A DNA stretch of 64,000 nt, taken from contig JBAQFA010000009.1 in assembly GCA_049287025.1 (NCBI GenBank), positions 24,802 through 88,801 of the forward strand, read 5' to 3'. This DNA comes from Candidatus Magasanikiibacteriota bacterium (GTDB lineage Bacteria > Patescibacteriota > Patescibacteriia > Magasanikbacterales > UBA922). Below, in pieces: positions 1 to 64,000 of this stretch. A program made the position numbers and the translations under genes. The notes beneath the pieces were generated by a model, which was given only the letters and a program-made list of their open reading frames with translations, searched no databases and was not told where the DNA came from. The number at the start of each line of letters is the position of its first letter. Position 1 is the stretch's first letter.

Positions 1-1
1 T

Positions 2-226
2 ATTCATGTCCATGATGAAGAAACTGATGCGGAAATAAAAGTTATGGAAGCCATGTACGCTACCAACAAAGAATATTTGGACAAATTAAAACGCCCCGAA
101 GTCCGCGACACTATTGCCATGAGTTTACAAAATAGAAAAGTAATGGAATGGCTCACAGCCAAAGTAAAGGGTGAGGAAGTAGAGGAACACAAATGCGATC
201 ATGATCATAAACATGAAGACAAATAA
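2..226 (+). CDS. 3' end of a gene entering from upstream; C-terminal fragment, possibly trigger factor
   Basis: The frame is open from the window edge, in the same frame as ORF 44..226, and ends at a stop at 224-226. It has an acidic, His-rich tail. Resemblance to trigger-factor C-termini is weak. Confidence 0.35.
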   Translation: MHVHDEETDAEIKVMEAMYATNKEYLDKLKRPEVRDTIAMSLQNRKVMEWLTAKVKGEEVEEHKCDHDHKHEDK

Positions 227-361
227 ACACTTTAACAGAACAACACCAAAACACTCCTACAAAAGGGGTGTTTTTTTACTTCCAAGCCTGCTATAATTAA
301 AATACTGTCATTTGTCATTCCTGCGAAAGCAGAAATCCACAATCACTTACACAAAAAAATT

Positions 362-592
362 ATGAAAAAAATAACTGTAAAAATTACTCCTCGTTCCAGC
401 AAAAATGAAATTGGCGAAACCATGTCTGATGGCACTATAAAAATAAAATTAAAAGCTCCCCCAGTTGATGGCGAAGCTAATAAAGAATTAATAAAATTTC
501 TAAGTGCTGAATGGAAAATCCCCAAATCAAAAATAAAAATTGTTAAAGGCCAAACTAGTAGAAATAAAATAATTGAAATTGATAAAAACTAA
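362..592 (+). CDS. DUF167 (YggU-like) small protein
   Basis: 76 aa. The pattern ITVKITPRSSKNEI...IKIKLKAPPVDGEANKELIKFLS...VKGQTSRNK is typical of the DUF167/YggU family. Confidence 0.7.
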   Translation: MKKITVKITPRSSKNEIGETMSDGTIKIKLKAPPVDGEANKELIKFLSAEWKIPKSKIKIVKGQTSRNKIIEIDKN

Positions 593-722
593 AGTAATGA
601 AGTAATATAGTAAAAAAAATTTTGAGATTCTCTTTATTACTTCATTACTCTATTACTCTTTAATCAAAAATCCCAACAACTAGTCGGGATTATTTTTTTG
701 TTATCTGCTATCTGCACCATGA

Positions 723-1865
723 TTATTGACGAATAGGCATCACAATATACAAATACTCGTCTTTACCTTTGGGAGAAAACAAACATGGGGCGTCGCCACT
801 ATTTACTTTAAATTCTATCTCATCAGTTTCCATATGTTGGAGACCATCCAAAACATAGCGATGATTAAGTAAAATTGAATTTTCTTCGCCTTTTAGTTCA
901 ACATCAATTTCTGATGAGTGTTCACCAGTCTGAGTACTAGTAGATGAAACTCCGATTGTCCCCTCACCCACATTTAGATCAAATGAAACTGCGTTTACCC
1001 CCATAGTTGTAAAAAGACTAGCGGTTTTAATTTTATTTGTCATTTGGGCCACGGGAAAAACGGCTGTGGTTTTGAATTCACCAGGAATAATCTGGGCATA
1101 GTCTGGATATTTGCCATCAATCAATCGGGAAGTCATTTCAAAATCATCAAAGCGCAAAGCAATTTGATTTTCTGTGAGCCACAATCTTATTTTTGTTTCT
1201 CCACTCTTGGCTTTGGAAATTGTTATGAGTCTAATCATCTCATAAACTGTCCGAGCTGGTACAATAATTTTCATTTCATCACTTCCTTGTTCAATATTTA
1301 ATTTTTTTTCAGCCAAACGATAAGAATCAGTGGCTGCCATTACCAAACCTTTGTACCTATCAGCAAATAATCCAAAATAAACTCCAGCCAATTCTGGTCT
1401 GATTTCATTTTTGGCTGTGGCCACCACTACTTGACCCAAAGAATTTTTAAAATCTTCGGCATCCAAAACATAGGCATGTTGTTCTTCAATTTCTGGCATC
1501 ACTGGATATTCGTCAGCTGGTACGCCTTTTATTTTTGTGCTAGAAGAACCACAAGTAATTTTTATTTCATTTTCTACTAGTTCCATTTCTACTTGTTCGT
1601 CTGGCAAAAGATGAACAAAGTCAGTGAGAGTTTTGGCTGGCACCGTAAAACTGCCTGTATTTTCTACTTTGGCGCGCAAATTAACTTGAATGGCCATTTC
1701 CAAATTGGTTGTCATTAATTTTACTCCAGTGTCGTTTACCTGGATTAAAATATTTAACAAGATTGGTAAGTTAACTTGCTTACCCGCGACTCCACTAACC
1801 AAGTCTAGAGCATGTGATAAATTTTCTTTAGTACAAGTAAATTTCATATATTTGGACTTATGCAC
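723..1865 (-). CDS. dnaN: DNA polymerase III beta sliding clamp
   Basis: About 375-380 aa with three-domain clamp-like length. The N-terminus MKFTCTKENLSHAL..., its position next to dnaA, and the C-terminal MPIR motif fit DnaN. The true start may be the ATG at 1847 rather than the GTG at 1865. Confidence 0.95.
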   Translation of the reverse strand: MHKSKYMKFTCTKENLSHALDLVSGVAGKQVNLPILLNILIQVNDTGVKLMTTNLEMAIQVNLRAKVENTGSFTVPAKTLTDFVHLLPDEQVEMELVENEIKITCGSSSTKIKGVPADEYPVMPEIEEQHAYVLDAEDFKNSLGQVVVATAKNEIRPELAGVYFGLFADRYKGLVMAATDSYRLAEKKLNIEQGSDEMKIIVPARTVYEMIRLITISKAKSGETKIRLWLTENQIALRFDDFEMTSRLIDGKYPDYAQIIPGEFKTTAVFPVAQMTNKIKTASLFTTMGVNAVSFDLNVGEGTIGVSSTSTQTGEHSSEIDVELKGEENSILLNHRYVLDGLQHMETDEIEFKVNSGDAPCLFSPKGKDEYLYIVMPIRQ

Positions 1866-1941
1866 CTCACGTGCATTTTTTAAAATCCCCTCTGTTGTTT
1901 GTTATATATTTATATATTAAATTGATAATAGTAATAGGTGT

Positions 1942-2127
1942 TGTGGATAGTGTGCAAAAGTCGTTTTTTATTTTAGTTTTAGATAAATTTTGGTGTTAAT
2001 AATTTCTTAATAATTTTTTGTCTTCTTGTTGATAATTTTGGTTTTTATTTTTGCCCTGTTTATAACTCATTAATTATGAACAGTTTAAATTTTTATAATT
2101 ATATTCTTATCCCAAGCTTTATCCACC
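1942..2127. promoter_or_regulatory. DnaA-box-like 9-mers in the dnaA-dnaN intergenic region
   Basis: tgtggatag at 1942-1950 (reverse complement ctatccaca) and ttatccacc at 2119-2127 each match 8 of 9 positions of TTATCCACA. The spacer is very AT-rich. Confidence 0.45.
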
Positions 2128-2144
2128 GTATTTGCAATTCTAGT

Positions 2145-3527
2145 TTAGATATTATCTACGTATAATCTTTGTTTGATCGCTTCAATTTCTTGTTTTAGTT
2201 TGGCGTCATTTTCAATCTCGGTTTTTATTTTGGTATGAGCGTGCATGGCTGTAGTGTGGTCGCGTCCGCCGAGTTCATTACCAATCGCCGGGTAAGACAT
2301 TTTTAATTCTTCACGTAGTAAGAACATAATAATTTGTCTGGGATTGGAAAGTCTTTTTTCTCGGCTCTTACCAGCAATATCATCAATCGCCACGTCATAA
2401 AATTCTGATACCACACTAGTTAACTCTTTTGGAGTAAGAGAGCGTTTCATACTTTGCGCTTCAAAACTTGATAAGACAGATTTTACGCTTTCTTTAGTTG
2501 GTTCAGTATTTTTTAATTCATGAAAAGCAATAATTTTATTTAGCGCGCCTTCTAGTTCCCGGATATTACTTTGGACAGTGGCCGCGATTAAATTTATCAG
2601 TTCATCGGACAAATTATATTTTTTCTCCTGAGCTTTTGATTTCAAAATGGCTGATCTCGTTTCCAAATCTGGCGCTGCGATATCTGCAATCATCCCCCAT
2701 TCAAATCTAGAGCGTAAACGATCTTCCAAAGCTGGGATGGCTTTTGGTGGGCGATCAGAAGTAAGCACGACTTGTTTGCCTTGTTGATGTAGTTCGTTGA
2801 AAGTGTGAAAAAATTCCTCCTGAGTTTGTTCTTTGCCACCAATGAATTGAATGTCGTCAATCAAGAGTAAATCAACATTGCGATAGCGATCTTTAAATTC
2901 TTTGGCTCGGCCTTCTTTTACTGAAGTGACAAATTCATTAGTAAATTTTTCTGAAGAAACATAGAGAATTTTTGTTTGCGGATTATTTTCTAGCATTTTG
3001 TGGCCAATCGCTTGCAGAAGATGAGTCTTGCCTAATCCGACCCCACCATAGATAAATAATGGGTTGTAGGCTTCTCCTGGTCGGTTAGCAGAGGCTTGGG
3101 CAGCAGCATGAGCGAGTTCATTGCCCTTACCAACAATAAAAGTGTCAAAAGTATATTTTATATTTAGACCAAATTTACTACCCAAAGATTGATTTTTTGG
3201 CGCCGAATAAATTGGCGTGGCTGCACTAGATACATTTGGTTCAGTGGACATGGTACATTCTTTTTCTTCAATCAATTTGGAATTTTCTACTTTATATTCT
3301 ACTTTTTTTACTGGCTTACCTGTCACTCGTTCCAAAATTTTTATAATTTCTGGATGATATTTTTTTTCCAGCCAGCTCTTGGTAAAAGTATTAGGCACAC
3401 AAATAATTACCTGACCAACTTCATATTGGCCAATACCAGTATTGCGGAACCAAGTAGTAAAATTAGCTTTGGAAACTTTTAATTCAAATTCAGCGAGAAC
3501 AGCTTGCCAGATTTCGTGATTTGTCAT
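2145..3527 (-). CDS. dnaA: Chromosomal replication initiator DnaA
   Basis: 460 aa with Walker A GGVGLGKTHL and Walker B LLLIDDIQF. The C-terminal DNA-binding helix-turn-helix region contains GGRDHTTAMHA. Confidence 0.97.
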   Translation of the reverse strand: MTNHEIWQAVLAEFELKVSKANFTTWFRNTGIGQYEVGQVIICVPNTFTKSWLEKKYHPEIIKILERVTGKPVKKVEYKVENSKLIEEKECTMSTEPNVSSAATPIYSAPKNQSLGSKFGLNIKYTFDTFIVGKGNELAHAAAQASANRPGEAYNPLFIYGGVGLGKTHLLQAIGHKMLENNPQTKILYVSSEKFTNEFVTSVKEGRAKEFKDRYRNVDLLLIDDIQFIGGKEQTQEEFFHTFNELHQQGKQVVLTSDRPPKAIPALEDRLRSRFEWGMIADIAAPDLETRSAILKSKAQEKKYNLSDELINLIAATVQSNIRELEGALNKIIAFHELKNTEPTKESVKSVLSSFEAQSMKRSLTPKELTSVVSEFYDVAIDDIAGKSREKRLSNPRQIIMFLLREELKMSYPAIGNELGGRDHTTAMHAHTKIKTEIENDAKLKQEIEAIKQRLYVDNI

Positions 3528-3828
3528 AATTAGAATGATGCTAATATACGAATTGTACTAATGATACTAATAATAATTTGTATAGCATCGGTATAATTCG
3601 TATGAATTAGTATATTAGAATCGCATTATTTTTTAAAGTGAACCTATTTTAGCACATAATTATTTATTAAAAAATGGCTTAAAAAAGGCAAAAAGTGTAC
3701 ATAATGGGGACAAGCTGTGGATTGTGGGGATAAGTCATATTTGGGTGGTATGAATTGGAAGTATCTTTCTCTTGACAAAATTCCTCAAATCAATTATAAT
3801 CCTCTCACTAATTATAAATAATAATTTT
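3528..3828. other. Putative oriC / dnaA promoter region
   Basis: This AT-rich, non-coding stretch lies upstream of dnaA. It holds the DnaA-box-like sites tgtggattg (3716-3724) and gtggggataa (3724-3733). The classical rpmH/dnaA divergent arrangement is present. Confidence 0.5.
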
Positions 3829-4005
3829 ATGCCAAAAAGAACTTACCAACCAAAGAAACGTAAGAGAGCCAAATGTCATGGTTTTTTGTCTCGCATGGAA
3901 ACTAGCAATGGTAGAAATGTATTAAAGAGACGTAGAGACAAAGGCAGAAAAAAATTGACTGTTAGCGATGAGAAAAAAGGCAAGAGAACTAGAAAGACTC
4001 GCTAA
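3829..4005 (+). CDS. rpmH: 50S ribosomal protein L34
   Basis: [23 protein letters not shown] is the canonical L34 N-terminus. I place the start at the internal ATG 3829 of ORF 3772..4005. The protein has an unusually long basic C-terminal tail. Confidence 0.9.
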
Positions 4006-4028
4006 AATTAGCCAAAAATATTAATAAA

Positions 4029-4052
4029 GGCCTCGTACGTTCGAGGCTTTTG
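4029..4052 (+). terminator. Intrinsic terminator after rpmH
   Basis: The stem gcctcg/cgaggc (4030-4035 and 4042-4047) is followed by a T-run. Confidence 0.7.
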
Positions 4053-4071
4053 TGTTATACTTTAACTATAC

Positions 4072-4140
4072 GGATATCCAGATAATCCAGATTTGCAGAT
4101 ACTGCGATCCGTCAATCTGGATTATCAGTATATCTGGATA
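4072..4140. repeat. Imperfect inverted repeat upstream of rnpA
   Basis: ggatatccagataatccagatt (4072-4093) faces aatctggattatcagtatatctggata (4114-4140). It may be an operator or an RNA hairpin. Confidence 0.5.
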
Positions 4141-4157
4141 GTAAAATCGCCCAAAAT

Positions 4158-4535
4158 ATGCTAAAACCAAATAACAGACTAACAAAAATGAAAGATTTTG
4201 AGATTCTCTTTAAAGAGGGTAAGTTTGTTAATGGCACTTTATCATCATTAAAGATTTGGAAAATTGAGCCAGAAAAGTATCCTAGACGTAAATACACCCA
4301 AGATGAATTAAGAATCGGTTTTGTGGTTAGTATTAAAATTAGTAAAAAAGCCGTAGACAGAAACAGAATCAAACGGCAAATGAGAGAAGTTGTCCGTCTT
4401 TTAATTAAGGATAATAAGATAAAATCCGGTTTTCATCTGGCTTTTATTACCAAACCAGAGGTCTTGGGTAAAGAATATAAGGAAATTGAAGACGATATTA
4501 TTAAATTATTACGCCGAGCTGATATAATGTTATGA
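4158..4535 (+). CDS. rnpA: Ribonuclease P protein component
   Basis: 125 aa and basic. It sits in the conserved rpmH-rnpA-yidD order. The N-terminal L.K..RL.K..DF pattern and the IKRQMRE motif are present. Confidence 0.85.
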
Positions 4536-4795
4536 AAAATTTAGTCTACAAAATAATTTATATTTTTAGATTACCATTTCTTTGGTTGATTCGTTTGTAT
4601 CAGAAAACATTTTCACCAGATCATGGACCTTTAAAACATTTTTATCCGCATGGTTATTGTAAGTATTATCCCACCTGTAGTCAGTATGGGTATGAAGTAA
4701 TAAAGAAACGTGGAATTATAGTTGGCGGTTTAAAAACAATATGGCGGATATTGCGATGTAATCCGTGGTCAAAGGGTGGAGTTGATTTACCTTAA
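4532..4795 (+). CDS. yidD: Membrane protein insertion efficiency factor YidD
   Basis: YQKTFSP...[19 protein letters not shown]...[12 protein letters not shown] is the YidD signature. The start overlaps the rnpA stop. Confidence 0.9.
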
Positions 4796-4820
4796 AAATG
4801 TACAGACTATTCTATACAAC

Positions 4821-4862
4821 TGTGGATAACTCTGGGGATAGAGTAACCAAAAAGTGGATAAC
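4821..4862. promoter_or_regulatory. DnaA boxes downstream of yidD
   Basis: There is a perfect box tgtggataa (4821-4829, reverse complement TTATCCACA). There is also gtggataac (4854-4862, the 8/9 box agtggataa at 4853-4861) and ggggatag in between. Confidence 0.5.
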
Positions 4863-4970
4863 ATTAGGTTTGAAAGCCTAATTTTTTATTTGTATAGGCT
4901 ACTCTATACATACTTATGCACAATTAAAATGGCTTATTTTAGCTAAATTTTGCTTATTTTAGCTAAACTA

Positions 4971-4999
4971 TTGACAAAAGTGGTATTTTATGCTATACT
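4971..4999 (+). promoter_or_regulatory. Sigma70-like promoter with extended -10
   Basis: TTGACA (4971-4976), a 17-nt spacer, then tgcTATACT (-10 at 4994-4999, TG at 4991-4992). No ORF lies downstream. Confidence 0.5.
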
Positions 5000-5005
5000 A
5001 TATTC

Positions 5006-5400
5006 AGTTCCTTCAAAATATAGATATGTTCGATTCGACTTTGTCGAATGGAGCATGTTTCCATCCACTGCTTTTTTACTAGGCTAACTCTTATGAATTT
5101 GTATAAAGTAATCTATACAAATTCCTTAAAACAAAAACAAAAGTTAAAAATGAGAGTAAAAGCTAGCCTAGACAGGTGACTCCCACCTTTCATGCATCAA
5201 GGGCTTCACAGCCACACTTGATGTCGGGAGCAAACACCGCCGAGTGGTGGAGGGAATTATACCGTCCCAGTATGACGGCTTGCCTAATCGGGCGTTCTAA
5301 GAGCTTAAAAATTTGAGATCTTGGATTGCCCGAGTGGCGCGTTTCTGGGATTTAAAGGTGGCACGCCACAAAATCACCGGGGCGATTGACCACCTTTTTT
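5006..5400 (+). ncRNA. Candidate structured non-coding RNA of unknown class
   Basis: This is a promoter-to-terminator unit with no ORF. The 3' half (about 5160-5400) is locally GC-rich, with hairpins accgtc/gacggt (5261-5278) and gtgg/ccac. The closing stem aaaggtgg...ccaccttt is followed by a T-run at 5394-5401. Confidence 0.35.
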
Positions 5401-5560
5401 TATTGCAAAAATACAGACTTACAAATAATCCGACTTAACGGGTGCCAAGCCATATGGATTGGGTTGAGTATTTAAATGTTGACTTTTAATTAACATATGA
5501 TATAATGACGTTCTTATAAATATGTGGTAAAATAAAAGCATATTTTGATTAAATACATAT

Positions 5561-5947
5561 ATGACCAAGACTAAATTTACAAAGACTTTTTTGGATGAAA
5601 TAAAGAAAAATTTATTAGAAGAGAAAATTCATCTGGAATCAGAATTAGAAAAATTTGCCAAGAAAAATTCTCATGCTGAGAATGATTATGATACCACTTT
5701 TCCAGAGTACGGTGATGAAGAGGATGAAAATGCTCGCGAAGTAGCTGATTATACGGCCAATAAACCACTAGAAATTTCTTTGGAAAATACTTTGCGTGAT
5801 GTGGTCAAATCTTTAAAAAGATTGGAAGATAATACTTATGGTTTTTGTAAGTATTGTGATAATCCAATTGAAGAAAAAAGATTATTGGCTCGTCCGACTT
5901 CTAGCGCGTGTGTAAGTTGTAAAAAAACACTAACACAAGAGGCTTAA
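5561..5947 (+). CDS. DksA/TraR-family C4 zinc-finger protein
   Basis: 128 aa with a coiled-coil N-terminus. The C-terminal zinc finger reads CKYCDNPI...ACVSCKK. A TTGACT / TGaTATAAT promoter lies at 5479-5506. Confidence 0.8.
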   Translation: MTKTKFTKTFLDEIKKNLLEEKIHLESELEKFAKKNSHAENDYDTTFPEYGDEEDENAREVADYTANKPLEISLENTLRDVVKSLKRLEDNTYGFCKYCDNPIEEKRLLARPTSSACVSCKKTLTQEA

Positions 5948-5997
5948 AGTAATCACGAATGCCATACGAATTAAACTAATTAATCACGAATTGTGAT

Positions 5998-6471
5998 TTG
6001 TATATGAAAAATAAAATCCACCTAACAATTTATATTGTAATCGGTGGATTTTTTTTATTGTTGGATCAGTTGTTAAAATATTTGGCGCGGACTAATTCTG
6101 ATTTTAGTTTTTATCTTTGGAAAAATTGGTTGGGCTGGGAATATTTCCCCAATCCTGGCATTGCTTTTTCTTTACCCGTACCAAATTGGTTAGTAGTTAT
6201 TTTTACGCCAATAATTTTATTAGGATTATTTATTTGGATAAGACGAACACATAACACATATCACATATCACATATCACAAGACAGTTATCACTATTTTTT
6301 ATTATTGCTGGGGCGGTTTCAAATTACATTGATCGCGTATTATTCGGTGTCACTATAGATTATATTCGTATTCTTACTGGGGTAATAAATTTGGCGGATG
6401 TGATGATTGTGGTGGGGGTAGGGTTGTTATTGTTGGATGAAAGATTGAAGAAAATTAATATTAAACTTTAA
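5998..6471 (+). CDS. lspA: Lipoprotein signal peptidase (signal peptidase II)
   Basis: It has four TM segments and the motifs NPGIAFS and IDYI...NLADVMI. The start is probably the ATG at 6004. Confidence 0.85.
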   Translation: MYMKNKIHLTIYIVIGGFFLLLDQLLKYLARTNSDFSFYLWKNWLGWEYFPNPGIAFSLPVPNWLVVIFTPIILLGLFIWIRRTHNTYHISHITRQLSLFFIIAGAVSNYIDRVLFGVTIDYIRILTGVINLADVMIVVGVGLLLLDERLKKINIKL

Positions 6472-6475
6472 TTAT

Positions 6476-7015
6476 ATGATAGAAAATAGTAAATTATTTT
6501 TTTTGATTTTAATTCTGTTTTTAGTTGGGGTTGGCTGCGTAAGTGTTCAGCAGAATACAATAGGTGAAGGTTCTGGTGGTAAAATGGATAACGAGATTGC
6601 AGAGACTAATGCACAGCTAGGAGGAAAAGAAGAGAGTGTTTCTTCTCTTCAAGATTATTCGTATGGTTGTAAAAAACGTTTAGGTGATAATAGTCATATG
6701 AATGAACAAACAGGAAAATGTGAGTGTGATGATGGACATGTCTTCAGTATCGAAGAACCTATTAAGTGTATATCAGCGAATGATTATTGCATATTTTTGA
6801 AAGGAAAGAATTCTATTTCTAATCTAAATGGAGAAAAATATGATTGTATGTGTAAGGATGGTTATAAGATAGATTTAAGTTTGTCACCGAAGTGTATTAT
6901 AGACTGTTCCCCAATAAATGGTGTGATTGCCACAGAAGATTTGTGTGCTTGTCCTAATAATTATGACTATGACTATGGTGTAAGCAAATGTATGCCGATT
7001 GATGATTTAAAATAG
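6476..7015 (+). CDS. Cys-rich secreted lipoprotein, function unknown
   Basis: It has a signal peptide with the lipobox LVGVGC and repeated CxC / C...C spacing. I recognise no family. Confidence 0.55.
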   Translation: MIENSKLFFLILILFLVGVGCVSVQQNTIGEGSGGKMDNEIAETNAQLGGKEESVSSLQDYSYGCKKRLGDNSHMNEQTGKCECDDGHVFSIEEPIKCISANDYCIFLKGKNSISNLNGEKYDCMCKDGYKIDLSLSPKCIIDCSPINGVIATEDLCACPNNYDYDYGVSKCMPIDDLK

Positions 7016-7040
7016 GTTAATTGAGAAATTAAAAAATAAA

Positions 7041-7065
7041 ATCACCTAGGTTCAGGTGATTTTTG
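7041..7065 (+). terminator. Intrinsic terminator
   Basis: The stem atcacct/aggtgat is followed by tttt. Confidence 0.7.
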
Positions 7066-7155
7066 TTATCTGATATCTGCACAATGTGGTATAATAAATG
7101 TAATTTTTAATGTGGGCGAACGCAACTTGAAAAGGGATTCTTCGCTTCGCTCAGA

Positions 7156-8688
7156 ATGACAGACGATATGTTTACCAAAATAAATTCCGCGGCCACTCTG
7201 GGTTTGGAATGTGAACCAATAATTGTTGAAACAGATATTTCCCCGACTTTTCAAGGTTTCCAGATTATTGGGTTACCTGATATGGCGATCCAGGAAGCTA
7301 AAGAAAGAATTAGAACAGTATGGCGAAACAGTGGTCTTACTTTTCCCAATGGCCATCGCATTTTAGTTAATTTGGCGCCAGCGGATGTTCGCAAAGAAGG
7401 CTCGGCGTTTGATTTACCCATTGCCGTGGGTATGTTTACAGCCAAAGAAGGATTAGAAATAAATTTATCTGATTGTCTTTTTATTGGGGAATTGGCTCTA
7501 GATGGGAGTCTGCGTCATACCAATGGAATACTTCCTTTAGCAATTCACGCCAAAGATCGGGGTTATAAAAAAATCTTTGTGCCAGCGGTGAATGCGCGTG
7601 AAGCATCTCTCATAAAAGAAATTGAAGTTTATCCGGTAGAAAATTTTCAACAAATGATTGCGCATTTATTAGGTAATGAATTGATAATTAAACAAGAACC
7701 ACAACCTTTGACTGATTTATTTGTAGTTAGAGAAATAGAAATGGATATGGCTTATATCAAAGGCCAGGAATTTGCCAAGCGCGCTTTGGAAGTGGCCGCG
7801 AGTGGAGCACACAATATTTTATTAAATGGTCCGCCAGGGTCAGGCAAAACTTTATTGGCTAGAAGTTTACCATCAATTTTACCGCCCATGACAGAAGAGG
7901 AAGCCATTGAAGTGACCAAGATTTATTCGGTAGCGGGATTGTTGCCCCATGATCAGCCATTAATTACTGAACGGCCGTTTCGTTCACCGCATCATAGTGC
8001 GAGCGCCATGTCTCTGGTTGGTGGAGGAAAATTTCCTCGGCCAGGAGAAATTTCTTTGGCTCACCGCGGAGTTTTATTTCTTGATGAGTTTACCGAGTTT
8101 CCTAGAATTGTTTTGGAAAATTTACGCCAGCCGTTAGAAGATGGTTTTGTGACCATTGCTCGCGTGCAAAGTACGATTTCTTATCCCGCGCAATTTACTT
8201 TGGTGGCCTCACAAAATCCTTGTCCATGTGGTTATGCCACAGATCCAGATAAGCGGTGTATATGTAGCCCAATGCAAGTAGCCAATTATCAAAAGAAAAT
8301 TAGTGGGCCAATGCTTGATCGAATTGATCTTCATGTAGAAGTACCGCGCGTGGAATTTGAAAAGTTATCCAAAGATAGTTTAGCCGAGTCTTCGGCAGAA
8401 ATTCGCCTGCGAGTAGAAGAAGCCCGTGATCGACAAACTGTAAGGTTTAAAAATTGTTCAGCCAAGACAAATAGTGAAATGAAAAATAAAGAAATAAAAG
8501 AATTTTGTAAATTGGATGAACAATCACTTGATTTATTGCGTCAAGCAGTTCAGCATATGCATTTGTCAGCGCGGAGTTATCATCGGATTTTAAAATTAGC
8601 GCGAACGATTGCTGACCTGTCTAAAAGTGATAATATTTTACAAACGCATGTGGCCGAGGCTCTGCAATATCGGGCAAAAGTTGATTGA
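7156..8688 (+). CDS. comM: YifB/ComM-family Mg-chelatase-like AAA+ protein
   Basis: 510 aa with an N-terminal Lon-protease-like domain. Walker A is GPPGSGKT and Walker B is VLFLDEF. The C-terminal Mg-chelatase subunit ChlI-like region is present. The real start may be the ATG at 7168. Confidence 0.9.
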   Translation: MTDDMFTKINSAATLGLECEPIIVETDISPTFQGFQIIGLPDMAIQEAKERIRTVWRNSGLTFPNGHRILVNLAPADVRKEGSAFDLPIAVGMFTAKEGLEINLSDCLFIGELALDGSLRHTNGILPLAIHAKDRGYKKIFVPAVNAREASLIKEIEVYPVENFQQMIAHLLGNELIIKQEPQPLTDLFVVREIEMDMAYIKGQEFAKRALEVAASGAHNILLNGPPGSGKTLLARSLPSILPPMTEEEAIEVTKIYSVAGLLPHDQPLITERPFRSPHHSASAMSLVGGGKFPRPGEISLAHRGVLFLDEFTEFPRIVLENLRQPLEDGFVTIARVQSTISYPAQFTLVASQNPCPCGYATDPDKRCICSPMQVANYQKKISGPMLDRIDLHVEVPRVEFEKLSKDSLAESSAEIRLRVEEARDRQTVRFKNCSAKTNSEMKNKEIKEFCKLDEQSLDLLRQAVQHMHLSARSYHRILKLARTIADLSKSDNILQTHVAEALQYRAKVD

Positions 8689-8757
8689 CACATATCATGA
8701 ATCACATAACACATAACAAAAACACCAACTTGTCAGTTGGTGTTTGTTTGTAAATTA

Positions 8758-10122
8758 TTATTTTACATACTTCAATGGGTTCATTCTACTGCCGTTAATT
8801 CTCACTTCAAAGTGGATATGTGGACCAGTGGATCGGCCAGTAGAGCCCATGAGAGCAATGGTTTGTCCTTGAACAACTTCTTCACCAACAGACACAAACA
8901 ATCTAGAAGCATGTGCATAAACAGTTTGTATTCCACCGCCATTGTTTAGAATAATATAACAACCATAACCACTATTGTATCCGCATTGTGATTTTATAAC
9001 TGTACCAGCTTTGGTAGCATATAATGGTGTACCGACTGGACCAGCAATATCTAGACCAGTATGGCGCCAACTGTAGTATTGAGTAATTCTTCTGACTGAA
9101 GTTGGCCATAAGTAACCAGAGCCAATAGCCGTAGCTGAAGCAGGTGGAGCAGAAATATTACTCAATTGATTATATTGGCGAGTAGGTTGGGTGTAGGTAT
9201 AAACTGGTTGAGGCATTTTTCCTCCAGGAATCATAATTTCCTCACCAATTACCAAGTCAGATCCATCATCTTTTAATTTATTAAATTCTATAATTTTATC
9301 TGCTTCTGCACTGTAAGTTTTGGCAATTTTTGACAGAGTATCACCTTTTTTAATTTTATGAATAAGACCAGAAGTGGGTAAAATTTTTAATTTATCTCCC
9401 GGACGAATGTAAGAGCGGAGAGTTAGACTGTTTGACCATAATAAAGTATTGACATCAATATTATATTTTTCTGCGATAGTGCCAATTGTATCACCAGTTT
9501 CTACATTGTGAATAATAATTTCTTCTCGGCCAGTGTCATTACTACTATTTGTAATATTAGCGCCGGTAATGATATTTGGTTTGGTAATAGCTGTTCCACC
9601 CAAAGCAATACTCGCGATGTTAGTGGGTTGATTGGTAGTCTGTCCAGAAAGAGTTCGGGGTTGAATTTGAATAGCACCTTGTTGCCAGGAATTTTCCACT
9701 GGCTTGATTGTGACATTGGCAGAATCTATTGTTATTTCGGTCAAATCAAAATCTTGTTCTCCTGGTCCAACAATTTTATAAAGAATGGTGTCTCTGCCAG
9801 GGATTTTGGTGGTGTCACGAGCATAGAGACGAGTATGAGGAATAGCGATCACAAAAATAATAATAAAGAGAATAATTTGTAAAGTACCGCGTTTGCCAAA
9901 GAGCTCTATGGCTTTGCTGTTCCAAGGCATTTTTAAAATGCCCGCGTGTTTTTCTAGTTGAAATTTGGCTTTGTAAAAACGAAAGCCAATGGTATTACGA
10001 AACCAATTTAATATATAAAACAGACCATTGCCATTAATTCTTAAAAGCCAAAATAGGGCTTTTTTCAAATATGTTAGGCCACGTAGTATATAGAGGAGAA
10101 TTTTATAGCCAAGTCTTTGCAT
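8758..10122 (-). CDS. LysM-domain M23 family metallopeptidase (cell-wall hydrolase)
   Basis: It has an N-terminal TM segment and two LysM-like repeats (HNVETGDTIGTIAEKYNI..., HKIKKGDTLSKIAKTY...). The C-terminal M23 motifs are HTGLDIAGP and GSTGRSTGPHIHFEVR. Confidence 0.85.
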   Translation of the reverse strand: MQRLGYKILLYILRGLTYLKKALFWLLRINGNGLFYILNWFRNTIGFRFYKAKFQLEKHAGILKMPWNSKAIELFGKRGTLQIILFIIIFVIAIPHTRLYARDTTKIPGRDTILYKIVGPGEQDFDLTEITIDSANVTIKPVENSWQQGAIQIQPRTLSGQTTNQPTNIASIALGGTAITKPNIITGANITNSSNDTGREEIIIHNVETGDTIGTIAEKYNIDVNTLLWSNSLTLRSYIRPGDKLKILPTSGLIHKIKKGDTLSKIAKTYSAEADKIIEFNKLKDDGSDLVIGEEIMIPGGKMPQPVYTYTQPTRQYNQLSNISAPPASATAIGSGYLWPTSVRRITQYYSWRHTGLDIAGPVGTPLYATKAGTVIKSQCGYNSGYGCYIILNNGGGIQTVYAHASRLFVSVGEEVVQGQTIALMGSTGRSTGPHIHFEVRINGSRMNPLKYVK

Positions 10123-10374
10123 AAAGTAGACAATATTATGCCTATAAAATGTGATTTTGTCAATTTTTTTATCGTTGTATAAGTGATTATTTTTGGCTAA
10201 TATAAGCTATTTTTTATTATTTTTAAGCTCGGGATAACTTTTTTAAAATATTGTTTTGGTTAGCTTTTTTTGGCTGTAGCAAAATTGACTTGTTTTGAAT
10301 TATTATATATAATAATGGCGCATAAAAAAGACGACAGAAAACGTCTTTATAATATTTATTCTTAATTATTTTCT

Positions 10375-12363
10375 ATGATTACGACATTGCTCGTACTTTT
10401 GCCAGCCTTGGCTGCCATACTTTATGGTGGAATTTTAATTGGCTGGATCAACAAACAGCCGGCCGGTTCAGAAAGAATGCAGGCCATTGCTAAGGCTATC
10501 CAAGAAGGCGCCAAAGCTTATCTCGGCAGACAATACAAGACTATTGCCATGGTGGCCGTAGTAGTATTTGTTTTGCTTTGGATTTTCTTAGGATTCAAAA
10601 CCGGTTTAGGTTTTGTGGTTGGGGCAACTTTTTCGGGAATTGCTGGTTATCTTGGTATGACTATTTCCGTCAAAGCCAATGTAAGGACAGCCGAAGCAGC
10701 CAAAAAAGGTTTTAAAGAAGCTTTGGACGTAGCCGTAAAAGGTGGTTCAATTACCGGCTTGTTAGTCGTGGGTTTGGGTTTGTTTGGAGTAGGAGCATTT
10801 TATTTAATTTTCAAAGATACTAATTCTTTAATTGGTTTAGCTTTTGGTGGTTCTCTAATTTCTATTTTTGCTCGTATTGGTGGCGGTATTTTTACCAAAG
10901 CCGCTGATGTTGGCGCTGACTTGGTCGGTAAAGTAGAAAAAGGTATTCCTGAAGATGATCCTCGCAATCCAGCGGTGATTGCTGATAATGTTGGCGACAA
11001 CGTCGGTGATTGTGCAGGTATGGCTGCTGACTTATTTGAAACTTATGCTGTGACAGCTGTAGCTGCTATGGTGCTTGGTGCCCTTACTTTTAAAGGTAAT
11101 GAAGAAGCAATTATTTTCCCATTAATCTTGGGTGGAATTTCTATTATTGGTTCAATCATCGGTACATTCTTTATTAGATTAGGCAAGACAAAAAATGTCA
11201 TGAATGCGCTTTATAAGGGTTTAGTTGTGTCGGGAGTTTTATCAATGATTGGTTTTTATTTTGCTAGTACAGTTTATAGTAAATATTTAAATTTAACAGT
11301 TAGTCAATTATTCTGGAGCGGTTTTATTGGTTTAGTTTTAACTGGTCTTATGGTTTGGATTACAGAGTATTATACCTCTACCAAATATGGTCCAGTAAAA
11401 AGTATTGCCAAAGCTTCTGAGACTGGTCATGGTACCAATGTGATTGCTGGTTTGGCTGTATCCATGAAAGCGACTGCTTTGCCAGTTCTATTCATTGCGG
11501 CTGCTATGCTTGGAGCTTATAGTTTGGCTGGTCTCTATGGTGTAGCTATTGCGGCTATGGCCATGTTGTCTATGACAGGAATTGTAGTGACAATTGATGC
11601 CTATGGTCCAATTACTGACAATGCTGGTGGTATTGCGGAAATGGCTGAGCTCGGTGATGAAGTGAGAGCAGTCACTGATCCATTAGATGCCGTTGGAAAT
11701 ACTACCAAAGCTGTGACAAAAGGTTATGCGATTGCCTCAGCTGCTCTGGCCGCTCTAGTTTTATTTGCCGATTACACTCACAAATTGGCTGAGAATGGTA
11801 TTTCTACAGTTTTTAGAATTGATGATCCAAAAGTTTTGGTTGGTTTGTTTATTGGTGGCTTACTGCCATATTTATTTGGTTCATTTTTAATGGAATCAGT
11901 TGGCAAGGTGGCGGGTAAAGTAGTAGAAGAAGTTCGTCGCCAGTTCAAAGAAATTGCGGGAATAATGGAAGGCAATGCCAAACCAGATTATGCCAAGTGT
12001 GTGGACATCGTAACCAAAGGAGCAATCGGTCAAATGGTTTTACCAGCTTTGATTCCAATAGTAGCACCGATTTTAGTTGGCCTAATTTTAGGACCAGCCG
12101 CTCTTGGTGGTTTATTGGTAGGTACAATCGTGACTGGTTTGTTTGTCGCAATTTCCATGACAGCGGGTGGTGGTGCTTGGGACAATGCCAAAAAATATAT
12201 TGAAAATGGTAATTACGGTGGCAAAGGATCTTTTGCTCACCAAGCGGCTGTTACAGGTGACACAGTTGGTGATCCATACAAAGATACTGCTGGTCCAGCC
12301 ATTAATCCGATGATTAAGGTGGCGAATATAGTTGCATTGTTGATTGTGGGGTTGTTGAAATAG
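10375..12363 (+). CDS. hppA: Membrane-bound H+/Na+-translocating pyrophosphatase
   Basis: 662 aa and polytopic. The motifs are [39 protein letters not shown] and [18 protein letters not shown]. Confidence 0.95.
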
Positions 12364-12413
12364 ACACGGATTATACGGAATTAAAGGATTATACGGAAAA
12401 TAAGAAAAATTAA

Positions 12414-12447
12414 AACACTCTGCTAAATTGGCAGGGTGTTTTTTTTG
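12414..12447 (+). terminator. Intrinsic terminator after hppA
   Basis: The stem acactctgc/gcagggtgt is followed by a T8 run. Confidence 0.7.
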
Positions 12448-12471
12448 TTTAACACTTTTTAAATCGTAAAC

Positions 12472-12500
12472 TTGACTTATCATATAAAATATAGTATAAA
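12472..12500 (+). promoter_or_regulatory. AT-rich promoter driving GC-rich cassette 1
   Basis: TTGACT (12472-12477), a 17-nt spacer, then TATAAA (12495-12500). ACTTGTTGTCTGTCG follows and resembles the CTTGTTCTGACG leader of the other cassettes. Confidence 0.45.
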
Positions 12501-12616
12501 TGTATGTCCGATAGACTTGTTGTCTGTCGTTTTGGTATATAAGGCAACTTTGCTTTGTTGTTGTGTGTGCTTGAGTGAACAACCATAATCCTTGGATGGG
12601 AGGTGAGACAGGGGAA

Positions 12617-13588
12617 ATGGCAAAGGATCTTTCGGAGAGAAAATTTCGAAGCACCGTGCGGTATGTGCGACGTCTATTGGGGGGTGGGACTGGTATTGTG
12701 ACTGCTCAACAGCTTCAGAAGGCTGGAAAACGAGCTCGCGGTCCTTTCTTTGACCCCAGAGACCATGGTCTGGTTCGTCCGTTCTTGGAGCGTGGAGCCG
12801 AAGAAGGACTCTGGGTGCTTGAGAACGGCGGTGGTCGGGCTGTCGTACCTGATGGTGTGTGGGAACAGTGGGATAGTCGTGGCGAGAGACGGCGTGAGGA
12901 ACGTCAGTCACAAGTTACGGCTCAAGCAGGAACCCGGCCAGCTTCAGTGCTGGCATCACTAGAGGAGGTCTCTATGACCGACGGTACGAAGAAGGGGGTG
13001 GGCGTATCCCCGAAAAATCCTATCTGGGTTTGGCTTCGGGCCAAGAAGGGTAGGTTGGGAGAGCTCATCGAGCTGTTCCAGGGGGTCCATGATGGTGCTC
13101 CGGTTCTCGCCAAGAAGGGTGGGGCTTTGAGTTTCCATTTTGCCCGCCCGCACCTAGTTCGGGGCCTGCAGAAGCTCGGGATGGAGCAGATCGACGATGG
13201 GTCAAAGATCCTGGCCACGGTCTTCTCCTACCTCGCCACGCCTGAGCAGGGGGTATTCGAGCGTGTGGGTTCTGGTGGGTACCCCCGCTACAAGCTCGGG
13301 CCGAAAGGGCAGAAGCTCTTGACCGAGGTCAGGAGCAGGGGCTCTGAGCCCATGCCACCGCCCGTTCCGTCCACGTCACCGACCGCTGCCCCCAGCCCGG
13401 GTGACCCGTTCGCCGAGGAGGAGGCCGCTCTCGTGGCCAAGCTCGAGGCGGTCCGTGCCAAACGCCGGCGCTTCATCGTGGTCGAGGACCTCGTGGTCAA
13501 GGCCATGAAGAAGGCCGGCATCGAGGGGACAGAGCAAGTTGAGTTCCTCAAGGCGCTCGTCAAAAAGCTCGGGGGTTCCTCCGAGTAG
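12617..13588 (+). CDS. GC-rich cassette ORF 1, unknown function (ORFan)
   Basis: This is a long ORF in a compositionally foreign block; the 60-nt line starting at 13321 contains 42 G+C. GGGAGGTGA lies upstream of the ATG at 12617, and the GTG at 12575 offered by the ORF track is unlikely. The protein has a Pro-rich linker and a C-terminal helical region. I recognise no family. Confidence 0.6.
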   Translation: MAKDLSERKFRSTVRYVRRLLGGGTGIVTAQQLQKAGKRARGPFFDPRDHGLVRPFLERGAEEGLWVLENGGGRAVVPDGVWEQWDSRGERRREERQSQVTAQAGTRPASVLASLEEVSMTDGTKKGVGVSPKNPIWVWLRAKKGRLGELIELFQGVHDGAPVLAKKGGALSFHFARPHLVRGLQKLGMEQIDDGSKILATVFSYLATPEQGVFERVGSGGYPRYKLGPKGQKLLTEVRSRGSEPMPPPVPSTSPTAAPSPGDPFAEEEAALVAKLEAVRAKRRRFIVVEDLVVKAMKKAGIEGTEQVEFLKALVKKLGGSSE

Positions 13589-13795
13589 TCAAATCTCTAG
13601 GCAGTCTTGACTGCCTACGACATCGTTCTTTCAACCTGTCCCGTTCGGGACACCAAAGTCAGGGAAGTGAGTATCACTCCACATCGGAGCGTACCTTCCC
13701 TGGCGCTCCATCAAAAGAACATCTCTAGTTAGGTGTTTTTTTGTTTAACATTGATTTTACAGATTTTAAAAAAGATTTTATTTTATAAAAATTAT

Positions 13796-14560
13796 TTATT
13801 TCAAACTGTTCCACAACATCTCCCAAACAAGACGTTGGTTATCAGCATTGGCTTGGTCTTCAATAATGACTAGGATCATACTCTCCCAAGAAACAGTCAT
13901 TACTCGATTGCCATAAATAACAGTGTGACTTTTGAATGATTTACCTTCGGGTAAAAATTTTACTTCACGTAATTCTTCTGTGGCACGTCTAGCTTCTAAA
14001 ATACCGGATTTGGATTTTTCCACAATTATTTTTGCTTTAACCCCTAATGAAATTCGTTCGTTGGTTAATTTTTTATACTCTTCTGGAAAAGTTGTTAATA
14101 GTTTTTCTGATGAACCATATACCAAATTTTCTTTTAGATTTACTTTGTGTCTAATCCTGTCTAGATAAGCATTCCATACATTTTTTCTACCCTCAAAATA
14201 TAATACTTTTGGTTTGTTGGCACCTTTGTTTTGTAAAGCCTCAAGTTCTGGTATTAGATCAGCAAAAAGTTGCTCTTTGTAACGAAGTGAATCCAAAAAT
14301 TTTTCTGGTTCCATGGCCACAAAATATCTTTTTCTGCCTTTGTTAACCACATTCATTAAGCCTTTAAGAATTAATTTTTCTATAATGTCGTATGTAGTTA
14401 CTCTATGTATGCCGGCTTTTTGAGCAATTGTCTGGACTGAAGCATGACCAAGCTCTAAGGTGGCTAAGTAAATTTCGGCCTCTTTGGCATCTAGACCAAA
14501 TTGTTGTAATTGATTAGGTAAAATCATAAAATGTTGTAGGAAAAGTTCTACATTTTTCAT
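13796..14560 (-). CDS. TrmB-family winged-helix transcriptional regulator (paralog 1)
   Basis: The N-terminal FGLDAKEAEIYLATLELGHASVQTIAQKAGIHRVTTYDIIEKLILKGL matches the TrmB wHTH pattern. The gene is low-GC. The start may be the internal Met at 14527. Confidence 0.8.
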   Translation of the reverse strand: MKNVELFLQHFMILPNQLQQFGLDAKEAEIYLATLELGHASVQTIAQKAGIHRVTTYDIIEKLILKGLMNVVNKGRKRYFVAMEPEKFLDSLRYKEQLFADLIPELEALQNKGANKPKVLYFEGRKNVWNAYLDRIRHKVNLKENLVYGSSEKLLTTFPEEYKKLTNERISLGVKAKIIVEKSKSGILEARRATEELREVKFLPEGKSFKSHTVIYGNRVMTVSWESMILVIIEDQANADNQRLVWEMLWNSLK

Positions 14561-14639
14561 TATATCTATTTACAATAAATAAGTCAATCTGCTAATCTAA
14601 TGTAGTATATTATCGACATAATTAATTTAAAATAATACT

Positions 14640-15674
14640 ATGAGAAAAAAATATCTAATTTGGGCAGTTGTGGCAGTGGCCATAATAATGGTTGGCTATT
14701 TAACAATTAGTAGAATACAACAAAATTCAAATCAGTCCGTCAGCTCTAACCAAGAAAAAATACTAGATGTAAAATTAGGTTTAAGTATTCAGCCATCAAA
14801 TGGTTTGTTGTGGGTAGCAGTAGATAAAAATTTTTTTCTAGAAGAAGGTTTGAATGTACAAGTGCAAGAATTTGCCGCTGGAAAATTGGCTTTGCAAGCT
14901 ATGCTTGGTGGATCAGTGGATTTAACTACCCCGGCTGAATTTCCTGTGGTTTTGGCTAGCGTGAATGGAGAAAAACTTTCTATTCTAACCCAAGTCAATG
15001 AAACCAGCGGAGGGTTTCCTATGATTTTTCGCAAAGACAATGAGGAAACATTTAATACTTCTACTTATTTTATTAAAAAAAGAAAAATTGGCACGTCAGT
15101 TGGTGGTGGGCCAGAATATTTTACTCAAGATTTTTTTAATAAGTATCAGATTAAACCCAGCCAATATGAAATTGTCGGAATGAAACCTGAAGATTTACCT
15201 ATTGCTTTGGTAAATGGTAGTATAGATGCTATGGCAATTTTTGAACCCTTTACTCATTTTGCGATTGAACGCGCGGGAGCAGAAAATTTATTTGTTATTT
15301 ATGACGAAGATTTATATTCCGAAACCATTGTTTTAACAGGTAAAACTGATTGGGTCAAGACTCATAATGAAGAAGTGAACAGATTCATTCGGGCTTTAAA
15401 AAAGTCTTATGATTTTATTAAAAGTAATCCTGATGAGGCCATGACTTCAGTAGCACTTCATACCAAATTGGATTTGGCAACTGTAATAAGCATCTGGCCA
15501 ACTTTTACTTATGAACTTGGTTTACAGAAAAAATTAATTGCCTCTATGGAGAATGAAGCTAAGTGGGCTAGTGAAACAGGCAAAACAAAAAATGAGATAA
15601 GTGGCATAGATTTTCAGCAAATTTTATTTCCTGAACCTTTACAAGCATTGCTGCCAGGTTTGGTGAATTTATGA
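14640..15674 (+). CDS. ABC transporter substrate-binding protein (NMT1/NitT/TauT-like)
   Basis: It has an N-terminal signal anchor and type-2 periplasmic-binding-protein length. A cognate permease and ATPase follow. Confidence 0.7.
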   Translation: MRKKYLIWAVVAVAIIMVGYLTISRIQQNSNQSVSSNQEKILDVKLGLSIQPSNGLLWVAVDKNFFLEEGLNVQVQEFAAGKLALQAMLGGSVDLTTPAEFPVVLASVNGEKLSILTQVNETSGGFPMIFRKDNEETFNTSTYFIKKRKIGTSVGGGPEYFTQDFFNKYQIKPSQYEIVGMKPEDLPIALVNGSIDAMAIFEPFTHFAIERAGAENLFVIYDEDLYSETIVLTGKTDWVKTHNEEVNRFIRALKKSYDFIKSNPDEAMTSVALHTKLDLATVISIWPTFTYELGLQKKLIASMENEAKWASETGKTKNEISGIDFQQILFPEPLQALLPGLVNL

Positions 15675-16462
15675 AATTAAAGAAAATATTTTTATACATT
15701 TTACCCACTTTCATTTTTTTACTGTTTTGGGAGTGGGTCTCACGCAAAGGGCCTGTCAATCAGGTCCTTTTTCCTCCACCATCAGAAGTTGTCATTTCTT
15801 GGTTGAATTTAGTAAAAGATAATATTCTTTTACCAGATATTGAAGTAAGTTTGAAGCGTTTATTTTTTGGTTTGGTTATTGGTAGTACAGTTGCCATTAT
15901 TACTGGTTTATTAACTGGCAGAATAAAAAAAATTCATAATATTATCACACCTTTTATTCAAGCCATACGACCTTTGCCAGCCGTGGCCGTTATTCCTTTA
16001 GTAATTGTTTGGCTGGGTATTGGAGACACGGCAAAAATATTCACGATTGCCTTTGGATCATTTTTTCCTATTTGGTTAAATACTCATGTGGGTGCTGAAC
16101 AAATACCAAGGATATTTTTGTGGTCAGCCAGATTGTTAAATCTCTCCCCACTTAAACTATTTACGAAAGTGATTTTTCCAGCGGCGTTGCCCTTTATTTT
16201 AACAGGTGTTCGTACTGGGGCAGCCACAGCTTATGCTATGGTGTTTGTTTCAGAGTTGGCCGGTGCTTCCAGTGGTATTGGCTATAGAGTTGCCGTAGCT
16301 CAATTGGTTTATCGTACTGATCAGATGATGGCTGCTTTAGTTACCTTGGGAATTTTAGGAGCTTTAACTGATTTATTAATTGTTTTTATAAGCAAAAAAT
16401 TAACCCCTTGGATTAAAAATCATGAACATGAGCCAAATTATCATCAAAAATTTATCAGTTAA
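15671..16462 (+). CDS. ABC transporter permease (NitT/TauT family-like)
   Basis: 263 aa with six TM segments. It has a BPD-type inner-membrane component pattern and is start/stop coupled to its neighbours. Confidence 0.8.
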   Translation: MKLKKIFLYILPTFIFLLFWEWVSRKGPVNQVLFPPPSEVVISWLNLVKDNILLPDIEVSLKRLFFGLVIGSTVAIITGLLTGRIKKIHNIITPFIQAIRPLPAVAVIPLVIVWLGIGDTAKIFTIAFGSFFPIWLNTHVGAEQIPRIFLWSARLLNLSPLKLFTKVIFPAALPFILTGVRTGAATAYAMVFVSELAGASSGIGYRVAVAQLVYRTDQMMAALVTLGILGALTDLLIVFISKKLTPWIKNHEHEPNYHQKFIS

Positions 16463-17123
16463 ACGCGGAGAAAATTTTATTTTAAAAAATCTTGATTTGG
16501 CAATTCAAAAGGGTGAATTTGTGGCAATAGTTGGCAAGTCTGGCAGTGGCAAAACTACTTTTCTTCACACTTTGGCTGATTTTTTGCCTTTTTCTGGAGA
16601 TATTATTATCCCCTCTAATTTGGGAATGGTTTTTCAAGAGTATAGTATTTTTCCTTGGTTAACTGTGGAAAAAAATATTTCGCTTGGTTTGGATAAATAT
16701 CATCCTGATAAAAGAAAAGAAATAGTTGAAGAACATCTGGTTTTAACAGAACTGGAACACAAGCGTGATTCCTACTCAGCTGAACTTTCTGGTGGACAAA
16801 TTCAACGAGTAGCCATTGCCCGTTCACTAGCGCCCGATCCCGAGGTGTTATTAATGGATGAGCCATATAGTGCCTTAGATGCTCACACTAGATATAAAAT
16901 GCAAGAATGGCTTTTGGAAGTGTGGCAAAAGAAACAAAAAACCATAGTTTTTGTCACTCACAATATTGAGGAGGCGATATTTTTGGCTGATCGTATATTG
17001 GTTTTGAACCAGGGTAATTTTGTTCATGAATTTATTGTTCCATTTGTTAGGCCCAGGGTAGATGATATGAGATTTACAATGGAATTCAATTTACTAAATC
17101 AAAGGATTAAGTCTTTTTTGTAA
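16422..17123 (+). CDS. ABC transporter ATP-binding protein
   Basis: Walker A is GKSGSGKTT, the signature is LSGGQIQRVAIARSL and Walker B is LLMDEP. Confidence 0.9.
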   Translation: MNMSQIIIKNLSVKRGENFILKNLDLAIQKGEFVAIVGKSGSGKTTFLHTLADFLPFSGDIIIPSNLGMVFQEYSIFPWLTVEKNISLGLDKYHPDKRKEIVEEHLVLTELEHKRDSYSAELSGGQIQRVAIARSLAPDPEVLLMDEPYSALDAHTRYKMQEWLLEVWQKKQKTIVFVTHNIEEAIFLADRILVLNQGNFVHEFIVPFVRPRVDDMRFTMEFNLLNQRIKSFL

Positions 17124-17225
17124 TAAATGTAAAATGACATAAATAAACATTCTTATAAATGGGGTGTTTTTTTGTTTTCAAAAATGTGCTAGAATATAGG
17201 AGATAATTTTTATTAATCATTATAT

Positions 17226-19670
17226 ATGGGAAGACGAGGACGAGGGAGACAATCAAATTTAGACCCGGTTTTATCCCGGGGCATTTTAGCCATTGTAGTC
17301 GCGATTGCCGCCATTATTTTTGGGCTTAGTTTTTTTGGCAAAGCGGGCGCAGTGGGAATCATGCTTGATGAATATGTGTTAAGTTTTTTGTTTGGATCAA
17401 TCCGCTATACTGTACCATTTGTTATGTTGGTGCTTGCTTGGTATTTGGTGCGCGACACAGAATATAATTATCATCCTACTCACGGCATTGGCGCGATTTT
17501 ATTTTTTTTGAGTCTGGCCAGTTTTATGCATATCAAGTTTGAACCAAGTGAAATGTGGACGATGTCCCTGGATGGTTTTGGTGGTGGTATATTTGGTATG
17601 TTTGCTTGGCCACTCAAAATGTATTTGGGTGCGATTGCTGGTAAAGTAATTTTGGTCGGTATGGTGGCTGTTGGTTTCTTTTTAATTTTTAATACTTCGT
17701 TTGCGCATTTTGTTTTGATCAACAAAAAGATTTTTGCCGGCTTGGGCTGGGTTGGTAAATCAATTTTAAAATTATTTGGTTTATTTGTAGAAAAAAATAA
17801 AAAACATTTACAGGTTAACGGTGATTATGATGAAGATGGTGAAGATGTGGATGATTTGGCAGATAATGAAGACGAAGGAAACTCTTCGGCTAACGCTCAG
17901 AGTGAAGAAGAAAATATTGATGAAGATGAAAATACTAAAAAAGTTTTTGCCAAAAAAATTATTGGTTCAACTGATGATAATTCTTCTGATGAAAATAATT
18001 CTTCGGAAGACGCAAAGAGTGAAGAGGATGGTGTAGCAGCTTGGCAGAGAAATGTGGTAATAAAAAATTTACCTAATTATGATCTGTTAAATAGTAAGCG
18101 AAGTAAGCCAACGAGTGGAGACATCAAAGCTAATGCCCAAACTATTCATGATACTTTTCAAGAATTTAATATTGGCGTGGAAATGGGCGAAGTACGCGTG
18201 GGTCCGACCGTCACTCAGTATTCTCTCAAACCAGACAAAGGTATCAAACTAACTCGCATTACAACTTTGTCCAATGATTTATCTTTGGCTCTGGCCGCTC
18301 ATCCGATTAGAATTGAAGCACCAATTCCAGGCAAATCTTTAGTCGGGATTGAAGTGCCCAATTTTAAAGCTGCCATGGTGACACTCAAAGAACTTTTGGA
18401 AAGTAAAGAATTTGTAACTCGCGAACACAACTTAATGATTGCCCTGGGTAAAGATGTTTCAGGTAAAGTTTGGTTTGCGGATTTGCCCCGTATGCCTCAC
18501 CTGTTAGTAGCTGGTGCGACTGGTTCTGGTAAAACAGTATGTATCAATACAATTATCATGAGTTTACTTTATCAAAATACAGCCGAGACATTGCGTTTGA
18601 TCATGGTTGATCCAAAACGGGTAGAGTTAACACCATACAATGGTATTCCTCATTTACTTACCCCAGTCATTACCAATGTCCAAAAAACTGTTAACGCTCT
18701 CAAATGGTGTATTGGAGAAATGGATCGTCGGTTTGAATTATTTTCCAAATCCCATAGCCGTGATATTGGTTCATACAACAGCAAACATCCCAATGAAAAA
18801 ATACCTCATATTGTGTTTGTAATAGATGAACTAGCTGACTTAATGGCCTCCGCTGCGTCCGAAGTGGAAGCCGGGATTATTAGAATTGCCCAGATGGCTC
18901 GGGCAGTTGGAATTCACCTCATTGTCGCAACTCAACGCCCGTCAGTGGACATTATCACTGGTCTTATGAAGGCTAACATTCCAGCTAGAATTGCTTTTTC
19001 GGTAGCGTCTATTATTGATTCACGGACAATTTTGGATTGCCCTGGTGCAGACAAATTACTTGGCCGAGGTGATATGTTATTTTTAACTGCCGAGTTATCC
19101 AAGCCAGTGCGTGTTCAAGGAGCATTTGTTTCAGAACAAGAAGTTCATAATGTTGCGGATTATCTAAAAGGCGATGGTAAGGTAGAATATGATGAATCGA
19201 TTGTAGAAAAACCAACAGCCGGAACCATGAATATGTTTGGTGGTAGTTCTGATGACCAAGATCCTTTGTTTGAAGAATCCAGACAAGCCATTATTCAAGC
19301 TGGTAAAGCGAGTGCTTCATTTTTACAACGTCGTTTAAAAATTGGTTATGCTCGAGCCGCCAGAATTCTAGATGAATTAGAAGCAGCGGGAATTATTGGT
19401 CCAGGTGATGGCGCCAAACCACGAGAGATTTTGACCACCGAAGTTGAGGTGGAAAATAGTGATATGGGTATGGGACAAAAATTTAATGTTTTTGGTGGTA
19501 GTGAAGAAATCGTTGAAGAAACTAATAGTGATGAAGAGGTAGTTGAAGAAGAAAACAATCCAGATGAAGAAATTTTAGAAGATGGTGTTGAAAGTGAAGA
19601 AGAGAATGAAAATGATGAAGACATTGATGAGAACGAGGAAAAAAAGGAAGATGAAGTGGGGCTGTATTAA
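17226..19670 (+). CDS. ftsK: DNA translocase FtsK/SpoIIIE
   Basis: It has N-terminal TM helices and an acidic low-complexity linker. The motor domain carries GATGSGKT and VIDELADLM. A C-terminal gamma wHTH (ASASFLQRRLKIGYARAARILDELE) and an acidic tail follow. Confidence 0.95.
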   Translation: MGRRGRGRQSNLDPVLSRGILAIVVAIAAIIFGLSFFGKAGAVGIMLDEYVLSFLFGSIRYTVPFVMLVLAWYLVRDTEYNYHPTHGIGAILFFLSLASFMHIKFEPSEMWTMSLDGFGGGIFGMFAWPLKMYLGAIAGKVILVGMVAVGFFLIFNTSFAHFVLINKKIFAGLGWVGKSILKLFGLFVEKNKKHLQVNGDYDEDGEDVDDLADNEDEGNSSANAQSEEENIDEDENTKKVFAKKIIGSTDDNSSDENNSSEDAKSEEDGVAAWQRNVVIKNLPNYDLLNSKRSKPTSGDIKANAQTIHDTFQEFNIGVEMGEVRVGPTVTQYSLKPDKGIKLTRITTLSNDLSLALAAHPIRIEAPIPGKSLVGIEVPNFKAAMVTLKELLESKEFVTREHNLMIALGKDVSGKVWFADLPRMPHLLVAGATGSGKTVCINTIIMSLLYQNTAETLRLIMVDPKRVELTPYNGIPHLLTPVITNVQKTVNALKWCIGEMDRRFELFSKSHSRDIGSYNSKHPNEKIPHIVFVIDELADLMASAASEVEAGIIRIAQMARAVGIHLIVATQRPSVDIITGLMKANIPARIAFSVASIIDSRTILDCPGADKLLGRGDMLFLTAELSKPVRVQGAFVSEQEVHNVADYLKGDGKVEYDESIVEKPTAGTMNMFGGSSDDQDPLFEESRQAIIQAGKASASFLQRRLKIGYARAARILDELEAAGIIGPGDGAKPREILTTEVEVENSDMGMGQKFNVFGGSEEIVEETNSDEEVVEEENNPDEEILEDGVESEEENENDEDIDENEEKKEDEVGLY

Positions 19671-19678
19671 ATAAAATT

Positions 19679-19783
19679 GTAATTAGTAATTAGTAAATAG
19701 TAATTGTGGTGTATTCGTATAGATTTTGGATTATATATAATAATTTGGAAATATAAAATTACTATTTACAATTTACTAATTAC
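19679..19783. repeat. Long AT-rich inverted 'word' repeat (hairpin) after ftsK
   Basis: gtaattagtaattagtaaatagtaatt (19679-19705) faces aattactatttacaatttactaattac (19757-19783). Confidence 0.6.
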
Positions 19784-19818
19784 AAAACAACTTCAATATA
19801 GAATTTTGTTTTGTAATT

Positions 19819-20493
19819 ATGACTTCAGTTTTTCACAAAAAGAAATTAACAACACCTCGTCGGGTGTGTTTGCGTTTAAAAGAAGCGAGAATAAAAGCTG
19901 ATATTAGTTTGGAAGAAATTTCTAGAAAAACAAAAATTGATAAAAAACATTTACAAGCTTTGGAAGAGTGTCGGTTTAGAGATTTACCAGAAGCAGTTAT
20001 TTACCAAAAGAATTTTGTAAAAAAATATATTGAAGCACTCGGATTAGATTCAACTCCTTTTTTGTCCCAATATGATAGTGAAGAAAAAGTTAATAAAAAG
20101 AAAAAACATCCTCACTGTGCTATTAAAGAAAATTTTTTATCGCAACTGCCAATGCTTGGAAAATATTTTGTTATGATTTTGGTGGTGGCGATTTTGGCAA
20201 TTTATTTAATTTTTCAAGTGCGAAATATTATTGAACCACCTTTGCTCGAAGTTTTTTCACCACAAGATGGCTATGTGACTAGTGACTCGGTACTACCTGT
20301 TCGAGGTAAGACTGATAAAGGAGTAGAAATTTACGTTAACGGTAAAATGATTGGAGTAAATGAACAGGGAAATTTTGAGGAAAAAATTGATTTGAATTTA
20401 GGTGTGAATACTTTTATTATTTCGGCAAAAAAGAAACATGGTAAAGTGACAGAAATAACTCGGTATGTGGTTTATAAAGATACAGGTAATTAA
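19819..20493 (+). CDS. RodZ-like HTH membrane protein
   Basis: It has an N-terminal XRE-type HTH (RLKEARIKADISLEEISRKTKIDKKHLQALE), a single TM segment and an extracytoplasmic beta-rich C-terminus. Confidence 0.55.
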   Translation: MTSVFHKKKLTTPRRVCLRLKEARIKADISLEEISRKTKIDKKHLQALEECRFRDLPEAVIYQKNFVKKYIEALGLDSTPFLSQYDSEEKVNKKKKHPHCAIKENFLSQLPMLGKYFVMILVVAILAIYLIFQVRNIIEPPLLEVFSPQDGYVTSDSVLPVRGKTDKGVEIYVNGKMIGVNEQGNFEEKIDLNLGVNTFIISAKKKHGKVTEITRYVVYKDTGN

Positions 20494-20666
20494 TTATTGT
20501 TTGTTGAAGTGAATTAAAATGTAGAGGAGTAAGGAATTAGGATAAGAAGCGGGAAAATTTTCTCGCCTCTAATTCCCAATTCCTAAATCCTGGTAGTTGT
20601 TGACACTTGTTTTACAAACCGGTATTATATAGGGTGAGGGAGGAAAAAACCTCACTTTTTTAATCA

Positions 20667-21737
20667 ATGAATAATAAAAATATGCCAAAAAAAGAAGAAG
20701 ATATTAAATTAGGGGCGGCTCAGACTGCGATTGACCAAATTAAAGAAAAATATGGTGATGGAGCGATTATGAGATTTAGTGAATCACGCGCTATGGATGT
20801 GCCAGCTGTCTCCACTGGTTCAATCTCTCTTGATATTGCTCTTGGTGTCGGTGGTATGCCTAGAGGTAGAATTATAGAAGTATTTGGTCCAGAAGCCAGT
20901 GGTAAGACTACACTAGCACAACACATTGTATCTGAAGTACAAAAATTGGGGGGAATTGCTGCTTTTGTGGATGCCGAACACGCTCTAGACCCAGATTATG
21001 CTAGAAAGATTGGGGTGGATGTGGATAATTTATTAATTTCCCAACCTGACACTGGTGAACAAGCTCTGGAAATCGTGGAAACATTGGTTCGTTCTAATGC
21101 TGTGGATATTGTGGTGATTGACTCTGTCGCCGCTCTTGTACCAAAAGCAGAAATAGAAGGAGAAATGGGAGACTCACACATGGGTTTACAAGCTCGTTTG
21201 ATGAGTCAAGCTTTGCGCAAGTTGACTGGGATTGTTAGTAAAACAAAAACAATTGTGATTTTTATTAATCAGATCAGACATAAGATTGGTGTGTTTTTTG
21301 GCAATCCAGAAACGACAACTGGTGGTAATGCTCTAAAATTTTATTGTTCTGTACGGGTAGAAGTGCGTCGAGCTGCTCAGATTAAACAAGGTGATAAAAT
21401 TATTGGCAATCGGGTAAAAGTAAAAGTCGTAAAAAATAAAGTAGCCGCTCCATTCCGCACCACTGAATTTGATATCATGTATAATGAAGGCATCTCTCTA
21501 TCTGGAGATTTATTAGATACTGGTGTATTGCACAGAGTGATTAGTAAATCTGGTAATAGTTATGCTTATGGTGAAGAAAAACTTGGTGTTGGTAGAGAAA
21601 AAGCTAAACAATATTTACGAGAAAAGCCAGAATTGATGACAGAGGTTAAAGCCAAGATTTGGGAAGTGGTAAAAGCTGGTGAAGCTCCAGATGAGGAACA
21701 AGGTAATATTACTGATGATGTGAGTGTGGAAGAATAA
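20667..21737 (+). CDS. recA: Recombinase RecA
   Basis: [33 protein letters not shown] and FINQIR are canonical RecA motifs. Confidence 0.97.
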
Positions 21738-21780
21738 ATTCATGAAGCATGAAGTATATAACATGTAACATAAAATAATT

Positions 21781-21806
21781 AAAAAGCGGGCTTAAACCCG
21801 CTTTTT
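21781..21806. terminator. Bidirectional intrinsic terminator (recA / ychF)
   Basis: aaaaagcgggcttaaacccgcttttt is a perfect GC stem flanked by an A-run and a T-run. Confidence 0.8.
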
Positions 21807-21836
21807 GTTATGTGATATGTGTCTCGTGTTATGTGT

Positions 21837-22913
21837 TTAAGTCGCCACATGGAAATATACCGTATCACCATCCTTAACAATATAATCTTTTCCTTCCAAT
21901 CTTAATTTTCCAGAAGTTTTGATTCCACTCCAACCACCATGTTCAACAAAATCTTTCCAATCACACACATCAGCTTTGATATAACCTTTTATAAAATCAG
22001 TATGAATCACCCCAGCCGCTTCTGGACCTTTGGCGCCAGACTTCACTGTCCAAGCTCTAGTTTCTGGTTCGCCACTGGTTAAAAATGTGACAAGGTTTAG
22101 TAATTTATAACTTTCAGTAATCAATTTATCCAAACCACTTTTTTCCATACCTAGCTCTTTCATATATTCTTTTAATTCTTCGCCATTCAGATCAGCTAGT
22201 TCTGCTTCCAATTTAGCACAGACAATAATTTGTGGAATACCTTCTTCTATCTGCGGAATTTGGGCATTCAAATTTGAAGTTTCATCTACATTTATTACAT
22301 AGAGCATGGGTTTCATAGTGAGCAAGTGCATGTCTTTCATTATGAGCATCTCATCTTCAGTGTATTCAAGCGCGCGCGCTGGTTTGCCAGCTTCTAGTTG
22401 TTTAAAAACTTTTTCTAAAACATCAATTTCTTTTTGCGCATCTTTCAAAGCTGTCCCCTTGGCGTTCTTTTTCGTTTTATCTAGGCGCTTACTCACAGTT
22501 TGCCAGTCGGCTAGGACTAATTCAAGATTTATTACCCCAGCATCTTCAGTTGGATCTACTTTGCCCGCCACGTGAATAATATTGTTATCAGTAAAATTTC
22601 TTACTACCTGAACAATAGCATCAGTTTCCCGAATGTGAGACAAAAATTGATTACCTAGGCCTTCACCTTCACTAGCGCCTTTGACTAGACCAGCAATATC
22701 ATAAAATTCTATGGCTGTTGGGATAATTTTTTTTGATTTAGAAACTTGAGCCAGTTTTTCCAACCGTTCATCTGGTACCTCAACAATCCCGATATTTGGT
22801 TCAATCGTACAAAAAGGATAATTTTGAGCATCAGCTTGTTTGCTACGAGTGAGAGCGTTGAATAGAGTAGATTTTCCTACATTGGGTAGGCCGACGATTC
22901 CAAGTGATAACAT
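21837..22913 (-). CDS. ychF: Ribosome-binding ATPase YchF
   Basis: The G1 motif is GIVGLPNVGKSTLFNALT. The protein is 358 aa with a C-terminal TGS-like domain. Confidence 0.95.
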   Translation of the reverse strand: MLSLGIVGLPNVGKSTLFNALTRSKQADAQNYPFCTIEPNIGIVEVPDERLEKLAQVSKSKKIIPTAIEFYDIAGLVKGASEGEGLGNQFLSHIRETDAIVQVVRNFTDNNIIHVAGKVDPTEDAGVINLELVLADWQTVSKRLDKTKKNAKGTALKDAQKEIDVLEKVFKQLEAGKPARALEYTEDEMLIMKDMHLLTMKPMLYVINVDETSNLNAQIPQIEEGIPQIIVCAKLEAELADLNGEELKEYMKELGMEKSGLDKLITESYKLLNLVTFLTSGEPETRAWTVKSGAKGPEAAGVIHTDFIKGYIKADVCDWKDFVEHGGWSGIKTSGKLRLEGKDYIVKDGDTVYFHVAT

Positions 22914-22940
22914 AAATTTTATAATTATTTAAAAAATTTT

Positions 22941-23834
22941 TTATTTAGTTTTTGTAAGATAGTATTGCAATGGTGCTAGAATTACATTGGTAGCGACAAT
23001 ATATGCCACGACACCAAGCAAAGCCGTTGAATCAAAACTATTTAGGGCAAGTACCGTTGCCAAACCAGTATTTTTATAAAAATTAGTGATTGACCAGGTA
23101 ATTTTTTCTTCTTTGCTTCGGCCAAATAAATTTCCCAAAATGATTTGGATAATTGCAATCAATAAAATAATTAGTAATGCTATTAAAAAAGAATGATTTT
23201 GCCAGGAAATTAAATAAGCTACTGGCGCTATTCCACCCCAATTAAGCATCGCTACAAAAATGGTATTGGATGATGTAATATATTTTTCCAAAAATTTATT
23301 CCATTTAAAATATTTAATAATTTCTGCCAAAATAATCGGAATAATCACTAACTTAAACACCAACCAAAACATTGATAAAATATTTATATCAATTACTTTG
23401 TGCACAAAAAGCCAGACAGTTGCTGGTATCAAAATTGGTGCTAGTAAATGTGCCAATGTAGTCGTGATTAATGCTTTGGTTGGTTGACCTTTGAAGATTA
23501 TAGAAAAAGCGACTACCGAAATTCCACAAGGTAGAGCAGCCGTTAATATCAGACCGAGATAAATATCTGAATTAAGATGAAGAAATTTTTGACAGAGAAA
23601 AATTAAAAAAGTTGAAAATAAATAAATATTTATTAAAACTAAGACATAACGCCACCAATCATGTTTAAAATTTTTTAGTTCCTTCAAATCAATTTTAAGT
23701 GAACTTAAGGTCATCATGACCATAAGAATTATTGTCAGCCAATTTTTAAATATTAGACCCGGAGCCTGCCAAACATAGCCCAAAATTATTGAGAATAAAA
23801 TTATCAGCCAAAAATATTTTTGTGTAAAATTCAT
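22941..23834 (-). CDS. Polytopic membrane transporter, bile acid:Na+ symporter (BASS/SBF)-like
   Basis: 297 aa with about 9-10 TM segments. LPCGISV and GLATVLAL-type segments resemble the SBF family. The assignment is tentative. Confidence 0.55.
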   Translation of the reverse strand: MNFTQKYFWLIILFSIILGYVWQAPGLIFKNWLTIILMVMMTLSSLKIDLKELKNFKHDWWRYVLVLINIYLFSTFLIFLCQKFLHLNSDIYLGLILTAALPCGISVVAFSIIFKGQPTKALITTTLAHLLAPILIPATVWLFVHKVIDINILSMFWLVFKLVIIPIILAEIIKYFKWNKFLEKYITSSNTIFVAMLNWGGIAPVAYLISWQNHSFLIALLIILLIAIIQIILGNLFGRSKEEKITWSITNFYKNTGLATVLALNSFDSTALLGVVAYIVATNVILAPLQYYLTKTK

Positions 23835-23932
23835 AAGATAATAATATGGGCATATTTTAGGTCTTTTTTAATTAAAAGTCAAACAAAAATCCCCCTCTTT
23901 TTTAAAAAAAGAGGGGGATTTAGGTAATATAA

Positions 23933-26299
23933 TTATTTTTCTAAGACGGGGTGTTGGCCAAACTGACCACGTAGAGCCGAGACTATTTGGCCAGTATAAT
24001 CTGGATTTTTCTGAGATTGCTTTCTAAATTTGAGTGATTCTTCAATTACTTTGGTCTTTATTTTCATGGCCTTGGCAGTTTTAATGGTCCACTCGCCTTC
24101 TCCAGAATGAGATACTTTACCACTAATTTTTTCTAAATTAGTACCGTAAGTATGAAAGGCTTCATGGAGCCAACCAACCAGACGGGATTCAATTACACTA
24201 CCCTCATTATATATGTCAGCAATGCGGTGTAGATCTAGTTTATAATCAGACTTTTTTAGAACATTAAATCCCTCGCCAATGGCTTGCATCATGCCATACT
24301 CAATTCCATTGTGAATCATTTTTACAAAGTGGCCAGCACCAGCGCCAGAAAAAAACTGATAACCATTCACTTGAGACATGTCTTTAAAAATTGGTTCACA
24401 ATGTTCAAATAATTTTTTCTCCCCGCCGATCATAATGCAGGCGCCATTTCTCGCTCCACCTGGACCACCCGATACCCCAGCATCGAGAAATTTAATACCC
24501 AGCTTTTTTAATTTATTGGCTCGAACAGTCGTATCTTTAAAATATGAATTACCGCCGTCAATAATGATGTCGCCTTTATCTAATTTTTTTACTATTCCTT
24601 CTTTACCAAACAAAGTCTCATCAATTGGTTTGCCATTGGGAAGCATGAGCCAGATAATGCGTGGGCTAGGTAATTTTTTTATCATGTCTTCTAATGAATA
24701 TACCGCGTTCAAATTTTCTTTGGCCATTTGTCTGGTCACTTCAGCGGTGCGATTATAACCAACTACATACCAACCCTTGTCAATTAATCTTCTGGCAAGA
24801 TTGCCACCCATTTTTCCTAAACCAATAATACCAATGCGTTTATTTAGTTTATGTTTTTCTTCTTCTAGAAAATTTTTCGCAGTTTTCGTAATTTCAAAAG
24901 TATCTGGTTTGTAAGTATGGAGTGGAGTTAAATTATTTTTCCAAGCATTAATAATTGGATCAACCACACGCCACATTTGAGCAATTTCGGCATTTCTCAT
25001 AAACCAAGTTTGATTACCAGCAATAGTGTCATGGAGTAATTTGGCGTATTCTTCTACATAGGGCAATTTGGTTTTATTTTTATGCAACATAAAAACAAAT
25101 TCTCGTTTTTCCAATTGCATATCAAAACCAGGTTTTCTTTGCCAAAATTGAATTTTTATTTCTTGCGTGGGGTGAAGTTTAAAAATTATTTTATTTTGCA
25201 CTGGACCAGCCGGTGGGCAAATGCAGGGTTCTGGGTGGCGGAAAGTGACGACAATTTCTTTTTTCACTTGTCCCATCCGTTTGCCACTTTCAATTGTAAT
25301 GGGTACGCCAGTCCAACGCGGTGAATCAAGTTCGGTCTGCCAACGGAAATATGTTTCCACATTAGAATTTTTATTTACCCCAGTAATATTTTTATAACCA
25401 TCATATTGGGCGCGGAAAGTTTTGGTTTTTATATCTTGCAAGCTAGGTTTAATTAATTGTTTCAAAACTTCTGCCCGAGCATTGCGCACTTCTTTGTCAG
25501 TATAGTTAATTGGATGCTCCATAGTTAAGAGCGCGAGAATAGACAGCAAATGGTTTTGTCCGACATCACGCAAAGCCCCGACACTTTCATAAAACGATCC
25601 TCTGGTTTCTACTCCAATTTCCTCCCACAGTTTCATACTAATTCTTTCAATATGCTTGTTGTTCCAAGCGTTTTCAAATAAGCCATTAGAAAAACGGAAA
25701 TTTAATATTCCCTGAACCATTTCTTTACCAAAATAGTGATCAATTCTATAAATTTGTTCACGTTTAAAAACTGATAAAGTTTTTTCTAATTCTTTGGCAG
25801 AGGCACCATCATCACCAAACGGTTTTTCTACAATCACTCTAGCCCAACCAGTACTGTCATCACAGGGCAGATTTAATTTGGTTTCTTTCAATCCCTTGGC
25901 AATCGGTTTGATCATGGCTGGTGGAACAGCTAAGTAATACAATTTGTTAGCACAAATCCCCCATTGATCCTGAATATTTTGAATGTGGCTTTTTAATTCA
26001 GTATAATCTTGCAATTGGGAAAAATCGCCTTGTTCATAATGAAAGAGTTTTAAAAATTTTTCAATTGGTTGTCGGGTTTTAACAAATTCTTTTTCTTTTA
26101 AAATATTAAAAACATGGGTTCTAAATTCTTCATCACTCATTGCTCGGCGGGCAAATCCTAAGACATCAAAATGAACTGGAAGTTTTTTTTGTTTGTATAA
26201 AAAATATAATGAAGGGACAATTTTTTTTGTCATAAGGTCGCCAGTGGCACCAAAAACAGTAAAAATTGTTGGAACATTATCAAAGTATGGTTGTTTCAT
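23933..26299 (-). CDS. zwf: Fusion protein: glucose-6-phosphate dehydrogenase (N-terminal) + 6-phosphogluconate dehydrogenase-like (C-terminal)
   Basis: The N-terminal ~480 aa carry the GATGDL NADP-binding site and RIDHYFGKE, close to the G6PD signature RIDHYLGKE. The C-terminal ~300 aa start with the Rossmann fold IGIIGLGKMGGNLARRL and carry the 6PGDH-like GGNSYF and HFVKMIHNGIEYG. It is one uninterrupted 788-aa ORF. Confidence 0.85.
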   Translation of the reverse strand: MKQPYFDNVPTIFTVFGATGDLMTKKIVPSLYFLYKQKKLPVHFDVLGFARRAMSDEEFRTHVFNILKEKEFVKTRQPIEKFLKLFHYEQGDFSQLQDYTELKSHIQNIQDQWGICANKLYYLAVPPAMIKPIAKGLKETKLNLPCDDSTGWARVIVEKPFGDDGASAKELEKTLSVFKREQIYRIDHYFGKEMVQGILNFRFSNGLFENAWNNKHIERISMKLWEEIGVETRGSFYESVGALRDVGQNHLLSILALLTMEHPINYTDKEVRNARAEVLKQLIKPSLQDIKTKTFRAQYDGYKNITGVNKNSNVETYFRWQTELDSPRWTGVPITIESGKRMGQVKKEIVVTFRHPEPCICPPAGPVQNKIIFKLHPTQEIKIQFWQRKPGFDMQLEKREFVFMLHKNKTKLPYVEEYAKLLHDTIAGNQTWFMRNAEIAQMWRVVDPIINAWKNNLTPLHTYKPDTFEITKTAKNFLEEEKHKLNKRIGIIGLGKMGGNLARRLIDKGWYVVGYNRTAEVTRQMAKENLNAVYSLEDMIKKLPSPRIIWLMLPNGKPIDETLFGKEGIVKKLDKGDIIIDGGNSYFKDTTVRANKLKKLGIKFLDAGVSGGPGGARNGACIMIGGEKKLFEHCEPIFKDMSQVNGYQFFSGAGAGHFVKMIHNGIEYGMMQAIGEGFNVLKKSDYKLDLHRIADIYNEGSVIESRLVGWLHEAFHTYGTNLEKISGKVSHSGEGEWTIKTAKAMKIKTKVIEESLKFRKQSQKNPDYTGQIVSALRGQFGQHPVLEK

Positions 26300-26542
26300 A
26301 AATTAGTAATTAGGTTTTAGTAAAACATTCTAATATGGTATGTAATATTATACTTTTATTTTTATCTACAATCAATATGTGGATATGGCATTAGTTGTCC
26401 TTACTTTTTGTAACCAATCCCGATTTTATCGGGACAAACAGTTTCGCCCCCGGACCCCCTTGGTGAGTTTGCTTGGTTTTAATTAATAATAAACCTTACA
26501 AGGTTTATTATGTGTTTCGTGGTTTGTGGTTTGTGGTTTGTG

Positions 26543-27505
26543 TTATTCTACAATTGCTTTCATTTCTTTATTAAATACAGCACTAGCTCGTTTCATGTAA
26601 TCTTCTATATTATCAGCAAAGTATGGTGGATATTGACTTTGAATTTTTCCAATTACATAATAGACTACTGCCATGAGAGTGGCATAGTTGGCATTATTTG
26701 GTAATGGGAAATACAGACGATTTTTTTCTAAGCCGTAATGTTTGTTTTCAATACCAAAACTAATAAATAATTCCGTGTCAGACATAACAACATTTTTGGC
26801 GTGCATACTTTGATCTATAGTAAAAACCCTGCCAGACACTTTTGGTTGAAGGAGTTCATCAAACTTGGTTAAAAACATGTCGCGTATAGCATCAAACCTA
26901 CTCTCAACTAAAATATAGTAAGAATCAAACTTGGAAAAATTGTTAGGGATTAAAGGGTTAATTTTTGTTTTTAAAAAATTATAAATATCTTCAGCGCTTT
27001 CTCCAGTATGTCCTATGATCATCCCCATATAAGTGCTCGTGTTGTAAGTATAAGGTTCTTTGTTTTTCGGAAAGACAAATACTTTGTCGTCATCCAAATA
27101 TTCTTTGGCTGGAGCTTTTGGATTGTTTGTTAGGAGTCTGGTTTCAATATTTTTTTCTTTAAAAAATCTGGCCATCTCAATGGCATGTTTGTCACCAGAA
27201 GCCGAAATCAAAATTATTCCATCAATTCCTTTTATATTCTCAAATTTTTGTTTATAGTCACTCTCATTGGCAAGTATGGCATCACTATTTTCAAATAATA
27301 TTTTGCCAGTAAAAAAAGCATTCACACTACCCACTACCATTGGTCTTTTGTAATTACCCAGATTAAGCTTTGGTACACCTTGAGAGATGAATAATTCTAG
27401 TGCTCCCATGACTGCTACATCTAAATTCGGAATATTTTTTAAAGTAAAATTTTGCATGGTTTGTAAATTTGTCATATTTCTATATTTATTATTTAACCCT
27501 ACCAT
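26543..27505 (-). CDS. SIS-domain-like protein (putative sugar-phosphate isomerase/binding)
   Basis: MVVGSVNAFFTG...IDGIILISASGDKHAIEMARFFKEKNI resembles a SIS fold. The assignment is tentative. Confidence 0.45.
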   Translation of the reverse strand: MVGLNNKYRNMTNLQTMQNFTLKNIPNLDVAVMGALELFISQGVPKLNLGNYKRPMVVGSVNAFFTGKILFENSDAILANESDYKQKFENIKGIDGIILISASGDKHAIEMARFFKEKNIETRLLTNNPKAPAKEYLDDDKVFVFPKNKEPYTYNTSTYMGMIIGHTGESAEDIYNFLKTKINPLIPNNFSKFDSYYILVESRFDAIRDMFLTKFDELLQPKVSGRVFTIDQSMHAKNVVMSDTELFISFGIENKHYGLEKNRLYFPLPNNANYATLMAVVYYVIGKIQSQYPPYFADNIEDYMKRASAVFNKEMKAIVE

Positions 27506-27584
27506 TATATATCTTATAACTATATATGAAAAGTGTGGATACTTGATTTATTTTTTTATATATGGTATTATGTTTGTGATTTAT

Positions 27585-27658
27585 GGGCCGTTAGCTCAGC
27601 TGGCTAGAGCGCTTCCATGGCATGGAAGAGGTCGCAGGTTCAATTCCTGTACGGTCCA
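27585..27658 (+). tRNA. tRNA-Ala (GGC)
   Basis: A cloverleaf can be drawn. The acceptor is gggccgt/acggtcc with G3:U70. The anticodon arm is cttcc-atGGCat-ggaag and the T-arm is gcaggttcaattcctgt. Confidence 0.9.
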
Positions 27659-27853
27659 CAATATGAGGGGGTATCTTTACTTTATTAGGAGCTGTAATTG
27701 TAAAAGACCTTTACTATCCACTAAATCACTTTTTATAGTGATTTTTTATTTAGGTTTATATATATTATTGTACGACGCATATATATAGCTTTAATTAGTG
27801 TAATAAAACTAAAATTACTACTTAACTACCTATTTTATCCCCTATTTGTTCTT

Positions 27854-28082
27854 TGTGGAACAATTTCAGTGAACAGTGGCCAGTATGCAGTATTCATAAA
27901 ATACTAAATTATAAAAAATACGTTAGTTTTATTGTAGACTGAAAATTTGGTGTTGTTGTTCTTGCGATCTGATTTGTTGGGAAGCATATTTATAATTAAT
28001 ATGTTCTATGTGGAACAATTATTTATGGTTTATACACAGATAGTGGCACTTATACACAAAAATATCCACTTTTGTGGATATT
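27854..28082. promoter_or_regulatory. Cluster of DnaA-box-like 9-mers in an ORF-free gap
   Basis: tgtggaaca occurs twice (27854-27862, 28009-28017) and ttatacaca occurs twice (28030-28038, 28050-28058). The palindrome atatccac-tttt-gtggatat lies at 28062-28081. Each matches 7-8 of 9 positions of TTATCCACA. Confidence 0.35.
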
Positions 28083-28107
28083 TGTATAGGATATTGTAGA
28101 CAATAAT

Positions 28108-28172
28108 ACAAAATACAATATACACGGAGCAAAATACAAAATCTATGTTGTTGTTTGTATATTGTATTTTGT
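28108..28172. repeat. Perfect 17-bp inverted repeat (palindromic element, second copy at 53548-53626)
   Basis: acaaaatacaatataca (28108-28124) faces tgtatattgtattttgt (28156-28172). Confidence 0.7.
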
Positions 28173-28177
28173 TTTTG

Positions 28178-28248
28178 TGGACCTAGGCAGAATCGAACTG
28201 CCGTCTCAGCAATGCGAATGCTATATATTACCACTATACTATAGGCCC
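28178..28248 (-). tRNA. tRNA-Ala (CGC)
   Basis: The reverse complement reads gggcctatagtatagtggtaa...tagca-ttCGCat-tgctg...ggcagttcgattctgcc-taggtcc-a, with G3:U70. Confidence 0.85.
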
Positions 28249-28254
28249 GCTTAG

Positions 28255-28326
28255 TGCCCCCAGCATGAATTGAACACACATCTTGTCCTTAGGACGGACC
28301 TGTTCTATCCGTTGAACTATGGGGGC
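28255..28326 (-). tRNA. tRNA-Arg (CCT)
   Basis: The reverse complement reads gccccca-ta-gttcaacggatagaac-...gtcc-gtCCTaa-ggac...gtgttcaattcat(g)c-tgggggc-a. There is one mismatch at the top of the anticodon stem. Confidence 0.8.
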
Positions 28327-28373
28327 ATAATTTGTTAGACAATCTTATCACTTCTTTTTCTTTTTGGCAAGCC

Positions 28374-29123
28374 TTATTTTATCTCTGGGCAATGATCCCA
28401 CATAAATTTAAACCAGGTTTTATAGCTAGTGGCCAGTGGACGACTAATATTTACAAAAATGGTAATATCGTCACTAATCTTTGTTATTCCGGCGCCAGTA
28501 AAAGACACAACATGATCACCAAAAATGTCTACCATTGAAGGCGTAGAATATTCTTTAGGTAGGTATTTGTAAGGTTTACCTACGGCTTTTGGTACATGAG
28601 GAGCTTGTTTTAGTACTTCAAAATCAAATAAATGTTTATATTTAATACCTCGACGATCCGCATCAACTAAAAATTTATCCAAAAAGGTATTGAGTCTTGG
28701 GTCGAACCAGGCTCCCTTGGCGCCAATACAATAAACATCTTCTTTAGTAGATAATACATCACGAAGAAAATTTTTAAATCCTTCCAGACCTTTATATATG
28801 TAGGCAGCCTCTAAAACAGGATGTTTTTGGTATTCGTGCATCAAGTGTGGCATTTCTTTTTCTAGCCTAGTACGTTTTTCATCAACCAGTTCCATTAGCT
28901 TGGCTGGTTCCACTGGTTTAAATAAAGTGTCGCCATGCCCAATAACTTGAAACACTAAACCTTTTTCAATTAAGCGATTCATTGAGTCATAAATATTCCG
29001 GCGATGAATTTTACTTTTTTTTGAAATATTAGAAACCGTAGTTTGTTTTTCTTGTAAAAGTGTTTCGTAAATTTTGGCTTCGTTTATTGACAATCCTAGT
29101 TCTGTTAAAATTTGGCTATACAT
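28374..29123 (-). CDS. TrmB-family wHTH transcriptional regulator (paralog 2)
   Basis: The N-terminus is LGLSINEAKIYETLLQEKQTTVSNISKKSKIHRRNIYDSMNRLIEKGLV. The gene is low-GC and divergent from GC-rich cassette 2. Confidence 0.8.
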   Translation of the reverse strand: MYSQILTELGLSINEAKIYETLLQEKQTTVSNISKKSKIHRRNIYDSMNRLIEKGLVFQVIGHGDTLFKPVEPAKLMELVDEKRTRLEKEMPHLMHEYQKHPVLEAAYIYKGLEGFKNFLRDVLSTKEDVYCIGAKGAWFDPRLNTFLDKFLVDADRRGIKYKHLFDFEVLKQAPHVPKAVGKPYKYLPKEYSTPSMVDIFGDHVVSFTGAGITKISDDITIFVNISRPLATSYKTWFKFMWDHCPEIK

Positions 29124-29170
29124 AGCAAAAATATATTAAAGTGGTGTGAAGCCACACCACGTGGTGGTAT

Positions 29171-29198
29171 TTGCCACTCTTTATATATTATATATAAT
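29171..29198 (+). promoter_or_regulatory. Promoter of GC-rich cassette 2
   Basis: TTGCCA (29171-29176), a 16-nt spacer, then TATAAT (29193-29198). GCCTTGTT follows and is the shared start of the leader. Confidence 0.45.
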
Positions 29199-29296
29199 GC
29201 CTTGTTACTTTGCAAGCCGCTGCTGTGCATAAAAGCTAGATGGTGAGCGGGTAATAAGGGGTTCTTTGATAAAACAATTTGAGAAGCGAGGGACAA

Positions 29297-29479
29297 ATGG
29301 AAACTGGAGAAAGGCAAGATGAAGTTACTTGTTTGAAGAAAGAGTTGGAACATGACAAAGATGAGATATATTATTTGCGTTTGGCTATCCTTAATTTGAA
29401 TAGGAAAAAGGAGTATGTCAGAATGCAAAGGATGTTCCGTGGTGGAGAAGCTGTTCTCGACATGTGGGCGCGCTATTAA
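29297..29479 (+). CDS. Small coiled-coil protein, unknown function (cassette 2, first ORF)
   Basis: 60 aa. GAGG lies 5 nt upstream of the ATG at 29297. The sequence is charged with heptad-like spacing. I recognise no family. Confidence 0.4.
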   Translation: METGERQDEVTCLKKELEHDKDEIYYLRLAILNLNRKKEYVRMQRMFRGGEAVLDMWARY

Positions 29480-29515
29480 CACGGGAGAGGGCTGAAAAAG
29501 CCTAAGGAGGACCTC

Positions 29516-30103
29516 ATGCGTACAATGTTAGTCGCGTTGCTGTCGCTGGTGCTGTTTTCAAGTATTGCTCAGGCCGAAACCTACAACACCAGGTTGCTCC
29601 TGCACGGTCACAAGACCGTCGGTGAGGGATTCGGAGTCGCGGGTTGGGTGATTGCGCCCAACATCACAAGCGTACCGAACAAGTGGGTAACCCTCGTCGG
29701 CCCGTGCTACGATGGACAGGGGTGGGGTGTAGAATTGTTGGCAGGAGCGGTTGTTTCTGGTGGCGAGAGCAAGTTTCTTGTAGATGTCAGAATAACGTTC
29801 ACTCCAAAATTCTTCGGCATCCCCTTGAACACCTGGCACAACTTCCAGTGGATTCGAACCGGAGGCTCTGGCACGGGTTACTGGTATGGACAGGTTGACT
29901 GGGTGTTGCCACTCGGACTTGGACTTCTCGGTACAGAAACCGAGAACACGTTCAACGTGAGTGGCAATGACTGGTCAGTCGCGCCTCACGTCGTGATCTC
30001 TTTCGGTGATCACTTCGCGCTAGTGTTCGCTCCACAAGCTCATTTCAATGCACGTGGCTACACTGGCACGCAAGCGTGGGTTCGTACGGTCGTGAGTCAC
30101 TAG
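29516..30103 (+). CDS. GC-rich secreted protein, unknown function (cassette 2)
   Basis: AAGGAGG lies 5 nt upstream of the ATG. The Sec signal peptide is MRTMLVALLSLVLFSSIAQA/ET. The mature part is Gly/Trp/Val-rich with an alternating, beta-like pattern. The 60-nt line starting at 29581 contains 36 G+C. Confidence 0.7.
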   Translation: MRTMLVALLSLVLFSSIAQAETYNTRLLLHGHKTVGEGFGVAGWVIAPNITSVPNKWVTLVGPCYDGQGWGVELLAGAVVSGGESKFLVDVRITFTPKFFGIPLNTWHNFQWIRTGGSGTGYWYGQVDWVLPLGLGLLGTETENTFNVSGNDWSVAPHVVISFGDHFALVFAPQAHFNARGYTGTQAWVRTVVSH

Positions 30104-30177
30104 TCGTTCTTTTATAGGGGGGAGGACTTACTTGAGACTAGTCATCTCACGTGGACCGGCACGTAAAAATCCGGGAT

Positions 30178-30197
30178 TCTAGTTAGTACTAAGTAGA
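30178..30197. repeat. 20-bp near-perfect palindrome TCTAGTTAGTACTAAGTAGA (cassette 3' boundary)
   Basis: The half-sites tctagttag and ctaagtaga match at 8 of 9 positions. An identical copy lies at 31851-31870 and a half-site lies at 13725-13733. A hairpin-and-T-run terminator follows at 30202-30232. Confidence 0.7.
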
Positions 30198-30254
30198 TAT
30201 CAAAAAACCACGCCTCATCGGCGGGTTTTTTGTTTACTTTGGGTAATTTATGAT

Positions 30255-31049
30255 TTATTTTTTCTTTTTGGCAAGTTGAGAGAGTGGTACGGCCGTATTC
30301 CAAGCTAGTTCATATAGCGCTTTTAGAATTTTTACCAAAGATGTACTTTCTATCATTACACCAATTTTGTGTGGTTTATGAGTGACGAAGACAATTTTTG
30401 ATTCAAAAATATTAATTTCACCAAAAAAGTCCTCAATTCCTGGTAGTTGATTAGGTTTAAGCCATTTAATATGAGTATAAGTCATTGATCCTTTATAATT
30501 CGTCATCCAAGTTCTAGCTGTAGGTGTATCCAAAGCAATAATACGTTCATGAATTTTACGTTTACTGCGTTCACGATTATAGCCTTCACCCCAAGTTTTG
30601 AATTCCGGCCAACTCCAGCCTTCAAAATCGGCAATAGAAAGAATTTCGGTTTTTGAATCTAAGCTCTCCCAATAAATATTTTTTAAACCCTGGGTACCTT
30701 CTTGATATTTGATAACTGGCTTTTCGGCAAACTTATAAATCGAAAATAATTTTGGTAAAACTTTTTCTACATTTAATAATTTATCTTCCCATTGCTTTTT
30801 TTTGTTTTTAATATGTTGAACCAGACGCCCTGGATTTTCCGAAGTATAAATCATTTTCGATCCTTTGCCAGTCGCGCGATCTACCAAACCATACCAACCT
30901 AACTTTTCCAAAGCATAATAACCAAGCGTTCGGTTGATACCAGCTTTTTTGGTTATCTCGGCTACAGTAGCAGGACCAAGTTCGAGCAAGGCTAAATATA
31001 CTTTGCCTTCGGTTTCATCTAAACCTAATTGACTGATTAAATCTTTCAT
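30255..31049 (-). CDS. TrmB-family wHTH transcriptional regulator (paralog 3)
   Basis: LGLDETEGKVYLALLELGPATVAEITKKAGINRTLGYYALEKLGWYGLV. It is clearly homologous along its full length to the ORFs 31929..32732 and 48975..49763. Confidence 0.85.
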   Translation of the reverse strand: MKDLISQLGLDETEGKVYLALLELGPATVAEITKKAGINRTLGYYALEKLGWYGLVDRATGKGSKMIYTSENPGRLVQHIKNKKKQWEDKLLNVEKVLPKLFSIYKFAEKPVIKYQEGTQGLKNIYWESLDSKTEILSIADFEGWSWPEFKTWGEGYNRERSKRKIHERIIALDTPTARTWMTNYKGSMTYTHIKWLKPNQLPGIEDFFGEINIFESKIVFVTHKPHKIGVMIESTSLVKILKALYELAWNTAVPLSQLAKKKK

Positions 31050-31164
31050 GTTTTTATTCTACTATATATTTGGAAATGTGTCAAATCTATTTAACAGAAA
31101 ATTATTTATATAGCAAAATACTTTATAATTAGCCAAATATTAATAATTAACTAATAAAACAATA

Positions 31165-31193
31165 TTGACAGTTATTGTAAAATGTGGAATAAT
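31165..31193 (+). promoter_or_regulatory. Promoter of GC-rich cassette 3 with an operator-like palindrome just downstream
   Basis: TTGACA (31165-31170), a 17-nt spacer, then TGgAATAAT (-10 at 31188-31193). GTTCTAGAAT-gaaa-ATTCTGGAAC follows at 31198-31221 with a 9/10 inverted repeat. Confidence 0.55.
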
Positions 31194-31301
31194 AAGTAGT
31201 TCTAGAATGAAAATTCTGGAACCAAATTGATTGGGAGTGTCTGAACACTCTGTATATATGGTCTGGCGTTCTTTACACACGTGCTAGTTGGAGGGAACAT
31301 C

Positions 31302-31727
31302 ATGAAAAGGTGCATCAAGGCTCCGGGAATTAACGCTTTCAGTGGCGAGGGTGAAGTGGGGAAGTTAGAAGATGTCCCCGGAAAACAAGGTTGCCTTCCA
31401 TTTGATCCTAGTCCGGCCGTAGGGGGTTGGATGAAGGACGACAATTGTAAAGTGGAGGCACCACCAGAGGGGTGCACGCTCGAAGTGCCCGAAACGATCC
31501 TATGCCCCAATGGAAAAAACATCCCAGCTGGAAAGTACAAGGTGGGAAAACTGCCTGATGACAAGATTCTGCATCGCTATCATGATCACGTTCTGCCCCT
31601 CACCGATGAGAAGGGGGTCACCCGGCATTATTGCATTGAAAGTTCCGGTAGGCATGTCGACTGGTCGGGATGCGTCTGCATCTTGATTCGTGTGGAGACG
31701 CGCGAAGAGCGACTGCTGATTCAGTAG
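31302..31727 (+). CDS. GC-rich Cys-rich protein, unknown function (cassette 3)
   Basis: GGAGGG lies 6 nt upstream of the ATG at 31302, and the GTG at 31281 from the ORF track is rejected. 141 aa with 8 Cys. I recognise no family. Confidence 0.65.
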   Translation: MKRCIKAPGINAFSGEGEVGKLEDVPGKQGCLPFDPSPAVGGWMKDDNCKVEAPPEGCTLEVPETILCPNGKNIPAGKYKVGKLPDDKILHRYHDHVLPLTDEKGVTRHYCIESSGRHVDWSGCVCILIRVETREERLLIQ

Positions 31728-31792
31728 CCATAAATTAAGGGGGGCAAGACGTAGTCTGGATTCGTCAACCAGTCCACCTGCCGGAGAGGTAG

Positions 31793-31818
31793 GCGTAGGC
31801 CGGCGCGTGAGCTCGGCA
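31793..31818 (+). repeat. Conserved cassette 3' motif GCGTAGGCCGGCGCGTGAGCTCGGCA (REP-like)
   Basis: Near-identical 26-mers occur at 31793-31818, 33336-33361, 34176-34201, 34799-34824 and on the minus strand at 47677-47702. Each lies within 100 nt downstream of a GC-rich ORF stop. Confidence 0.85.
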
Positions 31819-31850
31819 CCGTGCGCCCGACACATTCAAAACGGGCAAAT

Positions 31851-31870
31851 TCTAGTTAGTACTAAGTAGA
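31851..31870. repeat. Second copy of palindrome TCTAGTTAGTACTAAGTAGA + terminator
   Basis: It is identical to 30178-30197. The hairpin aaaaaaccacgc...gcgcggtttttt follows. Confidence 0.7.
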
Positions 31871-31928
31871 TAACAAAAAACCACGCCCTATCAGCGCGGT
31901 TTTTTGTTTGTTTTGAATAATTTATAAA

Positions 31929-32732
31929 TTATTTTTTCTTTTTACTAGTTTTAGCAAGCGGTGTAGCTGTAATCCACGCCAGTTCAAAAATCGCTTTTAA
32001 AATATTAGATAAAGCCGTGCTTTCTATAATTATGCCAATAGGGATTGGTTTCTTGAATAAAGCCATCATTACTTTATTATCATAAATATTAATTTCACCA
32101 CCTAAATCTTTGATAGTTGGTACTTGTTCGGGTTTTATCCAGCGATAATTAATATATTTTTTTGATCCTTGATAATGTTTCATCCAATCTCTTCCTTCGG
32201 GTGTATCTAAAACCAAAACGCGTTCAGAAATTTTTCTTTTACTACGTTCGCGGGTATATTCTTTGCCCCATTTAAAAAGATTAAACTCTGGTGTATACCA
32301 AGCTTGCAAATCCAAGACTGATAAAATTTCTGATTTGGCTTCTAAAGTTTCCCAATAAATATTTTTGGCACCCTCAACACCTTCTTGAAATCTAACGCTG
32401 GGTTTTTCGGCCACGGTATAGAGTAAATAAAAATCTGGCAATTGTGATTCTAATTCTTTTTCTTTTCTTTCCCAAGTATTAATTTTTGATTTTACAAAAT
32501 GTTTTAAATTTTTGGGATCTTTGGCTACAAATTGAATGCGTTTCTTTTGTCCAGAAGAACGATTGACTAGGCCAAACCAACCAAGTTTTTCTAGGGCATG
32601 ATAACAAAGGGTGTGACCAATGCCAGCTTTGCGGGCAATGGCGCTGGCGCCAGAAGGTCCAAGTTGTAAAAGGGCAATATAGACTTTGGCTTCTGTTTCT
32701 TCAAAGCCAATGCTTTTAAGAATTTCTAACAT
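31929..32732 (-). CDS. TrmB-family wHTH transcriptional regulator (paralog 4)
   Basis: IGFEETEAKVYIALLQLGPSGASAIARKAGIGHTLCYHALEKLGWFGLV. The C-terminus LKAIFELAWITATPL...KKKK parallels that of paralog 3. Confidence 0.85.
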   Translation of the reverse strand: MLEILKSIGFEETEAKVYIALLQLGPSGASAIARKAGIGHTLCYHALEKLGWFGLVNRSSGQKKRIQFVAKDPKNLKHFVKSKINTWERKEKELESQLPDFYLLYTVAEKPSVRFQEGVEGAKNIYWETLEAKSEILSVLDLQAWYTPEFNLFKWGKEYTRERSKRKISERVLVLDTPEGRDWMKHYQGSKKYINYRWIKPEQVPTIKDLGGEINIYDNKVMMALFKKPIPIGIIIESTALSNILKAIFELAWITATPLAKTSKKKK

Positions 32733-32875
32733 AGAATTTTATTTTAGAATTTATTAGATATATTTATTATAACACAAAAATAAATTTATTTCAATATCAA
32801 ATTGAAAATAATTACTAGATTGTAAATTTTTATTTAAAATAAGCCAAAAATGGTTTATTTATTTTAAATTGAGTA

Positions 32876-32904
32876 TTGACATACTCCATAATCTAATGCA
32901 TAAT
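32876..32904 (+). promoter_or_regulatory. Promoter of GC-rich cassette 4
   Basis: TTGACA (32876-32881), a 17-nt spacer, then CATAAT (32899-32904). The architecture matches the minus-strand promoter at 48721-48749. Confidence 0.55.
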
Positions 32905-32906
32905 TA

Positions 32907-32946
32907 CTTGTTCTGACGATCGAGGATTGGCCTTGAGAGTTGGACG
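32907..32946 (+). promoter_or_regulatory. Conserved cassette 5' leader (CTTGTTCTGACGATCGAGGAT..CCTTGAGAGTTGGACG)
   Basis: It matches 48718-48679 (minus strand) at 37 of 40 positions and is closely similar to 48294-48258 (minus strand). It contains the hairpin TCGAGG-N5-CCT(C/T)GA. The C-to-T change keeps a G:U pair, and the loops differ. Confidence 0.7.
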
Positions 32947-32963
32947 CTAACTGGGAGGGCATC

Positions 32964-33311
32964 ATGGCCGAAGAGCACGAGGTACGGTGTGATAACTGCG
33001 CCCACCACCACGTAGGAAGCGGGGGTTGTTTCGGCAAAGTAGAGAGCAGGTTCCCCATGTACGATTTTCATAGAGGAGTAAAATACTGCATGTGGGGGGG
33101 GACCCCCAGCCGAATTGTGACCTTTTCTAGATTGAAGGGGTGCCCGCTGGGTGTGGAGTTTGTGCCACTCCGCTGGTGTGGTACCTGTGGCAACTTGGTC
33201 CAAACGGACCAAGGGTGTGCTCACCGGTTGGAGGGTTGCGAGGACCCCAGCTACAGGTGCTGGAAGATTCACCCCGACCTCAAGGAGGGTATGAGACAAC
33301 AGTACCTCTAG
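32964..33311 (+). CDS. GC-rich Cys/His-rich protein, unknown function (cassette 4, ORF a)
   Basis: GGGAGGG lies 4 nt upstream of the ATG at 32964. 115 aa with CDNCAHHH, CGTCG and other Cys pairs that suggest metal binding. I recognise no family. Confidence 0.65.
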   Translation: MAEEHEVRCDNCAHHHVGSGGCFGKVESRFPMYDFHRGVKYCMWGGTPSRIVTFSRLKGCPLGVEFVPLRWCGTCGNLVQTDQGCAHRLEGCEDPSYRCWKIHPDLKEGMRQQYL

Positions 33312-33335
33312 ACTACCCACCTATGGGTTAAACAG

Positions 33336-33447
33336 GCGTAGGCCGACGCGTGAGCTCGGCATTCCATTTTTGTCCAAAATATTATTTTTTGCATAAAGAT
33401 GGAGGCGCTCTTTAAAAACAAACAATCCGCACTGGTGGTGTTGGTTG
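33336..33447 (+). repeat. Inter-cassette junction repeat, copy A (~112 nt)
   Basis: The 3' motif is followed by the AT hairpin ccatttttgtcc...gcataaagatgg (33364-33402). CGCTCTTTAAAAACAAACAA and CACTGGTGGTGTTGGTTG follow that. It aligns along its full length with 34176-34285. Confidence 0.8.
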
Positions 33448-33480
33448 AAGAGATATAGTTCTGACTTAACGGAGGCTAGA

Positions 33481-34149
33481 ATGGGATACGACCCAAACCA
33501 AATGGCCCAAAGGTATTTGAGGGTCGACTGGGCCGACGTGAAGGGCTATGCCGCTTACGCGGTAGAGTCCACGTTCGGGGACCAAGTACCACCACCCATA
33601 AAAAGGAGACTCGAGGTATTGGACGGTATAAGGGACAAGGAAGGTCCCGAAGCCGCCTGTCTCGAGGCAGCAAGGATCGAATGTGAATGCCAAGTCGTTC
33701 AGGAGAAAAGAACTGAACGACGGCAGTGGAGAACGGGAGACGACCCATACAAATATGGGTCTTCGTTCTCTTCGAAGTTTGTCATCATAGATTATAATGG
33801 TGAAAAAAGATTCTACATCGCTCATAATTGGCATATGCAGGCCGTTTTCGTTTTCGCCAAAATTCTGGTGGATAGAAATAAAAAAGTCGATTTTCACGTT
33901 CTGGGTGGGGGGTGGTTCCGTGCTAATCATCCCCTAACTGTTGGCGGTTTTAGCGGTGATTTTAGCTCGTTCAAAATCTCTGACTTGAGTGAGGCGTTGG
34001 GTGGGCTTGAATTCACCGACAAAGATCCCGGTGATTGGCGCACGAATTCCATGCGTGCCACCCATATTGATTGGGCTTTTATCGAAAAAGCCCGTGACTC
34101 CTCTGAGAAATACAGGGAGGTATGGAAACGGATCTTTGAGGAGGAATAA
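33481..34149 (+). CDS. Unknown-function protein (cassette 4, ORF b)
   Basis: AGTTCTGAC (33457-33465) precedes GGAGG, which lies 5 nt upstream of the ATG at 33481. The TTG at 33445 from the ORF track is rejected. 222 aa. I recognise no family. Confidence 0.6.
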   Translation: MGYDPNQMAQRYLRVDWADVKGYAAYAVESTFGDQVPPPIKRRLEVLDGIRDKEGPEAACLEAARIECECQVVQEKRTERRQWRTGDDPYKYGSSFSSKFVIIDYNGEKRFYIAHNWHMQAVFVFAKILVDRNKKVDFHVLGGGWFRANHPLTVGGFSGDFSSFKISDLSEALGGLEFTDKDPGDWRTNSMRATHIDWAFIEKARDSSEKYREVWKRIFEEE

Positions 34150-34175
34150 TAGACGTAATCTGATTTCGTCAATCA

Positions 34176-34285
34176 GCGTAGGCCGGCGCGTTAGCTCGGC
34201 ATTCCATCTTTGTATAAAAATAATTTTATATAAAGATGGTTGTCGCTCTTTAAAAACAAACAACTAACACTGGTGGTGTTGGTTG
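34176..34285 (+). repeat. Inter-cassette junction repeat, copy B (~110 nt)
   Basis: See copy A. The hairpin ccatctttgtat...atataaagatgg lies at 34204-34239. Confidence 0.8.
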
Positions 34286-34339
34286 GTGATATATAAAAAG
34301 GACTGGTGGCGGACACAACCCTTGGAGAAGGAGTTGAAA

Positions 34340-34759
34340 ATGAGTACTGTCAAGATACTCATCATCGACGACGGTGATGAGAAAGTCGATCGACTGAAAG
34401 GTTATGATCGACTTGGCCACCTCCATGGTGTGGAGGTGGTACGCCGATGGAATTTTAATTCGGCTCTTAAGGAAGGGCCGTACGCGTTTAATGATTTGGA
34501 GCAAACAAAGTTTGACGTGATTATTTTGGACTTTACACTGCCAATGGACAGATTCGGTCATGAGATCTTGGATAAAATTAGACACAGTCCCAGGTTTATT
34601 ATTAACGAAAGAACGGTAGTAATTGGCATTTCCACAGAGTGGAAACGTCTATTACAATATGATTTCGGTTTGAATCTTGCGATCTACAAGGAGGAAACGA
34701 TGGCTGACGAACTGGAAACAGCCATCAAGTCCTTCGTCGCCACTGGCAAAGTCAAATAA
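34340..34759 (+). CDS. Stand-alone CheY-like receiver (REC) domain protein (cassette 4, ORF c)
   Basis: AAGGAG lies 6 nt upstream of the ATG at 34340. KILIIDDG, the putative phospho-acceptor in DVIILDFTLP, and VVIGIST fit a receiver fold. There is no output domain, and no kinase lies in the window. Confidence 0.65.
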   Translation: MSTVKILIIDDGDEKVDRLKGYDRLGHLHGVEVVRRWNFNSALKEGPYAFNDLEQTKFDVIILDFTLPMDRFGHEILDKIRHSPRFIINERTVVIGISTEWKRLLQYDFGLNLAIYKEETMADELETAIKSFVATGKVK

Positions 34760-34798
34760 TTTGGGGAGGGAAAGACGAAGCTTGGGATTTGTCACCCA

Positions 34799-34824
34799 AC
34801 GTAGGCCGGCGCGTGAGCTCGGCA
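34799..34824 (+). repeat. Cassette 3' motif copy (ACGTAGGCCGGCGCGTGAGCTCGGCA), end of the array
   Basis: It matches the 26-mer consensus at 25 of 26 positions. It is preceded by AGACGAAGCTTGGGATTTGTCACCCA, which resembles the sequence preceding the copies at 31793 and 34176. Confidence 0.8.
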
Positions 34825-34959
34825 ATCTCCTTTTTCGCGAAAGAAAGAGCAAAAAAGATCCAGTAAAACTGGGCTTTTTTGTTTGTGGATAAAATAGTTG
34901 ACAATGTGTCTAATATCGTGTATAGTATATAATATATTATAAACTATATACTATAAACT

Positions 34960-35460
34960 ATGAAAACAGACACTACTGACAAAATTTTAGAGTATATTAA
35001 AGAAAAAGGACAGGTTAAACCAAAAGATATAATTAATTATATTGGTTTTGGTGCGCCTGCTGTTTTTAGACAATTAAAAAAACTCATAAGTGAAGGTAAG
35101 ATAGAAAAAAGTGGCACTCCACCAATGGTTTATTATCATTTTCCGATTGACATAAAAGATATAGAGGTTAACGAAAAGAAAATTTTTGATATAAAAATAA
35201 ATTTAAAAGAATTTGGTATTCATCTTTCAGATAGAGAATCAGCCAAAAGATCGTTATTGTTTATTAAGATGAGGTATAAGAAAATTATTGATAATGTCAA
35301 TAAAATTGAAATTAATTTTGAGGATATAAAAGTACTAGGACCTGGCTGGGCTGACGAATTTATTTCTAATTTATCAAAAGAGTATCCAGGAAAGATAGTT
35401 TTGTTGCCTAGTAATAATGCTAGCATAAAAGCTTCGTTACAATTTATTAATATAAAATAA
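34960..35460 (+). CDS. wHTH + STAS-like (DUF4325-like) protein
   Basis: The N-terminal winged helix is ILEYIKEKGQVKPKDIINYIGFGAPAVFRQLKKLISEGKIEK. The C-terminal ~80 aa resemble DUF4325. The assignment is tentative. Confidence 0.5.
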   Translation: MKTDTTDKILEYIKEKGQVKPKDIINYIGFGAPAVFRQLKKLISEGKIEKSGTPPMVYYHFPIDIKDIEVNEKKIFDIKINLKEFGIHLSDRESAKRSLLFIKMRYKKIIDNVNKIEINFEDIKVLGPGWADEFISNLSKEYPGKIVLLPSNNASIKASLQFINIK

Positions 35461-35484
35461 TTTAACATAATTAATTGTTATTTT

Positions 35485-35799
35485 ATGAGCATTGTTTTTC
35501 TTGATGATGATGTGGAAAATTTTATTTATAGTCTAGAAAATAAAACAAAAGCTAAGGTTTTGCGAACGTTGGATTTGCTAGAAGAGTTTGGTTATAATCT
35601 GGGCATGCCACATACAAAAAAGATTAAAAATAATCTTTTTGAATTGAGAGTATTGGGTAGAAATCAGGTGCGATTATTTTATACATTTTTAAAACCAAAT
35701 ATAATTGTTTTGTGTGGCTTTAGAAAGAAGACTCAGAAAATTCCTAGTCATGAATTGGAGAAAGCCCTGCATAAATTAAAGTTGCTTGACAAGATATAA
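35485..35799 (+). CDS. HigB/Gp49-like (RelE/ParE superfamily) toxin
   Basis: 104 aa. The pattern ...LEEFGYNLGMPHTKKIKNNLFELRV...VRLFYTF...IIVLCGFRKKTQKIP is typical of phage Gp49/HigB-type toxins. The antitoxin gene follows immediately. Confidence 0.7.
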   Translation: MSIVFLDDDVENFIYSLENKTKAKVLRTLDLLEEFGYNLGMPHTKKIKNNLFELRVLGRNQVRLFYTFLKPNIIVLCGFRKKTQKIPSHELEKALHKLKLLDKI

Positions 35800-35822
35800 C
35801 ATATATGTTATATTATAAATGT

Positions 35823-36095
35823 ATGAAAAATTACAATAAAATTAAATCAGAAATATTAAAAGACCCTAAGTTCAAAAAAGTCTATGACGATCTTGAGCCA
35901 GAATTTGAATTGGCTCGGCAAATTATTAAAAAGCGTTTGGAATTAGGTTGGTCTCAGTCAGAATTGGCTAGAAAAATGGGTACCAAGCAGTCGGCTATTG
36001 CCAGGTTGGAGTCTGGCGGATATAATCCAAGTATGGCTTTTTTGCAAAAAACAGTTAAGGCATTAAAGGCCGATTTACAGATAATTATTAGTTAA
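35823..36095 (+). CDS. XRE-family HTH antitoxin (HigA-like)
   Basis: The HTH is LGWSQSELARKMGTKQSAIARLESG. I chose the start ATG at 35823 (MKNYNK...). Confidence 0.7.
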   Translation: MKNYNKIKSEILKDPKFKKVYDDLEPEFELARQIIKKRLELGWSQSELARKMGTKQSAIARLESGGYNPSMAFLQKTVKALKADLQIIIS

Positions 36096-36098
36096 ATT

Positions 36099-37187
36099 AT
36101 GCAAAATACATTACTTATAATCCTGGCTTTTTTATTACTCGGAGCCATTGCTCTAATATTTTTGTTATACAGAAAAATGGAAAAAGTTGGTCAGCCAAAA
36201 GAAGGTGAACAAAATATGTTCTTACTTTTGCAACAACAAATGCAAGAGCTGAACAAAACCATGGATCAGAAAATGTCTGACACTCACAAGGTCTTGGGAG
36301 AAAATCAGTTGAATATAAATAAAACAATGCAGACCCAATTTGCCCAAAGTAGCAAAATCATTACTGATATCACAGAAAAATTAACTAGTCTAGATAAAAC
36401 TAATCAACAAGTGATTGGATTTTCGGCACAACTATCAAATTTGGAAAAAGTTTTGAAATCACAAAAGCAAAGAGGAAATTTAGGTGAGGCAGGATTAAAA
36501 ATGGTTTTGGAAAATATGATGCCACCAGGCAGTTTTCAACTGCAATATGAATTTCCCGATGGTGATACAGTTGATGCCCTGATAATAACCAAGGAAGGGA
36601 ATATTCCAATAGATGCTAAGTTTTCTTTGGAAAATTATCAACGACTGATAGATTTGGTGGATGAATCTCAACGTGAAAAATTGGAAACAGAATTTAAAAA
36701 TGATTTGAAAAAAAGAATTGATGAAACTTCTAAATATATTAAACCAAAAGATGGCACTTTGGAATTTGCATTTATGTTTATCCCGAGTGAAGCCATATAT
36801 TATGACTTACTTGTTAATGAAGTGGGGGCGGTAAAAGTAAATACGCGAAATTTAATTGATTATGCTTTTAATGAACGCAAGGTCATTATTGTTTCACCCA
36901 CAACTTTTGCTGCTTATCTCCAAACAGTCTTACAAGGTCTGCGGGCTTTCAAAATAGAAGAAGGAGCCAAGGAAATTAAAAAGAATGTAGAAGTCTTAGG
37001 CAAGCATTTACTGGCTTATGAAGATTTTATGAAGAAATTGGGTGTAAGCATGACCACGACAGTTAATCATTATAATACGGCTTATAAAGAATTGGGGAAG
37101 ATTGACAAAGACGTGGTGAGGATTACTGAGGGTGAGAAAAAGATGGAGCCAGTATTACTTGATAAACCAAAGATTGAAAATGATTAA
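36099..37187 (+). CDS. rmuC: DNA recombination protein RmuC
   Basis: It has an N-terminal TM segment, a long coiled coil, and a C-terminal RmuC nuclease-like region (FAFMFIPSEAIYYD...VIIVSPTTFAAYL). Confidence 0.8.
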   Translation: MQNTLLIILAFLLLGAIALIFLLYRKMEKVGQPKEGEQNMFLLLQQQMQELNKTMDQKMSDTHKVLGENQLNINKTMQTQFAQSSKIITDITEKLTSLDKTNQQVIGFSAQLSNLEKVLKSQKQRGNLGEAGLKMVLENMMPPGSFQLQYEFPDGDTVDALIITKEGNIPIDAKFSLENYQRLIDLVDESQREKLETEFKNDLKKRIDETSKYIKPKDGTLEFAFMFIPSEAIYYDLLVNEVGAVKVNTRNLIDYAFNERKVIIVSPTTFAAYLQTVLQGLRAFKIEEGAKEIKKNVEVLGKHLLAYEDFMKKLGVSMTTTVNHYNTAYKELGKIDKDVVRITEGEKKMEPVLLDKPKIEND

Positions 37188-37204
37188 TATTTAATTAATT
37201 TTTT

Positions 37205-37753
37205 ATGTCAGAAGAAAACAATCTTGAAGAAAAAAAAGAAGAAATTATAGTTCCACCAGTCGTGGTAGCTACAGAACAAAAAGTAGAGGAGAAAATTAAA
37301 AGTGGTGGTTTTTTAAATAGCGGTTGGTGGCCGTTTTTTAGTTGGTTATTATTTTTTGGAATTTTTTGGGGAGTATTTATTTATTTAAAACCAGTGGCCA
37401 GTGATATTGTAAATAGTAAGGCCTTGGAAATTTTTACAAAATATAGCCAATATGTCGGTGTCGTGTTTGGTTTATTATCCATGGTGATTATTTATATTTT
37501 ATTTGGTTTAAAAAAATTGATTTTAAAAGCCAGATTAAATTTTATTAATGCGATAATTTTGGCTTTGGCTTATTTACCTTGGTATTTATTTGCGCGATAT
37601 TTAATTTTATACGAAAAACGCTATACTGATATTGGTCGCGGAGTAATTACGTATGTGGCTGGACCATTAAAAATGGCAGTACTGGTTGTGTTCGTGTTGG
37701 CCGGGGTGTGGTTGATTATTAGTTTGTTATTAAATTTAAAAAAAAGTAAATAA
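37205..37753 (+). CDS. Integral membrane protein, unknown function
   Basis: 182 aa with four predicted TM helices. Confidence 0.5.
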   Translation: MSEENNLEEKKEEIIVPPVVVATEQKVEEKIKSGGFLNSGWWPFFSWLLFFGIFWGVFIYLKPVASDIVNSKALEIFTKYSQYVGVVFGLLSMVIIYILFGLKKLILKARLNFINAIILALAYLPWYLFARYLILYEKRYTDIGRGVITYVAGPLKMAVLVVFVLAGVWLIISLLLNLKKSK

Positions 37754-37754
37754 T

Positions 37755-39149
37755 ATGAAAAAAATATTTTTATATACCTTCATAATTATTGCGCCATTAT
37801 TTTTAACGGGGTGTGTAGGAGATTTACAATCACTGTTGTGTGATTTTTTACCAGATTCTGATCATTGTTTTCAATCGGCCGCGATTCAAGAAGGGCAAGT
37901 AGAAGAATGTGAAAAAGTATCAGGTGAAAATTTTAAAGACACTGGTTCTAATCCACCACGCGACAAATGTTATTTATTAATTGCTGAAAATACGGGCAAT
38001 CTTGATGCTTGTAAACAAATAAAAGGCGGACCAATGTCGTATACTCAAGAGGAATGTATCTTGGGTGCGAGTATAAAGAATGAAGATCCAGCTGGGTGTA
38101 AAATGTTGACTGGTTCTGCGGCGGCACAGTGTAGAAAAGAGCTTGGGGTTAAAATTGATGCTGTCAAAGTAATTGAAGTAGACAAACAAATTGAAGAAAT
38201 AAAAAATTATTTGAAAGATGGTTCGGATCCAGATTTGGAAAAACAACTTAAAGGTTTGGAACAAAGACGCGAAGATATGTTGGGGGTGTTAACCAAGGCC
38301 AATAAGGATGAGTATGAAAAATTATCAGACCCGATTAGTCAAGAAATAATTGGGGACTTTGCCGTGGGTGATATTGACTCAGCGACTAAAAATAAATTAT
38401 TAGAATTTAACAAAAAATTAAAAGATAGTGGGGTGAAAATGAGCACTGAACAATATGAATCTATTCGCGATTATTTGGCTTATGTAAATAATCCAGATAA
38501 TGATATTGAAAATATGGATGGTAGTGGTATGACGAAAGATCGTTGGAATGAAAAAGTGGGGAATGCGGTAGACAAATTAAAATTTTGGAAAACTAATCCC
38601 AGTGAAGCCGAGAAGGGTTGGGATGAACAATTGCGTTTTTATGAAAGAATGCTAGAAAGACAGGCTGCTATAAATCAAGGTATGACAGAGTTGCAGGAAG
38701 ATTTTAATCGTAATATGGGTATGGTGTATGACGCGGCTGGAAATAAAATAGTGGATGTGGCCAAGGATGCTTTTATTGAAAAGTTTTTTGGAGAAATTAC
38801 GGGCAAGACTGTAGGTTGGACAACAATGGTTGTGGGAGAAGCGATTGATACGGTGAAGGCCGAAGCCAAATCAATGGAATTTCGTGGTTTAGCCAGAGCC
38901 TATGATTTGGGCATGGCTGAAGAAGTTGGTAAATTTGGTGGTGATGTAGAAAAAGCTCATGCGGAAGTGGTAAAGAAAATGATGGCTAATCCATATGAAT
39001 ACGAAGATGGCAATCCTTATGCCAAATATGGTAATATTTTGGAAAACAAAGATTGTGATGGATCAAATCCTCATTGTGTGAATAAAGAAGTGTTTTGGAA
39101 AGCTATGAAGAAATCATATAAATATCAACATCAGAGTAGTGGTAGTTAA
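37755..39149 (+). CDS. Lipoprotein, unknown function
   Basis: The signal peptide carries the lipobox LFLTGC. 464 aa with a Cys-rich N-terminal part and a helical C-terminal part. Confidence 0.55.
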   Translation: MKKIFLYTFIIIAPLFLTGCVGDLQSLLCDFLPDSDHCFQSAAIQEGQVEECEKVSGENFKDTGSNPPRDKCYLLIAENTGNLDACKQIKGGPMSYTQEECILGASIKNEDPAGCKMLTGSAAAQCRKELGVKIDAVKVIEVDKQIEEIKNYLKDGSDPDLEKQLKGLEQRREDMLGVLTKANKDEYEKLSDPISQEIIGDFAVGDIDSATKNKLLEFNKKLKDSGVKMSTEQYESIRDYLAYVNNPDNDIENMDGSGMTKDRWNEKVGNAVDKLKFWKTNPSEAEKGWDEQLRFYERMLERQAAINQGMTELQEDFNRNMGMVYDAAGNKIVDVAKDAFIEKFFGEITGKTVGWTTMVVGEAIDTVKAEAKSMEFRGLARAYDLGMAEEVGKFGGDVEKAHAEVVKKMMANPYEYEDGNPYAKYGNILENKDCDGSNPHCVNKEVFWKAMKKSYKYQHQSSGS

Positions 39150-39279
39150 TTACCCAAACTTGACAATTAGCCTAGAATAATATATAATCCGAGCAATCTT
39201 AAATTATGGTTCTCAGCTGTAATTTAGGAAGGCTCTCAAATAATTAAAATTTATAATTTAAAATTGAAAATTTACAAGT

Positions 39280-39540
39280 ATGCCTAATAAACAATCAGCC
39301 AAAAAGGCTTTACGTCAAACAAAAAAGAGAACAGAATTGAATCTTAAAGTAAAAGATACTTATAAGAAAGCAGTCAAAACTATTAACAAAGCAGTGGAAG
39401 CTGGAGAAAAAGAATTGAAAGAACAATTGAGATTAGCGCAAAAAGCTCTTGATAAAGCAGCTAAACGTGGAGTGATTAAGAAAAATACCGCTGGTCGGAA
39501 ATTGAGTCGTTTGGCAAAGAAGGTAAAGAATGTAAAATAA
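39280..39540 (+). CDS. rpsT: 30S ribosomal protein S20
   Basis: MPNKQSAKKALRQTKKRTELN is the canonical S20 N-terminus. Confidence 0.9.
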   Translation: MPNKQSAKKALRQTKKRTELNLKVKDTYKKAVKTINKAVEAGEKELKEQLRLAQKALDKAAKRGVIKKNTAGRKLSRLAKKVKNVK

Positions 39541-39546
39541 AACATT

Positions 39547-39591
39547 AAAAAACAGTAGAGCCGTAGCAATGCTACGGCTCTACTGTTTTTT
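39547..39591. terminator. Bidirectional terminator (rpsT / holA)
   Basis: The 16-bp stem acagtagagccgtagc/gctacggctctactgt is flanked by an A-run and a T-run. Confidence 0.85.
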
Positions 39592-39602
39592 AAATGGTTT
39601 GA

Positions 39603-40574
39603 TTAAATAGATAATCTTCCAACAAACAAATCTAATAATAAGTCTGCCTGACCCTGACCAGTTTTTATTTTTTTATCAAAATCTAATAGAGACTGGTAAA
39701 TATTTTTTAGGGTTTGAAGATTATATTTTTTTACAAATGGCAGAGATTTTTTTACTACAAACGGATGCAATTCTAATTTACTGGCCATAATATTGCTACC
39801 AATATTATCCTCGCGGTCAAACAAATCACGCATTTCCAAAAGAATTCTAAACTGACGTAAGACCATAGAAAAAACATAATGGGGATCTTTGCCAATTTTG
39901 TATTGCTCGCGAATCATTTTGTAAACTTGCTTGGATTGGCCAGCGACAATTGCATCTACTAGATTAAATATATTGTCATCAGCACTGGCTTCTAAAAATA
40001 AGTTGACATCTTCAGTTTGAATTTCTTCATTACCTTTGTAAGCTAGCAGTTGTTCAATTAGAGAATTTATTAGCCAAATGTCGCCTTTGGTATTTTGGAC
40101 TAAGAGTTGCAAAGCATGAGAACTGATTTTTCCATTTTTTTCTTTAATTTCAGTGTCAATCCAGGCAGATAATTTGGCGCCAATAAGAGCAGGAAATTCT
40201 TGAGCATATTTTTCTTTTTCTAAACGTTCATAAAATTCCTTGGCCACTTTAGTTTTTGGTTTGCCTTCACCTTCCCAAAAAATATAAACATTATCTTCGG
40301 GTAAGTTTTTTTCTTCCACTCGTTTGAGAATTTGTTCTTGTAGATCACCTTTTTTGGTAGCCGATAACAAATTTTCTAATACTACCATACGTTTTTCGGC
40401 CAAGAATGGCATGGACAAAATTTGTTCCATAATCAAACCCGGTTCTTCTTTTTCACAATCCAAAATTGTCACATTCAAACCTTGGGGGTCGCGATCAATT
40501 TTAAATTTTTCAATCATTTTTTTTAATTGTTTGCGACTGCGAAAAGTGTCAGCGCCGTACAAGAAGATTATCAT
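39603..40574 (-). CDS. holA: DNA polymerase III delta subunit
   Basis: 323 aa. The N-terminus IIFLYGADTF and the length and helical C-terminal domain are typical of HolA. Confidence 0.75.
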   Translation of the reverse strand: MIIFLYGADTFRSRKQLKKMIEKFKIDRDPQGLNVTILDCEKEEPGLIMEQILSMPFLAEKRMVVLENLLSATKKGDLQEQILKRVEEKNLPEDNVYIFWEGEGKPKTKVAKEFYERLEKEKYAQEFPALIGAKLSAWIDTEIKEKNGKISSHALQLLVQNTKGDIWLINSLIEQLLAYKGNEEIQTEDVNLFLEASADDNIFNLVDAIVAGQSKQVYKMIREQYKIGKDPHYVFSMVLRQFRILLEMRDLFDREDNIGSNIMASKLELHPFVVKKSLPFVKKYNLQTLKNIYQSLLDFDKKIKTGQGQADLLLDLFVGRLSI

Positions 40575-40753
40575 ATTTTTTTTGTAATCCCGATCCCGAC
40601 TAAGTCGGGAGAGGGATCCCTTTTTAATGCATTTTAACTTGTAATATAAAGAATTTTATTTAGTTAGATGTTTTTTGTTTTGAAAAGGGATTCTTCACTT
40701 CCTCTTCCACTTCATTTCACTCAGTGTCAGAGTCCGTTCAGAATGACAGACGG

Positions 40754-43429
40754 TTATTTAAGTTCTCCCCACCTAGTACCAATATCCACATGGACTTCGA
40801 CTGGGACATTTAATTTTACCACATTTTCCATAGCTTCTTTTACAATTTTACCTACATCTTCAGCCAAACTTTTTTCTACTTCCAAAACAATTTCATCATG
40901 AACTTGTAATATCATTTTTACCTTGTCTTTGGGAAACTGTGTACTTTGAGCGGTTAACTGTGAATCAATTTCTATCATGGCCATTTTCATCAAATCAGCG
41001 GCTGTACCCTGGATAGGCATATTAATAGCCATGCGTTCGCCAGCATTTCGCAATTGAAAATTATCTGATTGTAATTCTGGTACGTATCTTTTTCTGCCAA
41101 ACAAAGTCTCTACATAACCATCTTTATGAGCAAGTTTTAGAGTATCATCAAGATATTTTTTTACACCACTAAAATTTTCAAAATATTTTTTTATAAAATC
41201 TTTGGCTTCCCAATTGGTAATACCAGTCCGAGAAGCGAGACCAAACGCACCCATACCATAGAGAACACCAAAATTTACTTCCTTTGCTGCTCTCCTCATT
41301 TCTTTGGTCACTTTTTCCAGTTTAACTCCGTTGATAACAGCGGCGGTGGCAGTATGAATATCTTTGTTTTGTTTGAAAATTTCAATCATTTTTTCATCTC
41401 TGGCGAGTGAAGCCACAATACGAAGTTCAATTTGAGAATAATCAGCCACGACCAAGACATTGCCAGGCTCAGCAATAAAAGCATTGCGAATTTCTTTGCC
41501 AAGTTCGGTTCTAATCGGAATGTTTTGCAAATTTGGATCAGAACTAGATAGTCTGCCAGTAGTAGTGACAGCTTGATTAAAAGTAGTGTGGATGCGATTA
41601 GTTTTTGGATTGATTAATTTTGGTAAAACATCTACATAAGTACTCTGTAATTTGGCTAACTCGCGATGTTCACGAATCATATCAATAATGGGATGGATAC
41701 CAGATAATTTATCTAGTTCTGACTCGGCTGTGGAATAACCAGTCTTACCTTTTTTTATACCCTCAGCCGGTAGGCCCATTTTTTCAAACAAAATATCTCT
41801 GAGTTGAGTTGATGAGGCGACATTGAATTCTTCGCCAGCTTCCTTATAGATTTTTTTGGTGACTTTATCAATCGCTTTGGCCACGTCTTTGGAAAGTTGA
41901 TTTAAAACCGGGACATCAACGGCTATACCATTTAATTCCATGTCTGCTAATATGGGAATTAGTTTCATTTCTACGTTGTTAAATAAACCAATGTCACTTT
42001 CTTCTTCTAAAGCTTTTTTTTGTTTAGAATAAATTTGTAAAATAATATCTAGCTCTCTAGCTACTAGATTTGGATCCACTCCAAACAAACTGCTTTGGTC
42101 TGAACCAGTCGGTAAATCAATCCCAAGTTCACGTAGAGCAATGGAACGTAAATCATGATTGCGGTTGCTGGAGTTGATTAGATAGGAGGCGATCATGACA
42201 TCGAACAACACAGAAAACACATCAACAGAACAACACCTCAACACTTTAACCAATTGCTTCAAATCATGTCCAACTATAATTTTATTTTTATCTTGAAAAA
42301 TTTTAAAAATATCTCTGCTTGGTTTTTCTATATAATAATTATTTTTGGCAGTAGAAAAAACTATACCAACCAATTCTCCATCCAGAATATTTTTTCCATT
42401 CAAGACCTCTTTACAAGCAATAATATTTTCGTTTTCTAATTCTTTAATTATATTCTCAATATTATTCTTGTCAGCAACTACAAGCTTCTTGGCTTTTGTT
42501 TTTTTTATGTTGGTCTGTTGTTCTGTTGACGTGTCTTTTTGTGTATATCCAGGAATCCTTTTTAACATGGAAAAGAACTCAAACTTTTTGAATAAGTCAG
42601 CTACAGTATTGATATCAAATTCATGAGTAATACAGTTTTCTAATTTAAAATCTAGATCAGGGACGTCGCGGATAATTGTAGCTAATTCATGGCTCATAAA
42701 GGCGTTTGTTTCGTCTTCTTCTAATTTTTTTACCACACCAGGTTTTAGAGTGGAATCTTCTTTATAATTTTTGTAAATTTCATTTATTCCACCAAATTTG
42801 GTAATAAGTTCAACCGCGGTTTTTTCACCAATGCCATTAACCCCAGGGATATTATCTGAAGTGTCTCCGCGCAAAGCTTTATAATCTACAATTCTTTCCG
42901 GTCCAAAGCCATATTTTTTCTTTACTTCTTCACTGTCATACATAACAATGTCGCTCATACCTTTTCTCAAAGCATATACCTTTGTATTTTTACCAACAAT
43001 TTGTAACAAGTCCATGTCGCCAGTGACCACAATGTTTTCTATATCTGGATTTTTGTTTTCCAGGATTTTTGTAACCGTGCCTATTACATCATCAGCTTCA
43101 TAGCCTGGTTTAACATAAATAGGGATATTAAAAGCCTCAACGATTTTATAACAAAGCGGAATTTGGTCGTAAAGTTCTTGATCAGCTCTGACACGAGTTG
43201 CTTTATAATCTTTGTAAACCTTGTCACGAAAAGTGCCACCAGCCACATCAAAACTAACCGCGATATAATCTGGTTTCAAATCAGCCATGACTTTTAGAAG
43301 CATGGAAGTAAAACCATAAACAGCGTTGATCATAGTACCATCTTTGGCAGTCAATGGTGGTAGGGCGTGATAAGCACGGTGGACTATGGCGTTGCCGTCT
43401 ATTATTACAAATTTTTTTTCTCCGGACAT
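40754..43429 (-). CDS. polA: DNA polymerase I
   Basis: 891 aa with an N-terminal 5'-3' exonuclease (GDTSDNIPGV). The C-terminal pol domain motifs are DYSQIELR, RRAAKEVNFGVLYGM and QVHDE. Confidence 0.95.
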   Translation of the reverse strand: MSGEKKFVIIDGNAIVHRAYHALPPLTAKDGTMINAVYGFTSMLLKVMADLKPDYIAVSFDVAGGTFRDKVYKDYKATRVRADQELYDQIPLCYKIVEAFNIPIYVKPGYEADDVIGTVTKILENKNPDIENIVVTGDMDLLQIVGKNTKVYALRKGMSDIVMYDSEEVKKKYGFGPERIVDYKALRGDTSDNIPGVNGIGEKTAVELITKFGGINEIYKNYKEDSTLKPGVVKKLEEDETNAFMSHELATIIRDVPDLDFKLENCITHEFDINTVADLFKKFEFFSMLKRIPGYTQKDTSTEQQTNIKKTKAKKLVVADKNNIENIIKELENENIIACKEVLNGKNILDGELVGIVFSTAKNNYYIEKPSRDIFKIFQDKNKIIVGHDLKQLVKVLRCCSVDVFSVLFDVMIASYLINSSNRNHDLRSIALRELGIDLPTGSDQSSLFGVDPNLVARELDIILQIYSKQKKALEEESDIGLFNNVEMKLIPILADMELNGIAVDVPVLNQLSKDVAKAIDKVTKKIYKEAGEEFNVASSTQLRDILFEKMGLPAEGIKKGKTGYSTAESELDKLSGIHPIIDMIREHRELAKLQSTYVDVLPKLINPKTNRIHTTFNQAVTTTGRLSSSDPNLQNIPIRTELGKEIRNAFIAEPGNVLVVADYSQIELRIVASLARDEKMIEIFKQNKDIHTATAAVINGVKLEKVTKEMRRAAKEVNFGVLYGMGAFGLASRTGITNWEAKDFIKKYFENFSGVKKYLDDTLKLAHKDGYVETLFGRKRYVPELQSDNFQLRNAGERMAINMPIQGTAADLMKMAMIEIDSQLTAQSTQFPKDKVKMILQVHDEIVLEVEKSLAEDVGKIVKEAMENVVKLNVPVEVHVDIGTRWGELK

Positions 43430-43616
43430 AAGAAGTAAGACTTAGGACATAGGATTATTATGGGAGTATTGTAGCATTAAAAGAGTAAGGAATAAAGAGT
43501 AAGGAATAAGGAATAAAAATTAAAGGCTTACTGGGCTCACAAAGCTGACAAGGCTTACTAAAATTAAACTAAAATGTGATATAAATTTAACAAAAATCCG
43601 CCGAAGAGGCGGATTG

Positions 43617-43688
43617 AGGTACCGGTGGGAATCGCACCCACGCATAGAGGTTTTGCAGACCTCTGCCTTACTGCTTGGCTACGGTACC
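43617..43688 (-). tRNA. tRNA-Cys (GCA)
   Basis: The reverse complement reads ggtaccg-ta-gccaagcagtaaggca-gaggt-ctGCAaa-acctc-...gtgggtgcgattcccac-cggtacc-t. The U73 discriminator fits a Cys tRNA. Confidence 0.85.
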
Positions 43689-43796
43689 GTATGTAAATTT
43701 TCAAAATGATTATAACAGGGTTTGTATTTTTTTTCAAGGGGTTAAAAACCCGCCTGTTGGCGGGTTGTTTAATGTTATTTGTTATCTGAATTCTGA

Positions 43797-44390
43797 TTAG
43801 AAGATTTCCATTTCAATTCTTTTCACGCCAAATTGTTTGGCTTCACTATATTCTGGTAACCAGACATCAACACGACCATGGCCATAGCGGGCGTTCATTC
43901 TATCGCGAACAATAAAAATTTTGTCGCCATAGATTTCAGGAAATTTGACCTGAGTACCCATAGGTAGGAAGTTGGCAGCAATTGTATTGCCAAAACCCTG
44001 TTCTTCGTATTGTTTACACAAATTATGACCATTGGCAGTAATACAAGGAGTTGAGTCAGTTTGTCCAACCAAACTATTATAAGCAGTGGCGACGACTTCT
44101 ACTGTTTTTACTGGTTTTTTGTCTTCAGCTATTGGAAAATTGACTGGTTCAGTAGAAGTATCAGACCTGAATATATCTATAAAAGGAGTAAGAATAGATT
44201 GAGCTTCTACAGTTTGAATAGGTAAAGCAGAGACAAAGACTGATATAGCTACCGCCACGGAGATTGACATCTTCAAAGTCTTATGATAAATTGTACTTTT
44301 GAAAATATTCATACTTGGATTAAAAAATCCTGAGGTTAACTCAGGAATTGAATTACGCGATATATTACCATGTTTTTGGTTATTTGTCAA
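43797..44390 (-). CDS. 3D-domain (MltA/RlpA-like) cell-wall protein
   Basis: It has an N-terminal signal anchor. The C-terminal sequence VATAYNSLVGQTDSTPCITANG...GTQVKFPEIYGDKIFIVRDRMNARYGHGRVDVWL fits the 3D-domain pattern. Confidence 0.65.
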   Translation of the reverse strand: MTNNQKHGNISRNSIPELTSGFFNPSMNIFKSTIYHKTLKMSISVAVAISVFVSALPIQTVEAQSILTPFIDIFRSDTSTEPVNFPIAEDKKPVKTVEVVATAYNSLVGQTDSTPCITANGHNLCKQYEEQGFGNTIAANFLPMGTQVKFPEIYGDKIFIVRDRMNARYGHGRVDVWLPEYSEAKQFGVKRIEMEIF

Positions 44391-44488
44391 CCCTATGAAT
44401 GGTGGGGTAAAATGTGGTATAATGTATTTAGACTTGTTTTTTTGCTAAAATAAGGTAAATTTATCATAAAAAGTTATACACACTAATT

Positions 44489-47476
44489 ATGTCTGAAATC
44501 AAACCAAAACGTCGAGTTTATGGTTATACCAATAATCATGATGAAAAAATTAACAAAATAGTTCATGGTTATAACAAACCTGTACAGACTAAAATTAATC
44601 ATCCTAATAATAAAAAATGGCTAAAAATAGCAGTTTTACCTTTTCTTGTTATTGGATGGATATTCAAATTTTTGTGGTTTTTGTGGACAAAAAGACCAAG
44701 ATTGTCTCAATCAATAAAGAAAAAACTGCGCGCTAAATTGGGCTGGGTGATTTTAACATGTATAGTAATAGGATTTTTATTAGCGACTATTTTGGTAGCT
44801 TGGGCAAGTAAAGATTTACCTGACCCAGACAAATTGACCGACAGAAAAGTGGCCCAGAGTACCAAAATTTATGATCGAACGGGGGAACATATCCTCTATG
44901 AGGTGTTTGCTGATCAAAAAAGAACCATGGTGACATTGGATAAGATTCCTAAAAATTTAGTTAATGGTGTAATTGCTACTGAAGACAGTCAATTTTATGA
45001 GCACCATGGCGTTAGAATTACTAGTTTTATTCGCGCAGTTGTATACGGTGTGTTTACTAGCAAACAAATTGGTGGGACTTCTACTCTTACTCAACAATTG
45101 GTAAAGAACGCGATTTTAACCACAGAAAGAAGTTATATAAGAAAGTTAAAAGAAATAATTTTGTCTTTGCGTTTGGAACAAAAATATAGTAAAGACCAAA
45201 TTTTACAGATTTATTTTAATGAAATTCCTTATGGTTCTACCAACTATGGTGTACAGTCAGCGGCGCATAGTTATTTTGGTAAAGATGTTTCAGAATTAAA
45301 TCTCCAAGAATGTGCTACTTTGGCTGGTTTGCCACAAGCCCCCTCTCGTTTTCTTGGTGATCCAGAAGCTTTAAAACAACGTCGAGATTTTGTTTTGGGT
45401 AGAATGTTTGCCGAAGGCTATATTACCGAAGAAGAAAAAAACAAGGCTCAAGCTGAACCAATAACTTTGGAAAAAAGATTTGGAGAAATTAAAGCGCCAC
45501 ATTTTGTTTTGTATGTACGTCAACAATTGGTAGATATGTATGGTGAACAGACCGTAGATACTGGTGGATTAAAAGTTTATACCACTTTGGATTGGGGAAA
45601 ACAAGAATCAGCCGAAAAAGCGGTGAAAGAACAATCAGAAAAATTATTTGAAGCGGCTAAAGCTAATAATGCGTCTTTGGTAGCACTAGATCCAAAGACT
45701 GGTCAAGTATTGGCCATGGTGGGCTCGCGTGATTTTTATGATGACAGTATTAGTGGACAGTTCAATGTTGCCACTTTGGGCAAGCGTCAGCCTGGGTCTT
45801 CATTCAAACCAATTATTTATACGGCCGCTTTTGAAAAAGGTTATACTCCAGATACTTTGTTGTGGGATGTAAAAACTAATTTTGCGGTGTCAGGTAATTC
45901 TTATGAACCACAAAATTATGATTTGAAAGAACGTGGACCAGTGAGAATGCGCGAAGCTTTGCAAGGTTCTTTGAACATCCCCGCTGTTCAAACCTTATAT
46001 TTAGTTGGCGCAAAAAAAGGCGTAGAGTTTGCCGAACGATTGGGTTACACCACCCTTAGTGAAGGTGAATTTGGTTTGTCTCTAGTCTTGGGTGGTGGTG
46101 AAGTAAAATTGATTGAACATACCAATGCTTTTGCTGTGTTTGCTAATAATGGTGTAAAACAGAATTATAATAGTATTATGAAAGTGGAGGACAATGACGG
46201 AGGAATTTTGTATGAATGGAAACAAAAAAAAGGTGAGCGGATTTTGGATGAAAAAATTTCAGCGACAATTTCTAATGTACTTAGTGATGATGAAGCTAGA
46301 GCATCTGTTTTTGGTGCGGGCGGAGTTCTTACTTTACCCGATAGAAAAGTAGCCGTAAAAACTGGTACGACAAATAACTATGTGGATGCTTGGACAGTTG
46401 GGTATACGCCAAATTTGGTTGCCGGAGTTTGGGTGGGTAGAACAGACAATAAACCAATGAATAAAGGTGATGGTGGTAGTAGATTGGCGGCGCCGATTTG
46501 GAAACAATTTATGGTGGATGCTTTGAAAGATATGCCTATAGAAAATTTTCCTGACATGCCAGCCAATGATGCCCAAAAACCAATTTTGCGTGGTTCAATT
46601 GGCGGGGGTATTACTTTGCCGATTGATAAAATTACGGGCAAGATTGCCACTAGTTCAACACCACAACAATATATTGTAGAGAGAAAATATTTACCAGCTC
46701 ATTCTATACTATATTATGTAAATAAAGATGACCCACGCGGAGATCCACCACAAAACCCTAGTGATGATCCACAATATGCCATTTGGGAACAGGCAATTCA
46801 AGATTGGGTAGCGAGAAAAAAAGCTGAGAATCCAGATTGGAGTATTAGTTTTGAAGAACCACCGACTGAATATGATGATCTTCATTCTTTGGAACAAGCG
46901 CCGACTTTGGAAATTATTTATCCACAAGTTAGTAGCACACTTTATTCTCGACAATTGGATACAGATATACGAGCGACAGCGGAGCGCGGAGTAAGTAAAG
47001 TGAGTTATAAAATTGATGATAAAAATATTGCCACGATAAAAGATTATCCATTTAATCTTAGTTATAATTTGCGCGAGTTTGCCCCGGGTTGGCATACTTT
47101 GACTGTGACAGTGGAAGATGATATTGGTAATCGACGACAAGAACAGGTGCCATTCAATCTAGATGCCGAAGAAGAACCACCAGCAATTTATTTTTCTGAA
47201 AAAGATATAACACTCCAGGCCAGTGATTTTCCTCGGACATTTTTTATGAACCATTTTCGGATTAATGAAATTAGCGCCGTGGCAATTTACAAAAGACAAA
47301 ATGACAATAATACTCTGATTGCTAGTGTAAATGATTTTTCTAATTTGTTTAATAATCAAGTAATGTTTAGATGGGACGAAACGCCAGCGCCAGGGGAGTA
47401 TGAATTAATTGCGGAAATAAAATTGAAAGATGGAAGTGTGAGGGAGAGTGGAAGACTCCACGTTGTTATTGAATAA
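44489..47476 (+). CDS. Class A penicillin-binding protein (transglycosylase/transpeptidase) with long C-terminal extension
   Basis: The GT51 motifs are ATEDSQFYEHHG and GGSTLTQQLVKN. The transpeptidase motifs are SSFKP, SLN and KTGTT. A ~300-aa extra C-terminal beta-rich region follows. Confidence 0.9.
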   Translation: MSEIKPKRRVYGYTNNHDEKINKIVHGYNKPVQTKINHPNNKKWLKIAVLPFLVIGWIFKFLWFLWTKRPRLSQSIKKKLRAKLGWVILTCIVIGFLLATILVAWASKDLPDPDKLTDRKVAQSTKIYDRTGEHILYEVFADQKRTMVTLDKIPKNLVNGVIATEDSQFYEHHGVRITSFIRAVVYGVFTSKQIGGTSTLTQQLVKNAILTTERSYIRKLKEIILSLRLEQKYSKDQILQIYFNEIPYGSTNYGVQSAAHSYFGKDVSELNLQECATLAGLPQAPSRFLGDPEALKQRRDFVLGRMFAEGYITEEEKNKAQAEPITLEKRFGEIKAPHFVLYVRQQLVDMYGEQTVDTGGLKVYTTLDWGKQESAEKAVKEQSEKLFEAAKANNASLVALDPKTGQVLAMVGSRDFYDDSISGQFNVATLGKRQPGSSFKPIIYTAAFEKGYTPDTLLWDVKTNFAVSGNSYEPQNYDLKERGPVRMREALQGSLNIPAVQTLYLVGAKKGVEFAERLGYTTLSEGEFGLSLVLGGGEVKLIEHTNAFAVFANNGVKQNYNSIMKVEDNDGGILYEWKQKKGERILDEKISATISNVLSDDEARASVFGAGGVLTLPDRKVAVKTGTTNNYVDAWTVGYTPNLVAGVWVGRTDNKPMNKGDGGSRLAAPIWKQFMVDALKDMPIENFPDMPANDAQKPILRGSIGGGITLPIDKITGKIATSSTPQQYIVERKYLPAHSILYYVNKDDPRGDPPQNPSDDPQYAIWEQAIQDWVARKKAENPDWSISFEEPPTEYDDLHSLEQAPTLEIIYPQVSSTLYSRQLDTDIRATAERGVSKVSYKIDDKNIATIKDYPFNLSYNLREFAPGWHTLTVTVEDDIGNRRQEQVPFNLDAEEEPPAIYFSEKDITLQASDFPRTFFMNHFRINEISAVAIYKRQNDNNTLIASVNDFSNLFNNQVMFRWDETPAPGEYELIAEIKLKDGSVRESGRLHVVIE

Positions 47477-47676
47477 TTTTTGGTTTGATGACTGTTTACG
47501 TACTAATTACGAAACTTACGAATCTACGAAACTACCATTGTTAAATTGCCACATTGTTAAATTGTTAATGATACACACAGAAGAAAGTCTGTTAATGTAA
47601 ATTTTACGGAAATTAAACAAAAAATCCCTTCCTAAATGGTTGGGATTTTTTTGTCTCGTTTGTCGACAAGTCGAGA

Positions 47677-47702
47677 TGCCGAGCTCACGCGCCGGCCTAC
47701 GC
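47677..47702 (-). repeat. Cassette 3' motif copy (minus strand)
   Basis: The reverse complement GCGTAGGCCGGCGCGTGAGCTCGGCA is an exact match to the copy at 31793. On the minus strand it is followed by the terminator hairpin atccc...gggat and a T-run (about 47615-47652). Confidence 0.85.
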
Positions 47703-47784
47703 CTATTTAATCCATAGATGGAGTGCCACTTTTGAATGTGTGTGGCGCACAGTGAAGAGGTGTGGAACAAGCCGGCCATGTTTA

Positions 47785-48228
47785 TCAGATTTTGAATTCC
47801 TGATAAATCCTGGCCAGCACCTTTGCAGCCGTATGAACTCGTTCCAGGATGTTCGTGAGTGCGTCGGAGAATTCGTGCCACTCCCAGACAGTCTCTTCCC
47901 CGTCACTTTTCAGGTTGTAGCTACCCATCATGGCGGCAAACACTTGGTAGGCGTTAACGCTTCGGCCTGTTTTTTCCCCACGCAGTATACTGCCGTGTAT
48001 GTGTTGCGCGTAGTTTTCAAGCCACTCAACCAAATCTTCGTTCCCCTCTATTTTCTGTAGAAGCTGGTCTGCGATTTGATCAACGCTTTCCTTACAACAC
48101 TCTTCATCTGCGTCAAGTCGTAAGTACAGGCAAACGATGGCGATCAGATTGGGTGGAAGGTCATAGCATCCCTCAGGATAAGTCCTGAGCATAGGCTCGC
48201 CTTCTCCCCAGCTAGAAAGGTAGAGCAT
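47785..48228 (-). CDS. Unknown-function acidic helical protein (cassette 5, ORF b)
   Basis: AGGAGG lies 6 nt upstream of the ATG at 48228. 147 aa. I recognise no family. Confidence 0.6.
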   Translation of the reverse strand: MLYLSSWGEGEPMLRTYPEGCYDLPPNLIAIVCLYLRLDADEECCKESVDQIADQLLQKIEGNEDLVEWLENYAQHIHGSILRGEKTGRSVNAYQVFAAMMGSYNLKSDGEETVWEWHEFSDALTNILERVHTAAKVLARIYQEFKI

Positions 48229-48257
48229 CACTCACCTCCTTGTTTACAAAGAACGTT

Positions 48258-48294
48258 GTCCAACTTTCGAGGTACATCCTCGATTGTCAGAACT
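48258..48294 (-). promoter_or_regulatory. Conserved cassette 5' leader copy (AGTTCTGACAATCGAGGATGTACCTCGAAAGTTGGACA)
   Basis: This is the third copy of the leader, at an internal (intercistronic) position. The hairpin is TCGAGG-atgta-CCTCGA. Confidence 0.7.
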
Positions 48295-48385
48295 TCCTCC
48301 ATCTTTATACAAAAAATATTTTGGACAAAGATGGAAGGCCCGGCGCTTTGTTGACGCGCGGCCGGGCGAAGCGTGGCGGAGTGTG
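48295..48385 (-). repeat. Inter-cassette junction, short version
   Basis: On the minus strand, the GC hairpin gcccggc...gccgggc occupies the place of the 3' motif. The AT hairpin ccatctttgtccaaaatattttttgtataaagatgg (48334-48299) follows and is nearly identical to 33364-33402. It then runs straight into AGTTCTGAC. Confidence 0.7.
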
Positions 48386-48652
48386 TTACTCCTTGGGTGT
48401 GGAGAGGTGGAGAAAGTGGCGGATTTTTTGCCAGAAGATTTTGTTGGCTTCTATTCCGGCTTCCTTTTTCGCTCGAGCCTCCCTGATGCCCTTGTTCCTT
48501 TCGAGGCCACACTGGGGGCAGTAGGACATGTGAGGTAAGAGTTCATTTCCACACAGGCATTGTGGAAGAGCAACTCTCTTTACACCACAATATTGACAGA
48601 ACTCTGAGTATCCCACGTGACTACACATCGGGCACAGCCTACTCTCAAGCAT
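48386..48652 (-). CDS. Double zinc-ribbon protein (cassette 5, ORF a)
   Basis: GGAGG lies 5 nt upstream of the ATG at 48652, and the TTG at 48685 from the ORF track would fall inside the conserved leader. CPMCSH...CQYCG and CLCG...CPQCG form two Cys4 ribbons. The C-terminal tail is basic. Confidence 0.65.
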   Translation of the reverse strand: MLESRLCPMCSHVGYSEFCQYCGVKRVALPQCLCGNELLPHMSYCPQCGLERNKGIREARAKKEAGIEANKIFWQKIRHFLHLSTPKE

Positions 48653-48678
48653 TTCTTCCTCCAGAGTGTAAGGAATTT

Positions 48679-48718
48679 CGTCCAACTTTCGAGGCCCATC
48701 CTCGATCGTCAGAACAAG
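48679..48718 (-). promoter_or_regulatory. Conserved cassette 5' leader copy
   Basis: The reverse complement is CTTGTTCTGACGATCGAGGATGGGCCTCGAAAGTTGGACG. Confidence 0.7.
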
Positions 48719-48720
48719 GA

Positions 48721-48749
48721 ATTGTAGATTATTTATGAGTAATTGTCAA
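48721..48749 (-). promoter_or_regulatory. Promoter of GC-rich cassette 5
   Basis: The reverse complement reads TTGACA (48749-48744), a 17-nt spacer, then TACAAT (48726-48721). TAAGTAGTTC at 48753-48762 also occurs at 31193-31202. Confidence 0.55.
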
Positions 48750-48974
48750 GATTAAGTAGTTCAAAAATGTATATAAAATAGGCTAAAATAAGCTAAATAA
48801 TTATTAACACATATAATTTTGTCGGGATGATTTGACATATATTGTTATATATGTTATATTAGTTATGGTTTAAAACATTATTTTGTTTGCTAAAGTGGTT
48901 AATTGTAGGAAAGATTCACCCTTCGGGTATCTTCGACCTCTCCGCCAGTCGGCGGATCGGAATGAACTAAAAAA

Positions 48975-49763
48975 ATGGAAAAAAATAATTTAGAAAAATT
49001 AATAGATTTGGGTCTACAAGAAAATGAAGCCAAAATATATTTGGCTTTGTTGGAATTGGGAAAAGGCAATGTGACCGAAATTAGTCGGCGCGCAGGATTG
49101 AACCGGACGACGGGTTATGATATTTTGGAACGTCTTGGTTTACATGGTATGGTGAACCGCGCCAGAGTGGGTAGTAAAAAAATTATTTATGTGGCCGAAC
49201 CGCCATCACATTTGCGTCAGTACTTGGAAGACAAAAAACGCGCCATGGAAAGACGGATGGAAGAATTAAATGATTTGTTGCCAGATTTGCAATCACTTTA
49301 TAAAACTGATATTAAACCAGTTATAAAATTTGCCGAAGGGAAAAGTGAAATGCAAAAATTGTATTTGAATGTTTTGGATGCGAAGAGTGAAGTTTATTCA
49401 ATTCTTAATTTAAAAGGTTATGCCGAAGTTTTTGATGAACTGGGTGCTTATCAATCCAAAGAACGACATAAAAAAGGCATAAAAGAAAAAGTTTTGGCTA
49501 TAAAAAATGATACCGCTCTGTGGTGGTATAATAAAACTTATAAAAATAAAACTGCCAAGGATAAAAAGTTAACCGAATATCGCTGGCTAGAAGATGCGGA
49601 AAAGTATTCTACCGCCGGAGAAGTAAATATTTTTGATGATAAAGTAATTGGTGTATTATCCAAACCAAGTGAAAATGTGGCATTTGAAATTCAATCACAG
49701 ACATTTGCGGATTTTTTGAAATTAGTTTTTGAAATGGCGTGGAAGAATAGTGAACAAAAATAA
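48975..49763 (+). CDS. TrmB-family wHTH transcriptional regulator (paralog 5)
   Basis: LGLQENEAKIYLALLELGKGNVTEISRRAGLNRTTGYDILERLGLHGMV. It is homologous to paralogs 3 and 4 and divergent from cassette 5. Confidence 0.85.
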   Translation: MEKNNLEKLIDLGLQENEAKIYLALLELGKGNVTEISRRAGLNRTTGYDILERLGLHGMVNRARVGSKKIIYVAEPPSHLRQYLEDKKRAMERRMEELNDLLPDLQSLYKTDIKPVIKFAEGKSEMQKLYLNVLDAKSEVYSILNLKGYAEVFDELGAYQSKERHKKGIKEKVLAIKNDTALWWYNKTYKNKTAKDKKLTEYRWLEDAEKYSTAGEVNIFDDKVIGVLSKPSENVAFEIQSQTFADFLKLVFEMAWKNSEQK

Positions 49764-49908
49764 AATAATAATTGTACATAAATTTTACGAAAATTAAACA
49801 AAAATTTTACAAATCATTTTAACAAATTTATAAAATATTAATACAATTCTAAATATAAAAAAGATTAATTTGTTTTGTTAAATTTATTTTATTTTTAATT
49901 TAGGGGGT

Positions 49909-52900
49909 ATGAAATATAAAATGCCTGTCCGCAATGTATTTCGCATTTTAGCGAATAAAGGCGGGTCTGTCATAATATCCATATTTTTTGTTATGGGTAT
50001 TTTTTTAATTATCAATTTAGCACGATCGGAAAATACTGATATTGTGATAAATGAAATTTGCCCCACCGGTTGTGCCGTGTCTGGTCACCAGTGGATTGAA
50101 ATATATAATAAAGGGGATGTTGCGGTTGATTTGAGTGGTTGGAAATTTTGGGAAGGAGAAACAAACCATGGATTAGATATTTCATCATCTAGTTTGGAAC
50201 AAGATTTTTTAATTGAACCAGGAGAATATGCCATTATTGCCCAAAATGATTTGTATTTTTTTGAGGATCATCCAGATGTTACATCCACTATATTTGATAG
50301 TTCGTGGGGAACATTGAATAAGGGTGGGGAATTGATTGGAATGAAAGATAATAATGGTGATTTGTTAGAAGAATTTATATATAAAGCAATTAATAATTTT
50401 TCTTTAGAAAGAAAAGATGCTAATGAATTAATTACAGATGAAAATAATTGGCTAGAACATCCAGATAGTAATTCTGTGGGCCAAGTAAATTATTGGAGTG
50501 GGTACACGGATGACACAGGACACGGAGATACGGAAGATGAGGAGGACACGGAAGATGATGGAGATACAGAGGGCGATGATGAAACAACGACATCTACTCC
50601 ACCCATTGCCACTTCAACTGATGCGGTTTTAGTTATAAATGAATTTGTCAGTGATCCAGATGAAGGACAAAATGAGTGGATTGAATTATATAATATTGGC
50701 ACTTCTACTATTGATTTGGATGGTTGGACATTGTCTGATGGAGTTGGAGTGATATCTTCACCAACTGGTACGATTGATGCTAATGGATTTTTTGTGATTG
50801 AATTATCTTCAACCAAACTAAATAATTCTGGAGATATTATAATTTTAAAAAATTTAAATGAAGAAACAGTTGATCAGGTGTGTTTTGGTAATTGGATTGA
50901 AGGTTGTTTACCCGAAGCGACCAGTGCTCCAGACAAAGGCAATTCTATTGCTAGAATTGTTGACGGCGGGGATACAAATAATGATAAAAATGATTGGCAA
51001 GAAACAACTACGCTGACAAAGGGTTTAATTAATATAATTACTGCACCAGTGGTCAATCCACCGCCATCGGGTGGTGGTGGCGGAGGAGGTGGAACAGAAA
51101 TTGTTTATTATAATGCCGGGGAAATTATTATTAATGAAATTAATTCTGATCCAGGCGATGGTGAAGATGAATTTGTTGAATTGTATAATAAAACTAGTGA
51201 TAGTATTAGTTTGGACAATTGGTGGCTAGAAGATGGGAGCGAAACCAAAACAAAATTAAGTGGCAGTATTAATGCTCGTGGTTTTTTTGTAATAGAAAAA
51301 CCGAGTGGCAATCTAAACAATGCTGGAGATTTGTTAGCCTTATTTTCTCCAGATGGTAAAGAAATTGACAAAGTATCTTATGGTACATGGGATGATGGTA
51401 ATATAAATGATAACGCCCCAGCCCCAGAAGATCCATTAAGTCTAGTGCGTAAAGTGGATGGTCAGGATTCGGATAATGATTACTATGATTTTGTTTTAAC
51501 TTCATCTATTACCAAAGGCAAGAGTAATAAAATTTCTGCCGTGTTGGAAGATGGAGAAATTTTGGAACAAATAATTGGTTCTAGTAAAATTATTCTTAAT
51601 GAAATTTTTCCCAATCCAAAAGCGAGTGACAATGATGAAGAATTTATTGAATTAAAAAATATTGGAGAAGAAACAGTGAATCTAAAAGATTGGCAATTGA
51701 GTGATTCAACCGCTAGAAAATATAAAATTACCCAAGGCAGTATTCCGGCTGGTGGTTATATAGTTTTTAAACGCATTATGACGGGTATTGCTCTTAATAA
51801 TACTGGCGGGGAAGAAATAAAATTATTTTTACCTAGTGGTAGTTTGGTTGATAGTGTAAAATATTCTGGTAGTGCAGATGATAATATTTCTTATGCGCAA
51901 CTGGAAGATGGTGGTTGGAAATGGACTACAAAATTAACTCCAGGCAAGGATAATATTATTGAAGGTAAAGCAGCTTTGCCAATAATTTCGATTGATGTAG
52001 ATACAGAAGTGGCTGTAGGTGAGTCAGTGGTTTTTGATGCGTCAGACACGACTGATCCAGATGGTGAGAAGATGACTTTTGTTTGGAATTTTGGTGATGG
52101 CGAAGACGATACTGGTGATGTGGTGGAACATAGTTTTAATACCGAGGGAGTCTATACTGTAATTTTAAATGTGACAAATAAAAATGGAGCAATAGCAGAA
52201 AAGAAAATAATTATTACGGTAAAAAATAAATTAAGTTTTGTGGGTGGTTATTATCAAGCTGATGATGTAAGTAAGATTGAAATTTCAGAAATTTTACCCA
52301 ATCCTATAGGCAGTGATACTACGGAATTTGTTGAATTGTATAATCCGACTGATAAGGATATTGATTTGGGTGGAATAAAAATTGATGATGAAGAAGGTGG
52401 TTCACGTGCTTATACTATTCCAGATAAGACAATTATTCCTGCCGGTGTTTATCTAGTATTCGGTCGACAAGATACAAAACTAGCCTTGAATAATACGAGT
52501 GATTCAGTTCGTTTATTATATCCAGATGGGACAATTTTTAAAGAAGTAAGATTTGATGATGTGTCTGAAGGGGCAAGTTATATCCAAGATGAGAATGATA
52601 GTTGGCAATGGACAAGCGCAATTACTCCTGGTGAAGAAAATATTGATACTTTGGTAGTGGAAAAGGCAACTACTAGAACACTGAGTAAATCAAAAGGAAT
52701 AAAACCAATAATTAATACCACTTTGGAAAAATTGCGCGATGAAGATATTGGTGACAAAGTAAGAGTGACTGGGGTCGTGGCTGTAGAACCAGGAGTTTTG
52801 GCTTCACAGTATTTTTACATTGTCGGTTCACCAGGCGTACAGGTGTATATGTACAAAAAAGATTTCCCTGATTTAAAAGTGGGAGATAGGATTGAAATTA

Positions 52901-53469
52901 GTGGAGAAATTTCCGAGAGTTATGGTAATACCAGAATAAAATTAGCCAGCAAAGATGATATTAAAAAGATTGATCACCCGGGTGATCCAGAGCCATTGAT
53001 AGTGGAAGTGGCCGATGTGCAAGAACAGATGGAAGGCTGGCTCGTGCAAGTGAGTGGAGAAGTTACAGAAATAAAAGGTTCATATATGTATGTGGACGAT
53101 GGGACTGAGGAGGTACAAGTTTATTTTAAACGTGGAGCCAATATTAATAAAAAGATTTATCAAGTGGGGGATATAGTAAATGTAAAAGGTTTGGTGGCAC
53201 AAACAAAAGCGGGGTATCAGATTTTACCACGGTCGCAAAGTGATATAGAAAAAACAGGCGTAGCCGAAGATGCTGTGATCCAGATTGCGGCGAGTGAAGA
53301 AGAAGGAAAAAAAGAAGTAGCGGAAAAATATTTAACAGCTACGGCTGGTGGATTGACTTCACTTTTGTTTGGTTTGTTTGCCAAAGCACGAGGAAAAATG
53401 GCTTTGGGTTTTGTAAAAAAAGTTGGCGTGGTGGCAGTGGATGTCATAAAGAGGAGGACGAAAGGGTAA
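49909..53469 (+). CDS. Giant surface protein: multiple lamin-tail-domain (LTD)-like repeats + PKD-like domain + OB-fold-like region + C-terminal TM anchor
   Basis: There are five repeats of the pattern (V/I)INE(I/F)...EF(I/V)ELYN...(I/V)(D/S)L.GW.L.D. The PKD-like segment is FDASDTTDPDGEKMTFVWNFGDG. A poly-Gly linker is present, and N- and C-terminal hydrophobic segments flank the protein. Confidence 0.75.
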   Translation: MKYKMPVRNVFRILANKGGSVIISIFFVMGIFLIINLARSENTDIVINEICPTGCAVSGHQWIEIYNKGDVAVDLSGWKFWEGETNHGLDISSSSLEQDFLIEPGEYAIIAQNDLYFFEDHPDVTSTIFDSSWGTLNKGGELIGMKDNNGDLLEEFIYKAINNFSLERKDANELITDENNWLEHPDSNSVGQVNYWSGYTDDTGHGDTEDEEDTEDDGDTEGDDETTTSTPPIATSTDAVLVINEFVSDPDEGQNEWIELYNIGTSTIDLDGWTLSDGVGVISSPTGTIDANGFFVIELSSTKLNNSGDIIILKNLNEETVDQVCFGNWIEGCLPEATSAPDKGNSIARIVDGGDTNNDKNDWQETTTLTKGLINIITAPVVNPPPSGGGGGGGGTEIVYYNAGEIIINEINSDPGDGEDEFVELYNKTSDSISLDNWWLEDGSETKTKLSGSINARGFFVIEKPSGNLNNAGDLLALFSPDGKEIDKVSYGTWDDGNINDNAPAPEDPLSLVRKVDGQDSDNDYYDFVLTSSITKGKSNKISAVLEDGEILEQIIGSSKIILNEIFPNPKASDNDEEFIELKNIGEETVNLKDWQLSDSTARKYKITQGSIPAGGYIVFKRIMTGIALNNTGGEEIKLFLPSGSLVDSVKYSGSADDNISYAQLEDGGWKWTTKLTPGKDNIIEGKAALPIISIDVDTEVAVGESVVFDASDTTDPDGEKMTFVWNFGDGEDDTGDVVEHSFNTEGVYTVILNVTNKNGAIAEKKIIITVKNKLSFVGGYYQADDVSKIEISEILPNPIGSDTTEFVELYNPTDKDIDLGGIKIDDEEGGSRAYTIPDKTIIPAGVYLVFGRQDTKLALNNTSDSVRLLYPDGTIFKEVRFDDVSEGASYIQDENDSWQWTSAITPGEENIDTLVVEKATTRTLSKSKGIKPIINTTLEKLRDEDIGDKVRVTGVVAVEPGVLASQYFYIVGSPGVQVYMYKKDFPDLKVGDRIEISGEISESYGNTRIKLASKDDIKKIDHPGDPEPLIVEVADVQEQMEGWLVQVSGEVTEIKGSYMYVDDGTEEVQVYFKRGANINKKIYQVGDIVNVKGLVAQTKAGYQILPRSQSDIEKTGVAEDAVIQIAASEEEGKKEVAEKYLTATAGGLTSLLFGLFAKARGKMALGFVKKVGVVAVDVIKRRTKG

Positions 53470-53547
53470 AAAACTCACCCCCTAACCCCCTCTCTTAAAA
53501 ATAGAGGGGGGAAAAAGACAAAATCAAAAAAATTTGCTATAATGTAA

Positions 53548-53626
53548 ACAATATACAAAATACAAATAATAATATTAAAAAATATTTTGTATTTTGTTAC
53601 GTGTATATTGTATTTTGTTTTTATGG
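53548..53626. repeat. Palindromic AT-rich element, second copy
   Basis: tgtatattgtattttgtttttatgg (53602-53626) matches 28156-28180 at 24 of 25 positions. The nested inverted arms acaatataca / tgtatattgt and acaaaatacaaa / tttgtattttgt are present. Confidence 0.65.
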
Positions 53627-55317
53627 ACAACATTTTTCTCCAAATTTCAGTCTTAATGGGAATCACAGTTAGTATTGCACTCATAATGCGTCTGCTTCGT
53701 CAGCCATTAATTGTCGCCTATATTATAGCTGGTCTAGTAGCTGGACCATTATTTTTAAATTTGCTTGGCCACAGTGAAGAATTTTTTAATACCTTTGCCA
53801 AGTTTGGGATTGTTCTCTTGTTGTTTTTGGTAGGTTTGAGTTTGAATTTTACTTATATAAAAAGAATGGGAAAGAAAGTTGTAATTGGTGGTGGTGTTCA
53901 ATTTATTTTGACTTCAATCATTGGAGTAGGGGTGGTAATGTTGTTAGGTTTTAGTTTTCAATCATCATTATTTTTATCAATCGCAGTCGCTTTTTCTAGC
54001 ACGATTATTGTAACCAAATTGTTGGCTGACAAAAAAGATTTGGAAACAGTTTATGGTCGCTATACTATTGGCGTGTTGTTGGTCCAAGACATTATTGCGG
54101 TTTTGTTAATGGTATTTTTTAATACTCCTGATGTCCAAGGCGATATTTGGTATAAGACTTTATTTATTATTTTGAGTAAGGGCTTTATTTTGTTGAGCGT
54201 GGTTTATATCATGGCAAAATTTTTATTACCAAAATTAATGGATCGAGTGGCGCGTAATGGTGAGTTATTATTTATTTTTACGATTGCTTGGTGTTTTGGG
54301 GTGGCGAGTATAGTTTATCTGGGTGGATTTAGTATAGAGATTGGAGCGATTATTGCGGGTATTTCTCTTGGCACTTCACCATATCAACCAGAGATTAGCA
54401 GTCGACTTCGTCCTTTGCGAGATTTTTTCTTAGTATTATTTTTTATTGTGCTTGGTAGCGAATTACAATTTAGTGATATTGGTCGGGCAATTTTTCCAGC
54501 GATTATTTTATCAATGTTTATTTTAATTATTGATCCGATTATTTTATTTTTTGCCATGAGGCGGATTAATTATACTAGACGCAATTCTTTTTTGGCCAGT
54601 ATTACGGCGGCTCAGGTAAGTGAGTTTGGATTTATTATAATTTTTACGGCTAGTGGACTAGGTTATTTACAAGGGGTAGAATTGGCAGTATTAACTTTGA
54701 CCGCTCTAATCACGATTATTGTTTCTTCATATCTTATTACTTACAATGAAAAAATTTATCAATGGCTTTTACCATTTTTTATTCTTTTTGGAAAAGATAA
54801 AGCCACTATGCAAGAAGAAGTAAAAGAAACTTACCAAGTATTTGTTTTTGGTTATCATCGGATTGGTTGGAAAGTATGTGAAGCTTTGGCACGTAAAAAA
54901 ATAAAATATGCGGTGATTGATTATAACCCAGACGCGATCACTCGACTCAAACAGCGTAATATTCCAGCTTTTTTTGGTGATGTGGCTGATGTAGAATTTT
55001 TATCAGAATTGCCATTAGAAAAAGCCGATATGATTATTTCTACTATTCCTACAGCCGATGATCAAATGACTATGATAAAACATATAAGAAAGATGACTAA
55101 TAAAACGGTTATTATTGCTAATCTATATTATAATGATCATTTGGATGATTTGTATGAAGCTGGGGCTAATTATGTGATGATGCCCCACCTACTTGGTGGA
55201 CAATGGATAGCCGAAGTTTTGCATAATCATGCTTGGAGCAAATCAACTTTTGAAAAATTAAAAAAAGAACAACGAGAGGAAATGAAGTTGAGATTTACAG
55301 TAGGGGTGCATGAATAG
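53623..55317 (+). CDS. CPA2-family cation:proton antiporter (Kef-type) with C-terminal RCK/TrkA-N domain
   Basis: It has about 12 TM helices followed by the Rossmann fold VFVFGYHRIGWKVCEAL. I chose the start at the ATG at 53623 (MDNIFLQ...). Confidence 0.8.
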   Translation: MDNIFLQISVLMGITVSIALIMRLLRQPLIVAYIIAGLVAGPLFLNLLGHSEEFFNTFAKFGIVLLLFLVGLSLNFTYIKRMGKKVVIGGGVQFILTSIIGVGVVMLLGFSFQSSLFLSIAVAFSSTIIVTKLLADKKDLETVYGRYTIGVLLVQDIIAVLLMVFFNTPDVQGDIWYKTLFIILSKGFILLSVVYIMAKFLLPKLMDRVARNGELLFIFTIAWCFGVASIVYLGGFSIEIGAIIAGISLGTSPYQPEISSRLRPLRDFFLVLFFIVLGSELQFSDIGRAIFPAIILSMFILIIDPIILFFAMRRINYTRRNSFLASITAAQVSEFGFIIIFTASGLGYLQGVELAVLTLTALITIIVSSYLITYNEKIYQWLLPFFILFGKDKATMQEEVKETYQVFVFGYHRIGWKVCEALARKKIKYAVIDYNPDAITRLKQRNIPAFFGDVADVEFLSELPLEKADMIISTIPTADDQMTMIKHIRKMTNKTVIIANLYYNDHLDDLYEAGANYVMMPHLLGGQWIAEVLHNHAWSKSTFEKLKKEQREEMKLRFTVGVHE

Positions 55318-55578
55318 AAAAGTTGTAAAGTTAAAAGTTATAAAGTTTCTAAAGTAAAAAAATTACCTCTAAACATAGAGGTAATTTTTTATTGACATTG
55401 TCGACCTGTAGATACTATACTTGAACTATATAATAATGTACTAAATAACTTGGAGTTGGTGACTAAATGGAATACTTCAGTTAAAGATTTTTGCAAACAA
55501 GAGATCAGGACTAACACACTTGCTTTTAGATAAAAAGTGGCTTAAAATAGGGTTATATAATGTTTAATCACTTAAAAT

Positions 55579-55761
55579 ATGAACTCACAAGACACTTATA
55601 GCCAAAAAGACAACCACACAGATGTTGCCGAAACACTACCAAATACTAACAACACACCAAGTGATAACCAACCAACAAACAGCCCAAACCAGCAAGTGGT
55701 GGCAAATGACGGAACTACTGTAACTTTAGGCCAAAATGGCCATTCTCATAAGACCAAATAA
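55579..55761 (+). CDS. Small low-complexity (N/T/Q/P-rich) ORF, doubtful
   Basis: 60 aa. I recognise no family and see no RBS. Confidence 0.25.
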   Translation: MNSQDTYSQKDNHTDVAETLPNTNNTPSDNQPTNSPNQQVVANDGTTVTLGQNGHSHKTK

Positions 55762-55813
55762 CTATAGGGCGATTTTCATTGAACTGTAGTTAATATAATA
55801 ATACTATAGTTCT

Positions 55814-56224
55814 ATGATTGATAATCAAACAAAAGAGAAATTCATCGAATTAAGAGCACAAGGAAAAAGTTATAACACAATCTCTAAAGAGATTGGTGTA
55901 AGCAAACCCACACTTATTCAGTGGAGTAGAGAGTTTGTGGACGAAATTTCCAATCTTAAAGCAATAGAATTTGAAGATTTACAAGAAAAGTATTATATAC
56001 ACAAAAGAAAAAGAATAGAAATTTTTGGCACACAACTGGAAGCCATAAAGCAGGAACTTTCTTCAAGAGATCTAAAAACAATTTCAACTGAAAGGCTTTT
56101 GGATTTATTGGCTAAATTTACGACGGTATTGAAAGCAGAAGAAACAACTATAAACTTTACTACAAAAGTCAGTCCCGTTGATGATTATTTAGATCTATCA
56201 GTTGTAAAAAATTGGATTGGATAA
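55814..56224 (+). CDS. HTH-domain protein (resolvase/terminase-small-subunit-like HTH)
   Basis: FIELRAQGKSYNTISKEIGVSKPTLIQWSREF is a typical three-helix HTH. A coiled coil follows. Confidence 0.55.
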   Translation: MIDNQTKEKFIELRAQGKSYNTISKEIGVSKPTLIQWSREFVDEISNLKAIEFEDLQEKYYIHKRKRIEIFGTQLEAIKQELSSRDLKTISTERLLDLLAKFTTVLKAEETTINFTTKVSPVDDYLDLSVVKNWIG

Positions 56225-56341
56225 AATATTACCAAAACTTTACTATTTTTTGACCGAGATATTCAAAGAAAGTATATATTGCTTTTATCTCGTTTTTATG
56301 ATAATATAGCGGTACTAAACATTCAGTAGACTTATAATTTT

Positions 56342-57085
56342 ATGAGTAATAAATATAACAAAAATTTCATTGGAAAGGTTGCTTTTCGTTTAGATTTCTC
56401 CGAAAATGTTGCAATTGGTTCATTGAAAGATCTTCATGAAGAAATAAATGATGTTTTTTCAATAAAAGAAGAAAAAGAGAGTGTGACAGGGTTTGTTCAA
56501 TTAGATTTTAAGAGCGGTGAAATGAGAAATGAAACTGAAAAAATGGCTTCTTGGTTATTTAGCAATACAGAAAAAAATAAAAGAATGGAAATAAATTCGA
56601 GATTTTTGTATTTAGAATATGATAAATACAATGAAAAAACTGAACTATTTGACGATATAAAAAATGTAGTTCAAAAATTCATATCAAAATATAATATAAA
56701 AACTTTTAATCGTATTGGTTTAAGATTTATAAACGAAATAAAGTTACAAGAAAGTGAGCAACTGGATTGGACTAAATATATTGACAAAAACCTAATTGCT
56801 AATCTTATTTTTGTTAAAGATCAAAATAAAAAATTAGCTCGTGCAATGAGTGCCTTAGTTTTCAAAGAAGAAAAAGGTGATATAAATTTTAATTTTGGTA
56901 TTTGGAATAGTGAGTATCCAAACGAGGTTAACAGAAAGGAATTTGTATTAGACTATGATTGTTTTTCAAATTTAGGAATTTCTGATGATGAAGTTTTAGA
57001 ACGCACAGAGCAGTTTCATTCATATATTGAAAAACTATTTGAAGCAAGTATAACGGAAGAATTTAGAGGATTGTTAAATAAATAA
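56342..57085 (+). CDS. Hypothetical protein (possibly TIGR04255-like)
   Basis: 247 aa. The N-terminal ...KVAFRLDF and overall size recall the TIGR04255 family. This is not verifiable here. Confidence 0.45.
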   Translation: MSNKYNKNFIGKVAFRLDFSENVAIGSLKDLHEEINDVFSIKEEKESVTGFVQLDFKSGEMRNETEKMASWLFSNTEKNKRMEINSRFLYLEYDKYNEKTELFDDIKNVVQKFISKYNIKTFNRIGLRFINEIKLQESEQLDWTKYIDKNLIANLIFVKDQNKKLARAMSALVFKEEKGDINFNFGIWNSEYPNEVNRKEFVLDYDCFSNLGISDDEVLERTEQFHSYIEKLFEASITEEFRGLLNK

Positions 57086-57088
57086 AAT

Positions 57089-57289
57089 ATGAATAATAAT
57101 TACTCGCAACAGTCTGCCCAGACAGCAGGTTCAAATGACTCTGGTTATTTTGCAAAACAAAATAATTCTACAGTAACGAGTGATTATATAACTAAAACCA
57201 AGGAAACAGCTGAATTTGTAGTTGTTAATGGTTCAGGTTATTCACAAAGACAGGCAAGAATTGTGAAAAGTAAATATGTTAGAAAGTAA
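57089..57289 (+). CDS. Small hypothetical protein
   Basis: 66 aa, tightly packed between neighbours and overlapping the next ORF by 14 nt. Confidence 0.35.
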   Translation: MNNNYSQQSAQTAGSNDSGYFAKQNNSTVTSDYITKTKETAEFVVVNGSGYSQRQARIVKSKYVRK

Positions 57290-57854
57290 TATTAAATCTT
57301 TTTATAAAAAACACAGCAAGGAGCGATTTTGCCAAGGTGATATTTTGAGAGATGTAAAAGTTTCAATTGACATTCCAATCGAATGGCAACAATCAGAGGG
57401 TAATACCACAGATTATGATTTACCGTATTGTGTTATTATGACACAAGATTGTGACTTGGATAGAGATTTCGAAAGTAAAAAAGGTGAAAAACTCACAAAC
57501 AACGACAAACATTTACCGACAATTTTAGTTTGTCCAGCATATCGTGATCTTCCTTTTTATGAGGGTAAACATCTTGTAGGCTGGAAAATGCAGGAATACA
57601 AAGGCAAGGCATTAGAAAAAATACAAAAAAACGATGAAATAAACAGGTGCCACTTTCTAAAAGGTGACAGTACCTTACAAATACCAAATCTTGTAATTGA
57701 CTTCAAACATTTCTACACATTGCCAACAAGTATACTTTATGAACAATACAACGATATTTATTTAGCAACTATAAATGAATTATTCAGAGAGAGGCTATCA
57801 CAACGTTTCGCTAATTATTTATCGAGATTTGGTTTGCCAGAATTAAAATCATAG
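57276..57854 (+). CDS. Hypothetical protein with a CVIMTQDCDLDRD motif
   Basis: 192 aa. I recognise no family with confidence. Confidence 0.45.
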   Translation: MLESNIKSFYKKHSKERFCQGDILRDVKVSIDIPIEWQQSEGNTTDYDLPYCVIMTQDCDLDRDFESKKGEKLTNNDKHLPTILVCPAYRDLPFYEGKHLVGWKMQEYKGKALEKIQKNDEINRCHFLKGDSTLQIPNLVIDFKHFYTLPTSILYEQYNDIYLATINELFRERLSQRFANYLSRFGLPELKS

Positions 57855-57910
57855 ATAAAGATTTTATAAAATACGATAATATATAACCAGCTGATAAAGC
57901 TGGTTTATTA

Positions 57911-57939
57911 TTGCTAAATAAACATCAGTATGGTAAAAT
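57911..57939 (+). promoter_or_regulatory. Promoter with extended -10 driving the structured RNA
   Basis: TTGCTA (57911-57916), a 17-nt spacer, then TGgTAAAAT (-10 at 57934-57939). Confidence 0.5.
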
Positions 57940-57945
57940 CATAAT

Positions 57946-58097
57946 GCTAACCCACAACTTAATATACACAAGAATGAATGAGGTTCTCCTCATCTTTTGT
58001 CCGTTTGCGACCAGAGATGGGGTAGCAACCTTCCACAAACGGGCATTCTTGTGTTCGCAAAGTGGGTTAGCAGGTATGCTATCCCTTTTTTGTTTTT
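57946..58097 (+). ncRNA. Riboswitch-like structured RNA / sRNA (unknown class) with overlapping terminator
   Basis: P1 pairs gctaacccac (57946-57955) with gtgggttagc (58062-71). P2 pairs cacaagaatg (57967-76) with cattcttgtg (58044-53). P3 is the hairpin atgagg-ttct-cctcat (57978-93). P4 pairs ccgtttg (58001-07) with caaacgg (58036-42). The terminator gggttagc-aggtat-gctatccc plus a T-run (58064-58096) shares the 3' strand of P1. Confidence 0.55.
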
Positions 58098-58228
58098 AAT
58101 TTAATAAAAGATTACACAGTCTTTTACAATTTTACACAAAAATTGGACAAAATTGGACAAAAATCATTCAAGTTCATACACAAATTACGGGTTTCACATT
58201 AACCCGACTAATTATTAACATAGATTAT

Positions 58229-58744
58229 ATGAAAAAATGTCAGTTTTGTGCTGAAGAAGTGCAAGATGAAGCCATAGTATGTAAACACTGTGGCAAAGAA
58301 TTAAATAAGCAGGCTGTAAAAAAGAAGGAGTATAATTGGACATTTCGCAAAATTAGTTGTGCGGTTATATTAGTCCCAGTAGTCTTGATTTTTGTAATTA
58401 CCATGGCGGGCGGATGCAATAATTCTAAATCAACCCCAACAGATAGTGCATTATCAAACGTGGGCGTTGGACAGGAAGGTTTCTTACGTACGAGTGATAC
58501 TGGTGCGGATGTTTTGTTAGCTACTTCAGAAAAATCATTTGATGATTTAATTAATGCATCGGTTGCAAAAGATACAATTGGTATGGCACAAATTGTCCTT
58601 AATGGTAATGCTTTTTACATCCCTTATAACACAAAAGTATTAGTGATCGAGTCTTCTTTTGCTAAAAGAAAAGTACGTATTTTGGAAGGTGAGAAAGTAG
58701 GCGAAACTGGTTGGATACCCTATGAGTTTGTTGTTGCAAAATAA
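58229..58744 (+). CDS. Zinc-ribbon membrane protein
   Basis: It has an N-terminal CQFCAEEV...CKHCG ribbon, one TM segment and an extracytoplasmic beta-rich (SH3-like?) C-terminus. Confidence 0.55.
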   Translation: MKKCQFCAEEVQDEAIVCKHCGKELNKQAVKKKEYNWTFRKISCAVILVPVVLIFVITMAGGCNNSKSTPTDSALSNVGVGQEGFLRTSDTGADVLLATSEKSFDDLINASVAKDTIGMAQIVLNGNAFYIPYNTKVLVIESSFAKRKVRILEGEKVGETGWIPYEFVVAK

Positions 58745-58804
58745 TGGAAAACAAACAAAAAACCTGCTATATTAATAGTAGGTTTTTTTATTAAAATAAA
58801 TATT

Positions 58805-60442
58805 ATGACAACCACACAAGATTTGTACAAAATGATCGGAACTGCACAACAGCAGGAAGAAGATAAGGATGACGTTTCAAAATATCGATACGTTATTTAT
58901 GCTCGAAAATCTACAGATGATAAAGAAAAACAAATCAGATCATTAGGTGATCAAATTAAAGAATGTAAGGATTATGCTGAAAGAAATGGACTTAGATGTT
59001 TACCGAAACCAATAACGGAGTCAGAGTCTGCCAAGGAACCAGACATAAGGCCAGAGTTTAAGAAATTAATTGATGACATTAAAAAAGCTAAATATGATGG
59101 TATTTTGGCTTGGCATCCAGACCGTTTGGCCAGAAATATGAAGGATGCTGGAGAGATAATAGATCTGTTGGATAAAAAGATAGTGAAAGACCTAAAATTC
59201 GTAACATTTACGTTTGAGAACAATACAATGGGTAAAATGTTGTTAGGGATGGCTTTCGTGCTGTCTAAGCAGTATTCTGACGCTTTAAGTGATAATGTAA
59301 AACGAGGAACAAGTAGAAGTATTGAAGAAGGTAGATGGTTGAACAAAGCTAAACATGGTTATTATAAAGATCGTAATCAAATACTGCATCCAGATGGTAG
59401 ATTTTTTAATCTGATTGAGAATATTTTTAGGATGAGAATAGATAATAAAAGTTTGGATGATATAGCTGATTATTTGAATGAAAATAGATATTGTTGTGCC
59501 CCACCTTCTAAGAATGAAGCTGACCGTAGCCCATTTCAAATGACCAAACAGATCGTCTCTAAAATTGTGAGAGACCCATTTTACACTGGCATTCTTAAGT
59601 ATGGAGAAAACAAGGTTGATTTAACTGAAATTTATGACTTTACTCCTGCTGTAAGTGTGGATGATTTTCTGAAAATAAACAACTTTTCTGATATTGAAAA
59701 AGCTCTAAAATTAACTGGAAAAATTTATAAAGACAACGCAATCAAGGCAGATTTGATGAGAGGAATGATAATTTGTGGTGAATGTGATGGAAGTATGACA
59801 TCTGGAATTACTCCTAAAAAAACAAAAAATGGTAAAACTAATTATTTTTATTACAGATGTGATAACCCTGTTTGTAAAAATAAAGGTAAGTCTATAAGGG
59901 CAAAAGTAATTATTGACTTTGCCTGTCAATATTTGGAAAAAAACAAATTTACCTCTCATTCTATATATGGGCATTATATCCAAGAAATGAAAAAAGTTGT
60001 AATGGAAAAAGAGAGGTCTCTCATACAAAAAATTCGTTCATTGACGGAGACCAGAGTACACAAAAAAAATCAATTTGAAAAGACAAAAAAATCTCTTATA
60101 CAAGAGACTGACGAAGACATCAAGGGTTTTTTTAAGGAAGATTTGAAACAATTAGAAAAGGACATCAATAATTTAGAAACCGAAATAGATGAATTGAAAG
60201 ATGAGAAAGAAAGAAATAATAGCGTCACGCTGACTTACTCAGAATACCTTGAACTGTTCAATAATTTAGCTGAGCGTATTAAAAAAATAGGCGTTATGGA
60301 AGACCTAAATTTTATAATGAAAAAAATCTTCTTGAACTTTACTATAAAAGAGGGAAAAGTGGCTCTATATACACTAAACTCCCCATTCGGGGAGTTCGTG
60401 AAAGACCGTATTGTCTTGACATGTCGGGGTGAAAGGACTTGA
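58805..60442 (+). CDS. Large serine recombinase (resolvase/invertase N-domain + recombinase domain + zinc ribbon + coiled coil)
   Basis: The catalytic-Ser region is YVIYARKSTDDKEKQIRSLGDQ. WHPDRLARN is present. The Cys4 cluster is CGECDG...YYRCDNPVC. The C-terminal coiled coil is long. Confidence 0.85.
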   Translation: MTTTQDLYKMIGTAQQQEEDKDDVSKYRYVIYARKSTDDKEKQIRSLGDQIKECKDYAERNGLRCLPKPITESESAKEPDIRPEFKKLIDDIKKAKYDGILAWHPDRLARNMKDAGEIIDLLDKKIVKDLKFVTFTFENNTMGKMLLGMAFVLSKQYSDALSDNVKRGTSRSIEEGRWLNKAKHGYYKDRNQILHPDGRFFNLIENIFRMRIDNKSLDDIADYLNENRYCCAPPSKNEADRSPFQMTKQIVSKIVRDPFYTGILKYGENKVDLTEIYDFTPAVSVDDFLKINNFSDIEKALKLTGKIYKDNAIKADLMRGMIICGECDGSMTSGITPKKTKNGKTNYFYYRCDNPVCKNKGKSIRAKVIIDFACQYLEKNKFTSHSIYGHYIQEMKKVVMEKERSLIQKIRSLTETRVHKKNQFEKTKKSLIQETDEDIKGFFKEDLKQLEKDINNLETEIDELKDEKERNNSVTLTYSEYLELFNNLAERIKKIGVMEDLNFIMKKIFLNFTIKEGKVALYTLNSPFGEFVKDRIVLTCRGERT

Positions 60443-60497
60443 ACCTTCGGCCTCCTGGTCCCAAACCAGGCGCTCTAGCCAACTGAGCTACACCCCG
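60424..60497 (-). tRNA. tRNA-Pro (TGG)
   Basis: The reverse complement reads cggggtg-ta-gctcagttggctagagc-g-cctgg-ttTGGga-ccagg-...gaaggttcaagtccttt-caccccg-a. Confidence 0.9.
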
Positions 60498-60541
60498 TTA
60501 AAGTTATAAAGTTGAAAGTTTTAAAGTTCAAAAAAATAACT

Positions 60542-60616
60542 TGGTGCCGAGGGCCAGGATCGAACTGGCGACACGTGGATTTTCAGTCCACTGCTCTACC
60601 ACTGAGCTACCTCGGC
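60542..60616 (-). tRNA. tRNA-Phe (GAA), CCA encoded
   Basis: The reverse complement reads gccgagg-ta-gctcagtggtagagc-a-gtgga-ctGAAaa-tccac-gtgtc-gccagttcgatcctggc-cctcggc-acca. Confidence 0.9.
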
Positions 60617-60624
60617 TTGTTTTG

Positions 60625-60698
60625 TGGACCTGAGGAGATTCGAACTCCTGACCCCCTGCTTGCAAAGCAGGTGCTCTAGCCAGCTGAGCTACAGGCCC
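60625..60698 (-). tRNA. tRNA-Ala (TGC)
   Basis: The reverse complement reads gggcctg-ta-gctcagctggctagagc-a-cctgc-ttTGCaa-gcagg-...caggagttcgaatctcct-caggtcc-a, with G3:U70. Confidence 0.9.
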
Positions 60699-60825
60699 TT
60701 TTTTAAAAACCCAAAACAAAAGTGGGGATATTATAGCAACTAGTGATATTTTTGTCAATCTTATTCTCATTTATCAGTTTTTATGGTAAAATATAAACAA
60801 TTATTAATAAATTATAAAAATAATT

Positions 60826-61239
60826 ATGGAATATTTATATTTTACTTTACAGATTTTATTAGCCATAGTTTTGGGTGGAGTATTAGGTTGGCAAAGAGAA
60901 AAAATTGGTAAGCCTGCTGGTCCACGTACTTATGCTTTGGTGGCTGCTGGGTCAGCTTTGTTTACTCTTTTATCTCTTTCGGCTTTTGGCACAGTCAATA
61001 CAGTACAGGTGGCCGCACAAATTGTGACAGGTGTGGGTTTTCTTGGGGCGGGAATAATCATTCATCGCGATGGTGGAATTGTAGAGGGTCTCACTACAGC
61101 AGCTGGTTTTTGGGCAGCCGCTGCTATTGGTATGGCAGTGGGGGCTGGTTGGTTGATTCAAGCGGGGATAGCTACTTTATTATTACTAATTATTTTATCT
61201 ATTGATGATCATAAATTTTTAAGAAAGAAAAAGAGATAG
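60826..61239 (+). CDS. MgtC/SapB-family membrane protein
   Basis: 137 aa with 4-5 TM segments. LGWQREKIGKPAGPRTYALV...GVGFLGAGIII is typical of the MgtC N-domain. Confidence 0.8.
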   Translation: MEYLYFTLQILLAIVLGGVLGWQREKIGKPAGPRTYALVAAGSALFTLLSLSAFGTVNTVQVAAQIVTGVGFLGAGIIIHRDGGIVEGLTTAAGFWAAAAIGMAVGAGWLIQAGIATLLLLIILSIDDHKFLRKKKR

Positions 61240-61303
61240 ATTTTAGCTTATTGACAAAAAGTGAACTTATTGTTAAAATAAATTCACTTTTTTATTTAAA
61301 CAA

Positions 61304-61477
61304 GCGGGTATCACCCTCCTTCGTCCATCCTTCGCTAATGCTTCGGAGGACTACGGATGGGCAAGTATAACGGTTATTACCTGCCCGACATGCCTGATGG
61401 CAATCAAGGTAGGTGGGTCCGAGTTTTCTCCCGCCCCGAGGGCGGGATCCCTCTGTGGAGGGACAAACTCATGAAAG
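61304..61477 (+). pseudogene. Mosaic tRNA-Gly-like sequence: tRNA-Gly 5' two-thirds interrupted by three GC-rich insertions, no T-arm
   Basis: The segments gcgggtatca / tataacggttatta / tccgagttttc / aaactcatgaaag are collinear with tRNA-Gly 61578-61625. They are separated by structured inserts of about 51, 38 and 35 nt. Confidence 0.5.
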
Positions 61478-61501
61478 AAAATTAATTTTACAATTTAACA
61501 C

Positions 61502-61577
61502 GCGGGTATCATATATGTTCCATATATAATACTCCTCGTTCGGAAGAGCGAAAATAAATTTTCTCTCTTCACTCACT
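61502..61577 (+). repeat. Second partial copy of the tRNA-Gly 5' end (gcgggtatcatata) plus unique spacer
   Basis: The 14 nt at 61502-61515 are identical to 61578-61591, after which the sequences diverge. Confidence 0.6.
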
Positions 61578-61649
61578 GCGGGTATCATATAACGGTTATT
61601 ATCCGAGTTTTCCAAACTCGTGAAAGGAGTTCGACTCTCCTTACCCGCT
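61578..61649 (+). tRNA. tRNA-Gly (TCC)
   Basis: gcgggta-tc-atat-aacggtta-ttat-c-cgagt-ttTCCaa-actcg-tgaa-aggag-ttcgact-ctcct-tacccgc-t. A terminator hairpin follows at 61657-61690. Confidence 0.85.
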
Positions 61650-61730
61650 CATTGTCAAACTTCGCTTAAACAGCGGAGTTTTTATATTTTTATCTATATG
61701 ATATAATTGAATCAAATTAGTTTTATAAAT

Positions 61731-62006
61731 ATGAAAAAAATAATTTTACCAGTTTTTATCGTTATAATAATGCTTTCAGCAGTGGTAATATTAAACATTC
61801 ACGTAATTAAATATAATCGACACTTAGTTCCGGAACCACTATATAAATATTTTACAGATAGTAAACTTCGTGTAGAATATAAAAAATATAAAATTTGTGA
61901 TTCATATACCAGTAAAGAAATTTGCACCTCTCAGCCGAGTTGTACATGGGCCAATTTTTGGTTTGATGGAATGGAAAAAGCAGAAGAATATTGTTCGACC
62001 AAATAG
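61731..62006 (+). CDS. Small secreted/membrane-anchored Cys-containing protein
   Basis: It has an N-terminal hydrophobic anchor (MKKIILPVFIVIIMLSAVVIL) and 4 Cys in the C-terminal half. I chose the start ATG at 61731. Confidence 0.45.
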   Translation: MKKIILPVFIVIIMLSAVVILNIHVIKYNRHLVPEPLYKYFTDSKLRVEYKKYKICDSYTSKEICTSQPSCTWANFWFDGMEKAEEYCSTK

Positions 62007-62117
62007 ATTAAGTAACCATCATATAGGTTCTAACATCTTCTACCAAGGAACTTAAAAACAAAACAGGGTATTACTCCTGTTTTGTTGATTTTATAAATAA
62101 CTAAACCAATTATTTTT

Positions 62118-62651
62118 TTAAGCTGAGACAAAGAACACATCTTCATTTTTTTCAATTGTTTTTTCACAAACCAATGTTAGTGAATCAATTACTTTATCTA
62201 GGTCATTTAAGAATGTTTTATCCAGATTATTTAATAATTCTTTTAGTTTTTTTATTTCTTCTACTGTCCAATAACCAACCGTTGTTTCATATTGATCACC
62301 CATTTGGTGAAAGCGTTCGCCATCAGTCACGCGTCGGCCTTCTGTAATGTAACTTAGTAAATCAGTTAATTCTTGATCCACGTTTGGGTTAGAAATCAAT
62401 TTTTCTATTAGATCCCAATAAGCTTGGTTAGTCCAATTATCATCAATATTTTCATGATCTATAAATTCCAATAAATACGCTGGATAATAATCAATTCCGT
62501 CAATATTGCCCTCATCAATAATTTGGTCAATAAATTGACTACCTTCTGGATCATCGCCAATTAGTTTGTCCTTTACATCTTCTCTTTTTGAACCAATTAA
62601 AGATTTTAAATCATCTAATTTGAGAGAATAGAAACTAACGCTTGAGCTCAT
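62118..62651 (-). CDS. Acidic hypothetical protein
   Basis: 177 aa and Asp/Glu-rich. It may be DUF1877-like; I cannot recognise it with confidence. Confidence 0.45.
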   Translation of the reverse strand: MSSSVSFYSLKLDDLKSLIGSKREDVKDKLIGDDPEGSQFIDQIIDEGNIDGIDYYPAYLLEFIDHENIDDNWTNQAYWDLIEKLISNPNVDQELTDLLSYITEGRRVTDGERFHQMGDQYETTVGYWTVEEIKKLKELLNNLDKTFLNDLDKVIDSLTLVCEKTIEKNEDVFFVSA

Positions 62652-62972
62652 ATGAATTAGTATTAAGAATAATATAGAATTATTATAACTTTTTAATGTA
62701 ATGTCGTCAATTTAGCGTAATTTTTTACTGTATAAAAATATCCCCTTTTAGATTGACAGGATATTTTTGTGGTCATATACTATTAATATATACTAAATTG
62801 GTATGAATTTAATCAATAATCTTTGTTTTGAAAAATGCTTATCATTTTTTAGGCCAAAGGTCGATGATAATTAACTAGACCGCTATATATCTAAAAATAA
62901 TAGAATAATTGTAATTTTTAATAAAACATGAGTAATAGAATATGGCGGTCTAAAATTAATAAATATAAACAT

Positions 62973-64000
62973 ATGAAAACAGAATTATTCAGGAAAGCCA
63001 AATTTTCCAGCTCATTGCTAAAAGTAGTTATGTCTCTTGTTTTAGTGGCATCTCCCTTTTCGTTAGTGGGTTCAGCTCTAGCCGCTCCAGTAGATAGCTC
63101 GGTGCCAGCCACATCAATAACAACGCCAACTAATAATAGTACGGTTTCTGGTGTAGTTGCTGTTTCAGCTTCAGCTACAGATGTTTATTCATCTTGTGTT
63201 GTTACGGTTTCTGGGCAATCGTACGATGTGTCATCATTAAAATCTGACCATTCTGGTGGTGATATTTTTGTTTGTGGAACAGATATGACAGCTGTTTACC
63301 AGGCAGTTCATGGTACAAGTGTAAGTCGTATAGCATCATTTTTGATTCCGTCAACCTATAATGGTGTTACACAAGTTGAGTTATATGTTGATAATAGTTT
63401 AGTATCAACTGATGTTTCTACCCCATACTCATTTTCTTTGGACACAACATCACTATCCAATGGCGTTCACGTACTTACCGCCAAGGCTTATGACCAGGCT
63501 GGTAATGTTGGTACTTCAACCAATGTTTCTGTCACAGTTAATAATGCAGTAGTCACACCAGTTTTAACAAGTGTTAGTTTGAATCCAGCAACATCATCGG
63601 TTGTAGTGGGAGGCACTCAACAATATACAGCTGTAGCTAAGGATCAAAATGGCGTAGCTTTATCACCTCAACCTACAATTACCTATACTTCTAGCGATAC
63701 AGCCAAAGCTACTGTTAATGCGAGTGGCTTAGCAACAGGCGTAGCAACTGGTACTGTGACTGTGATGGCTACTAGTGGTTCAGTTTCAAGTACAGCGAGT
63801 TTGACAGTGACATCTGCGCCACCAAATCGAGTTTTGACTACTGTTGTGGTGACACCAACAACTACAGGTTTATCAGTTGGAGATAGTCAACAATTGACAG
63901 TCACTGCACTTGATCAGTTTGGTGAACCAATTACGGTTGCTTTGTTATGGAGTTCAAGTAATCCTTCCGTAGCTACAGTTGATTCTAATGGTAGGGTGAC
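62973..64000 (+). CDS. Secreted protein with bacterial Ig-like (Big_2-type) repeats, 3'-truncated by window end
   Basis: This ORF is absent from the ORF track because it has no stop within the window. Manual translation from the ATG at 62973 gives the signal peptide MKTELFRKAKFSSSLLKVVMSLVLVASPFSLVGSALA/AP. Repeats such as VTSVSLNPATSSVVVGGTQQYTAVAKDQNG...YTSSDTAKATVNASGLATGVATGTVTV follow. Confidence 0.7.
   Translation, partial: MKTELFRKAKFSSSLLKVVMSLVLVASPFSLVGSALAAPVDSSVPATSITTPTNNSTVSGVVAVSASATDVYSSCVVTVSGQSYDVSSLKSDHSGGDIFVCGTDMTAVYQAVHGTSVSRIASFLIPSTYNGVTQVELYVDNSLVSTDVSTPYSFSLDTTSLSNGVHVLTAKAYDQAGNVGTSTNVSVTVNNAVVTPVLTSVSLNPATSSVVVGGTQQYTAVAKDQNGVALSPQPTITYTSSDTAKATVNASGLATGVATGTVTVMATSGSVSSTASLTVTSAPPNRVLTTVVVTPTTTGLSVGDSQQLTVTALDQFGEPITVALLWSSSNPSVATVDSNGRV

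Follow-up and report, generated by a model that had tools for sequence, protein, structure and literature searches.

A conserved, previously uncatalogued structured RNA with attenuator-like features in integrative elements of CPR bacteria

What occupies the stretch between the cargo and the membrane-protein and integration genes of a small integrative element in Candidatus Magasanikiibacteriota, where an open reading frame of 62 codons coincides with a set of nested complementary strands? The locus lies in a 64,000-nucleotide stretch of DNA, referred to here as the window, and had been read from its letters as a genuine structured RNA rather than a protein gene. This reading holds, given the stability of the fold relative to shuffled sequences and its conservation in homologues. 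The region encodes a structured RNA of about 150 nt with its own promoter, which is real, conserved and previously uncatalogued; it represents a new RNA family with five known members and probably has a cis-acting attenuator role. Judging from sequence comparison, its function would most likely be that of a start/stop transcription switch for the downstream genes of the element. The features of the locus are collected in Table 1.

Table 1. Features of the RNA locus in the window, followed by the positions of the homologues in their metagenome contigs
Feature	Position	Strand	Remarks
Intrinsic terminator hairpin of the upstream 192-aa gene	57885..57905	+	Terminator scan
Sigma-70-type promoter, extended -10	57911..57939	+	TTGCTA-17-TGgTAAAAT
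Whole structured RNA, ~150 nt	57944..58096	+	Predicted start to end of U-tract; fold z -5.5; model R1
P1, 5′ strand	57946..57955	+	GCUAACCCAC; pairs with 58062-58071
P2, 5′ strand	57966..57976	+	Pairs with 58044-58054
P3 hairpin	57978..57993	+	AUGAGG-UUCU-CCUCAU; 6 bp, UUCU loop
P4, 5′ strand	57999..58007	+	GUCCGUUUG; pairs with 58036-58044
L4, 28-nt loop of P4	58008..58035	+	58019-58031 pairs with 3′ tail; 58013-58032 pairs with P3 region
P1, 3′ strand	58062..58071	+	GUGGGUUAGC; pairs with 57946-57955
3′ tail	58072..58085	+	AGGUAUGCUAUCCC; 3′ strand of L4 helix; abuts U-tract directly
U-tract	58086..58096	+	UUUUUUGUUUU; proposed release site
Spacer found only in the window	58097..58228	+	Promoter-like hexamers; tandem AAAATTGGAC repeat 58140-58159; hairpin 58188-58206
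First gene after the RNA, 171 aa	58229..58744	+	Zinc ribbon and one hydrophobic segment
Large serine recombinase	58805..60442	+	Pfam Resolvase, Recombinase, Zn_ribbon_recom
Homologue L029	8855-9022		
Homologue L031	575-734		
Homologue L036	989-1140		Identical to L032
Homologue L034	1694-1851		Identical to L040

The fold of the RNA sequence in the window has a free energy of -58.3 kcal/mol (z -5.5), which none of 200 shuffled versions equalled, and fold z-scores of -5.5 and -7.9 support a real, conserved RNA. The original prediction described four nested helices; all of them are present, and RNAalifold, applied to five homologous sequences, recovers the same P1, P2, P3 and P4 with eight compensated pairs. 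These five distinct sequences are the window RNA and four further homologues (L029, L031, L036 and L034) found in metagenome contigs. Members of the family score 160-172 bits with model R1 on the plus strand, as they do by construction, compared with 16-26 bits on the minus strand.

Compensatory base changes occur in the helices among the five sequences. For instance, the 10-bp P1 that had been proposed (57946-55 with 58062-71) consists of ten Watson-Crick pairs in the window; all ten pairs form in every sequence, and an A-U pair is replaced by U-A in L031 and L034. The ten pairs proposed for P2 (57967-76 with 58044-53) likewise form, and this helix is retained in all five despite differing sequences, with compensatory changes in three of seven aligned pairs and a lengthening to 13 bp or more in L029. 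P3, expected at 57978-93, is found there and is also retained, with an A-U to G-C compensation between the window and L036. P4 had been placed at 58001-07 with 58036-42 and turns out to be longer (57999-58007 with 58036-58044); its nine pairs form in all five sequences, with one C-G to U-A compensation in L031 and L034. Within its loop, L4, positions 58019-58031 (GGGGUAGCAACCU) provide the 5′ strand of a long-range helix with the 3′ tail. When P1, P2, P4 and this L4:tail helix are taken together, 99% of 195 cells are paired and six pairs carry compensatory changes; the covariation score was reached by none of 500 shuffles, and slid controls showed 35-45% pairing. The mean column identity of the five sequences is 77% and several changes are common to L031 and L034; thus, with few sequences, the independent covariation events are also few.

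A covariance-model search gave no family match and, as had been noted before, the junction fits no known riboswitch class. Over positions 57940-58100, Rfam 15 yielded weak matches only, with E values of at least 1.5 and scores far under gathering; among them were RsaE, at 16.4 bits against a gathering score of 79, and one miRNA model. No tRNA- or tmRNA-like element was called at 57900-58100 by ARAGORN or by the Rfam tRNA and tmRNA models. Searches for relatives elsewhere were mostly fruitless. When 57900-58230 was compared with phage and plasmid collections by BLASTN, nothing but chance matches of 30-40 nt came up, and a scan of genome contigs with the zinc-ribbon protein encoded downstream gave matches largely limited to the N-terminal zinc ribbon. 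Viral contigs scanned with this protein, with the recombinase and with a recombinase alignment contained no related RNA-bearing element, and four DNA-pattern scans of the same kind of contigs gave either nothing or 47 chance matches that model R1 rejected. An exact-pattern scan of metagenomes produced 12 matches, nine of which were due to chance (eight in a single gut-metagenome sequence and one in L042).

Could the locus be something other than an RNA? Each of the two strands gives a stable fold (z -5.5 and -6.0) and the window has an open frame of 62 codons across the region, as might be the case for a DNA-level element (a recombination site, an origin or a cruciform), a small protein gene or chance palindromes. 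Nevertheless, G·U pairs exist on the plus strand only, since about seven G·U cells would read C·A on the opposite strand, and the promoter and the U-tract are strand-specific too. The RNA adjoins tyrosine and serine integrases alike, and thus it is not a specific recombinase site; moreover, it is present in a single copy within the window. As for coding, the frame contains stops in all four homologues, in one of which (L031) the ATG is absent as well, and the lengths of the indels are not multiples of three. Among 1.84 billion representatives there is no real homologue of the 62-aa product, the sole match being a repetitive 1727-aa protein that matches residues 22-40, and no family match was obtained in Pfam, NCBIfam, PHROG or PADLOC. 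Broken by stops in each of the four homologues and lacking a credible relative among proteins, the ORF (57911-58099) was rejected as a gene, and it is the artefact that it had been suspected to be. The non-RNA explanations are, overall, extremely unlikely.

The RNA has a promoter of its own. An extended -10 promoter had been proposed at 57911-57939 and is indeed present there (-35 TTGCTA at 57911-16, TG at 57931-32 and -10 TAAAAT at 57934-39), with a spacing conserved in all five sequences: in each of them, a -35 of the form TTGnnA, a 17-nt spacer, TGn and a -10 are found 4 nt 5′ of AYGC. Transcription is predicted to start at about 57944-57946. The hairpin immediately upstream insulates this promoter against transcription of the cargo, and a hairpin with a different stem, together with a T-run, also lies 5′ of the promoter in the homologues shown. 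As in an attenuator, the promoter is followed by an untranslated leader; the position of the promoter is conserved in all five sequences and the reading frame is not.

At the other end of the RNA, the predicted U-tract is present at 58086-58096, with CCCTTTTTTGTT invariant in the five sequences. The terminator stem that had been proposed to precede it, in which the 3′ strand of P1 pairs with the tail (58064-58096), fared less well. This local hairpin (58064-58085) is an imperfect stem of nine positions with a U·U mismatch and about -8.5 kcal/mol in the window, and its energy ranges from -6.3 to -8.6 kcal/mol across the sequences, against -18.6 to -22 for the L4:tail helix. It was not called by the terminator scan, one of its positions is never paired in the homologues, a second is broken in two of the five sequences, and compensatory changes are absent among them. 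Weak and without comparative support, it was rejected as a conserved terminator.

By contrast, positions 58019-58031 of L4 pair with the tail (58072-58085) through 13-14 bp in all five sequences. The duplex energies (-18.6 to -22.0 kcal/mol) compare with -8 to -12 for shuffled tails, of which only 1-8 in 2000 were as good as the real one, and 96.9% of the cells of this helix are paired. Its compensatory changes comprise substitutions from U-A to C-G and also insertions; L029 has an additional C:G pair, and an extra base in L4 is paired as U:A in L034 and as G:C in L031. The helix abuts the invariant CCCUUUUUUGUU and, as would be expected for an attenuator, is G+C-based and lies directly 5′ of the invariant UUUUUUGUU, with ORFs 12-132 nt downstream. 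Covariation favours L4:tail as the putative terminator helix over the hairpin formed by the P1 3′ strand and the tail. In comparison with classical intrinsic terminators, a stem of this type would be long-range and atypical: its strands are about 45 nt apart, with strands of P4, P2 and P1 lying between them, so that it would have to be a pseudoknot or else a branched hairpin of unusual length. When folded alone, the 3′ domain forms a terminator hairpin of 32 pairs (-37.3 kcal/mol). In a nested terminator conformer, the 5′ GUGGG of the P1 3′ strand can pair with UCCAC (58032-36), and one P4b base covaries both with P4a and, in this conformer, with J2/1. A long-range or pseudoknotted terminator stem is unusual and its steric feasibility is a matter of reasoning; if the long-range helix is the terminator stem, this would be an unusual way of building an intrinsic terminator.

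L4 has a second potential partner. The 3′ strand of P3 and J3/4 (57988-57997) can pair with 58013-58032 in a duplex, altB, of -18.4 to -21.9 kcal/mol in all five sequences, and the MFE fold of each contains it as the inner hairpin. L034 and L029 have an inserted U in L4, and L031 has an inserted G; in each of these homologues the extra base has a complementary one in the P3 region, and in L034 and L031 also in the tail, where L029 has U·U. The changes seen fit both altB and L4:tail. A conserved alternative pairing that excludes the terminator is thus present, as in an attenuator, albeit with low statistical power. The original prediction of mutually exclusive, attenuator-type pairings stands in this sense, but the exclusion involves the two partners of L4 rather than P1 and the local hairpin.

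These observations are consistent with a model, in which we have moderate confidence, where the independently transcribed leader of about 150 nt acts as an attenuator with a long-range terminator stem. P1 would close P2, P2 would bear the hairpins P3 and P4, and L4 would be a hub with two mutually exclusive partners. Pairing of L4 with the 3′ tail would produce the 13-14 bp G+C-based helix in front of the U-tract, where transcription would stop and a small RNA would be released. Pairing of L4 in altB would instead leave the tail without a partner and permit read-through into the downstream genes. Two forms of the terminator stem are envisaged, a pseudoknot built on the P1/P2/P4 scaffold and a long nested hairpin at the 3′ end. 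Switching between the two states of L4 is suggested by these pairings. As the antiterminated fold is the first to form and also the thermodynamically preferred one, an extra factor, or slow refolding, would be required for termination; a metabolite seems a less likely input than one of the element's proteins or RNAs. Candidate inputs are the ~245-aa protein of related elements, the HTH protein encoded at 55814-56224 and the RNA itself in trans.

The RNA belongs to a family of small integrative elements found in CPR bacteria, in this case Candidatus Magasanikiibacteriota, and it is always located between variable cargo and a gene for a small membrane protein, with the integration genes after it; the general order is cargo, RNA, small membrane protein, often a conserved protein of ~245 aa, and integrase. 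In the window, the cargo is a three-gene TIGR04255 cassette, possibly related to defence, and the 3′ end of the recombinase gene overlaps a tRNA-Pro (60423-60497, minus strand). The gene at 58229 encodes, as predicted, a zinc-ribbon membrane protein; the zinc ribbon is N-terminal (Pfam Zn_ribbon_3, 22.6 bits, under the cut-off of 27) and a hydrophobic segment is evident in the translation. In all five loci the gene downstream codes for a small protein (129-209 aa) that has hydrophobic segments. The one in L040 is also a zinc-ribbon membrane protein (Pfam, 29.6 bits), and the small membrane proteins in three of the four homologous loci are unrelated. A leader specific for zinc-ribbon genes was rejected because of these other genes in three of the four loci and because there is no gap upstream of the genes for the closest zinc-ribbon homologues (59-67% identity). 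A tie to the upstream 192-aa gene was also discarded, as the cargo of L034 differs and homologues of the 192-aa protein (69%, 60% and 57% identity) lack the RNA.

The distance from the RNA to these genes bears on whether it acts in cis. A stand-alone small RNA, whether trans-acting or protein-binding, would be similar to LOOT, an RNA assigned to the sRNA class in Rfam; L4:tail and the U-tract would then serve as a constitutive terminator and belong to a compact fold with a pseudoknot, the alternative pairings would be coincidental, and the downstream genes would be expressed through leakage or from other promoters. Such an RNA fits the data almost as well and is possible rather than probable. 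Its own conserved promoter, the conserved U-tract and the pairing of the 5′ and 3′ ends, typical of stable sRNAs, agree with it, as does the presence of LOOT upstream of a zinc-ribbon gene in related loci. The pseudoknot energy plus the P3 and P4 core amounts to about -62 kcal/mol before a pseudoknot penalty and could rival the MFE fold (-56.7). Furthermore, the next gene in the window is 132 nt from the U-tract and has promoter-like sites of its own, and thus its coupling to the RNA appears looser here. Nevertheless, the start codon lies only 12 nt past the U-tract in L036 and 30-40 nt past it in L029, L031 and L040, which leaves no space for a promoter and makes these genes dependent on read-through. 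The changes in the alternative partners of L4 and in P4b/J2/1 fit both pairings, and the window holds no extra copy of the repeated motif, described below, that might serve as a complementary target.

A transcriptional riboswitch, as originally proposed, would select between folds by binding a metabolite at the P2/P3/P4 junction or at the internal loop between P1 and P2. The multi-helix junction with an expression platform has the architecture of one, and with no match to a known class it would be a new class. However, neither the length nor the sequence of J1/2 (11-21 nt) and J2/3 (1-8 nt) is constrained among the five sequences compared, and a large share of the unpaired positions that are conserved (in the 3′ part of L4, the tail, J2/1 and J3/4) is used in alternative helices; nothing seen here suggests an aptamer. 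In addition, P1 is a perfect helix with an invariant length of 10 bp and not a marginal, ligand-dependent one, and the downstream genes, heterogeneous membrane proteins of mobile elements, have no metabolic theme. This proposal is improbable.

Finally, the RNA might take part in immunity or autoregulation like that of satellite phage P4, where CI RNA pairs with the flanking leader sequences seqA and seqC and causes premature termination (PMC4825925). A terminated or processed RNA would, in that case, force termination in trans by pairing with nascent leaders through repeated complementary motifs and so keep the element genes silent. Two 'a' motifs, nearly identical to each other, lie at 57944-53 (AUGCUAACCC) and 58076-85 (AUGCUAUCCC), and each is complementary to both of the 'b' motifs, at 58019-27 (GGGGUAGCA) and 58064-72 (GGGUUAGCA); a site upstream of integration genes in a mobile element suits such a role. 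Nevertheless, all of this complementarity is explained by intramolecular pairing, evidence of processing is absent, no C4/CI-type family matched in Rfam, and the order a1-b1-b2-a2 differs from that of P4 (seqA, CI with its complement, seqC). We regard a P4-like mechanism as very improbable.

CPR bacteria (Patescibacteria) are mostly uncultured, and, to our knowledge, few regulatory RNAs and almost no mechanisms that regulate their mobile elements have been described; a literature search on regulatory RNAs of CPR mobile elements found nothing. The RNA described here is a compact family with a specific mechanism, the loop-tail versus the loop-P3 helix, that can be tested by mutation, and it is located at the junction of the variable cargo and the element's own genes.

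Classical leaders of the terminator/antiterminator type include trp-type attenuators, with their 1:2/2:3/3:4 logic, and the expression platforms of riboswitches. The window RNA resembles them in being a promoter-proximal leader with an exclusive chain of helices (P3a:P3b, P3b+J3/4:L4, L4:tail), the last of which abuts a U-tract just 5′ of an ORF, but it has no conserved leader peptide or recognisable aptamer core. With the P4 CI and P1/P7 c4-type RNAs it shares the untranslated leader of a mobile-element operon and repeated complementary motifs, and also premature transcription termination as the outcome (PMC4825925), which is only predicted for the window RNA. By contrast, homology was not detected, the order of the motifs differs, and the hosts are CPR rather than enterobacterial.

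The closest parallel in position is LOOT (RF03000), an orphan small RNA reported from OD1/OP11/TM7 lineages, that is, from CPR. Both RNAs share this type of host and a size of ~120-150 nt, and in two independent loci LOOT lies just upstream of a zinc-ribbon gene and is followed by a U-run. One of these loci (L022/L025/L027; 83.9 bits) has a serine recombinase downstream in L022 and L025, and then a tRNA in L022; the other is in a Magasanikiibacteriota MAG (L007; 79.4 bits). The main text of Weinberg et al. 2017 contains no discussion of LOOT. Its model gave no match in the window, with nothing above gathering (46.4 bits) or at E<=10 over 10 kb or 341 nt. LOOT consists of four serial hairpins, the last two with GNRA-type loops, whereas the window RNA is nested as P1 > P2 > (P3, P4), has a loop-tail helix and shows no match in sequence or structure. 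Membership of that family was rejected on both counts, and LOOT is a positional analogue of the window RNA rather than a family member. It is conceivable, if doubtful, that both are self-contained leaders and master switches of CPR integrative elements that operate through a long-range pseudoknot terminator, maybe with P4-like feedback of the released RNA on later transcripts, in which case each RNA would decide on the transcription of the membrane-protein and integration/excision genes. LOOT-type RNAs would then have their first assigned function, and a regulatory RNA mechanism would have been described for the first time in CPR mobile elements. The location of LOOT upstream of the same type of zinc-ribbon gene suggests a shared role, and the orphan RNA thereby gains a genomic context.

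The structured region between the 192-aa gene and the zinc-ribbon gene is a real, conserved and uncatalogued RNA of about 150 nt, as judged by sequence comparison and folding of five sequences. Its promoter, the perfect 10-bp helices P1 and P2, the P3 hairpin, the P4 helix and the U-tract all lie where the original prediction had placed them; the part of that anatomy that did not stand is the identity of the terminator helix. The plus strand folds at -58.3 kcal/mol (z = -5.5) and the minus strand about equally well (z = -6.0). Since both strands fold alike, the choice of strand needed other evidence. The element is present as a single copy within the window, and ARAGORN calls nothing in it. 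Its junction sequence had also been said to fit no familiar riboswitch class, and Rfam 15 gives the same answer: no family reaches the gathering threshold, and none is matched at E<=10 on either a 10 kb or a 341-nt slice.

Features of the structured RNA and of the surrounding element (window positions; a and b denote 5' and 3' helix strands)
Feature	Position	Remark
HTH protein	55814-56224	first in the listed gene order of the element
TIGR04255-family protein	56342-57085	
66-aa ORF		between the TIGR04255-family gene and the 192-aa gene
192-aa protein	57276-57854	
Promoter	57911-39	TTGCTA-17-TGgTAAAAT
Structured region	57944-58096	between the 192-aa gene and the zinc-ribbon gene
P1 (P1a/P1b)	57946-55/58062-71	
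P2	57967-76/58044-53	
P3	57978-93	
P4 (P4a/P4b)	58001-07/58036-42	
L4 (P4 loop)	58008-58035	
L4 segment complementary to the tail	58019-31	GGGGUAGCAACCU
Tail	58072-85	AGGUAUGCUAUCCC; 14 nt between P1 and the U-tract
U-tract	58086-96	
Zinc-ribbon protein	58229-58744	171 aa, one hydrophobic segment
Large serine recombinase	58805-60442	3' end overlaps tRNA-Pro

A search for homologues, which the original prediction had called for, yielded four further distinct ones. BLASTN against phages and plasmids gave no relatives. A leader specific to the zinc-ribbon gene is ruled out, since at its three closest homologues (59-67% identity) another gene ends 20-55 nt upstream and leaves no gap for a conserved RNA. 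The first homologue, at locus L029, was reached through homologues of the 192-aa protein and lies right behind a gene 73% identical to the 192-aa gene; the next were at L031 and L032. A metagenome scan with the blocks invariant across the first four sequences gave three true matches (L036, L034 and L040), the other nine arising by chance. L036 is identical in sequence to L032 and lies on a longer contig, and L034 and L040 are one new variant. The total is therefore five distinct sequences, with a mean column identity of 77%, and a covariance model built from them found no further member in 688 kb of collected loci.

The comparison indicates that the plus strand is the functional one, because of a conserved promoter, an invariant 3' end and strand-specific pairs. 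All five sequences have a -35 element TTGnnA, a 17-nt spacer and TGn, and their -10 hexamer stands exactly 4 nt ahead of AYGC, with which P1 begins. In addition, CCCTTTTTTGTT is invariant at the 3' end of the RNA, and the plus strand has G.U at about seven base-pair cells, where the opposite strand would have C.A. A 62-aa ORF in this region had been taken as most likely an artefact, rightly so: its frame is open in the window only and broken in all four homologues, stopping after 5-10 codons in L029, L036 and L034, and lacking the ATG and having an in-frame stop in L031. The homologues differ in length by +15, +7, -1 and +5 nt, and when the ORF was searched with HMMER against all 1.84 billion representatives, its sole match was spurious and repetitive. 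With a broken frame, no credible protein relative and the evidence on strand, this is a non-coding RNA transcribed from the plus strand, from a predicted start site.

From the five sequences, RNAalifold gives the same P1, P2, P3 and P4, predicting 37 pairs, of which 8 show compensatory changes, and a strand-by-strand table likewise places such changes in all four helices. For instance, there is an A-U to U-A swap in P1, a C-G to U-A swap in P4 and an A-U to G-C swap in P3, and P2 is kept with a different sequence in every member, extending to 13 bp or more in L029. The terminator is a different matter. The original prediction had paired the tail with the 3' strand of P1 in a local hairpin, which reaches only -6.3 to -8.6 kcal/mol. 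By contrast, the tail is complementary to L4 over 13-14 bp, and every one of the five sequences gives this duplex -18.6 to -22.0 kcal/mol. With shuffled tails the mean energy against L4 is -8 to -12 kcal/mol, and only 1-8 of 2000 do as well. The tail:L4 helix has a U-A to C-G compensation, as well as one-sided changes of G-U to G-C and of C-G to U-G. Insertions are compensated too: where L029 has an additional C in L4, it also has an additional G in its tail, and another inserted L4 base has A as its tail partner in L034 and C in L031, and forms a U.U mismatch in L029. When P1, P2, P4 and tail:L4 are taken together (alignment A4), pairing holds in 99% of 195 cells and compensatory changes occur at 6 pairs; the covariation score is matched by none of 500 shuffles, and slid controls pair at 35-45%. 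The local hairpin, by comparison, pairs at 84% with zero compensation; one position never pairs, and one is broken in L031 and L034, where the P1b change is compensated in P1a. Judged by energy and compensation, the conserved partner of the tail is L4, and the local terminator hairpin is not supported.

L4 may also pair elsewhere. In an alternative fold, altB, the 3' strand of P3, the junction J3/4 and part of the P3 5' strand pair with L4. Across the five sequences its energy is -18.4 to -21.9 kcal/mol, and each of the five minimum free energy (MFE) folds has it as the inner hairpin. L029, L031 and L034 each have an inserted L4 base to which a base of the P3 region is complementary; a tail base is complementary to it as well in L031 and L034, but not in L029 (U.U). 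If tail:L4 is forced in a nested fold, the entire 3' half folds into a single long hairpin (58012-58092 in the window), made up of an A/G-rich strand against the U-tract, L4 against the tail, UCCAC against GUGGG, and an apical hairpin of CRGRCAY and GUGUYYG. For the 3' domain alone, RNAalifold gives this hairpin, 32 pairs in all, an energy of -37.3 kcal/mol. In the apical hairpin, junction J2/1 has a C to U change that answers the G to A change at the P4b base already covarying with P4a; a single nucleotide thus appears to satisfy two partners. For the window, the altB state (MFE) is computed at -56.7 kcal/mol, the nested terminator conformer at -46.3 kcal/mol, and a P3 and P4 scaffold with open L4 at -43.5 kcal/mol. 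Addition of the L4:tail helix (-18.6 kcal/mol) to this scaffold brings a pseudoknotted state to about -62 kcal/mol before any pseudoknot penalty, so that it could rival or surpass the MFE fold. By reasoning alone, P1 and the loop-tail helix could stack on each other, since no nucleotide separates P1b from the tail.

Every homologue has the same order, in which the terminator hairpin of the preceding gene is followed by the promoter and the RNA. The upstream cargo varies. The window, L029 and L036 have the cassette of TIGR04255-family, 66-aa and 192-aa genes; the contig of L031 ends too soon to show more than the 192-aa gene, and L034 has unrelated 172-aa and 335-aa genes. A tie to the 192-aa gene is rejected on this different cargo and on homologues of that gene (69%, 60% and 57% identity) with no such RNA downstream. 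At L030 (3725-3765), 3' of the 69%-identical gene, there is a simple terminator only, TTAACCCACC-loop-GGTGGGTTTTTTT; its stem is similar to P1 (GCTAACCCAC / GTGGGTTAGC), which may hint at the origin of the RNA or be coincidence. Downstream, a small protein with a hydrophobic segment always follows (5/5). It is a zinc-ribbon protein in the window and in L040 (140 aa), and unrelated proteins take its place in L029 (129 aa), L031 (141 aa) and L036 (209 aa), so that the RNA is not specific to the zinc-ribbon gene; a comparison of the L029 protein with the window zinc-ribbon protein found no similarity. A homologous protein of about 245 aa comes next in L031, L036 and L040, and one gene later in L029. 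This family of about 240-250 aa (L040 2183-2920, minus strand; L036 1859-2584; L031 1263-2015; L029 10443-11159) has no Pfam assignment and is absent from the serine-recombinase element of the window. Its gene directly precedes the tyrosine integrase in L040 and L029, and the protein might serve as a regulator or as an excision factor. Farther downstream lie a tyrosine integrase in L029 and L040 and a serine recombinase in the window.

The distance from the U-tract to the next start codon is 12 nt in L036, about 30-40 nt in L029, L031 and L040, and 132 nt in the window. As 12 nt leave no room for a separate promoter, such downstream genes would have to be reached by read-through from the promoter of the RNA. 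This dependence on read-through is the chief argument for a cis-acting transcription attenuator, the best supported reading, to which we give about an even chance, over a purely stand-alone sRNA, the main rival, which is possible and rather doubtful. Of the riboswitch and the attenuator that the original prediction had offered, a true metabolite riboswitch is improbable, because the variable junctions argue against a metabolite pocket.

Under attenuation, transcription would begin at P1, and P3 would be the first helix to form. L4 would then either invade P3 to give altB or remain free during closure of P4, P2 and P1. A free L4 would meet the emerging tail and form with it a G+C-based helix of 13-14 bp against the U-tract, and the polymerase would release the RNA of about 150 nt. 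If L4 is held in altB, the tail would be partnerless, because P1b is already in P1, and transcription would run on into the membrane-protein and integration genes. Since altB is the earlier and more stable local fold, the default should lean to read-through, with some factor favouring termination; a protein or RNA of the element is a more plausible candidate for this factor than a metabolite.

Between about 55.4 and 60.44 kb the window has the appearance of a small integrative element, here in a metagenome-assembled genome of Candidatus Magasanikiibacteriota (CPR). Its gene content was assigned by Pfam and NCBIfam searches, and its tRNA positions were predicted. The last 20 nt of the recombinase ORF (60423-60442) overlap the 3' end of an opposite-strand tRNA-Pro(UGG), which fits integration into a tRNA gene. 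At the left end, a 60-aa ORF (55579-55761), a gene call in the public assembly, is rich in Asn, Thr, Gln and Pro, and a search for a family match gave none. Just beyond both presumed ends lie AAAGTT-rich 43-nt stretches that are 72% identical, one (55318-55368) after a Na+/H+ exchanger gene and the other (60499-60541) between tRNA-Pro and tRNA-Phe. The two may have to do with the insertion site, or may simply be a repeat of the local intergenic DNA. The long spacer between the RNA and the zinc-ribbon gene, present in the window alone among members, carries a tandem AAAATTGGAC repeat (58140-58159), a CGGGTT...AACCCG hairpin (58188-58206) and promoter-like hexamers, which may be an operator and a second promoter of that gene. 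The three-gene cassette recurs (window 56342-57854, L029 7256-8767, L030 2116-3655, L045 279-1768, L046 598-2100) as a TIGR04255-family protein of about 247 aa, an ORF of about 60-66 aa overlapping the next gene, and a protein of about 190 aa with a QDCDL motif, a highly conserved C-terminus (NELFRERLSQRFANYLSRFGLP) and more than 550 homologues, including archaeal ones. PADLOC gave no match to the cassette, which resembles mobile cargo and is perhaps a module for defence or one that encodes a toxin.

By context, the closest known RNA is LOOT (RF03000). It scores 83.9 bits at L022 (5338-5457; identical in L025 and L027), just upstream of a 49%-identical zinc-ribbon homologue. At L007 (5809-5927), from a second Magasanikiibacteriota MAG, the score is 79.4 bits and a different zinc-ribbon gene starts about 75 nt farther on. 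LOOT thus stands 55-75 nt before zinc-ribbon genes at two independent CPR loci, with a U-run after it, which suggests a tie to the kind of gene context in which the window RNA is found. Downstream of LOOT there is a serine recombinase in L022 and L025, and in L022 a tRNA follows the recombinase. Nevertheless, the window RNA does not match the LOOT model at any threshold, and it is nested whereas LOOT consists of four serial hairpins. Membership of the LOOT family is therefore rejected, and the window RNA is taken as a positional, perhaps functional, analogue. A second likeness, by analogy only, is to P4 immunity, in which the CI RNA pairs with flanking seqA and seqC and transcription is terminated (PMC4825925): the RNA described here has two 'a' motifs (AUGCUAACCC, AUGCUAUCCC) and two 'b' motifs (GGGGUAGCA, GGGUUAGCA), and any 'a' can pair with any 'b'.

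Follow-up and report, generated by a model that had tools for sequence, protein, structure and literature searches.

The 274 nt that precede the gene for tRNA-Gly(UCC) on this Candidatus Magasanikiibacteriota contig are made up of two copies, both truncated, of the 5′ part of that tRNA and, judged by their sequence, are not a second tRNA gene. We propose, with a confidence slightly above even, that these truncated duplicates in the tRNA's own leader have been colonised by small palindromic insertion modules, and that they are removed together with the leader by RNase P. The whole stretch of DNA that was analysed, 64 kb in length, is hereafter called the window; the features of the locus are listed in Table 1.

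Organization of the tRNA-Gly(UCC) locus

The sequence GCGGGTATCA is present exactly three times in the 64-kb window, at 61304, 61502 and 61578, compared to a mean of 0.07 in shuffled sequences, none of which reached a count of three (0/100), in agreement with the threefold repeat described in the earlier sequence-only reading. ARAGORN and Rfam agree that the third copy alone is a complete cloverleaf, as that reading had also stated. This tRNA has a U73 discriminator of the bacterial type and its CCA is not encoded, whereas copy 1 stops at tRNA nt 49 and copy 2 at nt 14, neither of them completing a cloverleaf. A check for an intron-bearing tRNA by intron-mode ARAGORN and Rfam, as the same reading had recommended, called only 61578-61650. 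On copy 1 itself the intron mode of ARAGORN made no call, and the intron and low-threshold modes together produced only spurious calls below the 80% threshold. Rfam searches of the region, at the gathering score and at E ≤ 10, found nothing besides the tRNA and no intron match, and those of the leaders of lineages L013, L021 and L022 found the tRNA only, so that the leader corresponds to no Rfam family. An assembly artefact is ruled out, since three independent assemblies of this organism (L010-L012) carry exactly the same sequence here. MgtC of the window is 100% identical to that of a Candidatus Magasanikiibacteriota MAG, in line with the CPR origin supposed in the earlier reading.

A single promoter and a single terminator enclose copy 1, copy 2 and the tRNA. 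The promoter sits immediately 3′ of the mgtC stop codon, and a TTGACA..TAAAAT/TACAAT box is likewise found 3′ of mgtC in L004, L013, L014, L017, L020, L025, L028 and L036; from its sequence it is the probable start of a transcript comprising the leader and tRNA-Gly. The inverted repeat I1 that overlaps it is probably the terminator of mgtC, and its stem has changed in a compensatory manner in L013 and L014 (GTGAA/TTCAC to CGAA/TTCG). A hairpin homologous to the downstream terminator lies 3′ of the tRNA in L013, and in L014 it follows a 155-nt insert. An internal promoter at TACAAT (61487-61492) was considered and rejected; it has no acceptable -35 box and is absent from the list of the promoter scan. 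The fold of the 352-nt region has a z-score of -6, and GC-rich stems are retained in genomes with a GC content of ~35%. The gene rnpA is present within the window.

Table 1. Features of the tRNA-Gly(UCC) locus, in coordinates of the window.
Feature	Position	Strand	Basis or remark
Sigma-70-type promoter, TTGACA, 17 nt, TAAAAT, with TG	61251..61279	+	11/12 in consensus scan
16-bp inverted repeat I1 followed by a T-run, overlapping the promoter	61256..61292	+	94% complementary
Copy 1, mosaic truncated tRNA-Gly(UCC), nt 1-49	61304..61477	+	homologues at the same locus in L013, L020 and L022
Insert 1, 52 nt, GC-rich, between tRNA A10 and T11	61314..61365	+	core TTCGCTAATGCTTCGG...GGGCAAG
Insert 2, 38 nt, GC-rich hairpin CCUGCC..GGUAGG, between tRNA A24 and T25	61380..61417	+	
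Double-hairpin module (insert 3), 35 nt, between C35 and C36 of the anticodon	61429..61463	+	UCCCGCCC-CGA-GGGCGGGA, then UCCCUC-UGUG-GAGGGA
AT-rich spacer with TTTTACAATTTAACAC immediately 5′ of the next GCGGG	61478..61501	+	
Copy 2, 76-nt leader unit	61502..61577	+	covariance model R1, 100.6 bits
tRNA-Gly(UCC), intact	61578..61650	+	ARAGORN; Rfam RF00005, 53.5 bits
Intrinsic terminator, 10-bp stem followed by a T-run	61657..61690	+	sequence scan; also delimited as 61657-61681

Copy 1, a mosaic fragment of the tRNA

Copy 1 reproduces the tRNA in four exact blocks that keep the order of the tRNA, namely nt 1-10 (61304-61313), nt 11-24 (61366-61379), nt 25-35 (61418-61428) and nt 36-42 (61464-61470), the last of which extends to nt 49 with one mismatch. 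Altogether 48 of the 49 tRNA-like positions agree with the tRNA in sequence and order, and the 42-nt collinear chain was reached neither in shuffled sequences (0/2000) nor in other windows of the same sequence (0/2528), which bears out the claim that this copy is collinear with the tRNA through the anticodon stem. The three inserts that had been described were measured at 52, 38 and 35 nt, the last of which forms two hairpins in the anticodon loop. The absence of a T-arm was likewise confirmed, and the 3′ acceptor strand is missing as well, TCTCCTTACCCGCT being found only once in the window. Collinear with the tRNA, highly identical to it, located on the same strand at the same locus and deprived of essential parts, copy 1 has several characteristics of a truncated tandem duplicate, and L013, L020 and L022 share this architecture.

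The core motif of insert 1 also occurs at positions 689-704 of L013 and in the spacer between tRNA-Pro and tRNA-Phe of L004-L009. In the centroid fold, GGGCA (61358-61362) pairs with TGCCC (61382-61386) across the D-arm piece. No homologue of insert 2 was found among the compared loci, both inserts 1 and 2 are missing from L020 and L022, and BLAST of inserts 1-3 and the leader unit against the window returned no further copies. The GC-rich region of a mobile element in L004 was rejected as the origin of inserts 1 and 2, with which it has just short, non-significant motifs in common. A 42-residue ORF (61357-61485), preceded by GGAGG 7 nt upstream, was also rejected as a gene; it spans tRNA pieces and the module, and its start region is absent from the homologous leaders of L013, L020 and L022.

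The AT-rich spacer behind copy 1 is identical at 15 of 16 nt to the spacer 5′ of the tRNA in L013, and the motif TTTTACAATTwAACAC is conserved. The sequences upstream of copies 1 and 2 agree at 76% over 38 nt (repeat D1), a stretch that is AT-rich and includes 10 shared tRNA bases, and in L020 and L022 the sequences preceding the upstream and downstream copies have no clear similarity. Given the weak similarity between the spacer after copy 1 and the sequence that precedes this copy, a simple tandem duplication is plausible but unproven. The tRNA pieces of copy 1 match the neighbouring tRNA even where the alleles differ between lineages (35/35 and 14/14 in L020, 35/35 in L022 and 41/41 in L013).

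Copy 2, a structured unit built from the 5′ end of the tRNA

Copy 2 has 14 nt in common with the tRNA (GCGGGTATCATATA, 61502-61515), which are tRNA nt 1-14; they are followed by their complement, forming hairpin H1, then by the linker UCCUCGUUCG, hairpin H2 (GAAGAGcGAAAAU..AUUUUCuCUCUUC) and ACUCACU. Homologous units exist in L014 (88% identical, two copies), L023 (two copies), L022 and L021. In hairpin H2, 5 of the 11 pairs have undergone compensatory change, and over the entire unit 6 pairs are altered on both sides and 96.9% of the cells are paired, a score reached by none of 500 shuffles. In the alignment of the double-hairpin module, 94.7% of the cells are paired and 5 pairs are altered on both sides. 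Compensatory pairs of the kind found in structured RNAs are thus present in both, but they come from 6 sequences of the unit and 9 of the module, and since these are few and related, the covariation statistics are weak. A candidate switch pairing of the unit, CUCCUC/GAAGAG, was dropped, as it is not conserved in L022 or L023.

The double-hairpin module at other genomic sites

The module folds into the hairpins CCCGCCC/GGGCGGG and UCCCUC/GAGGGA atop the anticodon stem, giving a plain three-way junction, and follows the conserved pattern UCCC..GGGA plus UCCC..GGGA. It is found in tRNA-Gly copies of six lineages (the window, L013, L020, L021, L022 and L023) and, beyond the tRNA, in the RNase R gene (L019, L024, P0122 and P0137) and at an intergenic site (L018). 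In RNase R genes of Zambryskibacteria the module adds exactly 42 nt in frame and has duplicated no target sequence, the empty site reading ATT TTG GAA AGA in L046 and the filled site ATT TTG[42 nt]GAA AAA in L024 and L019. On the opposite strand this site is TTTC^CAAA, an 8-mer identical to the anticodon-loop DNA of tRNA-Gly(UCC). The module is missing from P0121 (86% identical) and from more than 100 other RNase R homologues, and the module-bearing RNase R carries further palindromic in-frame inserts. In the manner of an insertion element, the module occupies unrelated genomic sites and has a pair of filled and empty sites with defined boundaries, and we infer that it is mobile.

The metagenome pattern that yielded the non-tRNA copies of the module had the fixed flanks TTTTC and CAAA, and the preference for TTTC^CAAA consequently derives mainly from the single RNase R empty site. 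The window contains one copy of the module, in addition to a related single hairpin at 40585-40620; with one copy per locus and none elsewhere in the 64 kb, the high copy number of a mobile element is not shown. No transposase domain, whether of a Y1 transposase or of a RAYT, was present in the 20 window ORFs scanned, which are a part of all its ORFs.

Searches with covariance models of the leader unit and the module found nothing new, and a scan of viral contigs with the mosaic pattern gave no match. A flank-free scan of viral sequences for the double hairpin returned nine loci, five of which were inspected and proved to be fragments of GC-rich tailed phages; their double hairpins lie after the portal gene, an unrelated context, and were set aside.

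The same locus in relatives

The site at which mgtC is followed by tRNA-Gly varies among relatives. The leader modules are absent in 6 of the 13 sampled syntenic lineages that keep mgtC and tRNA-Gly (L004, L017, L025, L028, L034 and L036), including the closest relative L004, in which MgtC is 96% identical. At this site the window, L013, L014, L020, L021, L022 and L023 have modules that differ in number and order; for instance, the order is mosaic-unit-tRNA in the window and unit-mosaic-tRNA in L022. The modules were parsed by hand, as MAFFT alignment of whole leaders does not handle their modular order. In 6/6 lineages with an interrupted copy (the window, L013, L020, L021, L022 and L023), an intact tRNA-Gly(UCC) adjoins it. 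It had been argued beforehand that the upstream copies would be simple decay products if they were untranscribed and were absent or variable in close relatives. They are indeed absent in the closest relative; however, homologous copies are found in more distant syntenic Magasanikbacteria, so that simple decay does not account for them. A scan with the 5′ half of the tRNA found three Patescibacteria species that share the tRNA, without synteny and without upstream copies, and which therefore carry no information on this locus.

A comparable case exists at another tRNA: the tRNA-Met of L017 is preceded by a degenerate partial copy of itself with a UCCCGAC..GUCGGGA hairpin, which is absent in the related L025.

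Comparison with known small palindromic elements

A literature search on palindromic and miniature elements in CPR/Patescibacteria found nothing relevant, and the module was compared to elements of other bacteria. Rickettsia palindromic elements (RPE) are ~100-150 bp in length, known only from Rickettsia and present in many copies per genome. They lie in frame inside protein genes and also in tmRNA and RNase P RNA, and are small palindromes of a reduced, AT-rich genome that appear to be tolerated rather than useful (PMC2229807). The module resembles them in being in frame in RNase R and also within tRNA-Gly copies. It differs in its size of 35-45 nt, in its two adjacent hairpins, in sharing no sequence with RPE, and in occurring once per locus at the specific target TTTC^CAAA.

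Elements of the IS200/IS605 family and PATEs insert beside a specific 4-5-nt sequence without target duplication and have a hairpin at each end. The precise 42-nt insertion of the module after TTTC, without duplication, is similar. However, the known miniature derivatives of IS200/IS605 are at least ~100 nt long and have spacers that separate the hairpins from the cleavage sites, no Y1 transposase was seen among the window ORFs scanned, and the mobility of the module is putative. The short GC-rich imperfect palindromes known as REP, BIME and REPIN, which are often paired and able to stabilise transcripts, are also similar to the module. In contrast to the module, which lies inside genes in low copy with no RAYT seen, they are extragenic, high-copy and RAYT-linked.

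Proposed origin of the leader and alternative explanations

In the explanation that we favour, copy 1 would be a partial duplicate of tRNA nt 1-49 into which small GC-rich palindromic sequences were inserted, and the 35-nt double hairpin would represent a family that inserts at TTTC^CAAA without target duplication. Since the anticodon would not survive an insertion into the working gene, the module would be expected in spare partial copies only. The inserts split the direct repeat into short stretches and may thereby have shielded the duplication from recombinational deletion. The whole array would probably be transcribed with the tRNA from the promoter after mgtC, RNase P would then cleave the leader off at G+1 of the real tRNA, and the leader RNA would presumably have no function. 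The interrupted 3′ half of a different allele, which follows the intact tRNA in L021 and L023, is not predicted by this simple scenario.

Alternatively, the leader might be a functional structured RNA in which a tRNA mimic or a processing platform is built by the hairpins together with the tRNA-like pieces, a reading that we consider possible but rather unlikely. It might act in cis on the folding or the RNase P processing of pre-tRNA-Gly, or in trans if the leader is cut at each GCGGG into small RNAs, and the acceptor-stem-like hairpin that opens each unit could be a minihelix substrate of RNase P. It would account for the well-paired unit and module with their compensatory changes, the GC-rich stems, the conserved spacer, the low z-score of the fold, and the enclosure of everything by one promoter and one terminator. 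The identity of the copy-1 pieces to the neighbouring tRNA, with whose allele they co-vary, and the compensatory changes in the hairpins could equally be the outcome of selection on a functional RNA. To this extent the earlier suggestion of a tRNA-mimic regulatory RNA keeps some probability, the hairpins being conserved with compensatory changes. Nevertheless, the leader modules are absent from nearly half of the sampled lineages (6/13), their number and order vary, L020 and L022 do not share inserts 1 and 2, and DNA palindromes may stay symmetric without any function at the RNA level. Moreover, as the module also lies within a protein-coding gene, RNase R, a leader function would make no sense there.

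A further reading, which appears doubtful, is that the double hairpin is a new ultra-small (35-45 nt) site-specific mobile element and that the truncated copies are its retained landing pads or are tRNA mimics. The module would enter the loop of a short T-run/A-run hairpin, TTTC^CAAA, without target duplication, and its prime natural target would be the anticodon loop of tRNA-Gly(UCC) at position 35/36, making it a DNA-level counterpart of the group I introns that Patescibacteria have at the same position. Occupied copies would be kept, identical to the real gene, to divert or block a lethal insertion into the essential tRNA; as an alternative, the transcripts of the truncated copies might act as tRNA mimics.

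It is more improbable still that the repeats are attachment-site scars of integrative elements at tRNA-Gly, of the decayed CIME type. Such elements would have come and gone, or accumulated, and each would have left behind a remnant and a direct repeat of the tRNA end. The tRNA-Gly locus is a synteny breakpoint at which the downstream genes differ between the window and L004, and L002 and L014 have direct repeats of the 3′ end of the tRNA on its downstream side. A large serine recombinase is encoded 1.2 kb upstream, adjoining tRNA-Pro, in both the window and L004, and the intact tRNA of L021 and L023 followed by the displaced 3′ half of another allele would also fit. As in attachment-site copies of tRNA genes, an intact tRNA is found near a direct repeat of a part of itself at a hotspot of rearrangement. 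However, classical scars repeat the 3′ part of the tRNA and flank an integrase-bearing element, whereas in the window the 5′ parts are repeated, over 76-274 nt, with no repeat of the 3′ end. There is no recombinase ORF between the repeats, the serine recombinase gene at 58805-60442 lying beyond mgtC and three other tRNAs, and the filler between them is a conserved, structured family inherited at the locus and not mixed remnants of an element. Serine recombinases are not known to require or generate repeats of 10-49 nt, and since copy 1 consists of four collinear tRNA pieces, a single crossover would be insufficient to produce it. The proposal of classical integration and excision scars is therefore not upheld, while insertion at the DNA level is a real part of the history of the locus.

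Finally, the reading of copy 1 as an intron-containing or split gene that would give a second tRNA-Gly by splicing or joining is close to refuted: its inserts do lie at discrete positions (10/11, 24/25 and 35/36) and each is a hairpin, but the copy has no T-arm or 3′ acceptor strand, an intact tRNA adjoins it in every case, and the module is also in frame inside a protein-coding gene. A parallel in position is provided by the group I introns at tRNA 35/36 of Patescibacteria, which interrupt complete tRNA-Asn, tRNA-Asp and tRNA-Tyr and are self-splicing; they have a full P1-P9 catalytic core of about 200 nt or more, of the RF00028 type, and follow an exon whose last base is U, while their own last base is G (Nakagawa et al. 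2026, PMC13011429). The module shares with them the phylum and the unusual place in the anticodon loop, but it is a 35-nt double hairpin that begins after C35 and ends in A, has no Rfam intron match or ARAGORN intron call, and sits in a truncated copy beside an intact gene. Similarly, several short structured inserts interrupt the tRNA sequence in archaeal multi-intron and split tRNAs, but those have complete exons, a bulge-helix-bulge and a splicing endonuclease, whereas here the tRNA is bacterial (U73), no 3′ exon or half exists in the window, and the junction is a plain three-way junction with no bulge-helix-bulge. Of the proposed intron- or insertion-bearing or split tRNA, the insertion-bearing part thus stands, and the intron and split parts do not (no 3′ exon, an intact tRNA in 6/6, no group I signature).

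Implications

Although the genomes of CPR bacteria are tiny, introns and insertions are tolerated in their essential RNA genes, and this locus adds a further layer: very short GC-rich palindromes that lie precisely in the anticodon-loop sequence of a tRNA and in frame in the gene of an essential ribonuclease, together with a family of structured leader units derived from the 5′ end of the tRNA itself. Should the module prove to be mobile, it would be among the smallest site-specific insertion elements described, and would account for unexpected additional peptides in CPR proteins as well as for broken tRNA copies that mislead annotation. A functional leader would instead represent a new tRNA-mimic RNA joined to a tRNA gene. 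Either way, the locus provides concrete sequence patterns that can be searched for across CPR genomes.

Overall structure of the tRNA-Gly(UCC) array

The array belongs to Candidatus Magasanikiibacteriota (CPR/Patescibacteria), with an upstream MgtC protein that matches one in a MAG of this group at 100% identity, and the same DNA was found in three independent assemblies (L010-L012, 301/301 nt). ARAGORN and Rfam revealed a single tRNA in the region, tRNA-Gly(UCC), and GCGGGTATCA occurs three times in 64 kb, compared to 0.07 expected. Copy 1, the first of two partial copies in the tRNA leader, consists of four exact blocks ordered as tRNA nt 1-10, 11-24, 25-35 and 36-42, the last of which extends to nt 49 with one mismatch, separated by three inserts. 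The collinearity claimed in the sequence-only reading is confirmed, as this chain was equalled by 0/2000 shuffles and 0/2528 other windows of the same sequence. Copy 1 lacks the T-arm and the 3′ acceptor strand and was not called by ARAGORN in intron mode, and the tRNA likeness of copy 2 is confined to its first 14 nt. With these ordered blocks, inserts and one called tRNA, the earlier observation of two partial copies, the first insert-split and without a T-arm, holds in every detail.

Positions of the array, its surroundings and related sites in other contigs
Feature	Contig	Position	Detail
RNase P protein gene	window	4158-4535	
GC-rich islands	window	12000-14000, 29000-30000, 33000-34000	GC 0.46-0.53 vs ~0.35; long overlapping ORFs, both strands
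ORF in GC-rich island	window	12575-13588	no Pfam match
Intergenic hairpin	window	40585-40620	TCCC-GA-TCCCGAC-TAA-GTCGGGA-GA-GGGA, then TCCC and T-run
Probable mobile element	window	55814-60442	between Na+/H+ exchanger gene and tRNA-Pro/Phe/Ala cluster
tRNA-Pro	window	60423-60497	
mgtC	window	60826-61239	
Promoter	window	61251-61279	TTGACA, 17 nt, TAAAAT, with TG
Copy 1	window	61304-61477	
Insert 1	window		52 nt, between A10 and T11 of copy 1
Insert 2	window		38 nt, between A24 and T25 of copy 1
Insert 3 (double hairpin)	window		35 nt, between C35 and C36 of copy 1
42-aa ORF	window	61357-61485	GGAGG 7 nt before ATG
Copy 2	window	61502-61577	
tRNA-Gly(UCC)	window	61578-61650	
Intrinsic terminator	window	61657-61681	
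Synteny break	window	61651-62651	
Synteny break	L004	5908-7101	
Possible module relative	L004	3318-3365	
tRNA 3′-end repeats	L014	3735-3895	
tRNA-Met self-copy	L017	2545-2626	
Long palindromes	L024	751-825, 1240-1317	-45 and -35 kcal/mol
GIY-YIG ORF	L028	3200-3600	

A near-consensus promoter lies immediately 3′ of the mgtC stop codon, and an intrinsic terminator 3′ of tRNA-Gly. In every relative examined, mgtC is followed by this promoter box; where leader copies are missing, the tRNA begins ~24-30 nt past the -10 box, a position filled by copy 1 in the window. Thus, the array most likely forms the transcribed 5′ leader of pre-tRNA-Gly. The RNase P protein is encoded in the genome, so that a cut at G+1 of the real tRNA would free this leader. 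In addition, a 42-aa ORF (MGKYNGYYLPDMPDGNQGRWVRVFSRPEGGIPLWRDKLMKEN) spans the D-arm piece, insert 2 and the double hairpin; it is probably not a gene, since its start region is not kept in homologous leaders.

The same locus in relatives

MgtC homologues and their contigs, together with one pattern scan of metagenomes, provided 13 distinct lineages in which the tRNA-Gly(UCC) locus is present, mostly downstream of mgtC. Leader copies are missing from L004, L017, L025, L028, L034 and L036; in L004 (MgtC 96% identical) mgtC and the tRNA are 113 nt apart. Modules are found in the window, L013, L014 and L020-L023. In L013 (MgtC 80% identical), a shortened insert 1 is followed by a partial copy with 20 nt inserted in its D-loop and with the double hairpin at 35/36, and then by the tRNA. 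The partial copy of L020 and L022 is identical to nt 1 to ~49 of their own tRNA, with the double hairpin at 35/36 as sole interruption. L014 has two copy-2-type units, as do L021 and L023, where the tRNA follows and then GTTTTC, the double hairpin and the entire 3′ half of another tRNA-Gly allele, which in L023 is the window's own allele. The order varies between the window (insert-split copy, unit, tRNA) and L022 (unit, insert-split copy, tRNA), and the intact tRNA-Gly(UCC) adjoins the interrupted copy in 6/6 lineages having one.

Copy 2 belongs to a 76-nt family that L014, L021, L022 and L023 also carry at this locus, with 71-88% identity. Each unit consists of hairpin H1 (tRNA nt 1-14 and their complement), a linker, a long hairpin H2 and ACUCACU before the next GCGGG. 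H2 shows compensatory changes in 5/11 pairs, and 96.9% of all cells in the unit pair; its score was reached by no shuffle. The unit covariance model found no further copies in the window or 18 loci.

Synteny between the window and L004 breaks directly after tRNA-Gly, which is followed in the window by a 99-aa hypothetical ORF and a DUF7691 gene, and in L004 by radical-SAM and S8 peptidase genes. At this site, more distant relatives carry tRNA-Met and tRNA-Gly(GCC), a pair that the window lacks here. Direct repeats of the tRNA-Gly(UCC) 3′ end (TCTCCTTACCCGCTC) occur downstream of the gene in L014 and L002 (~196 nt after the tRNA), those of L014 flanking 155 nt with an inverted T-arm fragment and a GUGAAAAC/GUUUUCAC hairpin; they look like attachment-type repeats or 3′-side counterparts of the leader units. 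The probable mobile element upstream of the array includes a gene for a 545-aa large serine recombinase, which overlaps tRNA-Pro by 20 nt at its 3′ end, as well as hypothetical ORFs and an HTH transposase-like ORF. This position is taken in the closely related L004 by another serine recombinase (487 aa) with other cargo (DUF3800, HTH), and is vacant in L025 and L028.

The double-hairpin module

Insert 3 and the anticodon stem fold as a three-way junction, in which each hairpin starts with UCCC and ends with GGGA. Across nine sequences of this module, 94.7% of cells pair and five pairs changed on both sides, for example CCCGC/GCGGG in most lineages versus CCCUC/GAGGG in the window. The metagenome scan also located it away from any tRNA, in an intergenic region of L018 and, on the opposite strand, within the RNase R gene of L019 and L024 (Zambryskibacteria). 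Among 120 RNase R homologues, the module peptide SRCLxIGIPTxxSG is present only in P0122 and P0137, besides L019 and L024 themselves, and is absent from the 86% identical P0121. Compared to the empty site of L046 (CAC AGA ATT TTG / GAA AGA TAT), the filled sites of L024 and L019 have the same flanks with exactly 42 nt added in frame, and no bases duplicated or lost. The RNase R site reads TCTTTC^CAAAAT on the other strand and the tRNA site GTTTTC^CAAACT, giving a common target TTTC^CAAA, to be read with caution as the scan pattern itself fixed the flanks TTTTC and CAAA. These sequence comparisons support the view of the module as inserted DNA with a site preference.

Two more long palindromic inserts in the same RNase R, likewise in frame, suggest that insertions of this kind occur commonly in these lineages. 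In L024 these palindromes are near-perfect, and their sites vary also in the homologue P0123; on the opposite strand of L024, GC-rich stretches also seem to interrupt an SMC-like gene. The intergenic hairpin of the window shares its UCCC/GGGA and GGGAUCCC building blocks with the module. Upstream of a serine recombinase gene, L004 contains CTTTTC, TGTCGGCCAGACGGCGGTTCGTG, TCCCGACCGAGTCGGGA and CAAAC in succession, a weak hit of covariance model R2 (15.4 bits) that may be a degenerate module relative with the same flanks. GC-rich tailed-phage fragments in IMG/VR (L039-L041, L043 and L045, with terminase, portal and capsid) carry TCCCGACTGAAGTCGGGA/TCCCGATCGTTGTCGGGA at the portal gene end, where the double-hairpin shape is the same but flanks and hosts differ.

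Inserts 1 and 2 and a comparable tRNA-Met

The core of insert 1 (TTCGCTAAWGCTWCG...GGGCAAG) was found again in L013 and, at another place, in the tRNA-Pro/tRNA-Phe spacer of L004-L009; insert 2 has no homologue among the loci compared. The arrangement in L013 suggests that copy 1 arose by fusion of two earlier partial copies, one composed of GCGG, insert 1 and GTATA and the other starting from the D-arm, which would imply a history including duplication, insertion and deletion.

A comparable case is the tRNA-Met of L017, preceded by a degenerate partial self-copy with the D-arm replaced by a UCCCGAC-UUA-GUCGGGA hairpin. It runs from CGCGGGATAG through the hairpin TCCCGACTTAGTCGGGA and a diverged anticodon arm to a spacer ending TTTACAAT, and is missing from the relative L025. 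In L025, tRNA-Met and tRNA-Gly(GCC) are ~25 nt apart, whereas in L028 a 79-aa GIY-YIG ORF with flanking GC-rich inverted repeats (GGCTACG...CGTAGCC) is inserted between them, and GCGG with a GC-rich piece lies immediately 5′ of tRNA-Gly(GCC).

Origin of the array

The best-supported explanation is that truncated duplicates of the tRNA 5′ part, residing in its own leader, were colonised by insertion modules that are small, palindromic and GC-rich. A working gene would be destroyed by an insertion at 35/36, which only spare copies could bear. Moreover, the inserts split the direct repeat into 10-35 nt pieces, so that recombination should remove the duplication more slowly, and this would explain why all partial copies found without bias (window, L013 and L020; 3/3) are occupied. 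Recombination between GCGGGTATCA repeats, with loss of the whole array, would give the L004 state.

Three features are not well explained by truncated duplicates: the tRNA-like pieces match the neighbouring tRNA exactly even where alleles differ between lineages, an identity that needs gene conversion or selection; the GC-rich stems are kept in a ~35% GC genome; and L021/L023 combine two different alleles. Because of these features, a functional leader RNA stays a serious rival, albeit an unlikely one. Scars of classical integrases fit poorly and appear improbable, since the repeats are of the tRNA 5′ part and enclose no recombinase ORF. A spliced or split tRNA fits poorly as well and is barely credible: group I introns have been reported at position 35/36 in Patescibacteria tRNAs (Nakagawa et al. 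2026, PMC13011429), sharing position and phylum with the module, but the module lacks all features that define a group I intron, and copy 1 has the missing parts and negative intron-mode result described.

Regarding the colonising module of the preferred explanation, its insertion geometry is nearest to IS200/IS605-type elements. These have a specific short target and terminal hairpins, and cause no target duplication. In behaviour it is nearest to the Rickettsia palindromic elements (PMC2229807), which reside within the genes for tmRNA and RNase P RNA as well as, in frame, within protein-coding genes. Both kinds of element are far larger than the module, which has no known transposase. The literature searches yielded no account of such elements in CPR. 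Altogether, the array is noteworthy for its conserved leader units and for a target lying precisely in the anticodon loop, with the module as a candidate mobile element only.
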